A stretch of 63,741 bases of DNA, the filler included, from Globobulimina sp. (Eukaryota), in the NCBI GenBank assembly GCA_003354225.1. It is 24 parts of 24 records of this genome, joined end to end, with 100 filler letters (N's around TTAATTAATTAA, not from the genome) between each part and the next. Parts side by side here need not be neighbours in the genome. Positions count along the whole stretch, not along the records: positions 45,234 to 47,792 come from PIVH01005987.1; 23 more parts are not named here. One strand, written 5' to 3'. Below are positions 1 to 63,741 of the stretch, piece after piece (position 1 is the first letter of the stretch; the number at the start of each line of letters is the position of its first letter). Under the pieces are notes generated by a model. It was not told the DNA's origin and ran no database searches. It saw nothing but the letters and a program-made list of their open reading frames with translations. The position numbers and the translations under genes are program-made.

Positions 1-532
1 TTCTCTGCACCCTCCGCACCCGCTGCACTATCTGCACTCTGTGAATTACTATCACCGGAAAGATCCTCTGAATTGCTATTACCACCACTTAAGCTACAGC
101 ATCCAGTGCAGGTCACTGGAGACTCCGACAATGGTACAAATTGTGTGGATTCGCATGTTTTTTGTGTACAACCACCAATGCAGTTAACTGTAAATGTACC
201 GCTGCCCCCTAATATTTTCGTATTACCTTTACACGCATCTTTACCCTCACCACATGTCACAGTGACAGTGGTAGCTCCACTTCCATCAATTAAAGTATTC
301 CCAGAACACGAACCCTCACCAAAACAATTAACTGTGCATGTACCAGATCCGCACGTTAACGTTTGATCTTTACACGAATTTTTTTCTAAACAATCAAATG
401 TTGTTTCTGCACCACTAAATATCATAATTAACATATGCAGTATATACATTATTATTGAAATTTAATTAGAACAAACCACATTGTTGTTACTGCTATAAAT
501 ACTACCATGGCAAATACAGGAACATTTCTCAT
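1..532 (-). CDS. Secreted Cys/Gly-rich repeat protein, 3'-truncated; exon 532-477, intron 476-415, exon 414-1
   Basis: Hand translation MRNVPVFAMVVFIAVTTMC|GAETTFDCLEKNSCKDQTLTCGSGTCTVNCFGEGSCSG...; signal-peptide-like start; 62-nt GT..AG intron restores frame; absent from the ORF track because it runs off the window edge. Confidence 0.75.
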
Positions 533-813
533 TTTTATATGTACTGCCCGATAAAGTATTTTGCTGAGTTAATTCGCGATTTTACGTACTGTTTTGGAGC
601 TAGAGGCTGATGTTTGGAAGAGAATGTTTTTGATGAAAATGAACAATCCGATAGTAAAGTAGAGGAAATTATATTAAAATATCCGCTGTACAGCTGTGCC
701 GAAGTATGTTTAGGTTTAGAGTGATTATATAGAGACCAATTACGTCATAATTGTTAAATGAAATACGTGGCGAATTCGTAGCCAATAATACATCATAAAA
801 CTTAAATTATTAG

Positions 814-2562
814 ATGGAGGTACCAAAAGAGGTGAAATCCAATGACAAAAATGCAGAAATATTTTGTCAACAAGATGTGATTACTTATCTTGAACGCAAA
901 GGATTGTCTGTTGAAACAATCAAAAGATTACAAATTTGCAATAATAGTAATAATAATAATAATTCAAATCGCAAACATTCGAACCGCAAACAAACTGTAA
1001 AACATTACAACCAACAGAAAGAAATAAGACTGCCTCCAGTCAGTACTAACAATGATCACAGTCAACATTCATCACGTTTTTATCAAGAAAAGTACAAAAA
1101 ACAACAAAAAGCCAAACGAATTACAATGATTAAAAATTATTCTGATGCTGAATTACTAAAAATAATAAATAGAAAACGAAACACACGAAATGATACTCGG
1201 AAAAATAAACATTCCAAAACTAAAAAAAATAAACGACGCACCTCATCATTGGGAGTTGGGCACAGATTAAAAAATAAACAAAATGTAAACAAAGTGAACA
1301 CAAATACCAGCAACGACTTCTTAGCGCATTCATTGTCGCATACCGATATAGTCAGAAGTAATTCGCGTAAACTAAAACACAAAAAAAACGCGGAAAAACT
1401 AAAACAACTTCAGAAATATTACTCACTTAAAATCAATAACGATATAAATCTAAGATCCAGAAAGAAGAAAACTGTCCAATACCGAAGCAAATCTCACCGA
1501 GCAGTTCATCATAAATCATAAAATAAAGAAAATAAAAACAATTCCAATGCCAATTCAAATAATGCACATGTTTTAAATTCGACGGAGTTATTAAATGTCA
1601 TGGAACAGCTCCTGGGCAAAGATAAAAGAAATGCGATTGAGGAATATTACAAAAATTTATATTCAATGCAACAAATAAAACATCAAAATGAGTCACTCAA
1701 ATTACCACAGATTGTGAATATATCCAATTCAGAAAAGGATTGCGAATATATACCACATATAGCAAATAATGATAATATACAATCGGAAAAGGAAAATATA
1801 CCAAATATGGAAACTATAATTACAACGCAACCAATCAATAATAATAATAATAATATTAAATCAAACAACTCGTCATCAAACATATTGGCAGCATTAGAAC
1901 CAGAAATAACTAATTTTGGATCATTTGAATTGAATGAATTTGAGATTGAGGATTATTTACAACCAAACACTTATAGCGGCGGTTTAGGAGAAAATACAAT
2001 TATAAATGTGTTTTTATTTACAACCAAACATAATATTAATATTATACCATTAGAGCAAGACAATAATTATCAGGAAATTGAATTAAATCTACCAACTTTT
2101 GATAAAATGATATACTTTGACAGTATATTACATTTGAATGAAATTGAACAAAACGAGAGATATTTTCCATGTATTTCGGCCATAGAAATCATTGAAGTGG
2201 ACCCAAATGATTGGAGTAAAATATTAGAAGATAAACGAAAACCGCCAACCACTGCAAATGGCTCCACTGCGGTTTTACCATTATTCGTTCCAAGAGAGCA
2301 ACGATCCATTGCTTATGTTGAAAATGACACAGACACAAAACAGTCATTATTGGCAGAACGGCAAAGTACAAATACTGTTTCTAAAGATGTCCTGCAACGG
2401 TTATCTGCACCAAACGTACACAAAATGAACGAGCCACCATTACACCAACAAACTGTACAACAACAACCGCCATCTTCATGTATACAAAAAGAAAAAGAAA
2501 GAGAAAAAGAAGAAAAACAGACAACAGCAGAAAGTACAGATAACCGTGAAATAGTGATTGAT
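814..2562 (+). CDS. Low-complexity Lys/Asn-rich hypothetical protein interrupted by one in-frame TAA (1519-1521); 3'-truncated
   Basis: ORFs 814-1521 and 1600-2610 share a frame; 1522-1599 is open (NKENKNNSNANSNNAHVLNSTELLNV). Confidence 0.55.
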
Positions 2563-2662
2563 NNNNNNNNNNNNNNNNNNNNNNNNNNNNNNNNNNNNNN
2601 NNNNNNTTAATTAATTAANNNNNNNNNNNNNNNNNNNNNNNNNNNNNNNNNNNNNNNNNNNN
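2563..2662. other. Artificial contig spacer (44N-TTAATTAATTAA-44N), first of 23; others start at 5225, 7887, 10549, 13211, 15872, 18533, 21194, 23855, 26515, 29175, 31835, 34495, 37155, 39815, 42475, 45134, 47793, 50452, 53111, 55769, 58427, 61085
   Basis: Identical 100-nt linkers with stops in all six frames; contig lengths fall monotonically from 2562 to 2557. Confidence 0.99.
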
Positions 2663-2693
2663 ATAAATCAATATTTATAATTATACAGATTCG

Positions 2694-3263
2694 TTATTTA
2701 AGCTGTTTACCAACACCGTTATGTATAAATTGCTTTGTTCTGAACCAAATATCAACTTCATTGACACCATCTTGTCCGATAAGAAAAGGTACAAATGAAT
2801 TTTTAAATATTTCCTTCCATCCTCTTTTACCATGTATATAGGTCGGATTTGTTGCATATCTCAATTGTTCATATTCAATCTGATCATCACCACTGCCATT
2901 CACATTATTATCATTCTCAATATGTTGAATTATCTCTTTTACATTCATACCCTTCTGGTTTTGATTAAATTTATATGTATTAATTATAACTGGTTCAGGC
3001 CATCCATCATATCTCCATAATATACGCACATTTGATCCCAATTTTAATGGAATATTCGCGATATTCATACCGGTCATAGTCATACTCTGTGCAAATGAAT
3101 GCGGTGAGGCTTTAATCCCATTCTTCCCCGGCGATTCCACGCACAATCCGGTATAATCAATATTTTCGTCCAATGTATCTGATCCCCGACGTCTTTTCTT
3201 ACGCGCACGCTCTCGCAGTATCTGACGTCCTTCGTTACGAGCATAAAACAGGTCTGATGATTC
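2694..3263 (-). CDS. Hypothetical protein exon (NHQTCFYARNEGRQILRERARKKRRR...WRYDGWPEP...); may be the last exon of the adjacent membrane gene or a separate gene
   Basis: Open frame begins after a TTACAG acceptor near 3264; splice phase to the upstream donor not resolved. Confidence 0.45.
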   Translation of the reverse strand, partial: ESSDLFYARNEGRQILRERARKKRRRGSDTLDENIDYTGLCVESPGKNGIKASPHSFAQSMTMTGMNIANIPLKLGSNVRILWRYDGWPEPVIINTYKFNQNQKGMNVKEIIQHIENDNNVNGSGDDQIEYEQLRYATNPTYIHGKRGWKEIFKNSFVPFLIGQDGVNEVDIWFRTKQFIHNGVGKQLK

Positions 3264-3277
3264 TGTAAGTAATTAAA

Positions 3278-5224
3278 TTAAAAACGAGCATAAACATAGA
3301 CAAAAACAGGTGACACAGTACCTGCAGTCGGACTGTATATATCTTTTTGATTGTAATCATCGTCAGATTCAACTAACGCTATATTAGTGGCCGTACCATC
3401 CACAGTAAACGCTGCTGTCTCTATTTCCAATGGATTTGATGATGTATTGCTTTTATTTGTTTTCATGTTTGGATTGGCTGTACAGTCAGATATTGATTTC
3501 ACTTTATTTATATTCAATGCTATGTTATATAACTCAATAAATTGTGTTTTTTGATGAAATATATTGTCATTATCATTAATAGGATAGGTATTATGGAAAA
3601 TAATTTTAATATGAATATCAATGCCGTAATGGATCCGAAATACTTCAGTAATATGGTCCATGTTTTGTGCATATAAATTGTGTACATATTTTTTAGCAAT
3701 TTGTTTATTTAATTTTTTATCATTTGGCACATCATTCAATAATGAATCAATGGAAAAGGTGTCATTGTCATTTAAATGTTTTAATTCTTCTTCTTTTAAG
3801 TGTCTTGGTCCTAAATCGTTGCCATCCACTCTCGACACAAAATGTGTAATGCATCCATACGTTGTTAATGCCGTGTATCCAATCTCTATGTTATGTGCAT
3901 TGGCATTGCCAAATACTGTTTTTATATTCTTTAATAACTCTGATTTCTTACCTTTTTTGCACATAATTTTATGCTGATATTGCGCTATAAAATGATGATT
4001 TTTTTTATCAAATTCACGTTTGGAGACCGCATCCATTTGAATATAATATTCCACAGTTTGATAAAATAATATTTTTTGTTTTTCTAAAATATAAAAAAAC
4101 GTAAATACTGTTAAAGTACAAAGAGAAGTAATAATTGCAATGGCAGCACAAAGTGTAATTTGTTTAATTGTGACACAGTATAAACATTGAAATGCAATTT
4201 GTGGCAAATTATGGAAAATTGTATGCGACGAAATAAAATAAAACGAATACGGACCAGCTAATAATTGATTTAAATCATAATTTGTTAATCCATTATTTAA
4301 CACATTAAATGAGAATAACTGCGATGATAAAAGTAATAATGAACACCATGAAGAACCAGTTAATATCGTGACGAATATAAACAAAATATATCCACTTTCA
4401 AAGTAATATTTACAGGCAATATTGCTTCCAATTATTGATTTAATTTGCTTGCATAAAATTATATTAATAAAATATGGCAATATGACAAATGTCAGCACTC
4501 CGACACCTGCCACTATTATAAATATATTCTGTTGAAATGATGATTTCGTAAATATCTCAACACAAAGACAAATATCACTGTATAAATTTATTAGCTGTAA
4601 ACCAATTATTATCGGTGCATAAAAACGCGAATTATCAAAAAAAGATTTCGGATAAAAATTATATAAATAACTCACAAATGCAGCAAATAATGATATTAAA
4701 ATTATAAAAAATGTAAACAAGAAAAAGATTATTTTATAGTTGCTGTGTCTTGCTTTTGTATTTATCATTGTTTCGGAGGATATGTTGCTGGCTATTTTTG
4801 TATATTGTTTTAATGATATTTGCCGAGAAAAAACAGCGGATTTGTATACCTTGGCATTGATCGCATGTTGTCTCTGTAACTTGATTGATTGACAGATAAT
4901 AACATTCATTTTCATCCATGATCATACCGGTACTCTTTGTATCAATCACATGTGGCAAATACAACATATTACATGTAATATTACCACATATTCGTGTTAT
5001 TCCACTGCAGGATAACATGTATAAAGATATTTGTTTTTCAATCATTGCCGGTGTCATATCGGTGGTGTACATTATATGTGTATTATAATCCATACACTGC
5101 ATTTTATCTATATTTTCAACCAAAACATTGTTACTATACTCATACATTATTAACGAATGTGTTGTTTCTTTAAAAACAGAATAAAAATATAAATCATCAC
5201 AGGCATTCATAGCATAGCATGATA
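3278..5224 (-). CDS. Cys-rich ectodomain + multi-pass XK-related-like membrane protein, 5'-truncated; intron 4849-4792
   Basis: 58-nt GTATAC..AATAG intron joins ORF 4734-5210 to ORF 3278-4915; motifs LQLINLYSD, GLTNYDL, HNLPQIAFQ, NIEIGY shared with the paralog at 7987-10263. Confidence 0.75.
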
Positions 5225-5642
5225 NNNNNNNNNNNNNNNNNNNNNNNNNNNNNNNNNNNNNNNNNNNNTTAATTAATTAANNNNNNNNNNNNNNNNNNNN
5301 NNNNNNNNNNNNNNNNNNNNNNNNCATTGGATAAATTTTACTGTGTTTTGTTTTTGTTTTCATCAAAAACGTTTTACACTTTAAATTCAACTAAACTTGA
5401 AAAATGCATCAGTTTGCCGTCGTTTATAAAACCTCACCGTTTATATACTGTTCGAAAAATGCATCAGTTAGAAGCCAATACCACCAACACAATTATATTA
5501 TATTTATATTAAGTCTGATTCCATATGTCATGCGTTCATTTTCTGAACATAATATAGTTACGGTGTATATGCCAAGAATTTAATTCTATCGATCTGTGAT
5601 GTGATATTTATATATTCTTCGAGTCAGCCGCCTAGCTGAATC

Positions 5643-6494
5643 ATGTCAGCCTTAATTCTGACTGTTTTTTGTTGCATATTATATTTTTTTTTACATTCTG
5701 TAACCAGTAGGAATTGCTCAGAATTGCAAGGAAGAAGTGATGTATCAACATCGTTTGGTAAAATCACTGCAGCAATCTACGTGAATGTGAATTGCAGTGT
5801 AAAAATGGTATTTAAACAGCCAGCGGATAAAGGTTATACAGGATGGGCGTGGGGCGGAGATTATTCATTGAGGGGTAAATCATTAATGAATGGTTATTCA
5901 ATTATGATTGATACAGACGGCACAGCGTTAGAATATGAATTAAAACCAAGTCGTCCGTATTTTATTGAGCAGGACGAACAAAATTTAGATTGTAATGTTG
6001 TGAATGAAAATAATTTGCTAACAATTACTTGTGACCGAGATCTATATACAAATGATTCGTATGATTATTATGAGGGATGGAGCTCATTTGGAACAACGGA
6101 TGTTATGTGGTGTTGGGATAAAAGTGGAGGAGTTTCCCCTTCAAACACTCATTCAAATGAGGGGTTTACTCAAATGCATATGGGAGATGGTCAAAATCCA
6201 TTCATTTATGAAATTATTGGTGTTTCTATTGCTGTTATCTTGATATCAATGTGTTGCTGTTATTTGTTTGGAAAACGATGTGGAGCTCTTGCATGTTTCA
6301 AGAGAAGTATACATAAATACTGCATGGTATATTTTGTGGATGCATATTATGGAATATTTTGTTGTCATTTCTGTAAATTCGATAGGAAGTCATTGATGGA
6401 CGATGGCTATGCAAAAGGAAGTGGTGATGAAGCAAAGCCAGAGAGTTACGATCTTGATATTGCTCAAAATAATGAAACTAGAGATTTGCAATAA
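5643..6494 (+). CDS. DOMON-domain type I membrane protein
   Basis: Signal peptide; GWAWG, LMNG, RDLYTNDSYD and THSNEG motifs resemble DOMON; single TM followed by a Cys-rich juxtamembrane tail. Confidence 0.65.
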   Translation: MSALILTVFCCILYFFLHSVTSRNCSELQGRSDVSTSFGKITAAIYVNVNCSVKMVFKQPADKGYTGWAWGGDYSLRGKSLMNGYSIMIDTDGTALEYELKPSRPYFIEQDEQNLDCNVVNENNLLTITCDRDLYTNDSYDYYEGWSSFGTTDVMWCWDKSGGVSPSNTHSNEGFTQMHMGDGQNPFIYEIIGVSIAVILISMCCCYLFGKRCGALACFKRSIHKYCMVYFVDAYYGIFCCHFCKFDRKSLMDDGYAKGSGDEAKPESYDLDIAQNNETRDLQ

Positions 6495-6795
6495 CATTGC
6501 GTTCATTTTGTGATGGAAAATCGCATCAGAAACTCACTACTATGACAATATGACTAGCTCACTTCAAGAAAACTTTAATATTTAAGATATGTAACAGACT
6601 GTGTTTAGAATTTATGACAAGTCTAAAGATAAGACAGTTTAACAACAGAAAGCAAATAATTTAAGGATGGACAAAACGTCATAAATACAAAACATCAAAA
6701 CACCAAAGTGACCAAACAATAAAGATGACAGAAACAAAAAGTAATAATATTTATTAATAATTTGTAATTGGTTGACGAAAGTAATAATAATTAAA

Positions 6796-7886
6796 TTAAT
6801 TTATAGGAGCTAATGTAGGCGCCAATGTGGGTGCAAATGTAGGGATAAAACCAGAATTCTCACCAATTTCAGTAAAAATGCCTTCAACAAATGTAGTACC
6901 AAATGCAACAATCGGCGCAGTTATCGCAGTCATAATAGCTTTTATTAATGTTTTATTCAAAGTGATAATACCTAACAATGTGGGCGCTGCTTTGACGCGA
7001 ACCATTTCTTCTTTTAAACATTGTAATAAAGCAATTGTTTGTTCATATTGTTTATTTTTATTTTCATCGGTTGCAAAATTGGCACACTCAAATTTGAGAC
7101 TTAATATTCCAGAATCAACCCATGTTTGATGTGTTTCTTGTTCGTTATATGGCTTTAATAAATTATACAAATGCACCAATAATGTAATAATAATCATGAC
7201 AACAAATAAAATCAACATCATTAACACATTACTTTTAAGTACCAAACTTAAGAAAAATACTCTTAAATCACCGTCATATTCGTCTTGGAATACAGCAACG
7301 AGTGACATTATTAACATTCCTAAAACAAATACAATTTCTAATGAGATAATCGGATTTGTCAATTCATAAAAATAGCCAAGTTCCCATTTTTCAATATGTT
7401 TCCTATAAAATGTGTGTAATTATAGATGATAAATTGTGTAATTCATGTAAAGAAACATCAGAACAATACCTTAAGTTCCACCATGCTCTTAAAAATTTAG
7501 GTTCAATGATATGAGATCGAGGATCAATATAATTTTTATATTCATCCATTACGCGATTTACATTTTGCTTATTTTGTATAAAATCCATCGGATTTGAAGG
7601 TATTTTCATTAAAGCATAGCTTTTGCGGAATATCATAGTTAAGCGATACATAGTAACTGCCAAAATAAATAAAAATACTATGGCTATAATGTATGATACG
7701 ATGATTGAAAATAAATGTTGTGGCTCTTTTGTTAGTTTGTTGACATACTGTGTTGAATTCGTACATACTGAGATCAAAACCATTAAAATAAAAAATGCGA
7801 TGCAGATAACAGCCACTCCAAAAACAGTAAAACTTGGATAGCAACATTTTCCTTTACAACACGCAGTTGTACCAGATATTGGTAAA
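6796..7886 (-). CDS. Multi-pass membrane protein with GR/7TMIC-like C-terminus, 5'-truncated; intron 7469-7403
   Basis: 67-nt GTATTG..TATAG intron gives ...WWNLR|KHIEKWELGYFYELTNP; C-terminal PTLLGIITLNKTLIKAIMTAI; ends in APTL repeats. Confidence 0.6.
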
Positions 7887-7986
7887 NNNNNNNNNNNNNN
7901 NNNNNNNNNNNNNNNNNNNNNNNNNNNNNNTTAATTAATTAANNNNNNNNNNNNNNNNNNNNNNNNNNNNNNNNNNNNNNNNNNNN

Positions 7987-10263
7987 ATTTTGAATGGCTA
8001 TGGCATCAATAGTTTAAATACTTTGCCATGTTCAGGAGTATCAGTAAAATGTGATGGATATTCCTGTCAAATGGTTTCTACTTTGAATGTGCCAGATTTT
8101 GTTGTGTCCGATTTAGAAACAGATTGTTATTGGCTCAAAGTACAACATTTCTTAGATTGGCAGTGTGAGGGACAATGTGTTGGATCACCCACAGAAACAC
8201 CGACTAGTAATCCTAGTAAAGCACCATCAGAATATACCTATCCTCCAACGGCTGCCCCAACTGCAGCTCCATCAAATCATCCTACTGAAACACCAACAAA
8301 TGCACCATCTGGCTCACCATCGTTTGCTCCTTCATCGAATCCAACCGTTCCACCAACGCAGGCTCCCACTCGTTACCCCACATTGAATATGCATGAAATG
8401 TATGATTCTGTGATTAAGATTACGTATATTTTGGAGGGATTAACTATTTCCAATATAAATAAAGTTGTGTATAATACAATGGATGTTATCTCAGATATTA
8501 TTGAGTTTATAGAACGCAGTTATTTCATTGCATTAAATGGCTTATTTCAGATTGAATATCGAGATTTTGCAGTTTTAATAAATGACATCAATGGCCATGA
8601 CTTATCCAATATATATTTAAAATTGAATGAACAAATAAGATTAAATGGAATAATTTTAGTGAACAAAGTTGACTCAGATGAAATCATCGAAACTTCAAAA
8701 ACAAATACATTCTCTGACGCTGTTAAACACGAATTAATATTATATTTTTCAGATAACCAAAATGTGATTTTTACAGTTGAAGATTCTGATCATTTGCATA
8801 TTTTAACGGATGAAAAAGAAAGAAATTCGTCATTGGCTGTGATTTATATATCTGCGTTTATTATATTTTGTGGATTTGGCTTTTCCGCGTATATTTTGTA
8901 CGGAAATAAGAAGGCAAACTCAGTTATTGATAATGCAAAATATTTGGCACCGTTATTATTTTCCTTACAAATCTATGATTTGTTATCGGATATTAATTTA
9001 TCCTTTGATATATTGACAAATCCGTTGGCTCATTCTGGTGATTATAAAAGTAATATGATATTTTATTGCGGCATAGCTAGCGTAGTATTTACAGTGATTC
9101 CATATTTTACAAATTTATTATATGCAATTAAAATAAAAACACAACAAGTTATTAGGAATAATAATAGAGCGGATACTTATTTTACTGATCGCGTTGCATT
9201 GTTCATCGGACTCGTTGTGGTGTCTGGCGGTTGCTATCCATCGCTGTTGTTATGTTCGTCGCGAATGTTGAATTTGGACGCATTTACATCTGGTTTGACT
9301 CGCTATGAACTCTCGCAACTCACACAAATCAAAATAAAATCAACCATCACATTAGGTATGTTACAAAATAATTATATAACAATGTGTTACTCACAACATA
9401 CTATAAATATTATTGTAGAGAATGGTCCACAATTAATCATCCAAATTGTTTATGTGCTATTAACTACATCAAGCACCATATCGCCAGCTGTATTTTTAGC
9501 ATTTGTCGGTTCCTCGTTATCCATTTTGATGGCAGTGGCCTCATATTGTGCCAATAAAGAAAGCTCTAAAAATGCAGAATTTGTTTCATATTTTATGCGA
9601 TTTGTGAATAGTGATAATACGGATAAATTGACGGATGAACAAAAGAATCACATTAAACAAAAGAAAGAGAGGAAATCTGCATTACAAAAATTGATTGCTA
9701 CAGCATTTGGAACGTCTCATGAAAACATAGAAATTGGGTTTTCTAAAATTATTAACAACGGCTTGGAAATGCATATTATTCATTTTGTGCCTGGTTCAGA
9801 GAAAGAAAAATTTATTGAACAAATTAATTCTGGATTTATGGGGGTTGGATATCAAAGATTTTTGACAGCAAAACAATATGTGATGGCAAGGTATAACGAG
9901 ATAAATGATGAGATGAATGATGCGGTGAGAGAGCATTTTGAAATTAATCAGCAATCATTTATTGTAGCATTTGATGATGAAAATATTGCAGTTCGTGATA
10001 AGGAACCATTAATACGACGCACTGGATATAATACAAATAAATATCGATCACCAAATCAGGATCAAGGCACGGTTGAAATGATGGAATTGATGTCGAAGGA
10101 TATTAAGGATATTAAGGAGGTAATATATCATCATCGAGTACAAAAAGTCAATGAAAATGATGGTGGTGACCATGATGATGATGATGGGAATGGGCGGGTT
10201 AATCATATTGAGGAATCAGGAGAAAATGATGGAAATGTTACAACTAATTATTTCCAAGAGTAA
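7987..10263 (+). CDS. Cys-rich + PT/PS-repeat stalk + XK-related-like multi-pass membrane protein, 5'-truncated; probable in-frame intron 9356-9418
   Basis: 757-aa ORF with PTxxP stalk and motifs QIYDLLSD, GLTRYEL, ENGPQLIIQ; GTATGT..TGTAG 63-nt segment absent from the paralog. Confidence 0.8.
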   Translation: MLNGYGINSLNTLPCSGVSVKCDGYSCQMVSTLNVPDFVVSDLETDCYWLKVQHFLDWQCEGQCVGSPTETPTSNPSKAPSEYTYPPTAAPTAAPSNHPTETPTNAPSGSPSFAPSSNPTVPPTQAPTRYPTLNMHEMYDSVIKITYILEGLTISNINKVVYNTMDVISDIIEFIERSYFIALNGLFQIEYRDFAVLINDINGHDLSNIYLKLNEQIRLNGIILVNKVDSDEIIETSKTNTFSDAVKHELILYFSDNQNVIFTVEDSDHLHILTDEKERNSSLAVIYISAFIIFCGFGFSAYILYGNKKANSVIDNAKYLAPLLFSLQIYDLLSDINLSFDILTNPLAHSGDYKSNMIFYCGIASVVFTVIPYFTNLLYAIKIKTQQVIRNNNRADTYFTDRVALFIGLVVVSGGCYPSLLLCSSRMLNLDAFTSGLTRYELSQLTQIKIKSTITLGMLQNNYITMCYSQHTINIIVENGPQLIIQIVYVLLTTSSTISPAVFLAFVGSSLSILMAVASYCANKESSKNAEFVSYFMRFVNSDNTDKLTDEQKNHIKQKKERKSALQKLIATAFGTSHENIEIGFSKIINNGLEMHIIHFVPGSEKEKFIEQINSGFMGVGYQRFLTAKQYVMARYNEINDEMNDAVREHFEINQQSFIVAFDDENIAVRDKEPLIRRTGYNTNKYRSPNQDQGTVEMMELMSKDIKDIKEVIYHHRVQKVNENDGGDHDDDDGNGRVNHIEESGENDGNVTTNYFQE

Positions 10264-12375
10264 CAGTTGAAAAATTTCAGTTTTTTTTGTAATTTATACT
10301 TTTTTCTAATTATATGGCAACGTCCGTAAACCCTCGCCGTGTATTCAATTTGTCATAACTTGCAATCGATGCAATGTGAATAAACCATATGAAACAAAAC
10401 AAGTAAACCAAGTTTTGAAAACGGGCACTAAAAATGAACCATGCTGTCAGGAAAAGACGGTCACAATTATTAGTAAATGGATACGTTAGAAAATCATGGT
10501 CTCAATACATCCATAGAGATATTATTAGTGTCATTCGTGCATTCCATTNNNNNNNNNNNNNNNNNNNNNNNNNNNNNNNNNNNNNNNNNNNNTTAATTAA
10601 TTAANNNNNNNNNNNNNNNNNNNNNNNNNNNNNNNNNNNNNNNNNNNNGTCATCGTTGGTTGTTTGTCTATAACTCGACCAATACTACCCAGTATTGTCT
10701 GATTTTTGAGGTTTCCAGTTATGGAGATTTTATTACGGATATTTTCTTTTTGCATGCAACAACATTCATGCAACAACATTTATCAGTGAGATTGATATAA
10801 CACCCGGTACTACATATCGGGTCTAACGACGGCATCCACTTTTTAATATACCTGGCAACACGCATATTTGATGGCAAACCCCACTATAAAACATAGTGGT
10901 CCCCGATCGGCACATGCCTCGATTATGTTTGTTGTCAAACATATTTTATGAGTATTTACTAATTTCTAACACAATTTAATCGCAACACACGTTTCCGTCA
11001 GAAAATATCTAAATAAGGTCGAGAAGAACGGTACTAATTTTAACTTGCCCAATGTTGCCTGGTGTGAGCTGAAAATTAAAACATAAAAATTTGAAATATT
11101 TTTTGGACCGAAAAAATTTAAAAACTATTCTCCAAGTTGACTAAAAACACTATTGAAAGACGTATAGCCTATTATGGATGAAACAAAAACATTTATACTT
11201 ACTTTTCACACTTTAAAAGCTGATGACGAGGGGTATAGAAATTGAAGTGGTGAAGGTTGGAGAGGTGTCGAAGTCTGCCATACGCTGTGCAGGTATAAGA
11301 GAAAGGCATCGGGATACATACTGTAGGGCTGGTTTATTCTGGGGAAGGAGTGAGCACATAAGTTCGGGGAATGGTTTACAGAGAACAATAAAATCAAACA
11401 AACAAAATGACACCATGAATTGTAAATACAGTAGTAGATTAACTATTTAATTGGACTCTTTCCAGAAAATCACGAGAATTAAGCTCTATCTCTTGTGATT
11501 TTGAGGAATGAGCATCAAATATAAATAGTATTATCTGTATTTTGCATATGTAGGCCTTGATCTATTCTAGGAGGGTGAAAGGTTAGTACACTTTGACTCA
11601 TTGTATCTCGCCGGTTTCACAGGCACCATACTTTTGGCACATGTTATAAAAACCCTGGCTACGACCACAAATAGGCATCCGCCAGACAGACATGCAGACC
11701 AAAATTTTATTGTGGAAAAACTAAAATTACCTAGTCTCAACTTTATAATGGCGGTGTTTGCTCCAGATAAACTTTTGTATAGAGATTAGTCGATGTAATG
11801 AAAGAATTTTTTAGAGTTTTAAATTTGACCCATTTTATACCCCTATTATTTCCCAGTTTGAATTAAAACCGGAGTAGCCGGAAAAGGTGGTAACGAGAGA
11901 AGCAAGTTTCAACTTATAACGATCCTGTTTCGAGTAAAAACTATAATAAGAATCGATCGCAAATAATCATACTTTGCGTGTAATCTGTGACTTCACACTG
12001 GAGAGGACTAATCTTATGTTTAATATGCAACGAATTTAACTAAAATATGCTAGTTTCACCTAAGATATAGATATTTCACAATAAAATCTAGTAATTAGAC
12101 CTATAAATAGGGAATCACCATCATTTTATTGTGAAATATCATTATCTGACTAATCTATAGGTTTCACATTTCCCGCGTGTGATTAACAGGTTATATGCAT
12201 TGAATAGATATATAATTACGAAAGTTGCAAAGGTTCCCCTAAATGTACAGTAATAAAACACGATTATGGAATATCTATGAAAATATTACACAGTGACTGG
12301 TGCAAACAGGTATTTTACAGTTATGTTGATAAATAAGGGGATAAGTTGTCCACAAAATAATGCATGAAGAAATCC

Positions 12376-13210
12376 TCAGCGCATAAACATTGTCTGAATA
12401 GAAATAAAATTGGCAAAAAAATAAAACAAAAATGGAATATTAAAATATTTTAAAAGCATAATATTTGCCAAAATAGGTCCTATAAACGTTTTGAATATCC
12501 ATGTATCATTGCTGTCAGACCAGAAAAAGTGGTCCGATACTACGAGCTTGTATATCATCATTTCACCAGAACGGGTGGCTGAAAATATGGTAATATAAAT
12601 TTAAACAAAAAACATATTTTACAACTCACTAGTCGCATCGGCAGAGGTCGCCGGAGTCGTATTTATAACATACCAAGTAGAACTTTTTGAATTGTCCGTA
12701 GATGTTGCTCCTGTTGTTTCTAAATTGTGTTTAACATTAGAACAAGGTTTATGCACTTATTAAAATGTTTTACCTGACTGTTTTAGAACACAATCTGAAC
12801 CAAGAATTTTATGATTTTCCAAGCATCGGCACTTCTTATTAACACACCGAGAACCACCCATACACGAATCCATCCAGATACAGGCTTTTCCAGGATTTAC
12901 TAAAACTATACAAATGAAACATTGTCATAGCATGTAATGATTTCATTACTTTTATTCAAAACTGCAAATCCTTTAATTGTACTGCTTCCACCAGGCCCTT
13001 TATCCGACAATGCAGTAACCATAACTGTGTATAAACCAGATTGAAAAACGACTGGAGTATTAAAATGAGTATAATGAGTTCGTTTCGTTAATACCAGCCG
13101 TTTTGTAATTTCATTAACGTCAATTGTGCTCCAGTGTGTCGTGTTAATATCGTCCCTGCCTTCAAGCAAAGAAAGGTCAATTGTCTGGCCGATTGCAGGC
13201 ACAACAATGT
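12376..13210 (-). CDS. Animal-like multi-exon gene: FN3-like C-terminal strand + EB-like Cys module + Thr-rich linker; introns 12949-12900, 12773-12720, 12629-12579
   Basis: YTVMVTALSDKGPG (FN3-like); INPGKACIWMDSCMGGSRCVNKKCRCLENHKILGSDCV (EB-like); three phase-1 introns of 50-54 nt ending TTTTAG, ATTTAG, TTTTCAG keep the frame. Confidence 0.65.
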
Positions 13211-13507
13211 NNNNNNNNNNNNNNNNNNNNNNNNNNNNNNNNNNNNNNNNNNNNTTAATTAATTAANNNNNNNNNNNNNNNNNNNNNNNNNNNNNNNNNN
13301 NNNNNNNNNNAGTACACAAATAAGAAAATTGGTGAAAAAAATAATGGGAACTATAGGTGGTCGTGAAACGACAGTCTTGAAATGATGTTTCCCGCTATAA
13401 TATGATGGGAGAACAGTGATAATATAATAAGTTAGCTACTATAGCATCCTTGATTTGCGATTTATTTGTTTTTGATACCTACTTCAGTTGTTTTATCCAG
13501 TTTGATC

Positions 13508-14023
13508 ATGTCCAAGTTCCAGTTTAATAATAATAATAATGGAAATGATCAAACCATTCAAACTCAAAATGGAGAAGCAAATTATAGTGGACCACATAGT
13601 GGCTCTGTTACCAATAATAATTATGCACAGCCTCGAAAAATAACCCCGGCGGCTGGATTTATTATTCAATACGTAAATGCCAATGATCATGAAACAACCA
13701 TCGATGCGGCTGCACAGATTGTTTTCGCTGGAATTAATGAATTTTCTTCTGAGCCATTCAAACAATCCATCACAAGCGGTTTTCAATCATTACCTTCAAA
13801 ATCAATGAAAATTAATTATTTATCAAATGCAGTCAATGGTTTATTGAGGTACAGAAAAAATCGAAATGTAAATTATCCAGATACTAAAGGCGTATTTTCT
13901 ACATTCAAAAAAAATGTCAAAATCTCATTGAAATCATTAAAAGTTACGTATGTGTTCATGTGTGGTTTTATCGGAGGGGGTCTCTTTAAAACGTGCAGTT
14001 TTTACCTTTTTTCATGGCCTTAA
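13508..14023 (+). CDS. Hypothetical protein (Asn-rich N-terminus), running into a repeat array
   Basis: Open frame from MSKFQFNNNN; no recognisable domain. Confidence 0.35.
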   Translation: MSKFQFNNNNNGNDQTIQTQNGEANYSGPHSGSVTNNNYAQPRKITPAAGFIIQYVNANDHETTIDAAAQIVFAGINEFSSEPFKQSITSGFQSLPSKSMKINYLSNAVNGLLRYRKNRNVNYPDTKGVFSTFKKNVKISLKSLKVTYVFMCGFIGGGLFKTCSFYLFSWP

Positions 14024-14215
14024 AAATTGGCAGTTTCGCCTGTTTTGATGGCCCTAAAAAATTGGCAGTTTCACCTTTTTTGTTTTAAAAAATTTGCAGT
14101 TTTCACACGTTTTTCATGGCCCTAAAAAATGGACAGTTTCATCCTTTTTCTCTTAAAATGGCAGTTTGTACCTTTTTTGCTAAAAAATTGACAGTTTTCA
14201 CCCATTTTCGCCCTG
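13985..14215. repeat. Seven degenerate 29-36-bp tandem units (core AAAAATTGGCAGTTT) ending in ...TTTTCGCCCTG; possible transposon subterminal repeats
   Basis: CAGTTT cores at about 13996, 14031, 14066, 14097, 14133, 14162 and 14192. Confidence 0.8.
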
Positions 14216-14568
14216 TGTTAACCACTCATATAATTCTAACCGTAGCCGTTGTATTTATATGCACAGAGAGCCAAGAAAAAAGCAACAATTACAAACAAAG
14301 AAAATTCACAACGGCCACCAATATCGCATCCAACGTTCAGTTTATTTTATTTTATTCATTATTGATGCGCTCTTAGCACTATCTAACACTGTTTATCTCA
14401 CCAGATTTAATCACAACACTTTTGATAAAGACGATGCAAAACATACACAAAAAGATGATACAAAGTTATTTATTATATTTTAAGTAATTAACCATTTCGC
14501 AAAATCGCACATATTTTTTTTATCCTCGCACATACAGAACTGGAACAATTTCATCATTTAAAGATTTT

Positions 14569-15690
14569 ATGTTCAATGAAGAATTAATAAAAGCTATCGA
14601 CGATATGGCAGGTTTTGAGCATCCCTCAGATGTCCAACAGAGAGCAATACCGATCGCAATATCTGGACAGGATATTATTGTAAACGCAAAACCCGGCACT
14701 GGGAAAACAACAACATTTATATTGGCCACATTACAAACAATTGAAGAGGGCGCTTTTATTGATACATTAGTGTTGGTTGCATGCAGTGAGATGGCACCGC
14801 AAATATTTAATGCGTTTAAACGTTTTAGTAAATATATGGACATCCAAATTGGCTGTGTGTGTGGTGGGGTGCCATTTAGTGAGAATAAAAGAGTGGTTAC
14901 TGAGGAGAGGGCACAAATATTAATTGGTACACCAGGCACAGTGTGTCGTTTATTGCAGAGTGAGAGTGGCTTGTTGCAATTGGGCAAATTACGAAGATTT
15001 GTAATCTATGAATGCGATATTTTTAATCAAATTGATAGGCGTAAACAAGTTGAATATATTTTTAATCGAACACCCCATAATAAACAAGTGATGATATTTA
15101 GTGGCGGCATTAGTGAAAGTAATAAAAGTATGTTTAGAAAATTCACAAAAAATGCACAAGAGATATGTGTGGATGGAACCCCATTAACATTGCATGGATG
15201 GAACACCATTAATTTCCAACAACATTTTGTTAAATTATTGGAGAAGGAAAAAGATAAAAAAGTAAATGCTTTATTGGATGCATTTGATTTTAATCAAGTT
15301 GTAATATTCGTAGATACAAAAGCGAGAGGAAAAGGATTAAATGGTTTATTGAGGCAACGTGCATTTCCTTCGATTTGTGTGCATAGTGATATGGGAGAAA
15401 GAGAGAGGTTACGTATTTTAGGAGAATTTAAACAATATAAATATCGAATATTGGTAAACGTAAATGTAATTGATTTGTTTTGTGATATTGATATTTTCAG
15501 AGTAAATATTGTAATCAATTATGATATGCCACAGGATATTGATGAATATTTACGTCGAATGACTAGATTTAGTACACGTACGAAAGGATTGGTAATTACA
15601 TTTGTTTGCAGTGCTGACGAAGCTGACACTCTCAGCAAAGTAAAAGTTACACCATTACCAAATCAAATTCCTTCCAACGTTTATATGTAA
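14569..15690 (+). CDS. UAP56/DDX39-like DEAD-box helicase paralog with degenerate catalytic motifs
   Basis: SFKDF..GFEHPSDVQ, AKPGTGKT, LTLHG..QQHFVKL, DFNQVVIFV and VNIVINYDMP match UAP56; motif II reads YECD, III SGG, VI RRMTRFSTR; homology extends upstream of the ATG, so a 5' exon is likely. Confidence 0.85.
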   Translation: MFNEELIKAIDDMAGFEHPSDVQQRAIPIAISGQDIIVNAKPGTGKTTTFILATLQTIEEGAFIDTLVLVACSEMAPQIFNAFKRFSKYMDIQIGCVCGGVPFSENKRVVTEERAQILIGTPGTVCRLLQSESGLLQLGKLRRFVIYECDIFNQIDRRKQVEYIFNRTPHNKQVMIFSGGISESNKSMFRKFTKNAQEICVDGTPLTLHGWNTINFQQHFVKLLEKEKDKKVNALLDAFDFNQVVIFVDTKARGKGLNGLLRQRAFPSICVHSDMGERERLRILGEFKQYKYRILVNVNVIDLFCDIDIFRVNIVINYDMPQDIDEYLRRMTRFSTRTKGLVITFVCSADEADTLSKVKVTPLPNQIPSNVYM

Positions 15691-16135
15691 TAATAGTAAA
15701 TATGAATACCTATTTAAATTAATTGTTTCTTATTGTTTTTATATATTTTTTGTTTTTATATCTTACTTTTTTATTTTTCTATTTTTTTATCTATTTTTAC
15801 ATTTGGTTTATGGATTTTTTTATTATTTTTAATTATATAATTAAATTAAGTTTATTTTTTTTAGAGAATGTNNNNNNNNNNNNNNNNNNNNNNNNNNNNN
15901 NNNNNNNNNNNNNNNTTAATTAATTAANNNNNNNNNNNNNNNNNNNNNNNNNNNNNNNNNNNNNNNNNNNNGTATTCAAAGTTGAAAACCACTCTAGCTG
16001 ACCCAAAAACCTTGCCAATCACAAAAGAAGTGTTTGGAAGTTTAAGCCTAAAAAGTCAAATGTAAATAAACCCAAACTAAACTTAAACAAATAAAGAAAA
16101 CAACACAAACACACAAAATCAATTGACATTAGGTT

Positions 16136-17434
16136 TTATGCCAAAATTTCGAAATCAATAAATTTCTGTAGAAAGTGTAGCATTTCTGACACATAGTCAA
16201 TGTCATCATAGTAGTCTCGTAAAATTTGAATTAACGTCACTTTGTCATCTGGTTCACGCATAATATTTTGCGGAGAGATTGAAAATATTTCTTGCGCCCA
16301 TATTTCAATTAAATCCCTATTGTATGATGTCGATATAATTTGCAATTTATCCTTGTTATAACAAAACGTATTCTGTTTCATCAATGATTTAAACTGAAGG
16401 ATGGCTGCTATTTTTTCCGTATTCGACACATTTGTTGTACCATTTTCATAGTCCAATTTCACACCGATATGCTTGCAAAGTGCGGTGGAATAAATATTTA
16501 AATCAAGGAATGACAGTAATAATTTTGTTAATGGTCTGTGATGCTCTTCATTTAATTCAATATCTTCTGTCAAAAAGGAAAGATCCAAATCAATATAACA
16601 TAATCTATTACATGCCGATAAATCAAATCGCAGCTCCATTAAACTCGAAAAATCGGCTTTTAAAGCAACCACATTTGATGAGATGTTAATTATTTTTATT
16701 TCTTTGTTAAAATCAAATGGATTAAAAAAATTGCCGTTACTTTGAATTTCTACAAATTGTAAATTTGCTGCAGCGGATAACATTTTATTTATTAAATCGA
16801 TGTTGTTCCAATGTGTACGCGTTCGGTTTTCGCCATTATGGATTGACAGTGTCCATAAATTTGGAGCTGATTCAAATTCCATATCATCAATGAATTCATG
16901 ATCAACGCAAAGATTACTAAAAGAAATCCCATGCAAACGAGGACACTCTGATATTAATTTATTCCACATATTAATTCCGACAAAAGGCATATTAATCCAC
17001 TCCAAATTATTTAGATGCGATGTATAATGCAGATATGAATGATTTGCTTGTGACAGCATTTCAATTTTATTTAATGCGCGTACATTTAATCCCATTTTTT
17101 TAGTCAAAATGTCAACTAAATTATATTGATTTGAGTCAAACGATTTAATATTCTTCCAAATGCGTTTCAAAAAGTTGCTCACTGCTTTGTTTGATAGTAA
17201 CTTCATTGATATTGCAATAAATGTTTGTTTATCCACTTGGTTTATTGCCGAACAACAATACAAATCAATAAAATCATAGACACCCAATGAAATTTCGTCA
17301 ATCCGTTTTATTGCGGATGTACATGATCTGTTGAAAATATGTGATGTACGTGAAACATCAAGGATTTGTTTCAATGGTAAGAAGGATGTGATGTGTGATA
17401 CTACCACAGCAGGGAGAATTAATTCGATGTTCAT
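16136..17434 (-). CDS. F-box / LRR-like protein
   Basis: N-terminal LPAVVVSHITSFLPLKQILDVSRTSHIF fits the F-box pattern; downstream CPRLHGISF, APNLWTLSI, AANLQFVEI, CNRLCYIDL are LRR-like. Confidence 0.7.
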   Translation of the reverse strand: MNIELILPAVVVSHITSFLPLKQILDVSRTSHIFNRSCTSAIKRIDEISLGVYDFIDLYCCSAINQVDKQTFIAISMKLLSNKAVSNFLKRIWKNIKSFDSNQYNLVDILTKKMGLNVRALNKIEMLSQANHSYLHYTSHLNNLEWINMPFVGINMWNKLISECPRLHGISFSNLCVDHEFIDDMEFESAPNLWTLSIHNGENRTRTHWNNIDLINKMLSAAANLQFVEIQSNGNFFNPFDFNKEIKIINISSNVVALKADFSSLMELRFDLSACNRLCYIDLDLSFLTEDIELNEEHHRPLTKLLLSFLDLNIYSTALCKHIGVKLDYENGTTNVSNTEKIAAILQFKSLMKQNTFCYNKDKLQIISTSYNRDLIEIWAQEIFSISPQNIMREPDDKVTLIQILRDYYDDIDYVSEMLHFLQKFIDFEILA

Positions 17435-17729
17435 AGAGAAGTTAATATAAATCAGTGAGAGGTTTTTGTTTAGAGTTTTGTCACCAGTTTTTTTGCAAGT
17501 GGCTAAAATAAATCGTAAATTCTTATTTGGGAAAATATTTGCCCCAAACTGAACGAGAGAAAAAGTTATGTTCCCTTGTGACAGCAGAGACAAATCCAAA
17601 CTTATACAAATTTGGGAAAAAAATCTAAACAAAAAATTAAAATTATTAATTACAAACCAAACCAAACAAAAATTAAAAATAAAACATAGCACAATGCAAA
17701 CGAACAAAGCAAACGTAAAATGAAATAAG

Positions 17730-18532
17730 TCACATTGTTTGATGTTGTTTGGGAGAGACACATGATCGCTTTCGTTTTGATCGCTGTTTATCTTTTTTCA
17801 TAGCAATTTGTTGATTTATTATCGAAATAATAACTTTTCTTCTTTGTTTAACATTTATCACCGCATAGTATAAAATAATAAACGATGACATTAATTTTAT
17901 AAACAACCACAAAATATCGGTAATATACGTGCCTGGAATGGCTTGCTGTGCCATACTTAAATTTGCTGTCGAGGTCTCGCTCAAAAATAAATCAATAAAA
18001 TATTGCAATACAGCCACGGTGACTAAAATGGATAAAATGATGGATGCCACAAACAAAACAACTAAGACATTAATGATTTTCTTATGTTCATTTATTTGAT
18101 GAATATTATTAATGCACGAAGAGACTCTGGAAAATGCCAAAGATACCGACTTCTTCAAAGAATATGTATTTTTTGCTAATATCAAACATAAGATTGAGAT
18201 TAATAAATTGCGGACAATGCCACCTATAATATCCCAAAAAACGGTGTTCAAAATCACTGCAAAAGCATGGAATATTAAGGTAGAAAAAATAAATATGCCG
18301 CAAAATGAGATGAGGGCAAAATTGGTGACGTTCTTAATGATCTTTGCATTTTGGTCCTCGTTCGTTGCCTTTACAATTTGCAAAATGTTCAGCAATATGG
18401 CAGTCAGTGAGATATTGCATAGAATGAGCCATAAATTATGGAAAATATAATATAAATTTATAAATAATGAGTATGGATACGATGGGAATTGATACAAAAT
18501 AAAGATACAAACACATTGGGAAAATAAAATTA
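17730..18532 (-). CDS. Multi-pass (GPCR-like) membrane protein, 5'-truncated
   Basis: About five hydrophobic helices and a basic C-tail in the 255-aa ORF. Confidence 0.55.
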
Positions 18533-18632
18533 NNNNNNNNNNNNNNNNNNNNNNNNNNNNNNNNNNNNNNNNNNNNTTAATTAATTAANNNNNNNNNNNN
18601 NNNNNNNNNNNNNNNNNNNNNNNNNNNNNNNN

Positions 18633-19898
18633 TAAAATTTTGTATTTATTTTTAGCTAAAAAGCCAACTGTCCATCTTACCAATGATGACAATCTTTGAT
18701 TGACTTCATCGAGTTTTAATATAAATACTTTATTATTTATATCATAACTCAGTGGGTTATCCTTTATTATCTCACTTTCAATATTCATTAAACCTTCATT
18801 CGTAAACGATTCGTCACAAATTAGCTGTGCTCCGGTAAATGTATTACAACACTGTTCAATCAAATCCTTCATCTCACGTTTGGACATGAATAAAAATAAC
18901 GATTCGCAAACAATACAAACATTTGTAAATTTATGTTTGTTTTTATTCAATTCCTTTCCAGTCTGTTTCTTATGATTATCAATAATATCTTTTGCAACCA
19001 CATCAAACCAATTTACATCATTCACAGAATAGCTATACATTTTTCTATATACTTTCTTAGTTAAATTATCAAATACTTTTGCCTGAAATTGTGTTTCTGA
19101 ATCATTAGTTTGCTGCACATCCAATAAATTCTCCTTATTATGCGCATGAATCAAAGCAGGAATACTATTTTGTTCAATTAACTGCTGCCGAATATGGATA
19201 ATATGATTCAAATCTATTTCATAATAAAATACAACATCATAGTCATTGTAAGATACCGTATTGTCCATATCTGAGATAGTCGGCATTCTATTAAACATTT
19301 CATCAAACGTTTCTTCATCATCTTGTTTAATTTTCTCTCTTTCTTTTTCATTGAGAAAATAGTCATAATCATCAATTTTTTTATTCATATTACTTTGCGC
19401 TAAAAATATTCGCTCGAATCTCGTATCAAAACCAACTCCGAGTTCAATGATATGCAGTACTGATTTATTTAAGTGCGCATCGTTAGCATTGATGATTTGT
19501 GCTGTATCTTTTGTTTTATTCTCGATGTTTATTATATGATTTGCATATCGTGCCTCTACCCATTGAATCACATTCAAGTCAAATAATTTTGCGCGATATG
19601 GTTCCAACACTGAGGAAACCTTTGGATATTTTGGTGGCAAATGTCCAGCTGAATAGGTAAATGAATTGAGATATTGCGATGATAGTTTATCATTTAAAAT
19701 TGGTTTTGCATCCAATGTGTCCTGGTAACGCATGTATAATGTTTTAAAAGCACTGATTGCTGATTCTGATTGTTTGTGCATATCGATGTTCAAAACTGTA
19801 TTCTGATTGCTTGCTTTTGTTTGAATGCAATATCTGGCATTTTGTATCAAGTGACACGGTTTGATAAGTTTAGCTATCAAACGGTGGGACAGTGACAT
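18633..19898 (-). CDS. LCM-type class I SAM-dependent methyltransferase, possibly mitochondrion-targeted; 3'-truncated
   Basis: IIELGVGFDTRFERI (motif I), YYEIDL, CESLFLFM; Arg/Leu/Ser-rich N-terminus MSLSHRLIAKLIK. Confidence 0.75.
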
Positions 19899-19950
19899 GA
19901 TTGGCTTGAAGTGGGAGGAAAAATATTTTTTAAATATTCGTAGTGTGATA

Positions 19951-20652
19951 ATGGCAGAACATATGATCACCAAACTTCAATTTAATGATATTCCAAATAG
20001 AATACAATATGCTGTTTTTGGTTACATTCGGGAAATGCAAACAACACTTGTTTCAATCATCCCTTCATTGGTACTTCAAACTTGTTTGGCATATTATAAT
20101 TTATCTGATTATTTTGAAAAATGTGGACATCGAATTGTTATATCGGAATATCAAACTATACGCAAACGCAGCGGATTTGGCACGCAATGGTCCCACGCAA
20201 CATGTAAATATGTGGTCAATTCAAATACAAATCATATCATCCAATGGATATTCCACATTAATCAATGTTCCTCAACCATAGCTTTTAAATTAATGCAAAA
20301 TTTCACTGAGCATCATTTTGTTGATATATACTGTCATAACATTTCATTGCATCTAAACAAAGATGATCGGGTTCAAATTGTATTGAATTTAGACAAACAA
20401 TGTTTTAATTATAATATTAATAATGGAAGAACTATTGGCAAAATACACCAAAATATTAAGAAATCATCAACTTTGAAATATAAATTAGCGGTGGAATTGT
20501 ATAACAAAAATGATTCAGTTACATTGGTAACAATGATATTTGATGAAAATAATGATTGCAATGATAAAAAAAGTACAGCATCAAAAAAATTTTTAAAGAA
20601 TAAAAAAAAAATTGCAATGATAACTCAGAAATTATATGGTTTTGAAGAATAA
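19951..20652 (+). CDS. SPRY/B30.2-like protein of an expanded protist family
   Basis: AVFGYIRE..IPSLVLQTCLAYY N-terminus; WIFHI, DDRVQIVLNLD and YKLAVEL SPRY-like strands. Confidence 0.6.
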   Translation: MAEHMITKLQFNDIPNRIQYAVFGYIREMQTTLVSIIPSLVLQTCLAYYNLSDYFEKCGHRIVISEYQTIRKRSGFGTQWSHATCKYVVNSNTNHIIQWIFHINQCSSTIAFKLMQNFTEHHFVDIYCHNISLHLNKDDRVQIVLNLDKQCFNYNINNGRTIGKIHQNIKKSSTLKYKLAVELYNKNDSVTLVTMIFDENNDCNDKKSTASKKFLKNKKKIAMITQKLYGFEE

Positions 20653-20742
20653 AGCAAAATAATTTATTTTTTCACAAAGTCATCCTTTGAGTAGTTTTTA
20701 CAACTTAAACAGTTAAGGTTTTGCGGCTTGAACTTTTAGACA

Positions 20743-21193
20743 ATGGCACAAGACTTACAACCGTTATCGCAATCGCAACAATTAGTGGTATCTAATTCAT
20801 GCGCCATCCATTCACTCACTCCCTTATATGTACTGTACAGTCAGCTTTAAGAAAGAAAGTACGCCATGCCTTTAGCGAAGAAGCCACCGACCGATTGGTA
20901 TCACAAAGCGAATTCAACACTGTGTTCAACAAAATATTTACAGGAATACCAAGCGAAAAATTTCGACAAATATTTGTAACATTTGATGAACAAAATACAG
21001 GTACCATTAATTGGTATACTTTTTTAAGAGAAGAGCAATTGCCAAAGATATTATTATCTCTCCACGACCAGTCCTTGTCACAAATTACAATGTTACAACA
21101 AAACACAAGTTCCTGTTCCGATGCACTAATCCCATCAGACGACGATGACCGCCATAATCCGGCTATAGTAATACCAATCAGTTCATTCGCAAC
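20743..21193 (+). CDS. EF-hand protein, 3'-truncated; intron 20788-20840
   Basis: MAQDLQPLSQSQQLV|SALRKK; EF-loop DEQNTGTINWYTF; 53-nt GT..CAG intron. Confidence 0.7.
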
Positions 21194-21326
21194 NNNNNNN
21201 NNNNNNNNNNNNNNNNNNNNNNNNNNNNNNNNNNNNNTTAATTAATTAANNNNNNNNNNNNNNNNNNNNNNNNNNNNNNNNNNNNNNNNNNNNCGTATAT
21301 ATTAATTATAACTAAACTGGATTTAC

Positions 21327-21440
21327 CTCGAGATCACCGCCCTCGAGATCACCTCCCCCACCGCCCCCACCGTTTCTTGTTGCCGAACTAATTGAAACTA
21401 ACAAAATTGCAACAATTCCCATCATTTTCATCATCATCAT
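21327..21440 (-). CDS. First exon of a secreted protein (MMMMKMIGIVAILLVSISSATRNGGGGGGGDLEGGDLE|GT)
   Basis: Signal-peptide-like sequence followed by a GTAAAT donor; the rest is beyond the contig end. Confidence 0.5.
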
Positions 21441-21596
21441 CTGATCTGACAATAGCAGAATTCGCACTATTTCGCAGAATCAGTTTGTTGTGTTGCTGAG
21501 TGGTTAAAGTAATTAAGTAAGAGAGTGAAGTTGAAGGAGACTACAAAAGCTTAATTAAAAAAACTTGAAACACTGACTGGTTAATAAATAAATAAT

Positions 21597-23854
21597 TTAC
21601 TGATAATTCTTTTTAGCACACCACAAGGCATCGACCAATTGCAAACATTCATCGCAAGCATCCCTATTCTTGCTATAAAATCCGCCAATCATCCTCTCCA
21701 AATCCCGTCTGTCCCTCACATTCCGCCGCAAAGCTTCCATCGTATAAACCGCATTCCTATTAAAAACCGGATAGAAACTTCCAAACAAACTGCACCGTTT
21801 CAACCATGCAATAAATTTCTCATATTCCTGTCGATAAAACGCAATCTTATCCATTACAAACTGATTATTCCTCACAATTTCATCGATATCTTTGTCAAAC
21901 AACAAACAGCGAATATCATTCTTTCTGTCTTTGGTAATTTGCTCCAAATATATTTTATATCGGCCTTCGTCGACAATCGATAGCTGATCGAACCAAAACC
22001 GATCAAACTCGTTCTCATATTTATTGCCCTCCACATTGTTCATTTTCTCCTCGTTATAAAACACATCGTCGACATACGTCCGCTTATAATAATGCATATA
22101 ATCATCCCTCGCACGAACTAAATACGGGTCGATTTCCAATGCTTTGCCCAAATGCTTTTCATAGCTCTGCAGCCGCCCCATTTTCATAAAGATCTGCGCC
22201 ATTTTGTAATGAATAATGGCCGCGGAGTGCGACGACGGATTATGTTTTATGCACAGCGATAAATGGAATATGGCCTCCTCGAATCTTTGCTGCGCGTTCA
22301 GGAACTTTGCATAATGAACGTGTCCCTGTTCATAAAAACCATCAAAGCGCGCCGCTGTTTTCTCGATCTCAATGGCTCGCAAATACCATTCCTGAGACAG
22401 TTGGTATTTATTTAATTGCTGTGCGCTTCTCGCGAGACCTACATATAACTTACAATTCGGCCTCGCGCCCAGCGACAAACATTTGTTAAACTGATAATAT
22501 GCCCTCGAATGGCTCCGGATCGACAACAAATGATAGCCATAACCGATCAGCACGTTGCAACTGCTGTTATTGTTATTATTTTTGTCTGCCGCACAATTAA
22601 AATAATGATCCGCTGCCTCGATATGCCGTAAATAGGACAAACATTTTGCATATCTGCAGCATAAAAAGGCGTCGTTGGGCACTGTCAACACTAAGTCTGA
22701 TAAATACTGCGCTGCGCTCCAAATATCTGCATTGCGCATAAAAATGATGATTTTGCGCAGTTTTTGCGCGAACTCAATGAACATTGTGCTGTCTGTGCGA
22801 ACGTTGATATTTGTATTGGTCGCCAGCCATTTGACGCAGGCCAAGGATTGGACGGTGTCCTCCATATTCATAGCGATGATCTCTCCGCGTAAATCGTTAT
22901 AGATTTCGTTGTTTATATTTAGTATTTTCTGGTAATTGTCGTATTTATTGACGATTCTGTTGGGATTGCTGGAGATATACTTTTCGTTATTTATGATACA
23001 TTCGATATGATCGAAATCGTTGAATGACAGTCCTCGTAATGTCTTATTGTTATATTCTGGATAAAATAGCTGACATTCTCGCGATAACTGTCTATATTCC
23101 TCGTCGTTGTGATGTGTGTCAATTAGTAACACATTGAAGTTATTGAATATTTTATAATGTTTCTTAATTTTAATGATATCAAAGTATTTATTGCTGGTCC
23201 GGTCGCAGCAAATTATGAATGCGTTTGCAAAAAAATGGTACAATTTCACGCGTTTTAATATCTCAATCACAATAAACGGCGCATTGTGCGATATCAATGC
23301 GAGTTTAATGCGGTTGTTATCAATTTGGTCGTCACCGGATGGAGTTTGCTGTTGTTGTTTGAAAACAGTCTCGAAATGAATGCCTAATCTATTTATTCTG
23401 TCACATCCACCAAAGATTTTATACAGATCAAAACTGGCTATTTTGTCCCATTTACATTCATTTCTATTTATATTCAAGTAGCAAATTCGCAAAAAATGCA
23501 TCCAATTTATGTGTTGTGCGTGTTTCTATGTTGTTGTTTGTGGCGATTATCAACAACACCATAAATTGCATGTATTTGTAGCAAAAGTACCTCTTTATCC
23601 ATTCACATAAGTTCCAATAACAAATAATTTCGTCAAAGTCGTATATTACTAATCGAATATCATTGTCATTCTCTTTCTTTTCCTCGACGGACTGCTTTAA
23701 TTCCAAATAATTTTCAGTAATGAAGGAATACGATGTTTTGGCGTCGGAGTCTGAAATATTGCCATGAAGATCTGAGGCAATCTGATAATATTTCAATGCT
23801 TTGCGTTTATCCTTTTTGTGGTTCAAATTAAAATCACCAAATTTGTGCAATAAA
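21597..23854 (-). CDS. TPR-repeat protein with HAD-like DxD domain, 5'-truncated; junction near 23500-23590 unresolved
   Basis: IRLVIYDFDEII (HAD motif I-like), FGG..RINRL, LALISHN; several TPR-like helices (EEAIFHLSLCIKHNP, KHLGKALEIDP). Confidence 0.65.
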
Positions 23855-24377
23855 NNNNNNNNNNNNNNNNNNNNNNNNNNNNNNNNNNNNNNNNNNNNTT
23901 AATTAATTAANNNNNNNNNNNNNNNNNNNNNNNNNNNNNNNNNNNNNNNNNNNNTATATTACTGTGTTTTTGTTTGTTTCGATCCTCTTTTTCATGATCG
24001 GTTTTATTTTTAATTCATGTGGTTTGCTTTCAGATTTTTTAAATTCAGAAACTCAGTTTAGAATTTGTTTACAATGTTATACTTCTAATTAATATTTTGA
24101 AATTGTCAGATTGATGGCTATCCAATCAAGGTTACTATATTCTGTATTATATCCTTTTCTACATAAATATAGACTGTGGACGGATAAAATCAACTGAATG
24201 CACTAATTCTATTAGATGTTCTGCCCATTTTCTTTCTTTTACATTAGTGTTTTAATTCAGATGCATCGTTAGTTTTTTTAATTCAGAAACTCGTTTTCGT
24301 GCATGTTCACCCAAATATAAGTTTTTTTTTTACTAAAGTGTTTTTTAAATTTGCATGGAACACTGTTAACCGCCACA

Positions 24378-26514
24378 ATGTCCACGAACCAGGTTATAAC
24401 TAATTATACTCCTCCACAACATGACCACCCACCCCCTCACCACACTACACAGTCCACGAAATTAAAAGTATTGCAACAATCTTTCGTCAAAGCAGACAAA
24501 GACGGTGACAGTTTGTTAAACAAAGAAGAATTCAAAGAATTTGTCGAAATCGGATACCAAAAAGTTATACACACACAACGCAAACCATACGCATCCAACA
24601 AATACACACATAAACGACTCAACATACACAGCAATGTCCACCTGGAATGTACGTCAATTTATGCAACCATTTCCACCGCGATCCCGATATAGGAATAGAT
24701 TGGAACACAGCGCGAACAGTTTGGCTCCAAGCCCAAAGTGGCTCGGCCAGATCCAAAACGCCCCAACCACCCAAACAACAAAACGGCATCGCCCAAACCT
24801 CCAATAACATAAAACAAGCCTTCATCCAATGCGACAAAGACGGCGACGGCCTCCTCAACAAACAAGAATTCCATCAATTCGTCAAAGTCGGCTTTAAAAA
24901 GGTATAATATATACATAAACATACCCGAATTTGCGAATATTAAATAAAATAACTATTAAAACACAGCCATCAGTGCCTAATGGAATGTACGAACAGGTTT
25001 GCGGCCATTTTAAGAAGGACCCTTCGATCGGCATTGACTGGTTAAGTGCCTTTGCGTTATGGAAGCAATCCAATCCAAATGCGGGTACAACCAAAGCAAA
25101 CAAGAAAAGTGCGAGCAACAACAAAGCCACCACCCCGCCGCCAAAGAAAAATTTGAAAAAACCGCCCAATTTACATCGACTGCAAACGGTACAGACCCTC
25201 ACTTCGAGCAAATCGGGCAAATCACCCAAAGGCAAACTACCTCCGGTCGGGCAACTATCGCCCACCAAATCCACCGGACAGTTATACGCCAAACACCAAA
25301 ACCGGGAATCTTACAGCGGCTCTGGCTCTGCTTTGACCGAAAGGAATTTGCGTTTAGTAATGTTTCCCTATCCTTGCACTCAAAGTATCGTAGTATCCAC
25401 AGCTTCAGTTTGCAAACTCAAATACATTCATAATACACAGGAGCATTGGAGAAAGGCAACGGATATTCCAACAAATCGCTGCAAGACGACGAGCAATCGG
25501 TGGAAAGTGACCGCAGTTTCCGGTCTCAAAACCGCCGGCTTCGGCGCGCCGGCTCCACTTCGCGGGCCAATGCCAGTTTTGATGACGGTGTGGATGCCAC
25601 GCAAATGGTGGTGCAAATGATGGAGACCAAAGTGAAAAACTTGCAGAGTCAGTTGCGATTAGAACGCACCAAACGAAAAAAAACGGAGGAATTGGCCCAG
25701 TCGCTGTTGACTTCAAACGAAGAGTACAAAAAACAAACGGCAGACTTGAATCAGTCGCATAGCAAAATAAAGAGCGAAAGCAAACAAATCAAGGACCAAT
25801 TACGTAAATTGAAGCAGATTGTGGACGATGACAGGAATACTATCAAACACTTGAAAGAGCAAAGGAAGGCAATCAAGGCGGAGCGAGATGAGGGCTATGG
25901 ACTGTTGTCGAAGATTGAGAAGGAGCACGCGATTATGGTTAAAAAAGAGAAGCAAAAACATAAGGAACAAATGGAGAAATTAAGTGCGGGCTTTTTGCAG
26001 AGTTTGGGCGCCGAGCCAGGCAAAGATGTCACCACTGTCATTAAGGAATTGAAGGAGGAAAATATTGATCTAAACAGGTTAATTTATATATGATTATTTG
26101 CACGATTTTGCAGTTTGAAACTGACACATAATTTGAATGGAAACTAAATTATATTTTGTATACAAATATTTTTCAGTTTCAAACTGGAAAATGTACACTA
26201 TTTTGAGTTTGAAACTGAAATCAAAATTTTGTATGCACATATTTTTCCGTTTCAAACTGATCAAAATTGAATGTACACAGACGAGTGAACGAATTGGCAG
26301 CTACTTTGGCGCGAAAATCTGAGTCGTTGCTCCACGCCTTATCGGCAGTGGACAATTTGGCTATGATTGACGAGAAAAACCAGTTAAACGAATTAATCAA
26401 CGAAGTACAGGCACCGTCGGGTCACATCAGCACGACGAGCAAAGACAAAATGAGGAATAAGTTCAAAGAGTTGAATCAGAGGCGTAAAAGCATAACGTTT
26501 AAGAAAATGAAGAG
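24378..26514 (+). CDS. Tandem EF-hand + coiled-coil protein, 3'-truncated; introns 24564-24631, 24902-24966, 25352-25440, 26078-26280
   Basis: EF loops DKDGDSLLNKEEF and DKDGDGLLNKQEF; four GT..CAG introns join the ORF pieces in frame. Confidence 0.8.
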
Positions 26515-26705
26515 NNNNNNNNNNNNNNNNNNNNNNNNNNNNNNNNNNNNNNNNNNNNTTAATTAATTAANNNNNNNNNNNNNNNNNNNNNNNNNNNNNN
26601 NNNNNNNNNNNNNNAATGTTCAAAAAATACAAAATTAAAAAAAAACGAAAGTTTATAGCAAAAAAAAGTTTTAAACAATAACAAAAAAAGATAGAATATC
26701 GAAAT

Positions 26706-28265
26706 TTAAACACACGCAACTTTCACTTTAACGGATGTCACATTATTGTTATTCACATGGTTACTTTTATTTATTTGGTGCGCATTGTTAACAATTATTT
26801 TCCTATTTTGTTTTTTCTTGTTCTGCAGATGTGTGTGGTTCAGCAAATATTTTATGGGCAATGGTGTAATCACATTATTGCTTTTCTTATGATTCAGAAT
26901 TTTGTGATTCTGCTGACTTGACTGCGTCGAATGATTTTTTTGAGCTGAATGTCTTTGCAATGACGTATTTTTATACAACGCGGCGGTGTCTGCCGATATG
27001 CTGTCATCACCATCATCGACAATATATGGCGATATATCTGGTTCGAGTGACATCGTACTAATTGTAGTTATTGTAGTTATTGTTTGTGTTGTTTGCGTTT
27101 TCAAAATGGTTACATCCGCATTTTGATTGTTTTCACCTTCATTCTCTGTTTGTTTTTTATGTCTAATCCGATCGGCAGCAAATGGATTATTATTCGTATT
27201 TGTTTTTTTGTGCAATTTAACCTCATTGCCATCGCCATACGACATCATTATTGGTTTAATGATATGATTTTTATTACCAATGAACACTTCACGTTCTCCG
27301 TTATCTGAATAATATGCATCTGATTCAACACATTCCTCATTGCGCTTACAATTTATATTTATATTCTCATCATTTCCACAGTGATGTGGTGTCGCTTTCT
27401 TTTTATTTTTCCGTTTCTGTTTATTACAATTATTTATTTCTGAACTAGTTCTCCGTTCAAATGGTATATTAATATCAATGTTTACCGCATTTATTTGCGC
27501 TGCCACTGCGATTTTATTATTATTGTTTACTACCAATTCAACACTCTCTTCGATTACAACCTCTTTAATATCATCCAAACTGTTTTGATTGGATTGCAAT
27601 TGTATGACATGGTTTTTATGTAAGGTATCTTTGATATCTTTTAGCGTTTTTTGCTTCGAAATACCAATATCATACTCAGAATCTTTAAATTTAAACCGGA
27701 AACAAAATGTATGTCTCGCTTTACACAGATAGACGCAAACAGGGACAGCGATGAATAAACCAAAGGCAATGCATGAAATACCAGATATTATATTGTATTT
27801 ACAGGAATAGTATATCGCAGTCACTATGGATGTGATCGGGAATGGAATAATAACACAAAAACACAATATATCACTTTTTGAACATATATGTTGTTGATAT
27901 CCGTCATAATAAAAATCACTGTTTCTGGTGATTGGATCAAATATAATGCGAACCGAATCTCCTTTTTTACATTCACTGCACGATTTATTTATTGTTATTT
28001 TTGCGTTCCAAAAGGGAGTGGGATATGGTGGATTTGTTGAAAATTTATAATGGACAAAGTGTTCCTCTCTTGATTCATCAGAGTGTTTATGCGATGTTCC
28101 TGTTATTATTCCAGTTGTTGGGACGCCAAATAATTTTAAGCGTGATGCTATGTAACATTCATGAAATAAATAAAAAACGAGAATGTATCCAATTCCACAT
28201 GTTTGGATACTCCATAATAAACCTATTGTAACTGGCACAATTAAATCCGAATCTAGCACTGACAT
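26706..28265 (-). CDS. Membrane protein with DUF3592-like small beta domain and long low-complexity tail
   Basis: TM, then GVPTTGII..VHYKF..KKGDSVRIIFDP, then two more TMs. Confidence 0.55.
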   Translation of the reverse strand: MSVLDSDLIVPVTIGLLWSIQTCGIGYILVFYLFHECYIASRLKLFGVPTTGIITGTSHKHSDESREEHFVHYKFSTNPPYPTPFWNAKITINKSCSECKKGDSVRIIFDPITRNSDFYYDGYQQHICSKSDILCFCVIIPFPITSIVTAIYYSCKYNIISGISCIAFGLFIAVPVCVYLCKARHTFCFRFKFKDSEYDIGISKQKTLKDIKDTLHKNHVIQLQSNQNSLDDIKEVVIEESVELVVNNNNKIAVAAQINAVNIDINIPFERRTSSEINNCNKQKRKNKKKATPHHCGNDENININCKRNEECVESDAYYSDNGEREVFIGNKNHIIKPIMMSYGDGNEVKLHKKTNTNNNPFAADRIRHKKQTENEGENNQNADVTILKTQTTQTITTITTISTMSLEPDISPYIVDDGDDSISADTAALYKNTSLQRHSAQKNHSTQSSQQNHKILNHKKSNNVITPLPIKYLLNHTHLQNKKKQNRKIIVNNAHQINKSNHVNNNNVTSVKVKVACV

Positions 28266-28603
28266 TGTCCAATAACTTATATAAACTATAAAAACTCACT
28301 TCTGAACAAAGTTTGGTCATGTCGCCACAAAAGTCATTATGATATTGCAAATGAATGATATGTGGGCTATCTTACGTAGATATGCAGGCTATAGATTATG
28401 GATTCAAATTGGTGGACAGATTGTAAACCTCTCCCCAACTTATAATACCCATCAAATACCAGCGTACCAAAGACAATCCAAGACAAAAATATAGCAAACC
28501 GTTTCTGGATTTGCAAAGCGTTATCGATCAGGGGGGTGTGGGGGGTTATCTTTTGGAATATATATCGTTGACACAAGAAACTCTGTAGTGCGAAAAACGT
28601 TCA

Positions 28604-28977
28604 TTAGATATATATATTAAGCCAAGGCTGTATGGATCGAAACACAAATCTACCAAATTTTATATATCCAGCTTGTGTTAAATGTAATCCATCGTCCCAG
28701 AATAGCTCACGTTGTTTATCACTCATTGAATGGTATGGCATCAATTTGCATAGATCAGAAACGAACATTTTTGATCTATGGTTTGCATAAAAATCAAATA
28801 TTTTCGAATTAATTTCATTTTTTGCTTTCAATGACCAATCAGTATCAAATTTAGACTCAGGGATTGTTACCGCTGTACACATTCTATTATCTTCATCAAT
28901 GATCGTTGTATAAATTTGTTTCAATGAATCCCAAATTATTTCTGGTTTTACACTCATTCCCAAATCATTTGAGCCAC
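28604..28977 (-). CDS. SGNH/GDSL hydrolase, last exon (5' part missing)
   Basis: GGSNDL (block III) and DDGLHLTQAGY (block V, DxxH); preceded by a CATAG acceptor. Confidence 0.8.
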
Positions 28978-29274
28978 CTATGTGAGGGTTTGAAAGCTTT
29001 CTACAAGCATACAAAAAGCGGATTTGAAAGTTTGTCCGAAGAAATTAAAAAACAAAGAAGTCAAGAACGGCCCTAACAAACGGTTCCACCGATTTCTTTA
29101 TAAAGTTCTTTCATCACTGCGGCGGCTTGTGGGCTGTAAGTGCCGATGAGGGTAAAGGGTGGGTTCAAATAATCNNNNNNNNNNNNNNNNNNNNNNNNNN
29201 NNNNNNNNNNNNNNNNNNTTAATTAATTAANNNNNNNNNNNNNNNNNNNNNNNNNNNNNNNNNNNNNNNNNNNN

Positions 29275-30489
29275 ATGATTGGAATATCTGCTAGTTTGCC
29301 TGGTTCTGAATGCATTACATTGAAACTGGGTGTATTTGTCTGTGAATCGTATGGTGAAGTATTGGCAGATCGTGCACCTAAATTCTCATAACTGAGCCTC
29401 AACGGCGTTACCGGTGTCCTTTGTGGTGTTACACGTTTTTTGTGTCGTTTAAATGACATAGCTATCGGTGATGGTGTTATATTGAATTTCTTTGCAAATG
29501 TAGCCTGATTTGAAGCTTTTGATCTCAATCCTTTTGATTTGTATTTTTTTGGTTTATTTTTGTATTTTTTCGGCATTTTGCGCAGAGATTTGGATCCTTT
29601 TTTTAATTTCAGTTTGTTTGGAATGGACTGCGATTTAAAATGGTTTTTCTCAATGATATCGTCGATGTCAATAAATGTATCCAAATTTGCATTCTCCTCC
29701 AAATGCAATGGTGACGAGGTCGACATTGCCAACATGTCACTGCTGACACTCACCGATTTCTGATGAGTGAGTGGCACAAAACTGGCTGGTTTTTTCTTTG
29801 ATTTTGTGGATGTTCTGGTCTTGAAGGCGCTGTATATTTATATATGGTCAGATATTTCTGTGCATGAAATATGCGAATTCGCGTTTAACGGACCTGCCAA
29901 GAGCCTTAATTATTTTATTAGGTCTTACAAATAAGCCTTTCCCCTCTCTGCATTGAAAATATTTCCTGCCATAAATAGTGCCATTAGTATTGCCATCGGC
30001 GCTATTTTCTAACACAATGCCCACCCAAACACCATTCGCAAATGAGGTCTGTCCGATGAATTGACATATACCGATACGGCCGTCATCCAATTCGTATCTG
30101 CGCTTAGCGTGTATTTCTATGTTTTCTTCTCTGCGATGTGTGATGGGCGAATTGCGCAAACTGCGATAATATTTGTTGCTCTTGTTGGAGGCTTGCGTTT
30201 TTATTTTTAATTCGTGTATGCCGTTTAGGTGGTGGTTGGTGTCATTTATAGGGGTGATTCCCGGCGTGATTATAGGTTCGCTCATCGATGTGGATGTGAA
30301 TGATTGTATGGAGGGTGGCGAGTGGATTGAGTACATATACGATGTGGTGTGCAGAGTGTTGGTTGTTATATCTGTATCTTCATTCTCTGGGAGTGCAATT
30401 TTGTCAATCATTATTGGCGTCGGTGTCGATTTATATGTTGGAAGAGATCGCGTGGGTTCACTTAATGCTACGTGATCAAGCGTTGCCAT
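29275..30489 (-). CDS. CAP-Gly domain protein, 3'-truncated; intron 29893-29830
   Basis: GICQFIGQTSFANGVWVGIVL..GNTNGTIYGRKYFQC..GKGLFVRP; 64-nt intron restores frame. Confidence 0.85.
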
Positions 30490-30838
30490 TAGCTAACAAC
30501 AATTCGTTGATGTTCATTAAATCAAGCTTTTACTTGAGTCGTACCAAACCGCAGCATCTTTCTCACCAGGTATGTTATTGTTAAATAATTCAACTAAGTA
30601 TACGGTAGTCTGAGCGTTCGTTTTTGAAAATTAGGCGTGAGGATTTTCACACAAAAACAATTGTTTTTCATAGTGATGGATCCTTGCTCACAGCTTCATT
30701 ATTGTATGAATATACCTAACTTAATACGATATTATAACAAAAAAAACAATCAAAACAAAAAAAACAATCAAAATTGGACTATTATAATCCATAACTAAAA
30801 GTTTTTTATATATACATCACTTTTTATAATTATTCACC

Positions 30839-31834
30839 TTACATCCATGAAAAAATCATCATTACAAATCCAATTACCATCCTAATTGCATATTGATTTG
30901 CGCGCCCTTGAACTCCTGGTTCTTGACAGATACCACAACCACTATTAACACCATCCTCTTTACAAATCTCATAACTCTCACATTCACCCTCTCCCACTTT
31001 GCACCCAGTGCCACATTCACCTGATACCGCTGCTGCGGTCGTTCCTGTTTCAATTATCATTATTCCACTTGTTGCTGTATATATAATCAAAATATTATAC
31101 AATATATATGCAAACCAACATACTTAACTTGTAATATCTTGACTGACATCACACGTTCCACACATATCCGTTGACGTATTTTTCACACACTTGCCTTGAA
31201 CCCCACTATTCGCAAATTGACAGTCAACATCTTCAGCACATTCCGCACATTGACAAACACCACAAATAGTAGAGCTTCCAAGCGTACTTTCTACACAAAT
31301 CATACCCCCACCGCATCCATTATAGGCCGCACTAAATATACATTCGCCAGTATCACTACACCTATTTTTGAGTAAACAAATGCCACAGCCAGTATTTGCA
31401 TCGATATCACCACATTCATATTCACTTAATACACAACCTGCATCATCCTCGCATCCATTTGGACAGATATCCACCGTTGTTGTTGTTGTAAATGCAGGAT
31501 CCGGGAAAACGCAAACTTTACAACCATCATCGTTGACATCAACACACGATCCTACAGCGCCCGGTGTTGTTGCCGCAGTGCATTCTGACGTACTTTCGCA
31601 GGTTGCAATACCGTAACAGGCATATTGGCAGCTATTACATGTATAATCACCCCACGCAGATGGTAAACATTGATAAGAATTGCCATAATTACTACAAGCA
31701 GCAGTATTTGCTGTGTCACAATTATATGGATAACTACTACATGGATCTTGACACGTTGTACAGCCGGATGTCGAATCAAGCAAACATACCAAATTACTGC
31801 CTAATGATGAACATGCATTGAGAGTGGGATCGGG
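30839..31834 (-). CDS. Cys-rich surface protein with C-terminal hydrophobic (TM/GPI-like) tail, 5'-truncated; intron 31128-31075
   Basis: Repeated CxxC/CGIC units; 54-nt intron; hydrophobic C-terminus. Confidence 0.75.
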
Positions 31835-32769
31835 NNNNNNNNNNNNNNNNNNNNNNNNNNNNNNNNNNNNNNNNNNNNTTAATTAATTAANNNNNNNNNN
31901 NNNNNNNNNNNNNNNNNNNNNNNNNNNNNNNNNNAATAAATAATATGCACGCATATGTAGTTTATAATTATTTTTTGTTGGCATAACACAATCTCAGTCA
32001 AAAAATATTTCACTTTATTATTTAATTTAATAATCATTCCTGTTTTTTCATCAGTAAATCTCATCGCTATTTCTTTATATTCGATGGTTGAATTTGGCCA
32101 TTTAATCTGATTGCAAATAATGGAATATTCATTAATATCGACATACCCGTAAAAAAGGACAACTTTCTCCTCTGTTACGTGATTTTATATTGTGATTTCA
32201 CAGCTTTTTGTACCGATTTCTCATCCACATTCAGACCAATTTATAATAATTAAAAATTAAAAAAAATATCATTTTATTGCTAAATATTTAAGGGAATTAG
32301 TACAATATTATGGAATTAGAGGATATGCTGAATGTAAATGATCACAATATATATGTATCCTCATATGCATTAATTTTATTCATCATTAAAACAAGAAGCC
32401 ATAAATTCAAAATTTATTACAATTCAACAATTTAATCAAATAATTATACCTTAAACTTGCACAATATCTGTATAACACTATAAGTTATACATTCTCATTT
32501 TGTATTGCTTGCCGCGGCGCGGAATTACAATTTAATTCCAAATCAACATGCAAGCTCATATCGATTGGAGCTTTTAAATGATATATATATCCATACACTT
32601 TATCATTACTGAAGATGGAGTGATGTCGTATGTTGATATGTGTTATACCTATGTCTGCGCAGGTTTTCTTTCTAGTTGATATTGTCCTGGATGTGAATCA
32701 CTTGCTATATTGTTAAAGATGTTTTTTGTGCCTTAAATTAACACCTGGTCATGTTTCACAACAAGAAAA

Positions 32770-34222
32770 ATGGCCCTATTTTCGTTTCGATTTTTGCTGA
32801 TTATCATTGCATTTATTTTGTTATACCTAGTCATTAGCGTTTATGTATTGAGAACCATTGAACAGCCGATCGATAATACAGTGTCAACAGCCGATATCAA
32901 TCTTGTGCCATTGGACGGAATTACTGAGGATTATAAAGTTGATGTGTATAAAGAATGTGGACCATTGAATATTACAAACACCTTTGTATCGTGTATAAAA
33001 GCACTGCAATCCATGTTGTCAGTGAATGGCACAATAATTACCAATTCATGCCACAATGTTGCAATCTCCAAACCTGATTTTAGTTTCTTTGAAGACTTTA
33101 TGATTTTAAATCCGTCGCTATTTTTTGAGATAAATTGCATCGTCAAAACAAACGATATATTGATATCAATACATGTTAAATATAAAAATGAATTAATATT
33201 AGCTATGTATGAATATTTAGTGTATCGTCAATATAGCTCATCAGCAATAACATATTACGGCGTTAATGAACAAATATGGATTGATTTCAACAGGAGATGT
33301 TTGAACAGATACTTTGGAAGCACACTACAAATATTCCATGCAGAGTTTGCTCATTCTTTAACTGATCCGCCACAAAGATACAATCCAGTCATTCCTCATT
33401 GGATTCACGTGGATGAGATATGGTGTAATAACACAAATAAATGGAACTGTTATTTTCTGCCTTGTTTTGACACAAAATTGCATGAACTGGTTGATAAATT
33501 TAACCGTTTTAAAGATACTGCAAACATTGAAACGCTTTTAGAAGAATGGAGGAATACATTCGAGCGAGTGTTTCGAAGAATGCATTTGGTTTCGTTTTTA
33601 ATTCGACCCAATATTAAATTTGAATCAATATTATTTGAATTAAACAAGAAACTGAAACATTGGAACTTTGACCAGGAAAAATGTGTTGCCGTACATCTAA
33701 GATACGGCGATAAGATCACTGAGTGCCATATATATAGAGATGGCTGCGAGTTTGAGATCGGAATTGACGAATATTTACAAAAAGCATTGATTATTTTGGT
33801 ATGTTGCGTGTGTTTACTTTGATTAAATTGAAAAATGAAAAGAAAAATTAAAAAAGAAAAGAATTGATGCGAACATTGTGTTTATTATGACTGACGATGA
33901 AAGCAAATGCATTTTGGATAATGATGAAAGATTGAAAGCTGAATACAGACATTTGCGATTTTATTGTATCAGCGGTAAAGGACAATTATTAGCAAATTTT
34001 GGGGAAGAAATTGTTGAGAATGTTAAGGATAAAACATTGGAGTTTGCTTTGATGTATTTATCATTTCGATGGGCCAAACATTGCCAAGGTTTTGTTGGTA
34101 ATTTTGACAGCAACGTAGCAAGTCTGACATATATGTTTATGTGTGATCATAATGGTAAATGTCCATATCATTATTCATTCGATAAAGCTCATTTAAAGCA
34201 TCCAAGACTGACATGGGGATGA
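32770..34222 (+). CDS. Alpha-1,6-fucosyltransferase-like (GT23-type) type II membrane glycosyltransferase; intron 33799-33856
   Basis: N-terminal TM; VAVHLRYGDK, FIMTDD and FVGNFDSNV GDP-fucose-binding motifs. Confidence 0.8.
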
Positions 34223-34348
34223 TCCAACATTGCATTATTCTGAAAACTTGCATTTTATAAATATATTTTTTCCTATGCATGTGGGTTGTATTTGGTTATT
34301 GCAGGACGTAATTTGCCAACATTCCTTAACGTTCCATACTTCTGATGA

Positions 34349-34474
34349 TCAGTTCATGTCCTTATCTATCGAATTAGCTTGAAAGGTTTTTTGCTCAAGC
34401 CATTTGCTATACCAGCGTTTTTCTATGTCATGAAATGCGTACGATTTGTCAAGTTGTGGTTCGTTGGTTGTCAT
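34349..34474 (-). pseudogene. 41-codon fragment resembling the N-terminus of bacterial valyl-tRNA synthetase
   Basis: Hand translation MTTNEPQLDKSYAFHDIEKRWYSKWLEQKTFQANSIDKDMN*; matches the L.K.Y....IE.RWY..W.....F start of ValRS. Confidence 0.6.
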
Positions 34475-34594
34475 AGGATTTTTAATATGTGTAANNNNNN
34501 NNNNNNNNNNNNNNNNNNNNNNNNNNNNNNNNNNNNNNTTAATTAATTAANNNNNNNNNNNNNNNNNNNNNNNNNNNNNNNNNNNNNNNNNNNN

Positions 34595-36853
34595 GAAATC
34601 GCGAAATATGACGAATATAAACACCATTTGCTGTCCCATTTAGTGAGTATGAAATTGACATACTGGGATATCAAAATTCGTAATCTCGCAGCCAAAGCAT
34701 TGTATGAATTGTGTGAGTTGGATGTTGCATATATGGTCGATACTGTATTGCCAATATTAATCAACCGCTGCCAATCCCAGTCTGTATTCGAACGGCATGG
34801 AGCTTTATGCGGCATCGCTTTGATTATCCGCAGGTTAACGGAATTAAATAGTGATTTTAGCAGTGATTTGCAGAAACATATTAAAAATATCATACCGCGC
34901 TTAGAAAAGAACCGTGGTTATCGAGGTCGTGGCGGCGACCGGATACGAATGGAATGTTGCAATGTCATGGAAGCGTACTTCGACGCAAAATTTACATTAT
35001 CACGGAAAGGCATTGACCGATATCAGCAGAGCATTGACGAAAACCTGCGCATCGCACAGGAAATTGTGCAGAATTCCGCGCAAAACGCATTGACTGCGCT
35101 GAGCAAGAACTATTACGATCGGATCGAGGAATTCATCGCAGTGCGCTGTGAACAGATCACTGTGAAATGGTGCACTGTGTTACAGAAAGAGATAATTGCA
35201 TCGGTTACGCGCGGATACTGTCGTGGTTTGGGAGTGTTGTCCAGCAAATTGATATTACCTCATTTGAAGTTGGTGGTTGACACATTGATAAAGAAAACCT
35301 TGATCACAGAGAAAGAGGACACGCGCGATTACGAAACGCGGAAGTTTGCCTGCATTGCTTTGGCGGATTTGATGCATAATATCGGTGTTCGGGAAGAGTA
35401 CGAATATGAATGGGACGTCGAGGAGGATGCGGACACCAAAATGGATGTTGACGAGGACGAGGATGAGCTGTTGGCGTTGGGGATGGATTTGGATGTTACA
35501 AAGCGGAGATATGAGAGGAACAGACATAATGTGATCGTGGATGAGCAGTTTCGATTTGTTTTCGAGCGCAGCGGCGCAGAAAGTTCGTTGTTGTATGACC
35601 GTATCATCGGTGCTCTGTTGCTGCGTTTCGAAGACTATGAAGTGGACAGAAGAGGCGATGTTGGCTCGTTTGTGCGGCAACATTTGCTGTTACAGATCGT
35701 GCGTTGTATGGTGTTGTTGGCCAAAGCGGGCAAAAAAAAGGACGGTGAAACGCCATGGCTACGGCCGGCATTACCAACGTTGATATTAAATATGATATTA
35801 AGGTACAATGTATCTGCCATGCTTTACAGAAACAGAACTATGTGATTTTAGCATACATAGATCAAATGCGCGCATTGTATATTTCTGTTTGTGTACATTT
35901 TTGCATTGCTTTGCGTCGTCAGACAATTAGCAGAGAAATTGGATCGTGTCCGGCGTGCAGCGGGCTCGATAATTGAGTTTATTTTTGACAGCGACGATGA
36001 AGATATCCAGGCCATCCGTTTTGAGTCAGATGCGCAGATTCGCTCAATATTGGCCAATCAGTCGGGAAGTGACTGGAGTGCGCCAGCCGTGGTATTTCCA
36101 GTATTGGTCAAGGCGTTGGACTTAGAATCTTATCGACGATGTCTTATCGAAGGGTTGATTCAAAGCGTTGGCTGCATAAATTCGACAATGAGTAAATTGG
36201 CGCTCGCTGCGTTGGAGCCGTATTTAAATGGATTATCTACGCATTCTGAAGCAAACCAAGCGAATATAAGTCAGTTGGTATTGATTAGTAAGGATTTAAT
36301 TTATTGTCTGCAAAAAAGGCATTTGAATCAATTATTTATGGTTCCTTTTTTAAAGGCGATTGGCATTTTGTTGGCGGACAAAATATATTTCGAGCCATTG
36401 CAAACAATGTCTGCCGGGAAGGAGTTTGCGGTCTCAATGTACAATCAATTAAAAAAAGAGTGTTATAAATCGACGGATATATTGAAGTTATTGACCAGCG
36501 TCAAAGTGTGGATTGGACTGATTTTGTTTCCTGACACTCGCGAAGTGGCATTGCAGCGATTGATGATTTTTATGGGTTATCAATATCCAGCATTGAGGAA
36601 ACAAACTTGTTTGCAGTTATCATCGGCCATTCATGTGTTTGGAGAGAAACTTATTTGCGACGAAGAGAAACAAAATGAAGTATTTGAATATTTGTCGAGC
36701 AATCTTTGGGGCGGAGATGATTTGGATTTGATTCGGGAACAAAGAAATAAGTTATTTGAAATGTTTGATATTACGCCGCCGAAATTAAAGCCATTGAAAA
36801 AGAAGAAAAAAAGAAAAGTTCAAAATGAAAATAATGAACAAAAGGGCGATTGA
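34595..36853 (+). CDS. TBCD: Tubulin-folding cofactor D, C-terminal part; intron 35803-35922
   Basis: HLVSMKLTYWDIKIRNLAAKAL, RHGAL, YRGRGG, DYEVDRRGDVGSFVR and QLAEKLDRVR are characteristic TBCD motifs. Confidence 0.92.
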
Positions 36854-37043
36854 TTTTGATTGACTGCTTTGCTTTGCTTTGCTTTGACATTATTATAAAT
36901 CAGCATTGAAGCAATCGTCCAATACAACCTTGTCTGTTTTTAAGTTGCTTTTGTTATCGATGAAATGCAAGGATATAATAATTATTACAGGTTAAAAAAA
37001 AGAAAATCATATGTATGGAGTTGGTTGATTTGAGGCAATTCCT

Positions 37044-37154
37044 TCATTCATTTGCGGTTTATTTTGAATAAGTTTTTGAATCTCATTAAATACCGCTCGT
37101 CTTATTGATATATTTTTAATTCCCATCGATTTAAGTTCATTTTTATCAATTTCT
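37044..37154 (-). CDS. C-terminal SAM-domain-like fragment of a gene starting off-contig
   Basis: EIDKNELKSMGIKNISIRRAVFNEIQKL resembles SAM helices 4-5. Confidence 0.5.
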
Positions 37155-37255
37155 NNNNNNNNNNNNNNNNNNNNNNNNNNNNNNNNNNNNNNNNNNNNTT
37201 AATTAATTAANNNNNNNNNNNNNNNNNNNNNNNNNNNNNNNNNNNNNNNNNNNNT

Positions 37256-37373
37256 TTAATGTCGGGTATTTAATGTTGACATGAAAAAAGCTTTGTGGAT
37301 TTATTTTTTTTGCTCCACACTACTGTTTCACAAGTAAGAAAACTCCACAATTCTGTTCCGCAAAAAATGTGCC
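37256..37373. repeat. Conserved 118-bp module, copy A (homolog at 47309-47426)
   Basis: Ungapped alignment, 89/118 identical by hand count. Confidence 0.85.
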
Positions 37374-37558
37374 AGGTGATTGGGACATTAGATTTACATT
37401 AGGTGGCCGACAACACGTCACCTCTAGCCATTAATTATTCATATTTTATCATTATTTTGCTGCTGGAATGATGGCAGATTGTAACTGGAGAGACACTCCA
37501 TGGTCTCGCTCTGCTAAACGTGTTTTATTAGATTGATTTATGTTTTTTATTGCATAAA

Positions 37559-37627
37559 TCTCACGTAGCTCAATTGGTAGAGCACTGTTTTATGCATGGA
37601 ATCCATGTTCAAATCCTGGCGTGAGAT
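37559..37627 (+). tRNA. Degenerate tRNA-like gene (pseudo-tRNA or SINE-like Pol III cassette); anticodon not assignable
   Basis: Acceptor TCTCACG/CGTGAGA; D-arm GCTC-AATTGGTA-GAGC; T-loop TTCAAAT with 4/5-bp stem; anticodon arm short and wobbly. Confidence 0.7.
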
Positions 37628-38131
37628 ATTGGCGGGATGGCGCATTAATACAGGTTTGTTTATATTTTTGTTGTTAAAATTATGGAAAAGCATTATAAAT
37701 TATATAAACAGAAATATCATTATATCATTAAAATGGAATTTTTTATGGTAAACAACATATTTCATATCGATACATTTCTTATGTTATATTTTTGCAAGGA
37801 TATATGTTATATTTTTTGCGGACGAGCCTGCGAGTTCGCTACTTATTTACACTCCTCCTCCCTCCTCCTCCTCCTCCTCCTGTCAAAAGAAAACAACAAA
37901 AAACATCATGGCTGGCTGAAATATATTTTGGATATCAATATTTTGGACTTTTTTTGGTTCCAAAATGTTTCTGGATTTAGGATTTTTGTTTGTTTGTTTG
38001 TTTGTTTGGTTTTGTGTGGTTTACGAGGTGAACCCACTTGGTCGACGGGCTGAGGTTTGGTTTGTTTGGTTTACGAGTGCAAAAAAGAACAATAATTATA
38101 TTTAAAGAACAATAATTATATTTCATTTGTT

Positions 38132-38476
38132 TCATTCGTCTTTGTCGTCTGATGACGATGATGAGAAATTATATTTGGGCGAATGTACAGCATGGCTTGA
38201 TTGGCTTTTTGGACTGTACCACCGTGGAGAAGCTTTTGGTTGCTTTCGTGATGACCAACGACTGCTCGATGATGATTCACAAGGCGATTTTACAGAAAAT
38301 TCATCGCGTACTGTTTCAAGTGTGGAAATTACCTTTTTTAAATCTGCTAAAGCACTGAGAAGTTCTGATGTAATTTCTGGAGTTGGTCGACCCGTAAAGT
38401 TGCGATCTGCGTTTAATAACATTCGTATGTGAAATATTTCTTTTTGTAATAGCATTCGTATGTCTTGTAGATCCAT
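38132..38476 (-). CDS. Small hypothetical protein (helical N-terminus, Ser/Pro/Lys-rich tail)
   Basis: 114-aa ATG-initiated intronless ORF flanked by simple repeats. Confidence 0.45.
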   Translation of the reverse strand: MDLQDIRMLLQKEIFHIRMLLNADRNFTGRPTPEITSELLSALADLKKVISTLETVRDEFSVKSPCESSSSSRWSSRKQPKASPRWYSPKSQSSHAVHSPKYNFSSSSSDDKDE

Positions 38477-38478
38477 AA

Positions 38479-38590
38479 TTGATTGTATGTAATTGAGTGA
38501 GTGATTGTATTGTATGTATTTGAGTGAGATTGATTGTATGTATTTGATTTATGAGTGATTTATAAGTGATTTATGAGTGATTTATATAAC
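38479..38590. repeat. Degenerate TGAGTGATT/TGTATGTA short-repeat tract upstream of the 114-aa ORF
   Basis: Multiple GAGTGATT and TTGTATGTA units visible. Confidence 0.7.
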
Positions 38591-39476
38591 TCATAATCAT
38601 AAATTTTGGATGCAGCTGATTGCAGTTGATTATATATATGGATTATATATTTTCAAATCTCTTGTTGGTGTGAGTCAAAACAAAAACTCGTCCGCTACTT
38701 ACGGGCTTCCCACACCGTAAACACTTTATTGTGAATGTTTATTTGTTTTTTGTAATATGTGGTATGGAGTGCTTATATTCTGTAATATAAAAAAATGAAA
38801 ATACTTATTGAACTGATTGCATTTTTGAGACCTGTTTGATAAGTTTTTAAAAAAATCAGTACTTATCGGAAAGCCCTAGTTAGTTTTGGGTTTTTGACGT
38901 GCATTATGGTTGGGATTGGTTGAGTTGAAGTTGTTAAGGAATTGTGTTATCCACGGGTGTGATACTCTCTTCTTTAGAATTTTTCTAATTGAATGAGATG
39001 TGTTATCCTTGCACTGAAGTTTATTATCAAAAGTCCATATGGTTTATTGTATGGTCACCTTCCTGGCAGTTCCTGCAACGATAGGTGGTTGGTAGGTTTA
39101 TCGTTGGTGATCGCCAGGAAGTAATCAAAGACACGCAGGATCAAAACATTATGCATTTGCATTGGGATGGATTGTCAGTCCGTGTTGCTTTTCTATCATA
39201 ACTTTTATATTTGAAGTGTGTTTGATGTCTTTGTAAGCTACTGGTGATGCCCGAAATTTGGCAGCAGTCATAGCCTCGTTTGTGACAGGGTGTTTTTTTG
39301 TTGTTAAGTTTGAATTTTGTCCCACTACTATTAAAAAAAAAAAAACAAGTTAGTCACTTATTTAGATCTATTATAATCAATGGCGGTTCAATTTGATACA
39401 AATGTTTCTTTAAACACACATTCGTCACACAATATGGACATAATACAAAAACAAAAAACATTGGTCATTTGATACT

Positions 39477-39814
39477 TTATGCAGTTTTTTTCGTAGTATC
39501 ATCAACATCCAAATTGCGTATCAACAACGTAACACCCCCAGTAACGCACAATTCTTTCTGTTGATTAATTCCAGCTATTGCGCATTTAACAAATTTCTTT
39601 CTCCCCAATACTTTCTTGACAGTGACTATACCGTTCAAATCATCATTGATATAAACAGGCAGTCGAAACCTTATATTCATATCAAACGCAATTGCGCCGG
39701 GGAAATGTGCTCCGATGGCAGCTGAAAATATTGACGCAGAAAACATGCCATGTATTATTGCGCCATCAAAGCCTTGCGCTTTGGCCATTGTGTCGTCATT
39801 GACATCATGCAATG
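39477..39814 (-). CDS. MaoC-like (hot-dog fold) dehydratase, 5'-truncated
   Basis: LHDVND..AKAQGFDGAIIHGMF..FPGAI..IRFRLPVYIND. Confidence 0.85.
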
Positions 39815-40640
39815 NNNNNNNNNNNNNNNNNNNNNNNNNNNNNNNNNNNNNNNNNNNNTTAATTAATTAANNNNNNNNNNNNNNNNNNNNNNNNNNNNNN
39901 NNNNNNNNNNNNNNAATCGTACATTGGATTTGCATTCTTTGTCACATATTTTATTGTGATATGGTCCGTTTTTATATTGCAGTGTTATTGGTTTTGTGTA
40001 AGGACATAAAATGGATATCGATGATAACGATGATAATGATGAACAAACAGAGTCTGTAGTGTCTGTCGAACAATTAACATCACAGAATTGAAGTGTTTGT
40101 GATCGTTTCTGTCAAATATTAACGGTGTACCAGTAATTACAAATGCATACAAATGGAGATGTATCTATGTATATACACTAAACTGATCGTAATTTGTGCG
40201 ATTTATGCGTTATTTGCTGATTGTTGTAACGAATGTGTTTGCTTTTAAAGTTTGAATTATTTTTGATACTTTTTAAATTCAATTTATTTTTGATTTTAAT
40301 CAATTTTGTGCGAATATCACCAATTTCAATCAATGAACATAACCGTTCAAACTGTTGCTGAGTATCAATTGCTCCAAATTCATGCACAATATTGATTGTT
40401 CTCATGCACTGAACACCAAATCCATAGGAAGTTCCGGTATGTATCATCCTCAAAGATTTTAAATATTCAATAATTTTTCGTTGGTTGTTTGATTGTGACT
40501 TTAAAGACTCATTTAGTAGTAACTGTGATGGATTGATAAACATGTATAGTGACTATAGTCAGATCAGTCAAGTTGCGACATCATGCAAAGTTCAAGTAGT
40601 TTTCAAAAATTCCAAAACGTTTTGTGGCTCTTATTTATAC

Positions 40641-41471
40641 ATGGCACTGTTAGAGACAAATGAAGGTCATCAGAATATGATAGAACATGCAGTAAATGAT
40701 TCGGTTGAACCTGATCCAGAGTTAATGGAATTTATTAAACAGTACAAATTGCAACAAATTGCAAAGAAATTAATTTCAGAAGGGATTACCATCGGTTTTC
40801 TATTGGAAGAGTCAGAAAATAGCATCAAAGAAATTGCTCAAGAATTAACAGTAAAGTCAATTCAACAAAAAAAGTTTATTTATGCTGTCAAAAATATGAA
40901 GCAAAGCAAATGTCCGAACGTTGTGAAACATCATGATATTGATATGAAGGAGCAATCAGTAGTCATTGCAACAGATGAATGGGACAAAAATCTGATGGGT
41001 TCTAAATTATTGGTTGACTCCAATATTTTGACACAAACTGGCAATTGGAATCAAACAGCATTTTTAACCAATATAGTATCTGAAGGCAAACATCAATGGA
41101 CATTTAAATTGACTAAGTTTAGTGGGTCTAATCTAACCATAGGTGTTTTTATCAATGATTTTGATCCAAAACCAAGTCTGAATGGATTTTTCCATTCAAT
41201 TACAAGTAGATCGTATTCGTTACATGCAAATAACGGGAGGCTTTGGAAACATGATGCTTATAACTTCAAAGATGGAATATATGCGGATCCGTGTAAACAA
41301 AATGACATAATTTCAATGTATTTGGATATGAATACGTTACAGCTGTCTTTTTCTATCAATTGTAAAGATTATGGAAAGGCATTTGATGTAAAACAGACAA
41401 CATACAGAGCAGTGGTAAATTTATATAAACAATGGACTCAAATACAGCTGATATCTTATCAACATGATTGA
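40641..41471 (+). CDS. SAM-like + SPRY/B30.2 domain protein
   Basis: SAM-like EFIKQYKLQQIAKKLISEGIT; SPRY VSEGKHQWTFKL, IGV, NDIISMYLDM..LSFSINCKDYGKAF, YRAVVNL. Confidence 0.7.
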   Translation: MALLETNEGHQNMIEHAVNDSVEPDPELMEFIKQYKLQQIAKKLISEGITIGFLLEESENSIKEIAQELTVKSIQQKKFIYAVKNMKQSKCPNVVKHHDIDMKEQSVVIATDEWDKNLMGSKLLVDSNILTQTGNWNQTAFLTNIVSEGKHQWTFKLTKFSGSNLTIGVFINDFDPKPSLNGFFHSITSRSYSLHANNGRLWKHDAYNFKDGIYADPCKQNDIISMYLDMNTLQLSFSINCKDYGKAFDVKQTTYRAVVNLYKQWTQIQLISYQHD

Positions 41472-41635
41472 TTTATATATGTTTCCAAATTAAAGAGAAA
41501 ATTAATACAAAAAGTGTGTGTTGCGTTGTGTTGTTTAAAAAATTACATTTAAACCCAGGTAGTGCCGTAGCTAGTGAAGAATGCTGTCGTCATTTTAACC
41601 GAATTTAGCAACAGTCGTCATACACTACAATAAGA

Positions 41636-42474
41636 ATGATTAATTTATTAACATTACTTGCGATATCAAGCATCTCCCATTTCGATGCAGCAGCAGCCAT
41701 ATCTATGACAGTTGGCGATGTATCCCTGACTTCTTCCGTAGTTGGCAGCGAATTATTAATCCTGTTAACCAAAGAACCATTTACATGCAGCGCAGGCGTC
41801 GAATTCAACGGTACGACCACCGAACCCGACACCATTCTATATTACAACGTAAAGATCAACGGCGCCACAGTCGACACTGGCGAGCTAGTTATGAGCGATA
41901 TGAATGTTTCCTCCATCGAATCGAACGAAATATCCACCGAAGAAACTGGCAATATCGAAATTACAATGAATGTATGGTTCGACGACACCGATGGTGCCAC
42001 CGCCAACACCACCGAAATAACTGCGGCAGGATCAGGCGAAATATATTCAATCACCGGTACTCTTTGCTTGTTTGCATTTTCGTCACTCGATATTTACGTG
42101 TCTCTGTATAACTGCATCCAGGTTTCACCACTATGGTGCCGTTAATTTTTGTGGTGTTTTTAGCATTGGCGTTGCAAAACGTGTACGTCGCGCTTTATTT
42201 AGGTATCTGGATTGGCAGTTTTATCATTTCTGGTCTCTCGTTTCGATATGCTTTTGAAATGTCGCTGGCAACGTACATATTAGGCAGCGCAGCCCACGAA
42301 GACCACCAATTCGTCATATTATTCACTGTTTTTCTATCTGGCTTAGTATACTGAATCCAACGCAGTGGCGGCACCAAAGGCTTCTCCGCCATGGTCAGCA
42401 GCTTCGCGAAAAACGCGAAATGGACGCAATTCGCCTGTTTCGTGGCTGGATTAGCAATTTTCTTTGATGATTAT
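41636..42474 (+). CDS. NhaC-family Na+/H+ antiporter-like transporter with N-terminal extracellular domain; intron 42057-42121; in-frame TGA at 42352-42354; 3'-truncated
   Basis: GFTTMVPLIFVVFLALALQNVYVALYLGIWIG...FTVFLSGLVY*IQRSGGTKGF...GLAIFFDDY matches NhaC motifs (SGG, IFFDDY). Confidence 0.8.
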
Positions 42475-42984
42475 NNNNNNNNNNNNNNNNNNNNNNNNNN
42501 NNNNNNNNNNNNNNNNNNTTAATTAATTAANNNNNNNNNNNNNNNNNNNNNNNNNNNNNNNNNNNNNNNNNNNNTTATTGTTTCTGAGAAACGAAGGCAA
42601 ACCTATATTATTTTTACCTTTATCAGTCACCAGAAACGGTTTGCTTACACCTTACCCCAGTAAAAATCTGACGCTGAAGACCGGATGCTCTTTTTGTTGA
42701 CAAATTCAATAATTTTGCTATGTACATAATTCTCTCACATTTTGAACCAACATTTTGACGAACAAATTGTTTTTTTCTTTCTCGCGTCTTTGATGTGTGA
42801 TAATAAGCACCACTTAATGACGTGGACAAAATTTTGAAACATTTTCTTTTGCTGACTGTATTTCAGATTATATATCGTTTTCCGAATTACGCAATGCGAG
42901 AACATTTAACAAGACATGTTAGAAATCCGTATTTATACTATTAATAAAACAATAGATTACACCAAGTTTTACAATGCAAAAAAG

Positions 42985-45127
42985 TCATCTTTTCGATCTA
43001 TACAACCGGACAACTTTCCGCGTCGTGCCAGTGGTTAAATTCTGTTGCAAGGCTTGTTTCTCATCAATTTTAGTCAACAAATAGTCAGAGTCTGATAACG
43101 TAATCGTAGTTTTATTCCCAATCTGTAGCTGTTCCGTCAACGCAGCCAATTGCGTATTATATTCATGCCATTCCTCGCCATATTGCACCTTCCATACAAT
43201 AATATGTTGATCAGTGCACAATATCCTTTCCGCCTCATCAATCGCCAAAGACAGCGGATTTATCCGTTCACCATCACCATGTTCACCACTATGCGCTGCC
43301 TGCTGTGCTCCACTACGATGTACATGCACACGGTCATGATGCGCATCATTATGACGTCGCTGCGGCACAAACGGCCGCACCGCAACATGATTCCTACCGT
43401 AATGTCCCCCATTCCATCCCCCAGAATTCCCCCTAAATTGGGACTGATTCTGCTGTATAACCGATGCAAAGTATTCAATTTGCTGCGCTTTTTCTACATC
43501 TTTCTGTGTGGGCTTAACCTGCAAACACTTATCACCCACTTTCTTCCCATTCATGCTCACCAACGCTCGCGCCGCGTCCTCCGCAGATGCAAAGTTGACA
43601 AAACCGTACCGGAAATCCAACGTTTTCTCCAAAATGTGACACGTTCGAATCTTGCCAAAAGACTCAAAGATTTGTTGTAGATGGCTCTCAGTGATCGCAT
43701 GTGGGATATTGCCAACGTACAACGAAAACATTCCAAATGAGCTGTTACCGCCATTCGAGCTCACTTTGTTCTGCGTATTGGCATGGAATCTGCCATGAGA
43801 GCCACCGCCACCGCCGCCCCCACGGTTGACAGAGTTGTTCCAGTTTGAAAAAGCACGCTGAAATCCGCCATTCGCACCGTTCCAACCTCCTCGATTATGG
43901 TTGTAACCACGCTGAAAGTTGCCAGGTCTGTTCATGTGAGCATTGCTGTGATATCCACCGCCATGGGACCCTCTGTGCGCGGCATGGTAATCATTGTAAT
44001 TATGATCCCGATCCCGGTGTGTATGGGTTCTGCCTGTTACATTATCCAAAAATATGACGATACACAGTGTGATATATTTAGTTCAGGACAGTATATATAC
44101 CTTCATTCATATTCTTGTCGCGTTCAGACTTGTTCATAAATTTAGAAACAGTCAATTTTGGATGTATATAATCTCCGGTGCCGATGCCGTCCAATTTATG
44201 TATGGCAGTCTGAGCGTGCTGGAACTCGTAAAAAGCAATGCATGCCCACTTACCGTATGGCGAGCTCTTGGTTGAGATGCTCGCGATGTTATACTTGGTC
44301 ACTTCCTGCACAAATTCAATGATTTTCTTCTCGTCCCATTCCGCTGGAATGTTTTTAATAAATATCTGTTTATTGGGCCGCTCGTCCCTCGATTTGAACC
44401 ATTCTGCGCTGATCACATTGTCGCCTAATTTGATTTGCTTATTTTGTGCGGCTGTCATGGCTTTTTGCGCCGCTTCGAACGTGGCGTATTGTACGTATCC
44501 GTACGGCAATGTGCGCCCAGTATTTGTCGTTTTGACTTTACTGCTCGTGATGGTGCCATATGCTTCGAACAATGTGAACAGAATTTGCGAGTTCGTGTTT
44601 GGCGGTAAATTCTTAACAATGAGATTGGAATTGGTCCATTCTAATTGGTTTTTGCTTTTCAGCATCACTCGGCATGGATTGCCGTAAAATTTGGTGAAAT
44701 TCAGTTCGTCGATACACTTATTGGCATCGCTGAGGTTTGAATAGTAAATAAATGCGAAATTGAAGGGTCTGTTTAACTGTGCGTGGCAGTCAAATAATTG
44801 GATCCATATTAACTTGGCGATTTTGCCAAATACAGATAATAAATCTTTGCGTGTTACTAAGTGATGTAAGTCGCCCACAAATATCGCATTTGCTTCTTTT
44901 GCATCATCTGGCAACGGGATTTTCTCATTATTTTTCCCCGCTAATTCGGTCACGCCGATAATATCCGCATCAGTTTGCTTTGTAGGACTTATTTGTTGCG
45001 ATGGAGGCATGATAATATTGCTGTTGTTGTCTGTGTTGTTGTTGTTGGTGGTCGTCACCGTGACTTTTGTGCAGTTGTTTTGTTGTATTTTGTCTTTGAT
45101 TAGTTTGATGATTTGTTCATTGTTCAT
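42985..45127 (-). CDS. Four-RRM (PABP-like) RNA-binding protein with RGG-rich linkers and C-terminal WWE-like domain; intron 44100-44034
   Basis: RNP2 motifs IFVGDL, LIVKNL, IFIKNI, LYVGNI; RNP1 YGYVQY, YGFVNF; C-terminal WKVQYGEEWHEY...QQNLTTGTTRKVVR. Confidence 0.8.
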
Positions 45128-45233
45128 TTGGATNNNNNNNNNNNNNNNNNNNNNNNNNNNNNNNNNNNNNNNNNNNNTTAATTAATTAANNNNNNNNNNN
45201 NNNNNNNNNNNNNNNNNNNNNNNNNNNNNNNNN

Positions 45234-45272
45234 AATAATCTGTAAAAAACTGTAAATTCAAAGAGTTTACAG
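45234..45272. repeat. 39-bp exact terminal direct repeat, left copy (right copy 47754-47792)
   Basis: AATAATCTGTAAAAAACTGTAAATTCAAAGAGTTTACAG occurs at both contig ends. Confidence 0.97.
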
Positions 45273-45359
45273 TAAAAACAGTAATTTCAAACTGAAAAGC
45301 AAAAAGTTAAATGTTACCTTTAACATTTTATTATTAACCTATTTTCCTTCCACAATATC
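45234..45359. mobile_element. Right half of 211-bp MITE (TIR 45316-45351, TSD ACAATATC 45352-45359)
   Basis: TIR is a 34/36 reverse-complement match to 47661-47696. Confidence 0.85.
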
Positions 45360-47029
45360 CTTTTCTTTTTATATCAGTTAAATAAAAATGTGCTGTTGAT
45401 CTATCAAATCACCCTCCAATCCATGTCCATGTACAAGGTCATCATCATATTAATTCCAATCCAAATCATATTCTTTCTTTGTTTATACTAATTTTCATAA
45501 TCATTGACGTTAATGTTTTATAGGATCCAAATACTTTTGGGATTTTGGAACTCTGTTTTCTGTTTATCAGCAACGAATTTGTTACCCTATATCGTTTTTG
45601 ACACCCTGCAATTCATTTGATTTTGAAAATTAGTTTAATTGTATTTGGTGGTTGCTTATTGTTTAAGTTTCTGGTGTAATTCCTTTTCTGCCGACTTTTC
45701 GAACTGAACGAAGAAATGAGATGTGTTCCAAAAATTCAGTACTAATCTGAGAGCCCTAGGTTTGCTCCATTTTCATTTCTGTGTATCTCAACGAAACAAA
45801 ACAGTTTGAACGCAGTTGTATATATCAGATTGTTTCCACAACACTAAAATTGTGACTGTTTTTTTAGCTGTTTGTTGTTGACAGGATTAGCTATAGTGTA
45901 TATTTAGGAGTTGAATTTCTCTTATTTTAAAAATAACTTCAAAAAACAGTTTATTTGTCAACCGTAAATTCAGTAAAGAAGACGTTATAAATAGTAAGTT
46001 GACACAACGCGACCACAAAAGACAACGAACAACAGTGATAAACAATGAAATGGATTTTATTATTTTTATGTTGGGTAACCGCAACCGCAATAAAATATAA
46101 CAACGCAACCGCAATAATAATAATAACATGGCGATTAGATGCTGATATAATTAAAGCCAATGATTGCGAGTATATTTGCAATGGTACTATTCATAACCTA
46201 TAATATGTTTTCAATGGTACTATTTTCCAATTTTACCAATTTAAACTCTTCCTATCATTTCTATCAAATATTTTTATTTCATTTTTGTTTTTGTCCTTTT
46301 TACTTTTTAATATCGTATTTATTCCATGTTGCATTTAGTGTTGCTGTTAAAAATATCATTTTACAATATAAATTATTTAAATTGGTGGATATTTTTATTT
46401 AAAGACTCAATCAAAAGATTTCCTTTTTTCTCTTTTCTATATACATTATATATTTACTCACGTGTATTTACTATACCCATTATTATCCCCCGCGACTGTA
46501 TTATTTTTTTAATTATTTATGCATCAGCTATGTGTTATTATATGTGTATGTTTCCATGCCATATTTAATAGATCCCTTGTGTGATTGTAATGACGTGAAT
46601 TTTTGAATTTTTGAATGCATGCATCCTAACTTCTGGGTCCAAAACAGTGGTCTGCCGTTGTTCCGCCGTGGTTTGTTGTCACACCGTTGTTTGCTGTAAA
46701 GCTGGGATATGGATCACAAATCACCAATACTATCATCTGTATCAACCTGACCAATTGACTATGTCCAACTAAGTATTTTTCGAGACCGTTACATTTAATG
46801 TCTCCTTTACAGTCCAATGTCTTTTATATTGGCGATCCTAAATATGATTTTTACGAGTGAATTTCGTTTAAAAGTATCGACGAAGAAACAGAAATCATAT
46901 TTGGGACAATCTAAAATCGACCCTTCCCGATTTACTTTTTTCAAGAATCGACTTTTTTTGAAAATCAATTACAAAGCATTGGGGAGTCATATGGAAGATG
47001 TGGATTATGTTTATGAAGAAGATTATAAT

Positions 47030-47110
47030 ATCCACCTAGCGCAATTGGCAGAGCATTGGTTTGAATGGATTGCAAACCAAATGGATGTAGGTTCGAATCC
47101 AACGGTGATG
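47030..47110 (+). tRNA. Degenerate tRNA-like gene with enlarged anticodon arm (possibly Phe-GAA-derived with intron-like insert)
   Basis: TAGCGCAATTGGCAGAGC A-box/D-arm; TTGGTTTG/CAAACCAA 8-bp stem; GGTTCGAATCC B-box; imperfect acceptor and T stems. Confidence 0.65.
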
Positions 47111-47290
47111 AGATGCAGCGAGAAAAAGAAGCAATGCCGTAGGCAATTTCTTTTACTGTTTCTGTTCCTTGTCATTTTGCCGTTGGTGACCCACACGTGG
47201 TGACCCAGTTGCTTTTGCGTTGGTGAGGATAACACTGTGTTGGACTGTGGTGGTTCAACTGTACCAAATAGCGGAACCGATGTTGGCTCC

Positions 47291-47426
47291 ATGCTCGACA
47301 TTGGGCAATTAATGTCGGGCATTTAATGTTACCATGCAGACAGTTTTGCGGAAAAGTTTTTAGACTGCCGCAAATCTGTTTCACAACTACAAAAGCTCCA
47401 CACTTATGTTCCGCAAAAAAGGTGCC
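47291..47426. repeat. Hairpin (47291-47322) plus conserved module, copy B (47309-47426)
   Basis: ATGCTCGACATT-8nt-AATGTCGGGCAT; TTTGCGG..CCGCAAA; four YCRCA boxes. Confidence 0.85.
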
Positions 47427-47652
47427 GAATTTTGAAAATTATAAGAATTATCTTTATTCACATTTTGGTGGTGGAAATTATGATCAAATGTATATGGAAA
47501 TGGTGATTTTTCATCACACAACATCATAGAACATGATTATATGCTTTATTTTGCGTTTTAAGCTCATTTTAATCAAACTTAATATCCAAACTTAATTCCA
47601 AGCATAGTTTTGTTGATCCGACAATTAACTGTCAGATCTTCTCCTTGCACAA

Positions 47653-47792
47653 ACAATATCGGAAGGAAAATAAGTTAATAATAAAATGTTAATGGTTCCC
47701 GATGAAACACAACCTTTAAGAATTCAATTTTGACTTTCAATGTTTTTATTTTGAATAATCTGTAAAAAACTGTAAATTCAAAGAGTTTACAG
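47653..47792. mobile_element. Left half of 211-bp MITE (TSD ACAATATC 47653-47660, TIR 47661-47696), continuing across the contig junction
   Basis: GGAAGGAAAATAAGTTAATAATAAAATGTTAATGGT; same 8-bp flank on both sides. Confidence 0.85.
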
Positions 47793-47892
47793 NNNNNNNN
47801 NNNNNNNNNNNNNNNNNNNNNNNNNNNNNNNNNNNNTTAATTAATTAANNNNNNNNNNNNNNNNNNNNNNNNNNNNNNNNNNNNNNNNNNNN

Positions 47893-49919
47893 CTTCAAAT
47901 TGGCAAAGCTCACTCCACTCTTTGCCCCCCGGGCCAGGCGCACCATCCATACAGGTACCACTATACCGAATGCCTCACAGTACTCTTTGTTGCGAATACC
48001 CGCACTCTCATAGCACACAAGCACCTATATAAATAAATATATAGCCCCAAGCAAGTCTGGAAGAGGCACAACGTGTGGTCAGCCGAGCCTTATCAGTACA
48101 AAATCGACCCAACCTCCCCTCAAAACCAGCCGTGGTGGCCCGCGGTATATATTCCTATGGCCAGCCTGCACTGAACAGATCCGACCCCATCTCTCTATCC
48201 GCACCAATGTCACAGGTACAAGTAGAAAATCTCGGCCCCCCACACGATTTACCCTTTTCTACTCACCCCCCCCCCTCCACCACATCCATGAGCAAAAAAT
48301 TTCGCGAAAATGGACCAAATAAAATAATGTATCCACCCAAAAACGGCCCCATTGCCATCGCAAAACGATTAAACATAGCCATTGATGAGATCCCCTCCGT
48401 TGACCCAGACGATGAGCTATCTGGAGACCTATCCGTCAGCACCTCCTTATCCTTAAAATATGCCAACCAATTGTCGCAACTCTCCATTATGGGCTATATC
48501 GACCATAATAAGAATCTACGCAGTTTATTACGCTTAGCCGGCGACATTTGCGCTGTCATGGATGAATATTTAGTCCCTTTACCATTTGAGTCCATCTACA
48601 TCGGTGACCGCGTGGTGCGTGGTCTGGACTGGAAATGGGGCGATCAAGACGGCGGCGTTGGTAATGAAGGGACGGTGCGCGGATTGCGGCAATGGCATCC
48701 CTTAGATGCCGCCAATAGCACCACCGAAGCAGTTATATTATGGGATCATGGCTTATATGGCAACTATAGATTTGGTTATAAGTCCGCTTATGACATCCGT
48801 GTCATTGACCGGCATGACAGCATTGACGAGAAGAACAACTATGAGCGCGTCGCACGGATCAGTGTAGGCGATAAGGTGTGTCGCGCGCAGATGAATTGGC
48901 GTTGGGGCGATCAGGATATAACGAACAACAATGCTGGCATTGGCACTGTGGTGGAGTTGTATGCCTCGCCTGCGCCGTTCCAAGGGGGTGCGCGAATTGC
49001 TGTGTTATGGGACCACGCCAAGCAACATTATAGGGACAAGGCGGAGGAATATATTAAAGCGCATCCGCAAGGCGATGAGGAGTGGTATGACTATGACAAT
49101 GATGATGATAATGAGGAGAAACAAGCAGAGGAGAAACAAGCAGAGGAAGCTGGACTGCAACCGGGCTGTATGCAGAATGAGAAGGAGGCATTGCTGAAAT
49201 ATAAACAATTCAACGCACAGAATAATGTGCACCGTGTACGCAAGAAAAGGAAGAAATATGTGGCGTGCCAGGTGTCTGAGACTGGCTCATCGGACGAACA
49301 TTCCTCGGAATGGGACGAGCCGGACTTTGACGAGATTTTATGTAAACCCATCGCGAAGTATCGGTGGTGTTTGCCAGACCCGAAGAGTGCGTATGGAACG
49401 GCCAATGATTTGGTGATTTCGGAGCCGATTGACATCCCGGAAAGGAGGTATTTGATGATTGATGACCGGGTGAGGAAGTCGAGGTTTTTTAAGGCCAAAC
49501 GGAAAGAGGCCAAGTCGATGCATGGCATTGTGCTGAAAGTGGAGCAGTCTGATCCGCGGCGAGTTAATCCGAACCAGATCCGCGGGGATAAGATCTATAC
49601 GACGTGGTCGTCGCATCAATCGTATAAGTTTCAATGCGATAACGGGACGGATGATATTCTCTTTTTTAAGCGAGGACAGATATTTAAGGATAAGTGGAGT
49701 CAGATCAAAGTGGGGGATCGAGTCAAGAGAGGCGTGACTTGGCTGCATAACAAGTATGGAGAGGAAGATGGTGGCCATGAAAAGAAAGGGACGGTGACTT
49801 GTATTCAATATGTGTTGCAAGTGTCTGGCATATTGGTGAAAATTAAATGGGAGAATAATAATCATATAAATTTCTATTCGTGGGGATTCAAAGATATATT
49901 TGATATTAAAAAAGTATAA
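47893..49919 (+). CDS. Protein with tandem MIB/HERC2 domains, 5'-truncated
   Basis: IGDRVVRGLDWKWGDQDGG..GTV..WDHG..GNYRFG..AYD, plus copies starting VGDKVCRA, IDDRVRKS (degenerate) and VGDRVKRG. Confidence 0.88.
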
Positions 49920-50058
49920 ATTGAATTGTTTCACCTTTGTTTGTTTGTTTGTCTGTCATGTCATGTCCCATGTAGGTTAATATGCAAATCTATCTTATAG
50001 TTTTTTATACAATATCATTGACACATTTCCGTTGAGTCTTCAGTTGTCGCTTATTTTA

Positions 50059-50451
50059 ATGGCAGAACAAAAGGTTCAACCTCAAAATATAGTGAAATCG
50101 TTTCAAAATGTACAATTTAATAAAATGGAGGATAAATATGATATGAAATTGGAATTTAATTCAAATGCAGGAGTCATTGGATTACAATTTATGAATAAAA
50201 CAAACACAAAAACATATTCACAAATATTTACCAAACAAAATATTGATAAAATTACTGTTGAATGTCGATTATCAGCAGAAAATTTATCGGCAGTAATCAT
50301 TGAACAATTTTCATCACAAGATTTCATAAATAAATTTTGTCGCATATTTCTATTTTCTGACATTAAACAAGGTATAATACAAATGTTTATATTAATATCA
50401 TAAATACATGCAATCACACAGCCACTGCAAAATGTGATCAATTTCTGCAAT
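50059..50451 (+). CDS. Hypothetical protein, first exon(s)
   Basis: MAEQKVQPQ... open to a GTATAA donor near 50372. Confidence 0.45.
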
Positions 50452-50551
50452 NNNNNNNNNNNNNNNNNNNNNNNNNNNNNNNNNNNNNNNNNNNNTTAAT
50501 TAATTAANNNNNNNNNNNNNNNNNNNNNNNNNNNNNNNNNNNNNNNNNNNN

Positions 50552-51199
50552 TTTTATATCCGTTCGGTTGCATTTGTTGCAGGTTTGGCTCTGTTCCGTG
50601 CATTCATTTAATAAATGCGCCGCCATTGCCTTGCGAAATAATTTGGCGCCGCATCCATTCTCGCATTCAATGGCTACCTCATCGCAGCTGTCTTCATGTT
50701 GTTCGCCAATTAAATACCGTAAAGCGGAGTATTTGCCACAATATAAACAGCTAACTTTGGCAAATGGACATTGTGTTTTGTTGTGCTTTTTCCATTCGCT
50801 GAGCGTTCCTGTCCAGGCGCAGTGTTTTTGGCTACGGATATCTTGTTCGTTGTCATTTGCATTTTCATTTTCATTGTCAGATTTGTCAGCATTTTCCATT
50901 TTTTTCTCGTCATCTTGCTCGTCGGAGCCGTTATTCGCTGCATTGATGTTAATGCATTTTACTTTTAAGCCATCGATAATTGCATCAATGGCAGTGTTGG
51001 CGCGGGTACTGGTCATTTTTAATTGCGCCACACAGAATTCACAATATATTTTATTGTGCGACACATCATTGATGCATTGGCGTGGTATGTTATTGCAATT
51101 GGTGCAGGCAAAGGCTTGCGCGACTTGGGCCTCTACGAACAATGACATGTCCCATATTGAGTCGTTTGGCTGCTTCGTCATGTTCACTTCAGACGACAT
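50552..51199 (-). CDS. TRAF-type zinc-finger protein with degenerate RING, 3'-truncated
   Basis: CTNCNNIP..YCEFC; CAWTGTL..H..QCPFAKVSC; CENGCGAKLFRKAMAAHLLNEC. Confidence 0.85.
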
Positions 51200-51308
51200 C
51201 TTCGTGTTAAAAAAAAAAAAAATCGCAAAAAACAATTGTACAGTATGACCACGAACACAAATATTACAAATTATGCATTTATATGTAATTAAACACGCGA
51301 ATAATGAC

Positions 51309-51827
51309 TCAATAATCTGAATTTGAGGCATAAACACTGGCAATAATAATTAAGATAAAAAAAATAAATAATCTGAGAACGAATCGACGAATGCAACATC
51401 CTCTGTTTATATTTTGTGCTTGTGCTTGATTGACTTGATTCGCTTGGTTTTGAACGCAATGAATACATTGATATACAGCGGGTATTCCTTGCTGCTGTCC
51501 TTGTTGTAATGTTATCACACGTCGACAATGAATATTACATGTATTTGTATTACACACAGAACACTGATAAGCAGATAATTGATCACAATTTGCTATGCTA
51601 CACATCAACATTGCTTCTTGCCCTTCATTTGTGCTTTGATTTATTTGAATCACTCGAATTTCTCGATTTTGTTGATTACCTTCATCAATGGCACTCATAT
51701 CTATTAAATTATTTTGTTGTTCATTATTATCATTTATTTTTACCAATGGTGCTGCTGGAGCTATATTTGCTTCTTTTCTCCCTTCTCCTTCTCCATCCAA
51801 TAATTTTACTTCAGCTTCGTTTGCCAT
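51309..51827 (-). CDS. Small tail-anchored protein with Cys/His zinc-finger-like cluster
   Basis: CSIANC..CSVCNTNTCNIHC..CIHC; C-terminal TM helix. Confidence 0.65.
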   Translation of the reverse strand: MANEAEVKLLDGEGEGRKEANIAPAAPLVKINDNNEQQNNLIDMSAIDEGNQQNREIRVIQINQSTNEGQEAMLMCSIANCDQLSAYQCSVCNTNTCNIHCRRVITLQQGQQQGIPAVYQCIHCVQNQANQVNQAQAQNINRGCCIRRFVLRLFIFFILIIIASVYASNSDY

Positions 51828-51866
51828 GCTGTATATGTAGAAAACTACAGTACTTTCATTTCAAAC

Positions 51867-53110
51867 ATGGCTCACACTGCTTCACTTCTGTTGAAAGTTC
51901 CAACAATTATACTGTCAATATTTTCGTTGATCGGCTCATTGTATGTTTGTTTATCAGAGTATATGTTGCGCCGTCTTCGAAAACTATCAAGAAAACAAAA
52001 CGTTACAAAACCATTTGTAATCACACATTTGGTATTTTGGATGTCATTCAGTGATATTATGATTAATATATGGATATTATTGGTATGGATACCACCAATA
52101 TTTGGTGAAATTAATTATTATCCAATAGATATTTGTAAAGGAATCGCTGTATTTGCTCAATTCTTTTTAGTGGTTTCCTCGTGTTTTTATTGTGTTCTTA
52201 TATATATCACTTCCATTATGGTTACCGCTGCGTATTCGATTACAAATAAAAAATCAGCTGCAGCCTATCAAAGAATGATTGATAACAATAAATCAACATA
52301 TTTTGATCAAACAAAAAACGCATTAACAAACGAACTAAATACAATCGTAATTCGTGGTGGGATGTTTGCTCTGTCAATGGCTACAATTTTAACCATTATC
52401 CCATTTATCGGTATGTATTTATAGATAAATGTTTTCCAAAAACGTTTTTTGTTTATTTGTATATAGATATGGATAGTTATGGATATGTATACAATGGATT
52501 TGAATGTTGGATACGTAATAATTATTATCAGCTATGTTTATATATTCCAATAGCAATATATATGTTATTTGCTTTAATATTAACATTCTATGCCATTTGT
52601 AGAGTGCGTAAAATATCGTCAAATAAAACTAAAAAAAGATTATTATCATTTACAAGTATATTTATTGTAACTTGGACATTTCCATTAATTGTAACGTTAT
52701 GGCCGATAATTAAAATAAATACAAAACCTCCATTATTTTTATTAATTTTGCATAATGTGAGCTTAGGTTGTATCGGTTTGGGAAATTCAATTGTGTGGAT
52801 ATCTTCTTCTTCATTTCAATCATTTCATAAATCCATTAAAAAAATAAAAAATATGAATAATTTGCCTATGGCCAATAATATCTACAACGATATGGAGAAT
52901 AAGAAAAATAATAATAAACAAAAAACATATAAATTGGATCATTTAGCATTAAATAATTTAAATCGACATAAAAAATCATTTATAAAAAATGAAAATGCCA
53001 AACAATGTCAAATTGTGTGTAAAAATGAAAAAAAATATACAAAATCACGGAAAATTGATAATGTTCAAATGTCAGCAATATCGTCGACAACAAATAATAT
53101 TGAAAATCAT
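51867..53110 (+). CDS. cAMP-receptor-like (Dictyostelium CAR-type) GPCR, 3'-truncated; intron 52411-52466
   Basis: LSIFSLIGS, LVFWMSFSD, CKGIAVFAQFF, YG..GFECWI, IFIVTWTFP, GLGNSIVW; seven TM helices. Confidence 0.8.
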
Positions 53111-55868
53111 NNNNNNNNNNNNNNNNNNNNNNNNNNNNNNNNNNNNNNNNNNNNTTAATTAATTAANNNNNNNNNNNNNNNNNNNNNNNNNNNNNNNNNN
53201 NNNNNNNNNNATTACCAATCTATTTATTTTCTATGTTAAATTAATCAGCAAATAATTAATTTGGAATAACATATTTCATGCAATTATCCAGCAATAAAAG
53301 GTAGGTTAAAATAGATCATTTTTTTCAAAATATTTAAACTGATGACAGAAGTCGACGAGGGACAGAATATATTTATGTTGAACGACACGTCTCATTGATC
53401 CTATTCTGAGATATTCAATATTTGTTTTTATTAATTGTCATTTTCCAGAAATTTCTTATTAATTAAAATAAAAATGTAAAAATAAACAGGCTATGGCTCA
53501 AAATGAGTGTTAACGTTCTATGATAAATCAGTATGTTAATTGTATTTTATTCTTTTTGTTGCAATGCACATTTAGCCGATCCAGCATTTCTTTTTATAAT
53601 GTTGCAATTATAATAAATATGCAAACAAAACATTTATCACAACTGACACTGACAATGCCACTGTGAAGCAAATCAGTTTTAGAGTCGTTTGCACACTGAT
53701 TCATAAATGGTGTTTTGTAGATGCTTTTGGTTTGCAACATTGTGTATTTTCGCAAGTCATATCCTCACTTTCTCCCTTTGTTATAATTTAATTACATAGA
53801 TATTGCATGGCCCTGTTCCGTATGTATTGCATTTGTATTTATTTTGCATTGGATCCGGCTATGATGAACCGAGATTTTTCTTTATTGCAAAATCTATCAC
53901 ATAATTGCGAGCCTAATTTTTATTGGGCGATGGCGATGAATCCCACGCTTTTGGACTAGCAACCATTTGGCTGACTATTTATAAATCCATTCTTATTCGA
54001 AATTATATTTGTTTGCCTTATCGCACTTAAATGGAATATTTTATATTTGTGTTTTTATACAGATTCAGTATGTAAAAGCAAACCTATTTTTCTATTTCTT
54101 TTGATGAATATGAGTTTCGCACAGATTATGATTTTAATTTACATGATCACATATAACTCATTTGTATCTTTATCTGATTTACACTCATTTGTATCTTTCT
54201 TTTTTTATCCATGGTCTATGCATATTTTCTAATTATTATTTGTAAACAGATCCCAATCAACATATATTCGCATCGCATCGCTTCGGCATCGCATCCCAAC
54301 GTATGTTATTTGATAAATTGTGTTATTTGTTTTTTGATGATGATATTTAACATGCACCACCTACTCGATACGCAAATATGTGTAATTGATGATAACATAA
54401 ATGTTCCTGATACAAAACCTAAACATAAATCTGTCTGCTTATTTTCTTTTTGTTTTACACTCATTTCTTTTATATCTGTATACAGTGCGCACTTACAATG
54501 ACCAGCAATATGAAGCGTTATGGAACTATGTATTTACAATCGTTTGTGGCGAATGGTATGTTTTGTAGATTTATGGTGCACTTTGATGAAAAGCATTGTT
54601 CACAGTTTTGAGAGCAATCCGTGAAACAACAACTTTGGAGACCTGATCTGATGGCACCCATTTTGTTTTATATATATATAAAATTTGTATACACAAACTA
54701 TATAAATATTTACCGAATTTTTGTGTTTTACATTCCATATAGGACTCAATGTGTTATATTAGAATGATGAATCATTGAATATCAAATTATCGGCTCCCAA
54801 CCCACTGAATTGCAATCATACAAATCCATGGATATTGGCCATGCTTCGATTTGTATTTAATTATTTTGCCTGGATCCGATTTACATGGGATTCCCTTCCA
54901 AATGTATAGAATATGAGAGTTTAGTATGTATGCACATTGATATCCTCCTCCTCCCATACAGCTGCCATGATGCTTTATCCCCTGTGGTACTGACAACAAA
55001 TGATGTACATTTGGGTAAATTTCTTTTCTGACAAAATATTTGACTGATTACAATTGTATACATATTTGAATATATTATATATACTTTTTCCATTTCATAT
55101 TTAGTAAATAATGTATTTTTATTTTCTAAATAGATATTGGGGACCGACAAATTTTATCACTGAATATTATGATGACAGCAACGCGTTTCTTGGATAACAC
55201 AACGTTTAGTTTTCTATTCTATTTTTATGTGTTACTCCTTACTTAGTGGCATTTTTGTATTTGTTATGCCACACTGAGACTAAGTGACACTACATCGAAT
55301 TTTAAAGTGTATTTCTATTTCATCTCAGCTTGCATTAATTGAAAATATGCAGTGAGACTAAACTATACAATACATATTGTCCACAGATTTGCGCTATTTG
55401 TCGAGTTGACATTTGCTGTTTGGATGTATTGAAGGTTTGTAAATGCGAGAAAACCAAATGTTTGTTATATAAGTGATGATAAGACAAGAAGGCCGATAAT
55501 GATCCCATATGAAATGGGAAATGAGCGAACATGTCAAATTGTCTGATTTTGCATTTTTATATTTGCACATTCAATTTTTTTCTCCATTTGACGTTTGGCA
55601 AAAATATATATTCTGTTTTTGTTGATTGTATAATTAGGAACAAATAGCAATGGATTACAGCACACATTTATAATGATACAAAATGTATGTTATTGAGTAT
55701 ATATATTGGAATTTAGTGATGACCGTATTTTAACTCCTTGGACAGAATAATTTTTGTTGAATGAAACANNNNNNNNNNNNNNNNNNNNNNNNNNNNNNNN
55801 NNNNNNNNNNNNTTAATTAATTAANNNNNNNNNNNNNNNNNNNNNNNNNNNNNNNNNNNNNNNNNNNN

Positions 55869-57038
55869 AAAAAATGGCATCTAATTGTATGTTTGGGACA
55901 GGATATAAGGCATCAAATTCGTTTTGTAAATTCGGTATGTTTGCGTCATCTAAGTATTTATCGACATATTCATCCACTAATTTCTGTAATTTCTCATAGG
56001 TACAAAGCAAACAGTGTACGTAAAACAAATGATGTTCGGACACGGTTTGCCAATCATTTTCTCGTAGAATATCATCCACTTTGTCGTAAAATAATACTTC
56101 TGCAAAGGAGGAGGTGCCCGCTATGATGCTCGCATATTTATCATCCGCTGAGCTTTGTTTTTGGTCGCTTGATGCCGATTTATTCGCTTTACTGTGTAGT
56201 TCGTATTTATTTATTGTGCAAGGATAACAATGTTACATTTAACTTGAGATTGTGGCTGTTATTGGCATTGTGATTACTATTTAGAATGTGTTGAGTGGTG
56301 TAATGATGGTTCATATCCGATATATTTTTGCCATTTAACTGTTTTAGTTTGGCATATTTCGCAATTAATTTGTACTGCGGTGGAGATGGTATAAATTTGA
56401 AGTTAATGAGTTCGCCATGAACCATAATGTTCGCTAAACAGAAATGAGAGGTTGAGAATGAGACGGGATATATGCTATGAATGCCAGAATAGCAGTCTTC
56501 CATACACAGGCTCGTTTTGTCCACGATGGTGAACTCAGAAAAGGTGGGAAAGCCTTTGGTTTTATAGCTATTCATATATTTTTATATTAGTTATAAGTAT
56601 ATGGTACATCGCAAAGTCGCAAGTACTTAACTCAGAAGCATGCAATTCACAAAATACTAACTCAATGTCGATATATACTCTTTGTTTTGGTTCATATGGT
56701 AAATCTAAACGAAATAAACAGCCTTCATTTAGACGCACTTTCTGTTCTTGATATTGTACTCGAAATACAGACGAACAAAAGGAAGAAGTCACATCATCGA
56801 TGTGACCCATTGACGATGGACGATCTTTTGAACGAACTAGAAAATCGCGTTCATGCTGTTTGCCAATCATTGTACGATATGGTAACGCAAAATGTTTGGT
56901 TTCTCCATCACTGGATTCTTCTGAAATATTTAATGTTTTATTGTATAATGCAATACGAAAAAAATATAAGCCCTGGCGAAATAAATCCACATTACAAAAA
57001 TGAGTGAGGTAGATCCCAAATTCGTAGGTGCTATTCAT
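55869..57038 (-). CDS. FAM135-like protein, N-terminal exons, 3'-truncated
   Basis: EFGIYLTHFCNVDLFRQGLYFFRI, SSVFRVQYQEQKVRLNE..FRL and GIHSIYPVSF..SHF resemble the FAM135 N-terminus; exact splice sites not resolved. Confidence 0.75.
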
Positions 57039-57092
57039 TCTCAACAAAAAAAAACTGTCAATTAGGAGTTTTGGGTATGATCTAACGCAACC

Positions 57093-57986
57093 ATGGCTAA
57101 CCTCTGGCTAGTATTAATCAGCAGCGTATGGATCAATATTGACGCTTATGACGATTCAAATTGTACATACTTACAAGCTAAACTAACACAAGGGAGTGAA
57201 AGCTATTTAGTTGCATATGTTCCTTACGTCTGTATGTCCTTTGGAAGAACGCATGTTACCGACAAACGAGGATGGCATACACATATTGATAAAAGTGGAA
57301 TGTTTTCATGTCAATCCAATGGAGAATTGCGTTATGATGAATATAGTGACGGAGTGTGTGAAGATAATAATCCATCATCGACAACAAATTTAAACACAGG
57401 AAATGATGTAAAAGTTGGTGATGATACCGTAACAATTCGAGATTTTCGATGTGATGATAGCTCTGAAAATGCAGTCTGTGAGTTCTTGTTAAGTCGCATA
57501 GAATTATATGATGAGGCTTCCTGTTCAGGAGAAGGACCATTATATGACGAGGTATATATCGTTGATAAATGTCTACCAACATTGACAGGAAAATACCAAG
57601 TTATATCATGTTCGTGGTATGAGGCAACACGGTCAGTATTTGATGACGAGGATTGCACTCAAAATGGACAGGGTGAGGTGTATTTAGATAATGATTATTA
57701 TGAAGACTCTTGCAGTTCGGAGGCGTGTCGTGATTTGAATATTTATAGTTGCAGAAGAAATGTTAGGTTGTGTTAGGTCGTAAAACATAAAACAAAATAA
57801 TATATACATTTACAGTTTACTTTATGTAGTAATGGAGGCAGTAATCCTTTCAATTATTGGTGTGATGAGGGTTGGCCCGTAGCGCAAGAATTTTTGTGTC
57901 AAAGTGTGGGAAGAAGAACGCGTCATTGTTGTGGTGTATTGGTCTTAATATTAATAATTGTTTTGTTTTTGTTTTTGATTGTATGA
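57093..57986 (+). CDS. Secreted Cys-rich protein with C-terminal hydrophobic anchor; intron 57762-57815
   Basis: Signal peptide; repeated Y.D..C motifs; second exon ends VLVLILIIVLFLFLIV*. Confidence 0.75.
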
Positions 57987-58526
57987 TTGATGAATTATTT
58001 GTGAATAATGGAACTCATCGTTACTTAACTTGAGTGAGTTTTTTTTTGTTCTATTATTCGTTTATATTATAGCATCGCTTCGTTTTAAGTGACATTTTGT
58101 AAACTACCGTAGTTTCTCAATGAACCCATCGCCTGCAGTTTATCCTGCAAATGTATTGTATGTATTTTATCTCTTGTTTAAAAATCATGTATTTGTATGT
58201 TTCTTATCATACAGAGGAGATACTCAAAATCGACAACAAAGTATGCTCATTCACCTTATTTTTATCAACAAAATTTTAAAAAATATAAAATATAGTCGCA
58301 ACCATATTGCAATCCATGGGCTTTGAAACTGAGGATATTGCCAAAGCCTTCAATGTTTTTGAAGTTATTTTTATTTTTATTTATTTTTTTTTCAATCTAT
58401 GCATTATAATGTTCCATAATCCATATNNNNNNNNNNNNNNNNNNNNNNNNNNNNNNNNNNNNNNNNNNNNTTAATTAATTAANNNNNNNNNNNNNNNNNN
58501 NNNNNNNNNNNNNNNNNNNNNNNNNN

Positions 58527-59894
58527 TTTTTCTTTCGTTTTTTGCTATATTTTTTATTTAATTTATGCAGTAATTGCGAGGGCAAATATTGTCGCAAATT
58601 GTAGGTCTTTTCTTTGTATGATTCATCGCTTTCAATTTCTTTTACGTATATTCGTGGATGCGGATTAAAGGCAGAATCATCTGATATCAGTAATGTATAT
58701 CGCGAATTGTCATGGACTGTGGATGCATTTTGCGGTGCGAGGCCTGGTGGCAACCTGTGTGGAAATGGCAGATTGTCGGTATACGTCATAATAAATCAAG
58801 CAAAACGAAAGAAAGTTTGATACGTAACGCAAAGTATTGATGTTGCAGTTGCTTTTGCAGTTTGTTTCGATGCACTTTTGCCATTTTTATGGCTTTCTCT
58901 CTCCACTGAGCACGTTTTCCTTTTTGGTTTTGCTCGTTTAATAATTTTTGCTGCAATTTTGAAGTTGCCACAAATGCGCGTTGTTTGTTAACAAGATGTT
59001 GTTGAACTATTTTCTGCTGATTTAGAATTGCAGTTTTTTGTAAATTGTCGATGTTTGTGTGAGCTGATTCGTGTCCACTGCCAATTGATGATTGTAAGTT
59101 ATTGTAATGATTTGTTAATTTTTGTAATTCATTCTCTTTATTTATTTCCCATTTTATTTCCATTTCATTTTGAATTTGCTGCTTTGTTAATTGTTGTAAT
59201 TCGACATATTGCACTCGATCGTTGTTGTTTGGCGAGTTGTTTTTCTTTATTTCGCACTGCTTTAATGCGTTCAATACGTTTTTGTTGGACCTTATGTTGA
59301 GCGAAAGTCGCGGCTGCTTCTCTCGAAAAAGACTGCATTCAAAACAGTGTGGACTGGACAGGAAATTAAAAAAAACTAAAAACGCCTGAAAATGTATGGA
59401 AGACATTTCACAGATTGAACAATATAAATATGATAATAACCAGTTTAGACAATGTATGAAGTAGAGTGTCAAACAAAATGTCAATGAATGTCATTTTGAT
59501 ACATTAAATTTTAAAATATTTAGTTTCAAATTTTTTATCAAACTTCCAAGATATTGTTGGCCGAATCGATATTCTTTTGTATTGCTTGTTGAGTTTCAAT
59601 TTGTTGTTTCCATTTTAAACATTGTAAATGAGCCATAATATTATTATTCGAAGTGGTAAAATGTTGCATTATCTTCATTCCTTTTACCAATCTGAATGAA
59701 TTTTGATTAATTAATTCCTGATATTCGATTAGTAATTGTTTAAATTCAGTGCTGTATTGTTGTGGAATCTCATTCTCTTCGTTTGATTCAACGGATTCAT
59801 TCGGTTTTTGTCTTTTTTGGGGATGATTAGATTCATCGTTTTTGCGCTGATCATGATGTGAAATATCAGCATACGATCTTTTTTTGTGATTCAT
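58527..59894 (-). CDS. Multi-exon Gln/Lys-rich hypothetical protein, 3'-truncated
   Basis: Three successive minus-strand ORFs separated by intron-like AT tracts; no domain recognised. Confidence 0.45.
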
Positions 59895-60013
59895 TGTATG
59901 ATATATGTTCAATTTGAATTTACTGAGAACAAAAGGATCGAGCTGAAGAATAAAGAATGAATTTGTTGTTGAAGTAACTAAAAATAAAAATCCTCAAAAT
60001 ATTTGTTTTAACC

Positions 60014-61084
60014 ATGGCTGAGGATAAAAACACAAAAACAAAGAGTCTCTCTTTCTTCATATTCGAACATTTTGCGTCTCCCATATTTTTGCATCTTTAT
60101 ACAATCGAATGCAAAGTGACTGATAAATTGAAGAATAATGAGCATTTTGAAAAATCAGCAACAGAAATGGCAATGGCATATATTGACGAATTGACGAAGA
60201 ACAATGCCAAGAATATGCTGGAAATACTGTTAATTAATTATAAGATTTGCGAGTCGTGCATTTTGCCGACTGTTTTAATCCGAGAAATCTTGGAATATGG
60301 CTATGATATTAAGAAAGAGTTAAAGTTATTTGACAAAGATATTGATTTTGAAATTCCTTTTTTAGAGAAAATGAAAATAATCCCACTGTTATTCGATTGG
60401 ATTGAATGTATATTGAATATGGTTTTAGTTCTTTGTAACTGGTACGAATATTATTATTATTGCACAGTATTTGCCTCCTTACAATACATTGTCACATTGA
60501 TCCATTTGCTTTTGTGCCATTTCTCCTTTTTTGTGAATGCGTCAATGCCCAGTCATTTATTGCGACGATGGGATTCCTATTATTCTATCTACAAAAATCA
60601 AAGTGATCGCACCCGAAATGAAAATGAAAATGAAAACAAGTTATTGCGCGACAGGAATAAATTATTATTGTTACCATACAGGAAATGGACAAATATGAAG
60701 ACGTCGTTGAATGTGCCGCAGTGTTTGGCCAATGATTATATTTGGATATTTGCAAAGTGTTACAATTGCTGCATTTATAAATTGATAATGTATCATAATA
60801 TTTGCCTATGTTTTGCGACCATATCACATAAAAACTATTATTTTCGGCAATGGCATGCTTTTGCTTTGTATATTATTCCTATTTTGTACATCGGCGTTAA
60901 AGCGATTTTCTTTAAATATGTCTATTTAAATCATATTAATATTGGGAGATATTTGCTGTTATTTGCAGGCATTGCGGTTTCTTTTTATTACGATGAGGCT
61001 GATGAGCCATTACCGGTGATTGTGTTGAATGTGGCGTGGAAACTATTTGGTTTGCATTTTTATAATTATTTAATGTTTAATTAC
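60014..61084 (+). CDS. Hypothetical multi-pass membrane protein, 3'-truncated
   Basis: Long ORF with ILPTVLIREILEY motif and several hydrophobic segments. Confidence 0.55.
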
Positions 61085-61184
61085 NNNNNNNNNNNNNNNN
61101 NNNNNNNNNNNNNNNNNNNNNNNNNNNNTTAATTAATTAANNNNNNNNNNNNNNNNNNNNNNNNNNNNNNNNNNNNNNNNNNNN

Positions 61185-61263
61185 GATCCTCACTGGTGTG
61201 GTGTGCAGACTTCAAATCTGTAGGTGTATAACAACACAGTGGTTCGATTCCACCTTCTGCGCG
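61185..61263 (+). tRNA. tRNA-Sec: Eukaryotic selenocysteine tRNA (anticodon TCA at 61212-61214); first ~8 nt cut off by the contig end
   Basis: GATCCTCACTGGTGTGGTG-TGCAGA CTTCAAA TCTGTA-long variable arm GTGT..ACAC-GTGG TTCGATT CCAC-CTTCTGCGC-G; 6-bp anticodon stem, 4-bp T stem and G discriminator, colinear with vertebrate tRNA-Sec. Confidence 0.93.
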
Positions 61264-61556
61264 GTAAACGTCTGAGACATTTTTTGTATCATTCCCATGA
61301 AATCCAGCAACACTAGTCACGTAAACTGCAAATTGATACTTTTGTAGTTTCAATCATTTGAACATGACTAAAGTTTTCACCATTTTAAAAATCATGAATA
61401 AGGGTTTTTTTTTAAAGTGATAGAACGTTTAGCGTCAGAATGTAACGTTTCTATCGTCATGAATTGTGGAATATAGATAATTAAATTTAATAATTAAGAA
61501 TCAGATCATAATTTTTTCCATTTGATAACGTGATCGAAATTCAGAGTTATTTAATA

Positions 61557-63208
61557 TCATTTTCTTTTGGTTAAATTTATACCAATCTGTGGATCTAATA
61601 TAGTCACCACATTCCATGCTTGTTTCATTTCATTTAAATTACTCATTTCCTTTTTATCCTTAACCTCCAATTTATATTTTAATACCAATGTTGCTAAAAT
61701 ATAATATAATTCTCGCATCGCCAATGTTTGTCCGACACAGTTTCTCTTCCCGACACCAAATAAAATAAAATCAGGATTCAATTTAAATTTATTATTTGAA
61801 ATCCAATTATTTAAATTTAACTCGAATGAAGCACCACATCCGATATTATAATGAATAAATTGTGCATTTATAAATATCGAGGTGTTCTTTGGTATAAAAT
61901 ATGCGTTTCCATTGTATTTTAAATTAATATCTTTATCATTGAAATGAGGATTTACTGGAACAACGTTTGAAATCCTCAAAGTTTCATAAACAAATGCTCT
62001 CAAATACATGCATTCGTTAATTACACCAATATCAAATTTATCCATTTTATGTTTTTGTAGCACATTTTCAATTTCATTATAAATAATTTGTTGAATATCG
62101 TCATGTTTACATAATAAACATAATCCGTATTCAATTGAATGTACAGTGGTATCTGCAGCGGCCATTAATATTGAATTAAAATCAAATATTAAGGCGTAAT
62201 ATGATATCTCTTTGTTATCTTTATGCTCTTTTAGATAATCAATAACTGTGTCAATATAATATCTTGTATCATCATTTGTTTTTGTTACACGTTGAATAAT
62301 TTCATTTTGTTTATCAATCTGAAATCCGCCATCCGTAACCATCCATGTTTCAATTAAATCAAATAAATCTTTCATTGCTTTTGTAAGCGGGCCTAATAAT
62401 AATTTCTTAACCAACCAATTTGGAAAAAAATTAATTTTAAACATATCAAATACTAAAAATGGCATAAAATCAGTAGTAAACAACTTATTTAAATCAAAGA
62501 AACGGGATAATAATTTATCATCATTTTGTAATTCAGAACCAAACAATGCTTTAAATGCAACGTTAAATACAATGTATTTTAGATCTTTTCGAGGATACCA
62601 TATATCTTCGGATTTTGAATCTAATTTATCGGAAATGTTATTTATTGAAAAATCAACTGTATTTGACACGAATTTGCTGTTTACTATGTAAGTTATTTGA
62701 AAATGTTAATGTTAATGACACGCAATTTGATGGTATGTATTATGTAAAAATATATGCAAGTACCTAATGTTAAGAAGGAAGATGATAATAATTTCCTGCG
62801 TAATACCCATTGTCTCCCATTAACAATATCAATGGATGGCTCTTTAAATATAACATCTAAATAATTGAAATGTGGTTTATCAACACTAATATTTTTATTC
62901 TCCGCACATAATTTTTTATACAATTTTTTATCGTTTATAAATATGTTACGTTGTAAACCCATATTAATAGACATTATTGGACCATATTTCGCAGCTGAAT
63001 CGAGGAAAAATGTTTCCGGTGATTTGAAAATGGATATAAGAGAGCCAATGATTGGTAGTCCTGCTGGACCTTGCGGTTGATGATAAATATAATGATAATA
63101 TATTTTGCCACATAATCGTCGGAGAAGTTCACCTATTACAAGCGACCATAATGTCCAACTAATAATGCTCAATGATTGAAGCCAATTGATTACTGATTCA
63201 AAAGGCAT
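61557..63208 (-). CDS. Cytochrome P450 (CYP2-clan-like); intron 62763-62684
   Basis: N-terminal anchor, PQGPAGLPIIG, WVLRR, AAADTT (I-helix), ETLR, FGVGKRNCVG heme motif. Confidence 0.93.
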
Positions 63209-63284
63209 TTATATTAATAATGCAAAAAGAACTTGAGGTGACACTCTCAAAACTTTCAACCGTAATTATTTTCGCTTGTTTCAA

Positions 63285-63741
63285 ATGATTTTATTTAGTT
63301 CTATTTTTTTGGTCTATATAACACACAGTCAATCCATATTTGATGCACGGGTTTATAATTTTTACTTTTATTTAAACACGAATCCCGATCTAACCAAAGC
63401 AGGTATTACAAACCAACAAACAGCGCAACAACATTGGCAAAATTACGGTATTCATGAAGGACGACAAGCATGCGGATCATTTCATTCCTTGCAGTTTTTA
63501 GATAATTATCCATCATTAAAGAAACAATTTGGTTCAAATTATACTGCTGCCATTTTATATTATTTAAACGTTGGATATAACGAAAATTTATATGGATACA
63601 CACCGAATGTTGGTGCGTATGGTCGATATACAATATCTTCATTGTCAAATAATACAAATACAAATAATAATTCAACAATATGGTCATCAGGAAGTGATCG
63701 TATGGCGGGTGCTATTGATTCAATTGTATGGAAGGGTTTTG
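63285..63741 (+). CDS. Secreted protein with YL..NPDL...HW..YG..EGR repeats, 3'-truncated
   Basis: Hand translation MILFSSIFLVYITHSQSIFDARVYNFYFYLNTNPDLTKAGITNQQTAQQHWQNYGIHEGRQACGSF..RMAGAIDSIVWKGF; absent from the ORF track (runs off the edge). Confidence 0.75.
   Translation, partial: MILFSSIFLVYITHSQSIFDARVYNFYFYLNTNPDLTKAGITNQQTAQQHWQNYGIHEGRQACGSFHSLQFLDNYPSLKKQFGSNYTAAILYYLNVGYNENLYGYTPNVGAYGRYTISSLSNNTNTNNNSTIWSSGSDRMAGAIDSIVWKGF

Follow-up and report, generated by a model that had tools for sequence, protein, structure and literature searches.

We identified a stretch of 118 bases, shared by two contigs, that on balance appears to belong to a non-coding repeat family of many copies: each contig would carry a diverged member, and the stretch would be their visible overlap. 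The genome concerned is eukaryotic, nuclear and rich in repeats. The shared stretch, here called the module, most likely comes from the interior or the subterminal region of a dispersed repeat that is non-coding and unclassified. Its two copies, A and B, align without gaps at an offset of 10053 and form the sole strong match between different contigs in the window (blastn, E 1.9e-21). A sequence-only reading of this DNA had reported a gapless 118-bp alignment at this offset with 89 identical positions, and alignment, blastn and a repeat search with find_repeats bear this out. Further copies, for which it had proposed a search, were not found in the window: nhmmer, with a profile of copies A and B and with the flanks of B, and blastn returned none beyond these two.

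The window, by which we mean the whole stretch of DNA analysed, is 63,741 bases long and consists of 24 contigs of 2557–2562 bases, sorted by length and joined by spacers of the form N / TTAATTAATTAA / N. The G+C content of the contigs ranges from 29 to 44%. Long open reading frames (ORFs) in the window match the Pfam domains DEAD-box helicase, CAP-Gly, tubulin cofactor D, SPRY, RRM, TRAF zinc finger, P450, MIB/HERC2 and MaoC, and because these are eukaryotic nuclear domains the window represents a fragmented eukaryotic nuclear assembly. Copy A lies on contig A (37255–39814) and copy B on contig B, and the features of both are collected in Table 1. Elsewhere in the window, the 3' part of a selenocysteine tRNA is found at 61185–61254 (Rfam tRNA-Sec, 51 bits, model positions 9–83 of 91), cut by the start of its own contig. 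Another contig carries a 91-base internal duplication in a coding-looking region (24475–24565 and 24813–24903, 71% identical), whose translation by eye is DKDGDG-like and would suggest EF-hand repeats.

The case for a repeat family comes largely from public sequencing data. Logan contigs from four runs (X1, X2, X3 and X6) were aligned on contig A. X1 is the likely DNA run of the source organism and has the behaviour expected of one; its records reach 98 kb, and the MaoC end of contig A is spanned by an 8-kb X1 contig of depth 10.7. Summed X1 depth is 1056 and 1550 in the bins on the module (37255–37340 and 37341–37426), compared with 14.5 and 10.7 in single-copy bins, each spanned by one long, identical contig; summed depth of Logan contigs does not equal copy number and serves here only as a sign of many-fold excess. 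Part of the X1 depth could stem from B-type copies that match only the better-conserved ends of the module. A third copy is present among the matches listed, in X1 record 1 (1159 bases, depth 5.8), which matches 37272–37373 with six differences and no gaps (94% identical over 102 bases) and has flanks unlike those of A. Also among the matches listed are two X1 records of a variant form that match from 37339 onwards and are preceded by a 30-letter stretch. This stretch resembles another of the 30-base units described below, not unit 1 of A, and the units therefore vary between copies. Taken together, the excess depth, the third copy and the variant indicate a repeat family, and a further sign of many copies is that 2 of the 24 contigs, which were selected by length alone, carry the module. 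The earlier proposal of an undescribed element family is thus upheld as far as a multi-copy sequence with structural variants is concerned. In X2, X3 and X6 the module bins are almost without cover, which by the nature of the method is no evidence on expression.

The 118-base extent of the match is not biological. On the left the match stops because contig A ends there, and it stops at 37373 because contig A changes to another repeat, R, at 37374. The limits of what had been described as a 118-bp module are thus set by a contig break and by a junction with R, and give no support for a self-contained module. The match ends in ...AAAAAAKGTGCC, beyond which the flanks of A and B are dissimilar, and blastn and nhmmer within the window detect no conservation between the two contigs downstream of the module. 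A shared terminus at 37373, as X1 record 1 might suggest, was considered and rejected: the alignment of this record used A as the reference, and because A passes into R at this position, the stop of the record there is no independent evidence of a terminus.

From left to right, contig A is composed of the module, a truncated left part of R, a segment of 1328 bases (37552–38879), the rest of R with its A-run, and a MaoC fragment. The 1328-base segment is absent from other copies of R, in which 37551 or 37529 is joined to 38880 with about 10–33 other letters between. These joints are found in at least one X1, at least one X2 and at least one X6 contig. In addition, X2, X3 and X6 contigs match A rightwards from 37374 and carry other sequence to the left, as loose ends. 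The nested repeats around the module in A, seen in the joints of R and in the loose ends before 37374, count in favour of the repeat reading. R itself is very deep in X2, X3 and X6, which bear three organism labels, and has about 2–3 times the single-copy depth in X1; in appearance it is a family of retroposon-like or of highly expressed non-coding transcripts. Besides a tRNA-like sequence, the 1328-base segment contains simple repeats and a unique stretch with a weak AATF-Che1-like frame (38135–38548, minus strand). The MaoC-like dehydratase fragment (39480–39812, minus strand) runs off the end of contig A, and runs that bear the labels of two other organisms contain close variants of it (about 95–98% identical).

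Degenerate tRNA-like sequences had been noted about 200 bp from both copies of the module. Rfam recovers both, one 185 bases downstream of the module in A and one 198 bases upstream in B. ARAGORN with default settings calls no tRNA for either sequence, and relaxed settings gave only noise. The tRNA-like sequence of A is multi-copy and keeps its acceptor, D and T arms, and its anticodon arm is truncated. It opens the segment that other copies of R lack, and its link with the module in A is therefore coincidental; it is nested within R and structurally unconnected with the module. The idea that the module travels with a tRNA cassette accordingly fails in A, and tRNA proximity as a feature of the module applies, at most, to B.

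Table 1. Coordinates of the module copies, their internal features and their surroundings (positions along the whole window)
Feature	Position	Strand	Remarks
Module, copy A	37256..37373	+	left side cut by contig break (37255); right side bounded by junction with repeat R
Inverted box, A (TGTGGA)	37294..37299	+	complementary to TCCACA at 37314 and 37344
Two tandem 30-base units, A	37313..37372	+	19/30 alike; two YCRCA boxes per unit
Repeat R, left part	37374..37551	+	other R copies continue 5' of 37374 with different sequence
tRNA-like sequence, A	37559..37627	+	Rfam tRNA, 40.9 bits; at start of 1328-base segment
Repeat R, right part	38880..39345	+	ends near 39330, followed by A13 at 39333–39345
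Contig B	45234..47792	+	first and last 39 bases identical; no Pfam-matching ORFs
Decayed tRNA-like sequence, B	47030..47110	+	25.3 bits, below the Rfam gathering score of 29
12-pair hairpin, B	47291..47322	+	arms 47291–47302 and 47311–47322; one T.G pair; 8-base loop
14-base unit x1.9 (GGGCAATTAATGTC)	47303..47329	+	overlaps hairpin loop and 3' arm
Module, copy B	47309..47426	+	ungapped; 89/118 identical to copy A
Inverted box, B (TTTGCGG)	47345..47351	+	complementary to CCGCAAA at 47368 and 47411
Two tandem 30-base units, B	47366..47425	+	14/30 alike; counterparts of the units of A

The module is built of short repeated boxes, as had been proposed, and contains tandem units of 14 and 30 bases. 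The motif YCRCA is found at offsets 60, 73, 90 and 103 in both copies, which confirms four boxes with a spacing of 13/17/13. The spacing arises because there are two tandem 30-base units, each with two YCRCA boxes; the unit has the form CTCCACA-N4-TGTTYCRCAA followed by a spacer. The strict spacing had been taken as the sign of a selected binding array, and the tandem units account for it. The 14-base duplication of B makes up the left block of the module and is also present in copy A, from 37256. At the left edge of copy B lies the 12-pair hairpin that the sequence-only reading had described. The module's first conserved block is formed by the 3' arm of this hairpin, and the first base of contig A falls, as had been noted, inside the position of its loop.

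Identity between the copies is distributed unevenly, with 21 of 22 positions identical at offsets 1–22, 24 of 45 at 23–67 and 44 of 51 at 68–118. The proposed pattern of conserved boxes and diverged spacers is upheld only in part: mismatch density is uneven (variance p about 0.01), but the longest identical run, of 14 bases, is as expected for 29 random mismatches in 118 positions (permutation p 0.39). Given only two full copies, box conservation and recent common descent are not distinguishable.

The inverted box had been said to co-vary with its partner, in a compensatory change. Both of the pairings in question, TGTGGA with TCCACA and TTTGCGG with CCGCAAA, are present. However, each copy offers the inverted box two sites to pair with, equally good ones in A, and the partner is not unique. 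The inverted box and box a show one box variant in A and the alternative variant in B. Both variants are also present elsewhere in each copy, and the pairing partner of the inverted box is therefore ambiguous. The change thus amounts to one correlated event, in which one box variant took the place of another, and unequal exchange between units is a further way in which it can arise. The folding of the module is no better than that of shuffled sequence: single-strand z-scores are +0.91 (A) and -0.89 (B), and a value of -1.96 is obtained once the hairpin is added.

Arrays of subterminal motifs are found in non-autonomous DNA transposons such as Ac/Ds and En/Spm. The module would resemble the subterminal regions of these elements in being non-coding, multi-copy and nested among repeats, and in what may be the same kind of layout, with a short motif that recurs in both orientations within about 100 bases, and with short hairpin-forming repeats. 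We infer that the module family may be mobile and non-autonomous, either as a complete element or as a piece of such an element. Its YCCRCAA boxes, four direct and one inverted, would together with the hairpin make up the type of subterminal array that is bound by a mobilising protein, and the boxes possibly bind the mobilising protein of a non-autonomous mobile element. The uneven divergence, with conserved flanks and a decayed, A+T-rich middle, may reflect use by a protein or, more simply, an unequal exchange among the boxes. We take the tRNA-like sequence next to the module in A to be a nested, unrelated insertion. Against the mobile-element reading, and unlike in Ac/Ds and En/Spm, no transposase lies nearby and no target duplication is readable for the module; the right-end 20-mer also has no inverted partner in the 64-kb window (up to three mismatches, which recover only the two known sites). 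A non-autonomous copy would lack a transposase gene in any case.

A check for an accompanying Rep, recombinase or transposase gene had been proposed, and none is found on contigs A or B. Pfam searches (E up to 0.1) of 22 ORFs, 8 of contig A and 14 of contig B (the latter of 60 amino acids and longer, with one of 59 included), returned only the MaoC fragment and the weak AATF-like match, both on A, together with two sub-threshold rows. Exact-pattern scans yielded no match to TTAATGTCGGGNATTTAATGTT in metagenome contigs and none to TGTTCCGCAAAAAANGTGCC in viral contigs. The pattern CTCCACANNNNTGTTCCGCAAAA gave three matches in metagenomes and seven in prokaryote genomes, which we rejected as chance, the similarity being confined to the pattern in all ten. 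A translated search for other copies with the minus-strand ORF of B returned no candidates, and the plus-strand ORF of B gave four matches among 1.84 billion representatives. The best of these was rejected as a chance match of 20–22 residues repeated some 24 times in a tandem-repeat protein; the other three also appear, from their sequences, to be tandem-repeat proteins and are taken as the same artefact. No relatives were detected in the metagenome, viral and prokaryote contigs, the plasmids and phages, or the two protein collections searched.

Contig B calls for separate consideration. It is the sole contig among the 24 with identical ends (39 bases, 45234–45272 and 47754–47792), which gives it a period of 2520 bases. 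A MITE-like foldback of 211 bases spans these ends (47661–47792 plus 45273–45351). Its arms of 36 bases, 34 of them matching (47661–47696 and 45316–45351), enclose 139 bases, and it is flanked by an 8-base direct repeat, ACAATATC, at 47653–47660 and 45352–45359 only when B is closed. Such a target duplication is sensible only if the ends of B are joined, and the closure is therefore real. Contig B is a real 2520-base circle or tandem unit and not an assembly artefact; circle and tandem array are not told apart by the present sequence data.

The main rival to the dispersed repeat, and the sole reading of wider interest, assigns the module to this 2.5-kb unit, as a small circular DNA or homogenised tandem array whose direct repeats and hairpin serve its replication or recombination, with A as a dispersed or integrated fragment. 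We consider this unlikely. Beyond the identical ends and the duplication around the foldback, its attraction lies in direct repeats of iteron type (2 x 14 and 2 x 30 bases) that adjoin the 12-pair hairpin, and the high X1 depth on the best-conserved parts of the module would fit a high-copy unit of the B type. However, B carries neither a Rep nor any other recognisable gene and has no blastn matches in plasmid or phage collections, and the third copy, with its low depth and its flanks unlike those of A, looks dispersed. A hairpin adjoining short direct repeats, on a contig that may be circular, recalls Helitron and Replitron (HUH) ends and iteron-plus-hairpin Rep origins (10.1101/2022.12.15.520654). 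In contrast to these systems, neither contig A nor B has a Rep, and about 100 bases separate the hairpin from the right limit at 47426, whereas a Helitron-type end has its hairpin within a few bases of the 3' terminus. The arrayed tRNA genes of Entamoeba offer another comparison; each unit there is reported to hold up to five tRNA genes (PMC2652664). Contig B is similar in that it closes on itself and could be tandem, belongs to an A+T-rich, protist-like genome, and combines tRNA-type sequence with short tandem repeats in non-coding DNA. It differs from these arrays in measuring 2.5 kb and in having one tRNA-like sequence, which scores below the Rfam threshold and is missed by ARAGORN. We regard it as doubtful that contig B represents circular DNA of 2.5 kb, without genes and in high copy number, or else a homogenised tandem array, with the module as a putative replication or recombination site and A as a chromosomal integration.

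The tRNA-like sequence of B raises the question of whether it is the head of a tRNA-derived SINE (about 47030–47426, roughly 400 bases) whose 3' region would be the module, with contig A starting inside another copy. The head has a D-arm/A-box-like stretch and, in the T arm, GGTTCGAATCC, which we take to fit the B-box consensus. It lies about 200 bases upstream of a multi-copy sequence, with which it would make up a unit of typical SINE length, and a head is possible on the unassembled left side of A. However, runs of T stop RNA polymerase III, and on the sense strand there are T4 runs at 47151, 47175 and 47213, between head and module, a T4 at 47344 and a T5 at 47357 within the module of B, and a T8 at 37304 within that of A. 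Runs of T4 to T8 before and within the module would stop this polymerase, and a SINE is therefore disfavoured. Unlike tRNA-derived SINEs, the module is also followed by no poly(A), A-rich or simple-repeat tail at 37373 or 47426, and the tRNA-like sequence near A belongs to another nested insertion. The left flank of B between head and module (47111–47308) has no other matches in the window, and the shared TAGCnCAATTGGnAGAGCA is presumably ordinary tRNA D-arm sequence. On this evidence a SINE is improbable. We judge it distinctly improbable that the module is a functional element of single-locus type, such as a small non-coding RNA gene or a promoter or enhancer array under selection upstream of paralogous transcription units. 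Its uneven conservation with two well-kept flanks would suit such an element, and a compensated stem could underlie the correlated switch of the inverted box and of box a. However, an Rfam search of both contigs at E up to 10 places no family on the module beyond chance level (the sole row is a miRNA model at E 8 over copy A, with none over B). The folding scores and the lack of conservation downstream of the module give it no support, and the multi-copy depth and structural variants fit a repeat better. Finally, both contigs are short, A+T-rich and laden with repeats, and the junction at 37373/37374 is bridged by no Logan contig piece among those listed, so that one might suspect chance similarity or an assembly artefact. 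The E-value within the window and the 94% identical copy on an independent X1 contig make this very improbable.

As the probable part of an unclassified dispersed repeat, the module is mostly of value for annotation, in that it marks a repeat family in a poorly assembled eukaryotic genome. It helps to explain the contig breaks there, and it is to be masked and not read as regulatory or tRNA-linked. The one lead of wider interest is the self-closing 2520-base unit of contig B, which could exist as a circle outside the chromosomes or as a long-period tandem array that includes tRNA-derived sequence. On the doubtful reading of B as a high-copy circle or homogenised array, it would occur in a free-living eukaryote and carry a decayed tRNA gene, and the array would be comparable to the tRNA arrays of Entamoeba.

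Follow-up and report, generated by a model that had tools for sequence, protein, structure and literature searches.

An end-overlapping contig from a probable foraminifer is an assembly-graph loop closed through a MITE

Results

Contents of the contig and its host

The window, i.e., the whole stretch of DNA analysed here (63,741 nucleotides), consists of 24 contigs of 2562-2557 bp each, sorted by length and separated by spacers of the form N/TTAATTAATTAA/N. The unit under study is one entire contig, 45234-47792 (2559 bp, 32% GC). This contig is best read as ordinary nuclear DNA without coding function, in which patches of dispersed repeats surround approximately 1 kb of low-copy sequence, the low-copy part including 46266-46437; its repeat content comprises a 211-bp MITE, a degenerate tRNA copy, and several further patches, with at least five patches being crossed in all. 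It is the only one of the 24 window contigs whose own ends overlap, and no overlap was found between the ends of different contigs among the 24. The features of the contig are collected in Table 1, together with their occurrence in two public metagenome contigs (L001 and L002) and in public runs. Five public runs were available, all in contig form, with X1 and X2 representing one sample, X4 another, and X5 a second organism (organism B).

The genes on the other window contigs are those of an ordinary eukaryote, and include a DEAD-box helicase, a P450, MIB/HERC2, tubulin cofactor D, and RRM proteins. The helicase lies on contig 13311-15871 and tubulin cofactor D on contig 34595-37154, both named as examples of single-copy gene contigs. 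The closest relatives of the helicase (14488-15687) are 57-59% identical to it, and three of its top four clusters have members named Ammonia sp., Elphidium margaritaceum, or Nonionella stella. Given these relatives, the earlier label "probable foraminifer" is reasonable; the source organism is probably a foraminifer that is distant from the named Ammonia, Elphidium, and Nonionella relatives.

Table 1. Positions of features in the contig and of the related module copy elsewhere in the window
Feature	Position	Strand	Remarks
39-mer X, first copy (contig start, at MITE hairpin tip)	45234-45272	+	identical to 47754-47792
MITE right part	45273-45351	+	inverted end 45316-45351; 98.3% to L002, 93.3% to L001
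8-bp direct repeat ACAATATC, right MITE flank	45352-45359	+	read from sequence
Dispersed repeat	45478-45555		in organism B (X5 records 26-28); X4 loose ends 45483/45520
120-nt dispersed repeat, sharp end at 46608	46489-46608		common to X2, X4, X5
Segment R1	46696-46963		heavily over-represented in X1 only; bins 4808-8745 vs 0 in X2
Degenerate tRNA-like copy	47030-47110	+	Rfam tRNA 25.3 bits; ARAGORN at lowered threshold only
Dispersed low-copy repeat ("module")	47141-47428	+	X2 record 15, X5 record 31
8-bp direct repeat ACAATATC, left MITE flank	47653-47660	+	read from sequence
MITE left part	47661-47792	+	inverted end 47661-47696; 47693-47792 = L001, 100/100
39-mer X, second copy (contig end)	47754-47792	+	39/39 to 45234-45272; L001 reads through
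Related module copy, very start of contig 37255-39814	37256-37373	+	77% to 47309-47426

Coding capacity, tRNA-like block, and module

The longest stop-to-stop frame in the contig is 134 amino acids long, and none of the 11 longest frames rose above the cut-off in a Pfam scan (best E = 0.008). The unit is non-coding, and the view of the preliminary description that it has no convincing protein gene is upheld. A search for a replication gene or origin in the contig likewise gave no frame with a family match (0 of 11), and the module proved marginal in this respect. A conserved 12-mer, CSB-3, is found in kinetoplast minicircles. No CSB-3-like 12-mer with two or fewer mismatches occurs in the contig, and the single match in the window (30232) is equalled by 83 of 100 shuffles.

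A Pol III-type tRNA-like cassette had been placed at 47030-47110. A tRNA-like block is present there, but it is weak, as its Rfam score falls below the gathering score of 29 bits, and ARAGORN finds no tRNA at these positions with default settings, while a lowered threshold yields a call with an 8-nt intron. In the block, the 3' acceptor strand is interrupted by a one-base gap, and the D stem contains a mismatch. Its relatives in X1 match the tRNA-sized part only, from about 47027/47035 to 47115, and nearly all of them carry a T at 47041, which would restore the D stem. The block thus resembles tRNA genes and tRNA-derived repeats in its tRNA-like size, its B-box-like GGTTCGAATCC, and its D arm, but differs from tRNA genes in its sub-threshold Rfam score, the acceptor gap, the broken D stem, and the need for an 8-nt intron. 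The block belongs to a tRNA or tRNA-derived family as a decayed copy, either a pseudogene or a repeat. Upstream of it, the repeat that ends at 46608 shows 14 differences in each of three run records (13, 19, and 29), with loose ends behind 46608 in three runs, and segment R1 has loose ends at 46807 and 46963.

The module recurs in X2 and in organism B (X5) with 11-12 differences and two gaps. The statement that it is also found on another contig is borne out by the related copy at 37256-37373, where the similarity to 47309-47426 extends over 119 nt; this copy lies 185 nt upstream of a good tRNA gene (37559-37627). That contig is the sole other carrier of the module in the window, and it is an ordinary contig whose ends do not overlap, which is at odds with the proposed "family of small circles". 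Nor did the term "origin-like" hold for the module. Its fold is marginal (z = -2.27, with five of 200 shuffles folding equally well), two of its three CCGCAAA-type words are lost in the 37256-37373 copy, and an Rfam search of the contig at E values up to 10 returned a weak tRNA match and a chance lncRNA match only. A replication origin is not supported, given the marginal fold, iterons that are not conserved, and the lack of both a replication gene and an Rfam match. The tRNA-like block and the module are passengers, and imply no function for the unit. A TGGTGACCC word that occurs in duplicate at 47187-47207, within the module, has some likeness to a primer-binding site.

The MITE and its flanks

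The two MITE parts lie at opposite ends of the contig, and the complete element was obtained by joining these ends computationally. The joined element is 211 nt long with 24% GC, has no coding capacity, and folds as DNA into a hairpin of -39.5 kcal/mol (z = -9 versus 200 shuffles), the tip of which falls inside the 39-mer. Its terminal inverted repeats are 36 nt long and complementary at 34 of these positions (94%). The two copies of ACAATATC directly adjoin the inverted ends, and the match is exactly 8 bp, with no further base on either side. Beyond the two copies, the contig reads ...GCACAA on the left and CCTTTTC on the right. Given the composition, the chance of an 8/8 match at these fixed places is 4.2e-5.

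The right edge of the element is set at 45351 by other copies, as this contig, L001, and L002 diverge directly past CCTTCC, and run contigs turn unlike at 45351/45352. Five right flanks are known for the family, and all of them differ: ACAATATC in this contig, GAAAAGAG in L002, AATCTTTG in L001, and CGATAAAA and ATAAAACA in run contigs. A strict target site is therefore unlikely. Copies with unrelated flanks are present in L001, in L002, and in contigs of four runs from two organisms; evidence from both flanks for a target-site duplication comes from this single copy. With its inverted ends, its flanking duplication, its small size and non-coding nature, and its multiple copies with unrelated flanks, the 211-bp element is a MITE by the working definition. 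It is like known MITEs in length, inverted ends, AT-richness, strong hairpin, and 8-bp duplication. A target duplication of 8 bp is typical of hAT-type elements, and the MITE is possibly of hAT type, an assignment that draws on the duplication in one copy. Judged by the 8-bp match and the differing flanks of the family, the two flanks appear to border a single MITE insertion, as the preliminary description had proposed from the common target-site duplication. An LTR-type reading, in which a larger terminal repeat would hold the MITE, was considered by eye only, and neither a matching tRNA nor TG...CA edges were found for it.

The 39-nt end overlap

The identity of the first and last 39 nt was confirmed. 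A scan of public metagenome contigs with a 23-nt core yielded L001 and L002, and a scan of the same collection with the 28-nt left inverted end gave no matches, so the window's own contig is absent from that collection. L002 (1071 nt) has the same 39-mer from its base 1, followed by the MITE right half, with one additional A in an A run, and then by its own flank. L001 (2413 nt, minus strand) starts at the equivalent of 47693, crosses the "junction" without interruption, continues through a right half with 93% similarity, and enters a third flank. With L001 continuous across 47792/45273 and L002 starting at the base that also begins this contig, this position is simply part of the inside of the MITE, and the overlap is a hub of the graph. 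The chance that two contigs that start within a 211-nt element share their first base is approximately 1 in 200, and in the collection of L001 and L002 the start of the 39-mer is a point of recurrent contig breakage. Next to the contig's other stop, directly behind 45273, an insertion polymorphism (an additional A) accounts for ~35% of the X1 depth. The 39-nt overlap is accounted for by two variable sites bracketing an invariant core of a multi-copy MITE.

Since both contig ends stop at the recurrent break place of the MITE, the overlap reflects the assembly graph. It is a property of that graph and not of a molecule, and gives no signal of circularity; the description of the unit as "closed" is thus not supported, with L002 starting at the same base and L001 reading through. 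X4 and X5 each have a single run contig with a joint that "goes back 2520", and X1 and X2 have no such contig. The X4 joint contig stops at 45352, and that of X5 is unlike from 45332 and continues for 269 letters; both are generic MITE copies, ending or diverging at or before the MITE edge. Apart from the overlap, the path that leaves the MITE insertion on its right side comes back, 2301 bp later, to the left side of that insertion or of a copy of it. With its 39-nt end overlap and the same 8-bp flank, the contig returns to its own start, as is expected of a tandem array.

Coverage and depth in public runs

Contig depth cannot rank parts of the contig, and the values in Table 2 are to be read with this limit. 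The MITE-to-backbone depth ratio is about 270-760 in X1, 5-38 in X2, and 0.5-5 in X4, and the unit, measured against the MITE family, shifts ~100-fold in abundance between runs. X1 and X2 are discordant within one sample, and genomic copy number cannot account for all of these ratios; one or more of the libraries must be strongly biased, by either amplification or RNA content. The copy number of the MITE is accordingly given as "several to several hundred", as the depth ratios disagree between runs. A paralogous X1 contig of 1618 nt has a backbone-like depth of 32.8, and other paralogous pieces range from 3.8 to 12.

Table 2. Depth of parts of the contig in three public runs
Part	X1	X2	X4
Backbone, exact match	22-34 (backbone: 22-46)	3.6-4.6	9.4
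MITE bins	12251-16675	25-136	5-49
R1 and tRNA-like block (46696-47125)	1948-26215	0-1.7	0-4.4

Of the words sampled from the contig, a fraction of 0.63 occurs in X1. X1 contigs match 45995-46537 and 46579-46782 with no differences, and a composition step at 46608/46609 is spanned, again with no differences, by X1 record 7. The window's letter is missing from X1 at several sites (45512, 47246, 47308, and 47560). Low-copy parts of the backbone recur with 0-1 differences in X1, X2, and X4, i.e., in two samples, so the sequence is not a one-off. In X2, X4, and X5 the contig is partly uncovered, and no run contig spans the full stretch, a result that speaks neither way.

Discussion

The contig is an assembly-graph loop closed through a transposon. 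The reading that we regard as the most likely, albeit tentatively and with less than even confidence, is that the 2520-bp unit is a chromosomal head-to-tail repeat. A chromosome would contain two or more head-to-tail units (the MITE plus 2.3 kb), arranged either as a tandem duplication or as a short array, with the MITE having inserted before the unit was multiplied. Both MITE halves would then descend from one insertion, as the shared 8-bp flank implies, and during assembly the copies would have been merged into a single loop, which was opened at the point where no path through the MITE could be resolved. This reading is favoured by the identical 8-bp flank at the exact MITE edges, a match with little chance of being accidental; by the five differing right flanks, which point away from a strict target site; by a contig that has neither an internal break nor another end overlap; by the near-identical recurrence of backbone parts in three runs; and by the behaviour of the overlap as a graph hub. 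Moreover, tandem repeats form assembly-graph cycles that are hard to tell from plasmids, according to the plasmidSPAdes preprint (10.1101/048942). The contig is also like the de Bruijn "whirls" in that its ends overlap and it closes through a collapsed repeat; raised coverage is the usual hallmark of whirls. This contig differs from them in its break at a hub common to L002 and L001. On the other hand, two adjacent units appear in no molecule, read, or contig, and the core scan gave two other contigs, neither of which is a second copy of the unit. X1 lacks the window's letter at the four sites given above, and amplification is not readable from depth, the runs being in contig form and their MITE-to-backbone ratios discordant. 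A two-copy duplication is, in addition, expected to have entry and exit branches that break the contig elsewhere, and these were not seen; an array of at least three copies would be looped unbroken by a majority-rule assembler.

Nearly as likely as a chromosomal head-to-tail repeat is a false closure, in which one linear copy with a single MITE had its right-flank path wrongly joined to its left-flank path. The join could be a chimeric amplification product or a local repeat inside the 2.3 kb, or could alternatively represent a larger repeat, with the MITE already inside it, present in two copies. Opportunities for such a join are suggested by the number of repeat patches that the contig crosses, by the incomplete representation of its words in X1, and by the listed run contigs, each of which spans at most a few hundred bases of it. 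One of the two metagenome contigs, L002, is itself a chimera: in a single 288-aa frame, a match to DNA-PKcs residues 2462-2608 (E 5.8e-12) is followed by one to the C-terminal third of tryptophan synthase beta (E 1.7e-28). However, chance alone would not place a misjoin so close, within 2.3 kb, to the same insertion, and a local cause is needed; no direct repeat of more than 30 nt occurs inside the contig, and the two stretches covered by X1 with no differences take in the composition step at 46608/46609. The topologically simplest route to a contig bounded by MITE halves would be a pair of independent, equally oriented MITE copies separated by 2.3 kb, and L002 and L001 show that contigs of this kind occur. 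Nonetheless, the two copies would have to share their 8-bp flank by coincidence in a family whose five right flanks show no target preference, which makes two independent insertions very improbable, and we give this account hardly any weight.

A free circle, i.e., a 2520-bp extrachromosomal DNA (eccDNA-like or an episome) with one MITE, possibly over-amplified by rolling-circle copying during library preparation, appears unlikely. It would require no entry or exit branch and would fit a contig broken in the MITE only. The ~100-fold shift of the unit versus the MITE between runs, as is possible for a separate molecule, is the only hint for a circle or for differential amplification, but the differences in depth may just as well stem from bias of the libraries. 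As a rule, eccDNA is rare and heterogeneous, and a clean contig is not expected from it without enrichment. The unit has no replication gene, no family-matching ORF, and no convincing origin, and its content is a mosaic of nuclear dispersed repeats. Its junction is MITE interior and hence not specific to the unit, and no unit-specific circular junction was found in the contigs examined. In size range, non-coding and repeat-rich content, and absence of replication functions, the unit is like eccDNA, which a published account (PMC11606643) describes as 0.15-100 kb long and general in eukaryotes. Its likeness to organellar minicircles (kinetoplast and dinoflagellate plastid) is confined to size and a short block common to another contig; it differs from them in having no CSB-3-like word and no gene, in its repeats of nuclear type, and in its transposon, which is flanked by a target duplication. 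Open-access literature text yielded no account of foraminiferal minicircles that are non-coding, and a search of such text on MITEs and tandem repeats of Reticulomyxa found nothing relevant. More doubtful still is a real, multi-copy, 2.5-kb non-coding circle or differentially amplified array that belongs to a family sharing the 47141-47428 module and varies in abundance with the individual or life stage; the ~100-fold difference in the unit-to-MITE ratio between runs might hint at such variation. The remaining probability falls to something else.

If the unit is a tandem duplication or an assembly effect, its significance is mainly that of a caution. Overlapping ends of a contig from a fragmented protist assembly rich in repeats should not be taken as evidence for a circle, and this applies above all to an overlap located within a transposon. 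The unit would bear on the dynamics of foraminiferal genomes only if unamplified DNA showed circles or variable amplification. A small positive result is the well-formed MITE family with its 8-bp duplication. Its near-identity in two differently labelled organisms suggests recent activity.

Repeats shared with other sequencing runs

The two parts of the MITE that lie at 45234-45332 and 47680-47753, 173 nt in all, showed 0 and 1 differences from contigs of X5, a public sequencing run from a separate study that is labelled as an organism other than that of the window. Such near-identity suggests that the element was active recently or that the two organisms are very closely related.

A 120-nt repeat of the same contig (46489-46608) was found in X5 and in two further public runs, X2 and X4, with the same 14 differences in each. 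All of these copies stop sharply at 46608, beyond which those of X2, X4 and X5 share an AT-rich continuation unlike the sequence of the window. The repeat probably represents one end of a further mobile element. In L001, a public metagenome contig that carries the same MITE, a long imperfect palindrome (about 2230-1880, - strand) immediately adjoins the MITE copy. One side of the palindrome holds GT-rich GTGTGCGG-type words, the other side CCGCACAC-type words, and the structure may be a second foldback element.

The second such metagenome contig, L002, has a single open frame (106-969, + strand) in which a mid-part of DNA-PKcs, alignable with residues 2462-2608 of the human protein, is fused to the C-terminal third of the tryptophan synthase beta chain, and along which the GC content rises from about 0.30 to 0.44. 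Most probably, L002 is a chimera, perhaps made up of host DNA and a bacterial or transferred gene, and the fusion calls for caution regarding false joins in the metagenome collection to which it belongs.

Uneven depth

The depth of 46696-47125, a stretch that includes the tRNA-like block, was 1948-26215 in X1 versus 0-1.7 in X2, a run from the same sample, and was close to zero in X4 and X5. The explanation is either a library of a very different type in X1 (RNA or amplified) or high expression of these segments.

Genes on other contigs

Genes and open frames on other contigs of the window
Feature	Position	Strand	Remarks
758-aa open frame	7987-10260	+	occupies most of its contig; open at contig start
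UAP56/SUB2-type helicase	14488-15687	+	nearest relatives are foraminifera
tRNA gene	37559-37627	+	Rfam, 40.9 bits
Selenocysteine tRNA	61185-61254	+	Rfam, 51 bits

A Pfam search with the 758-aa frame gave no match at E <= 1e-5, nor did several further long frames of the window (about 360-550 aa). The helicase shares only 59% identity with its closest relatives, which is low for so conserved a protein and fits a fast-evolving lineage. The selenocysteine tRNA starts at the first base of its contig, lacks model positions 1-8 and was not called by ARAGORN; the other tRNA gene was likewise not called, even with introns allowed. The latter gene sits 185 nt 3' of a copy of the module, a dispersed low-copy repeat, and this copy opens the contig.
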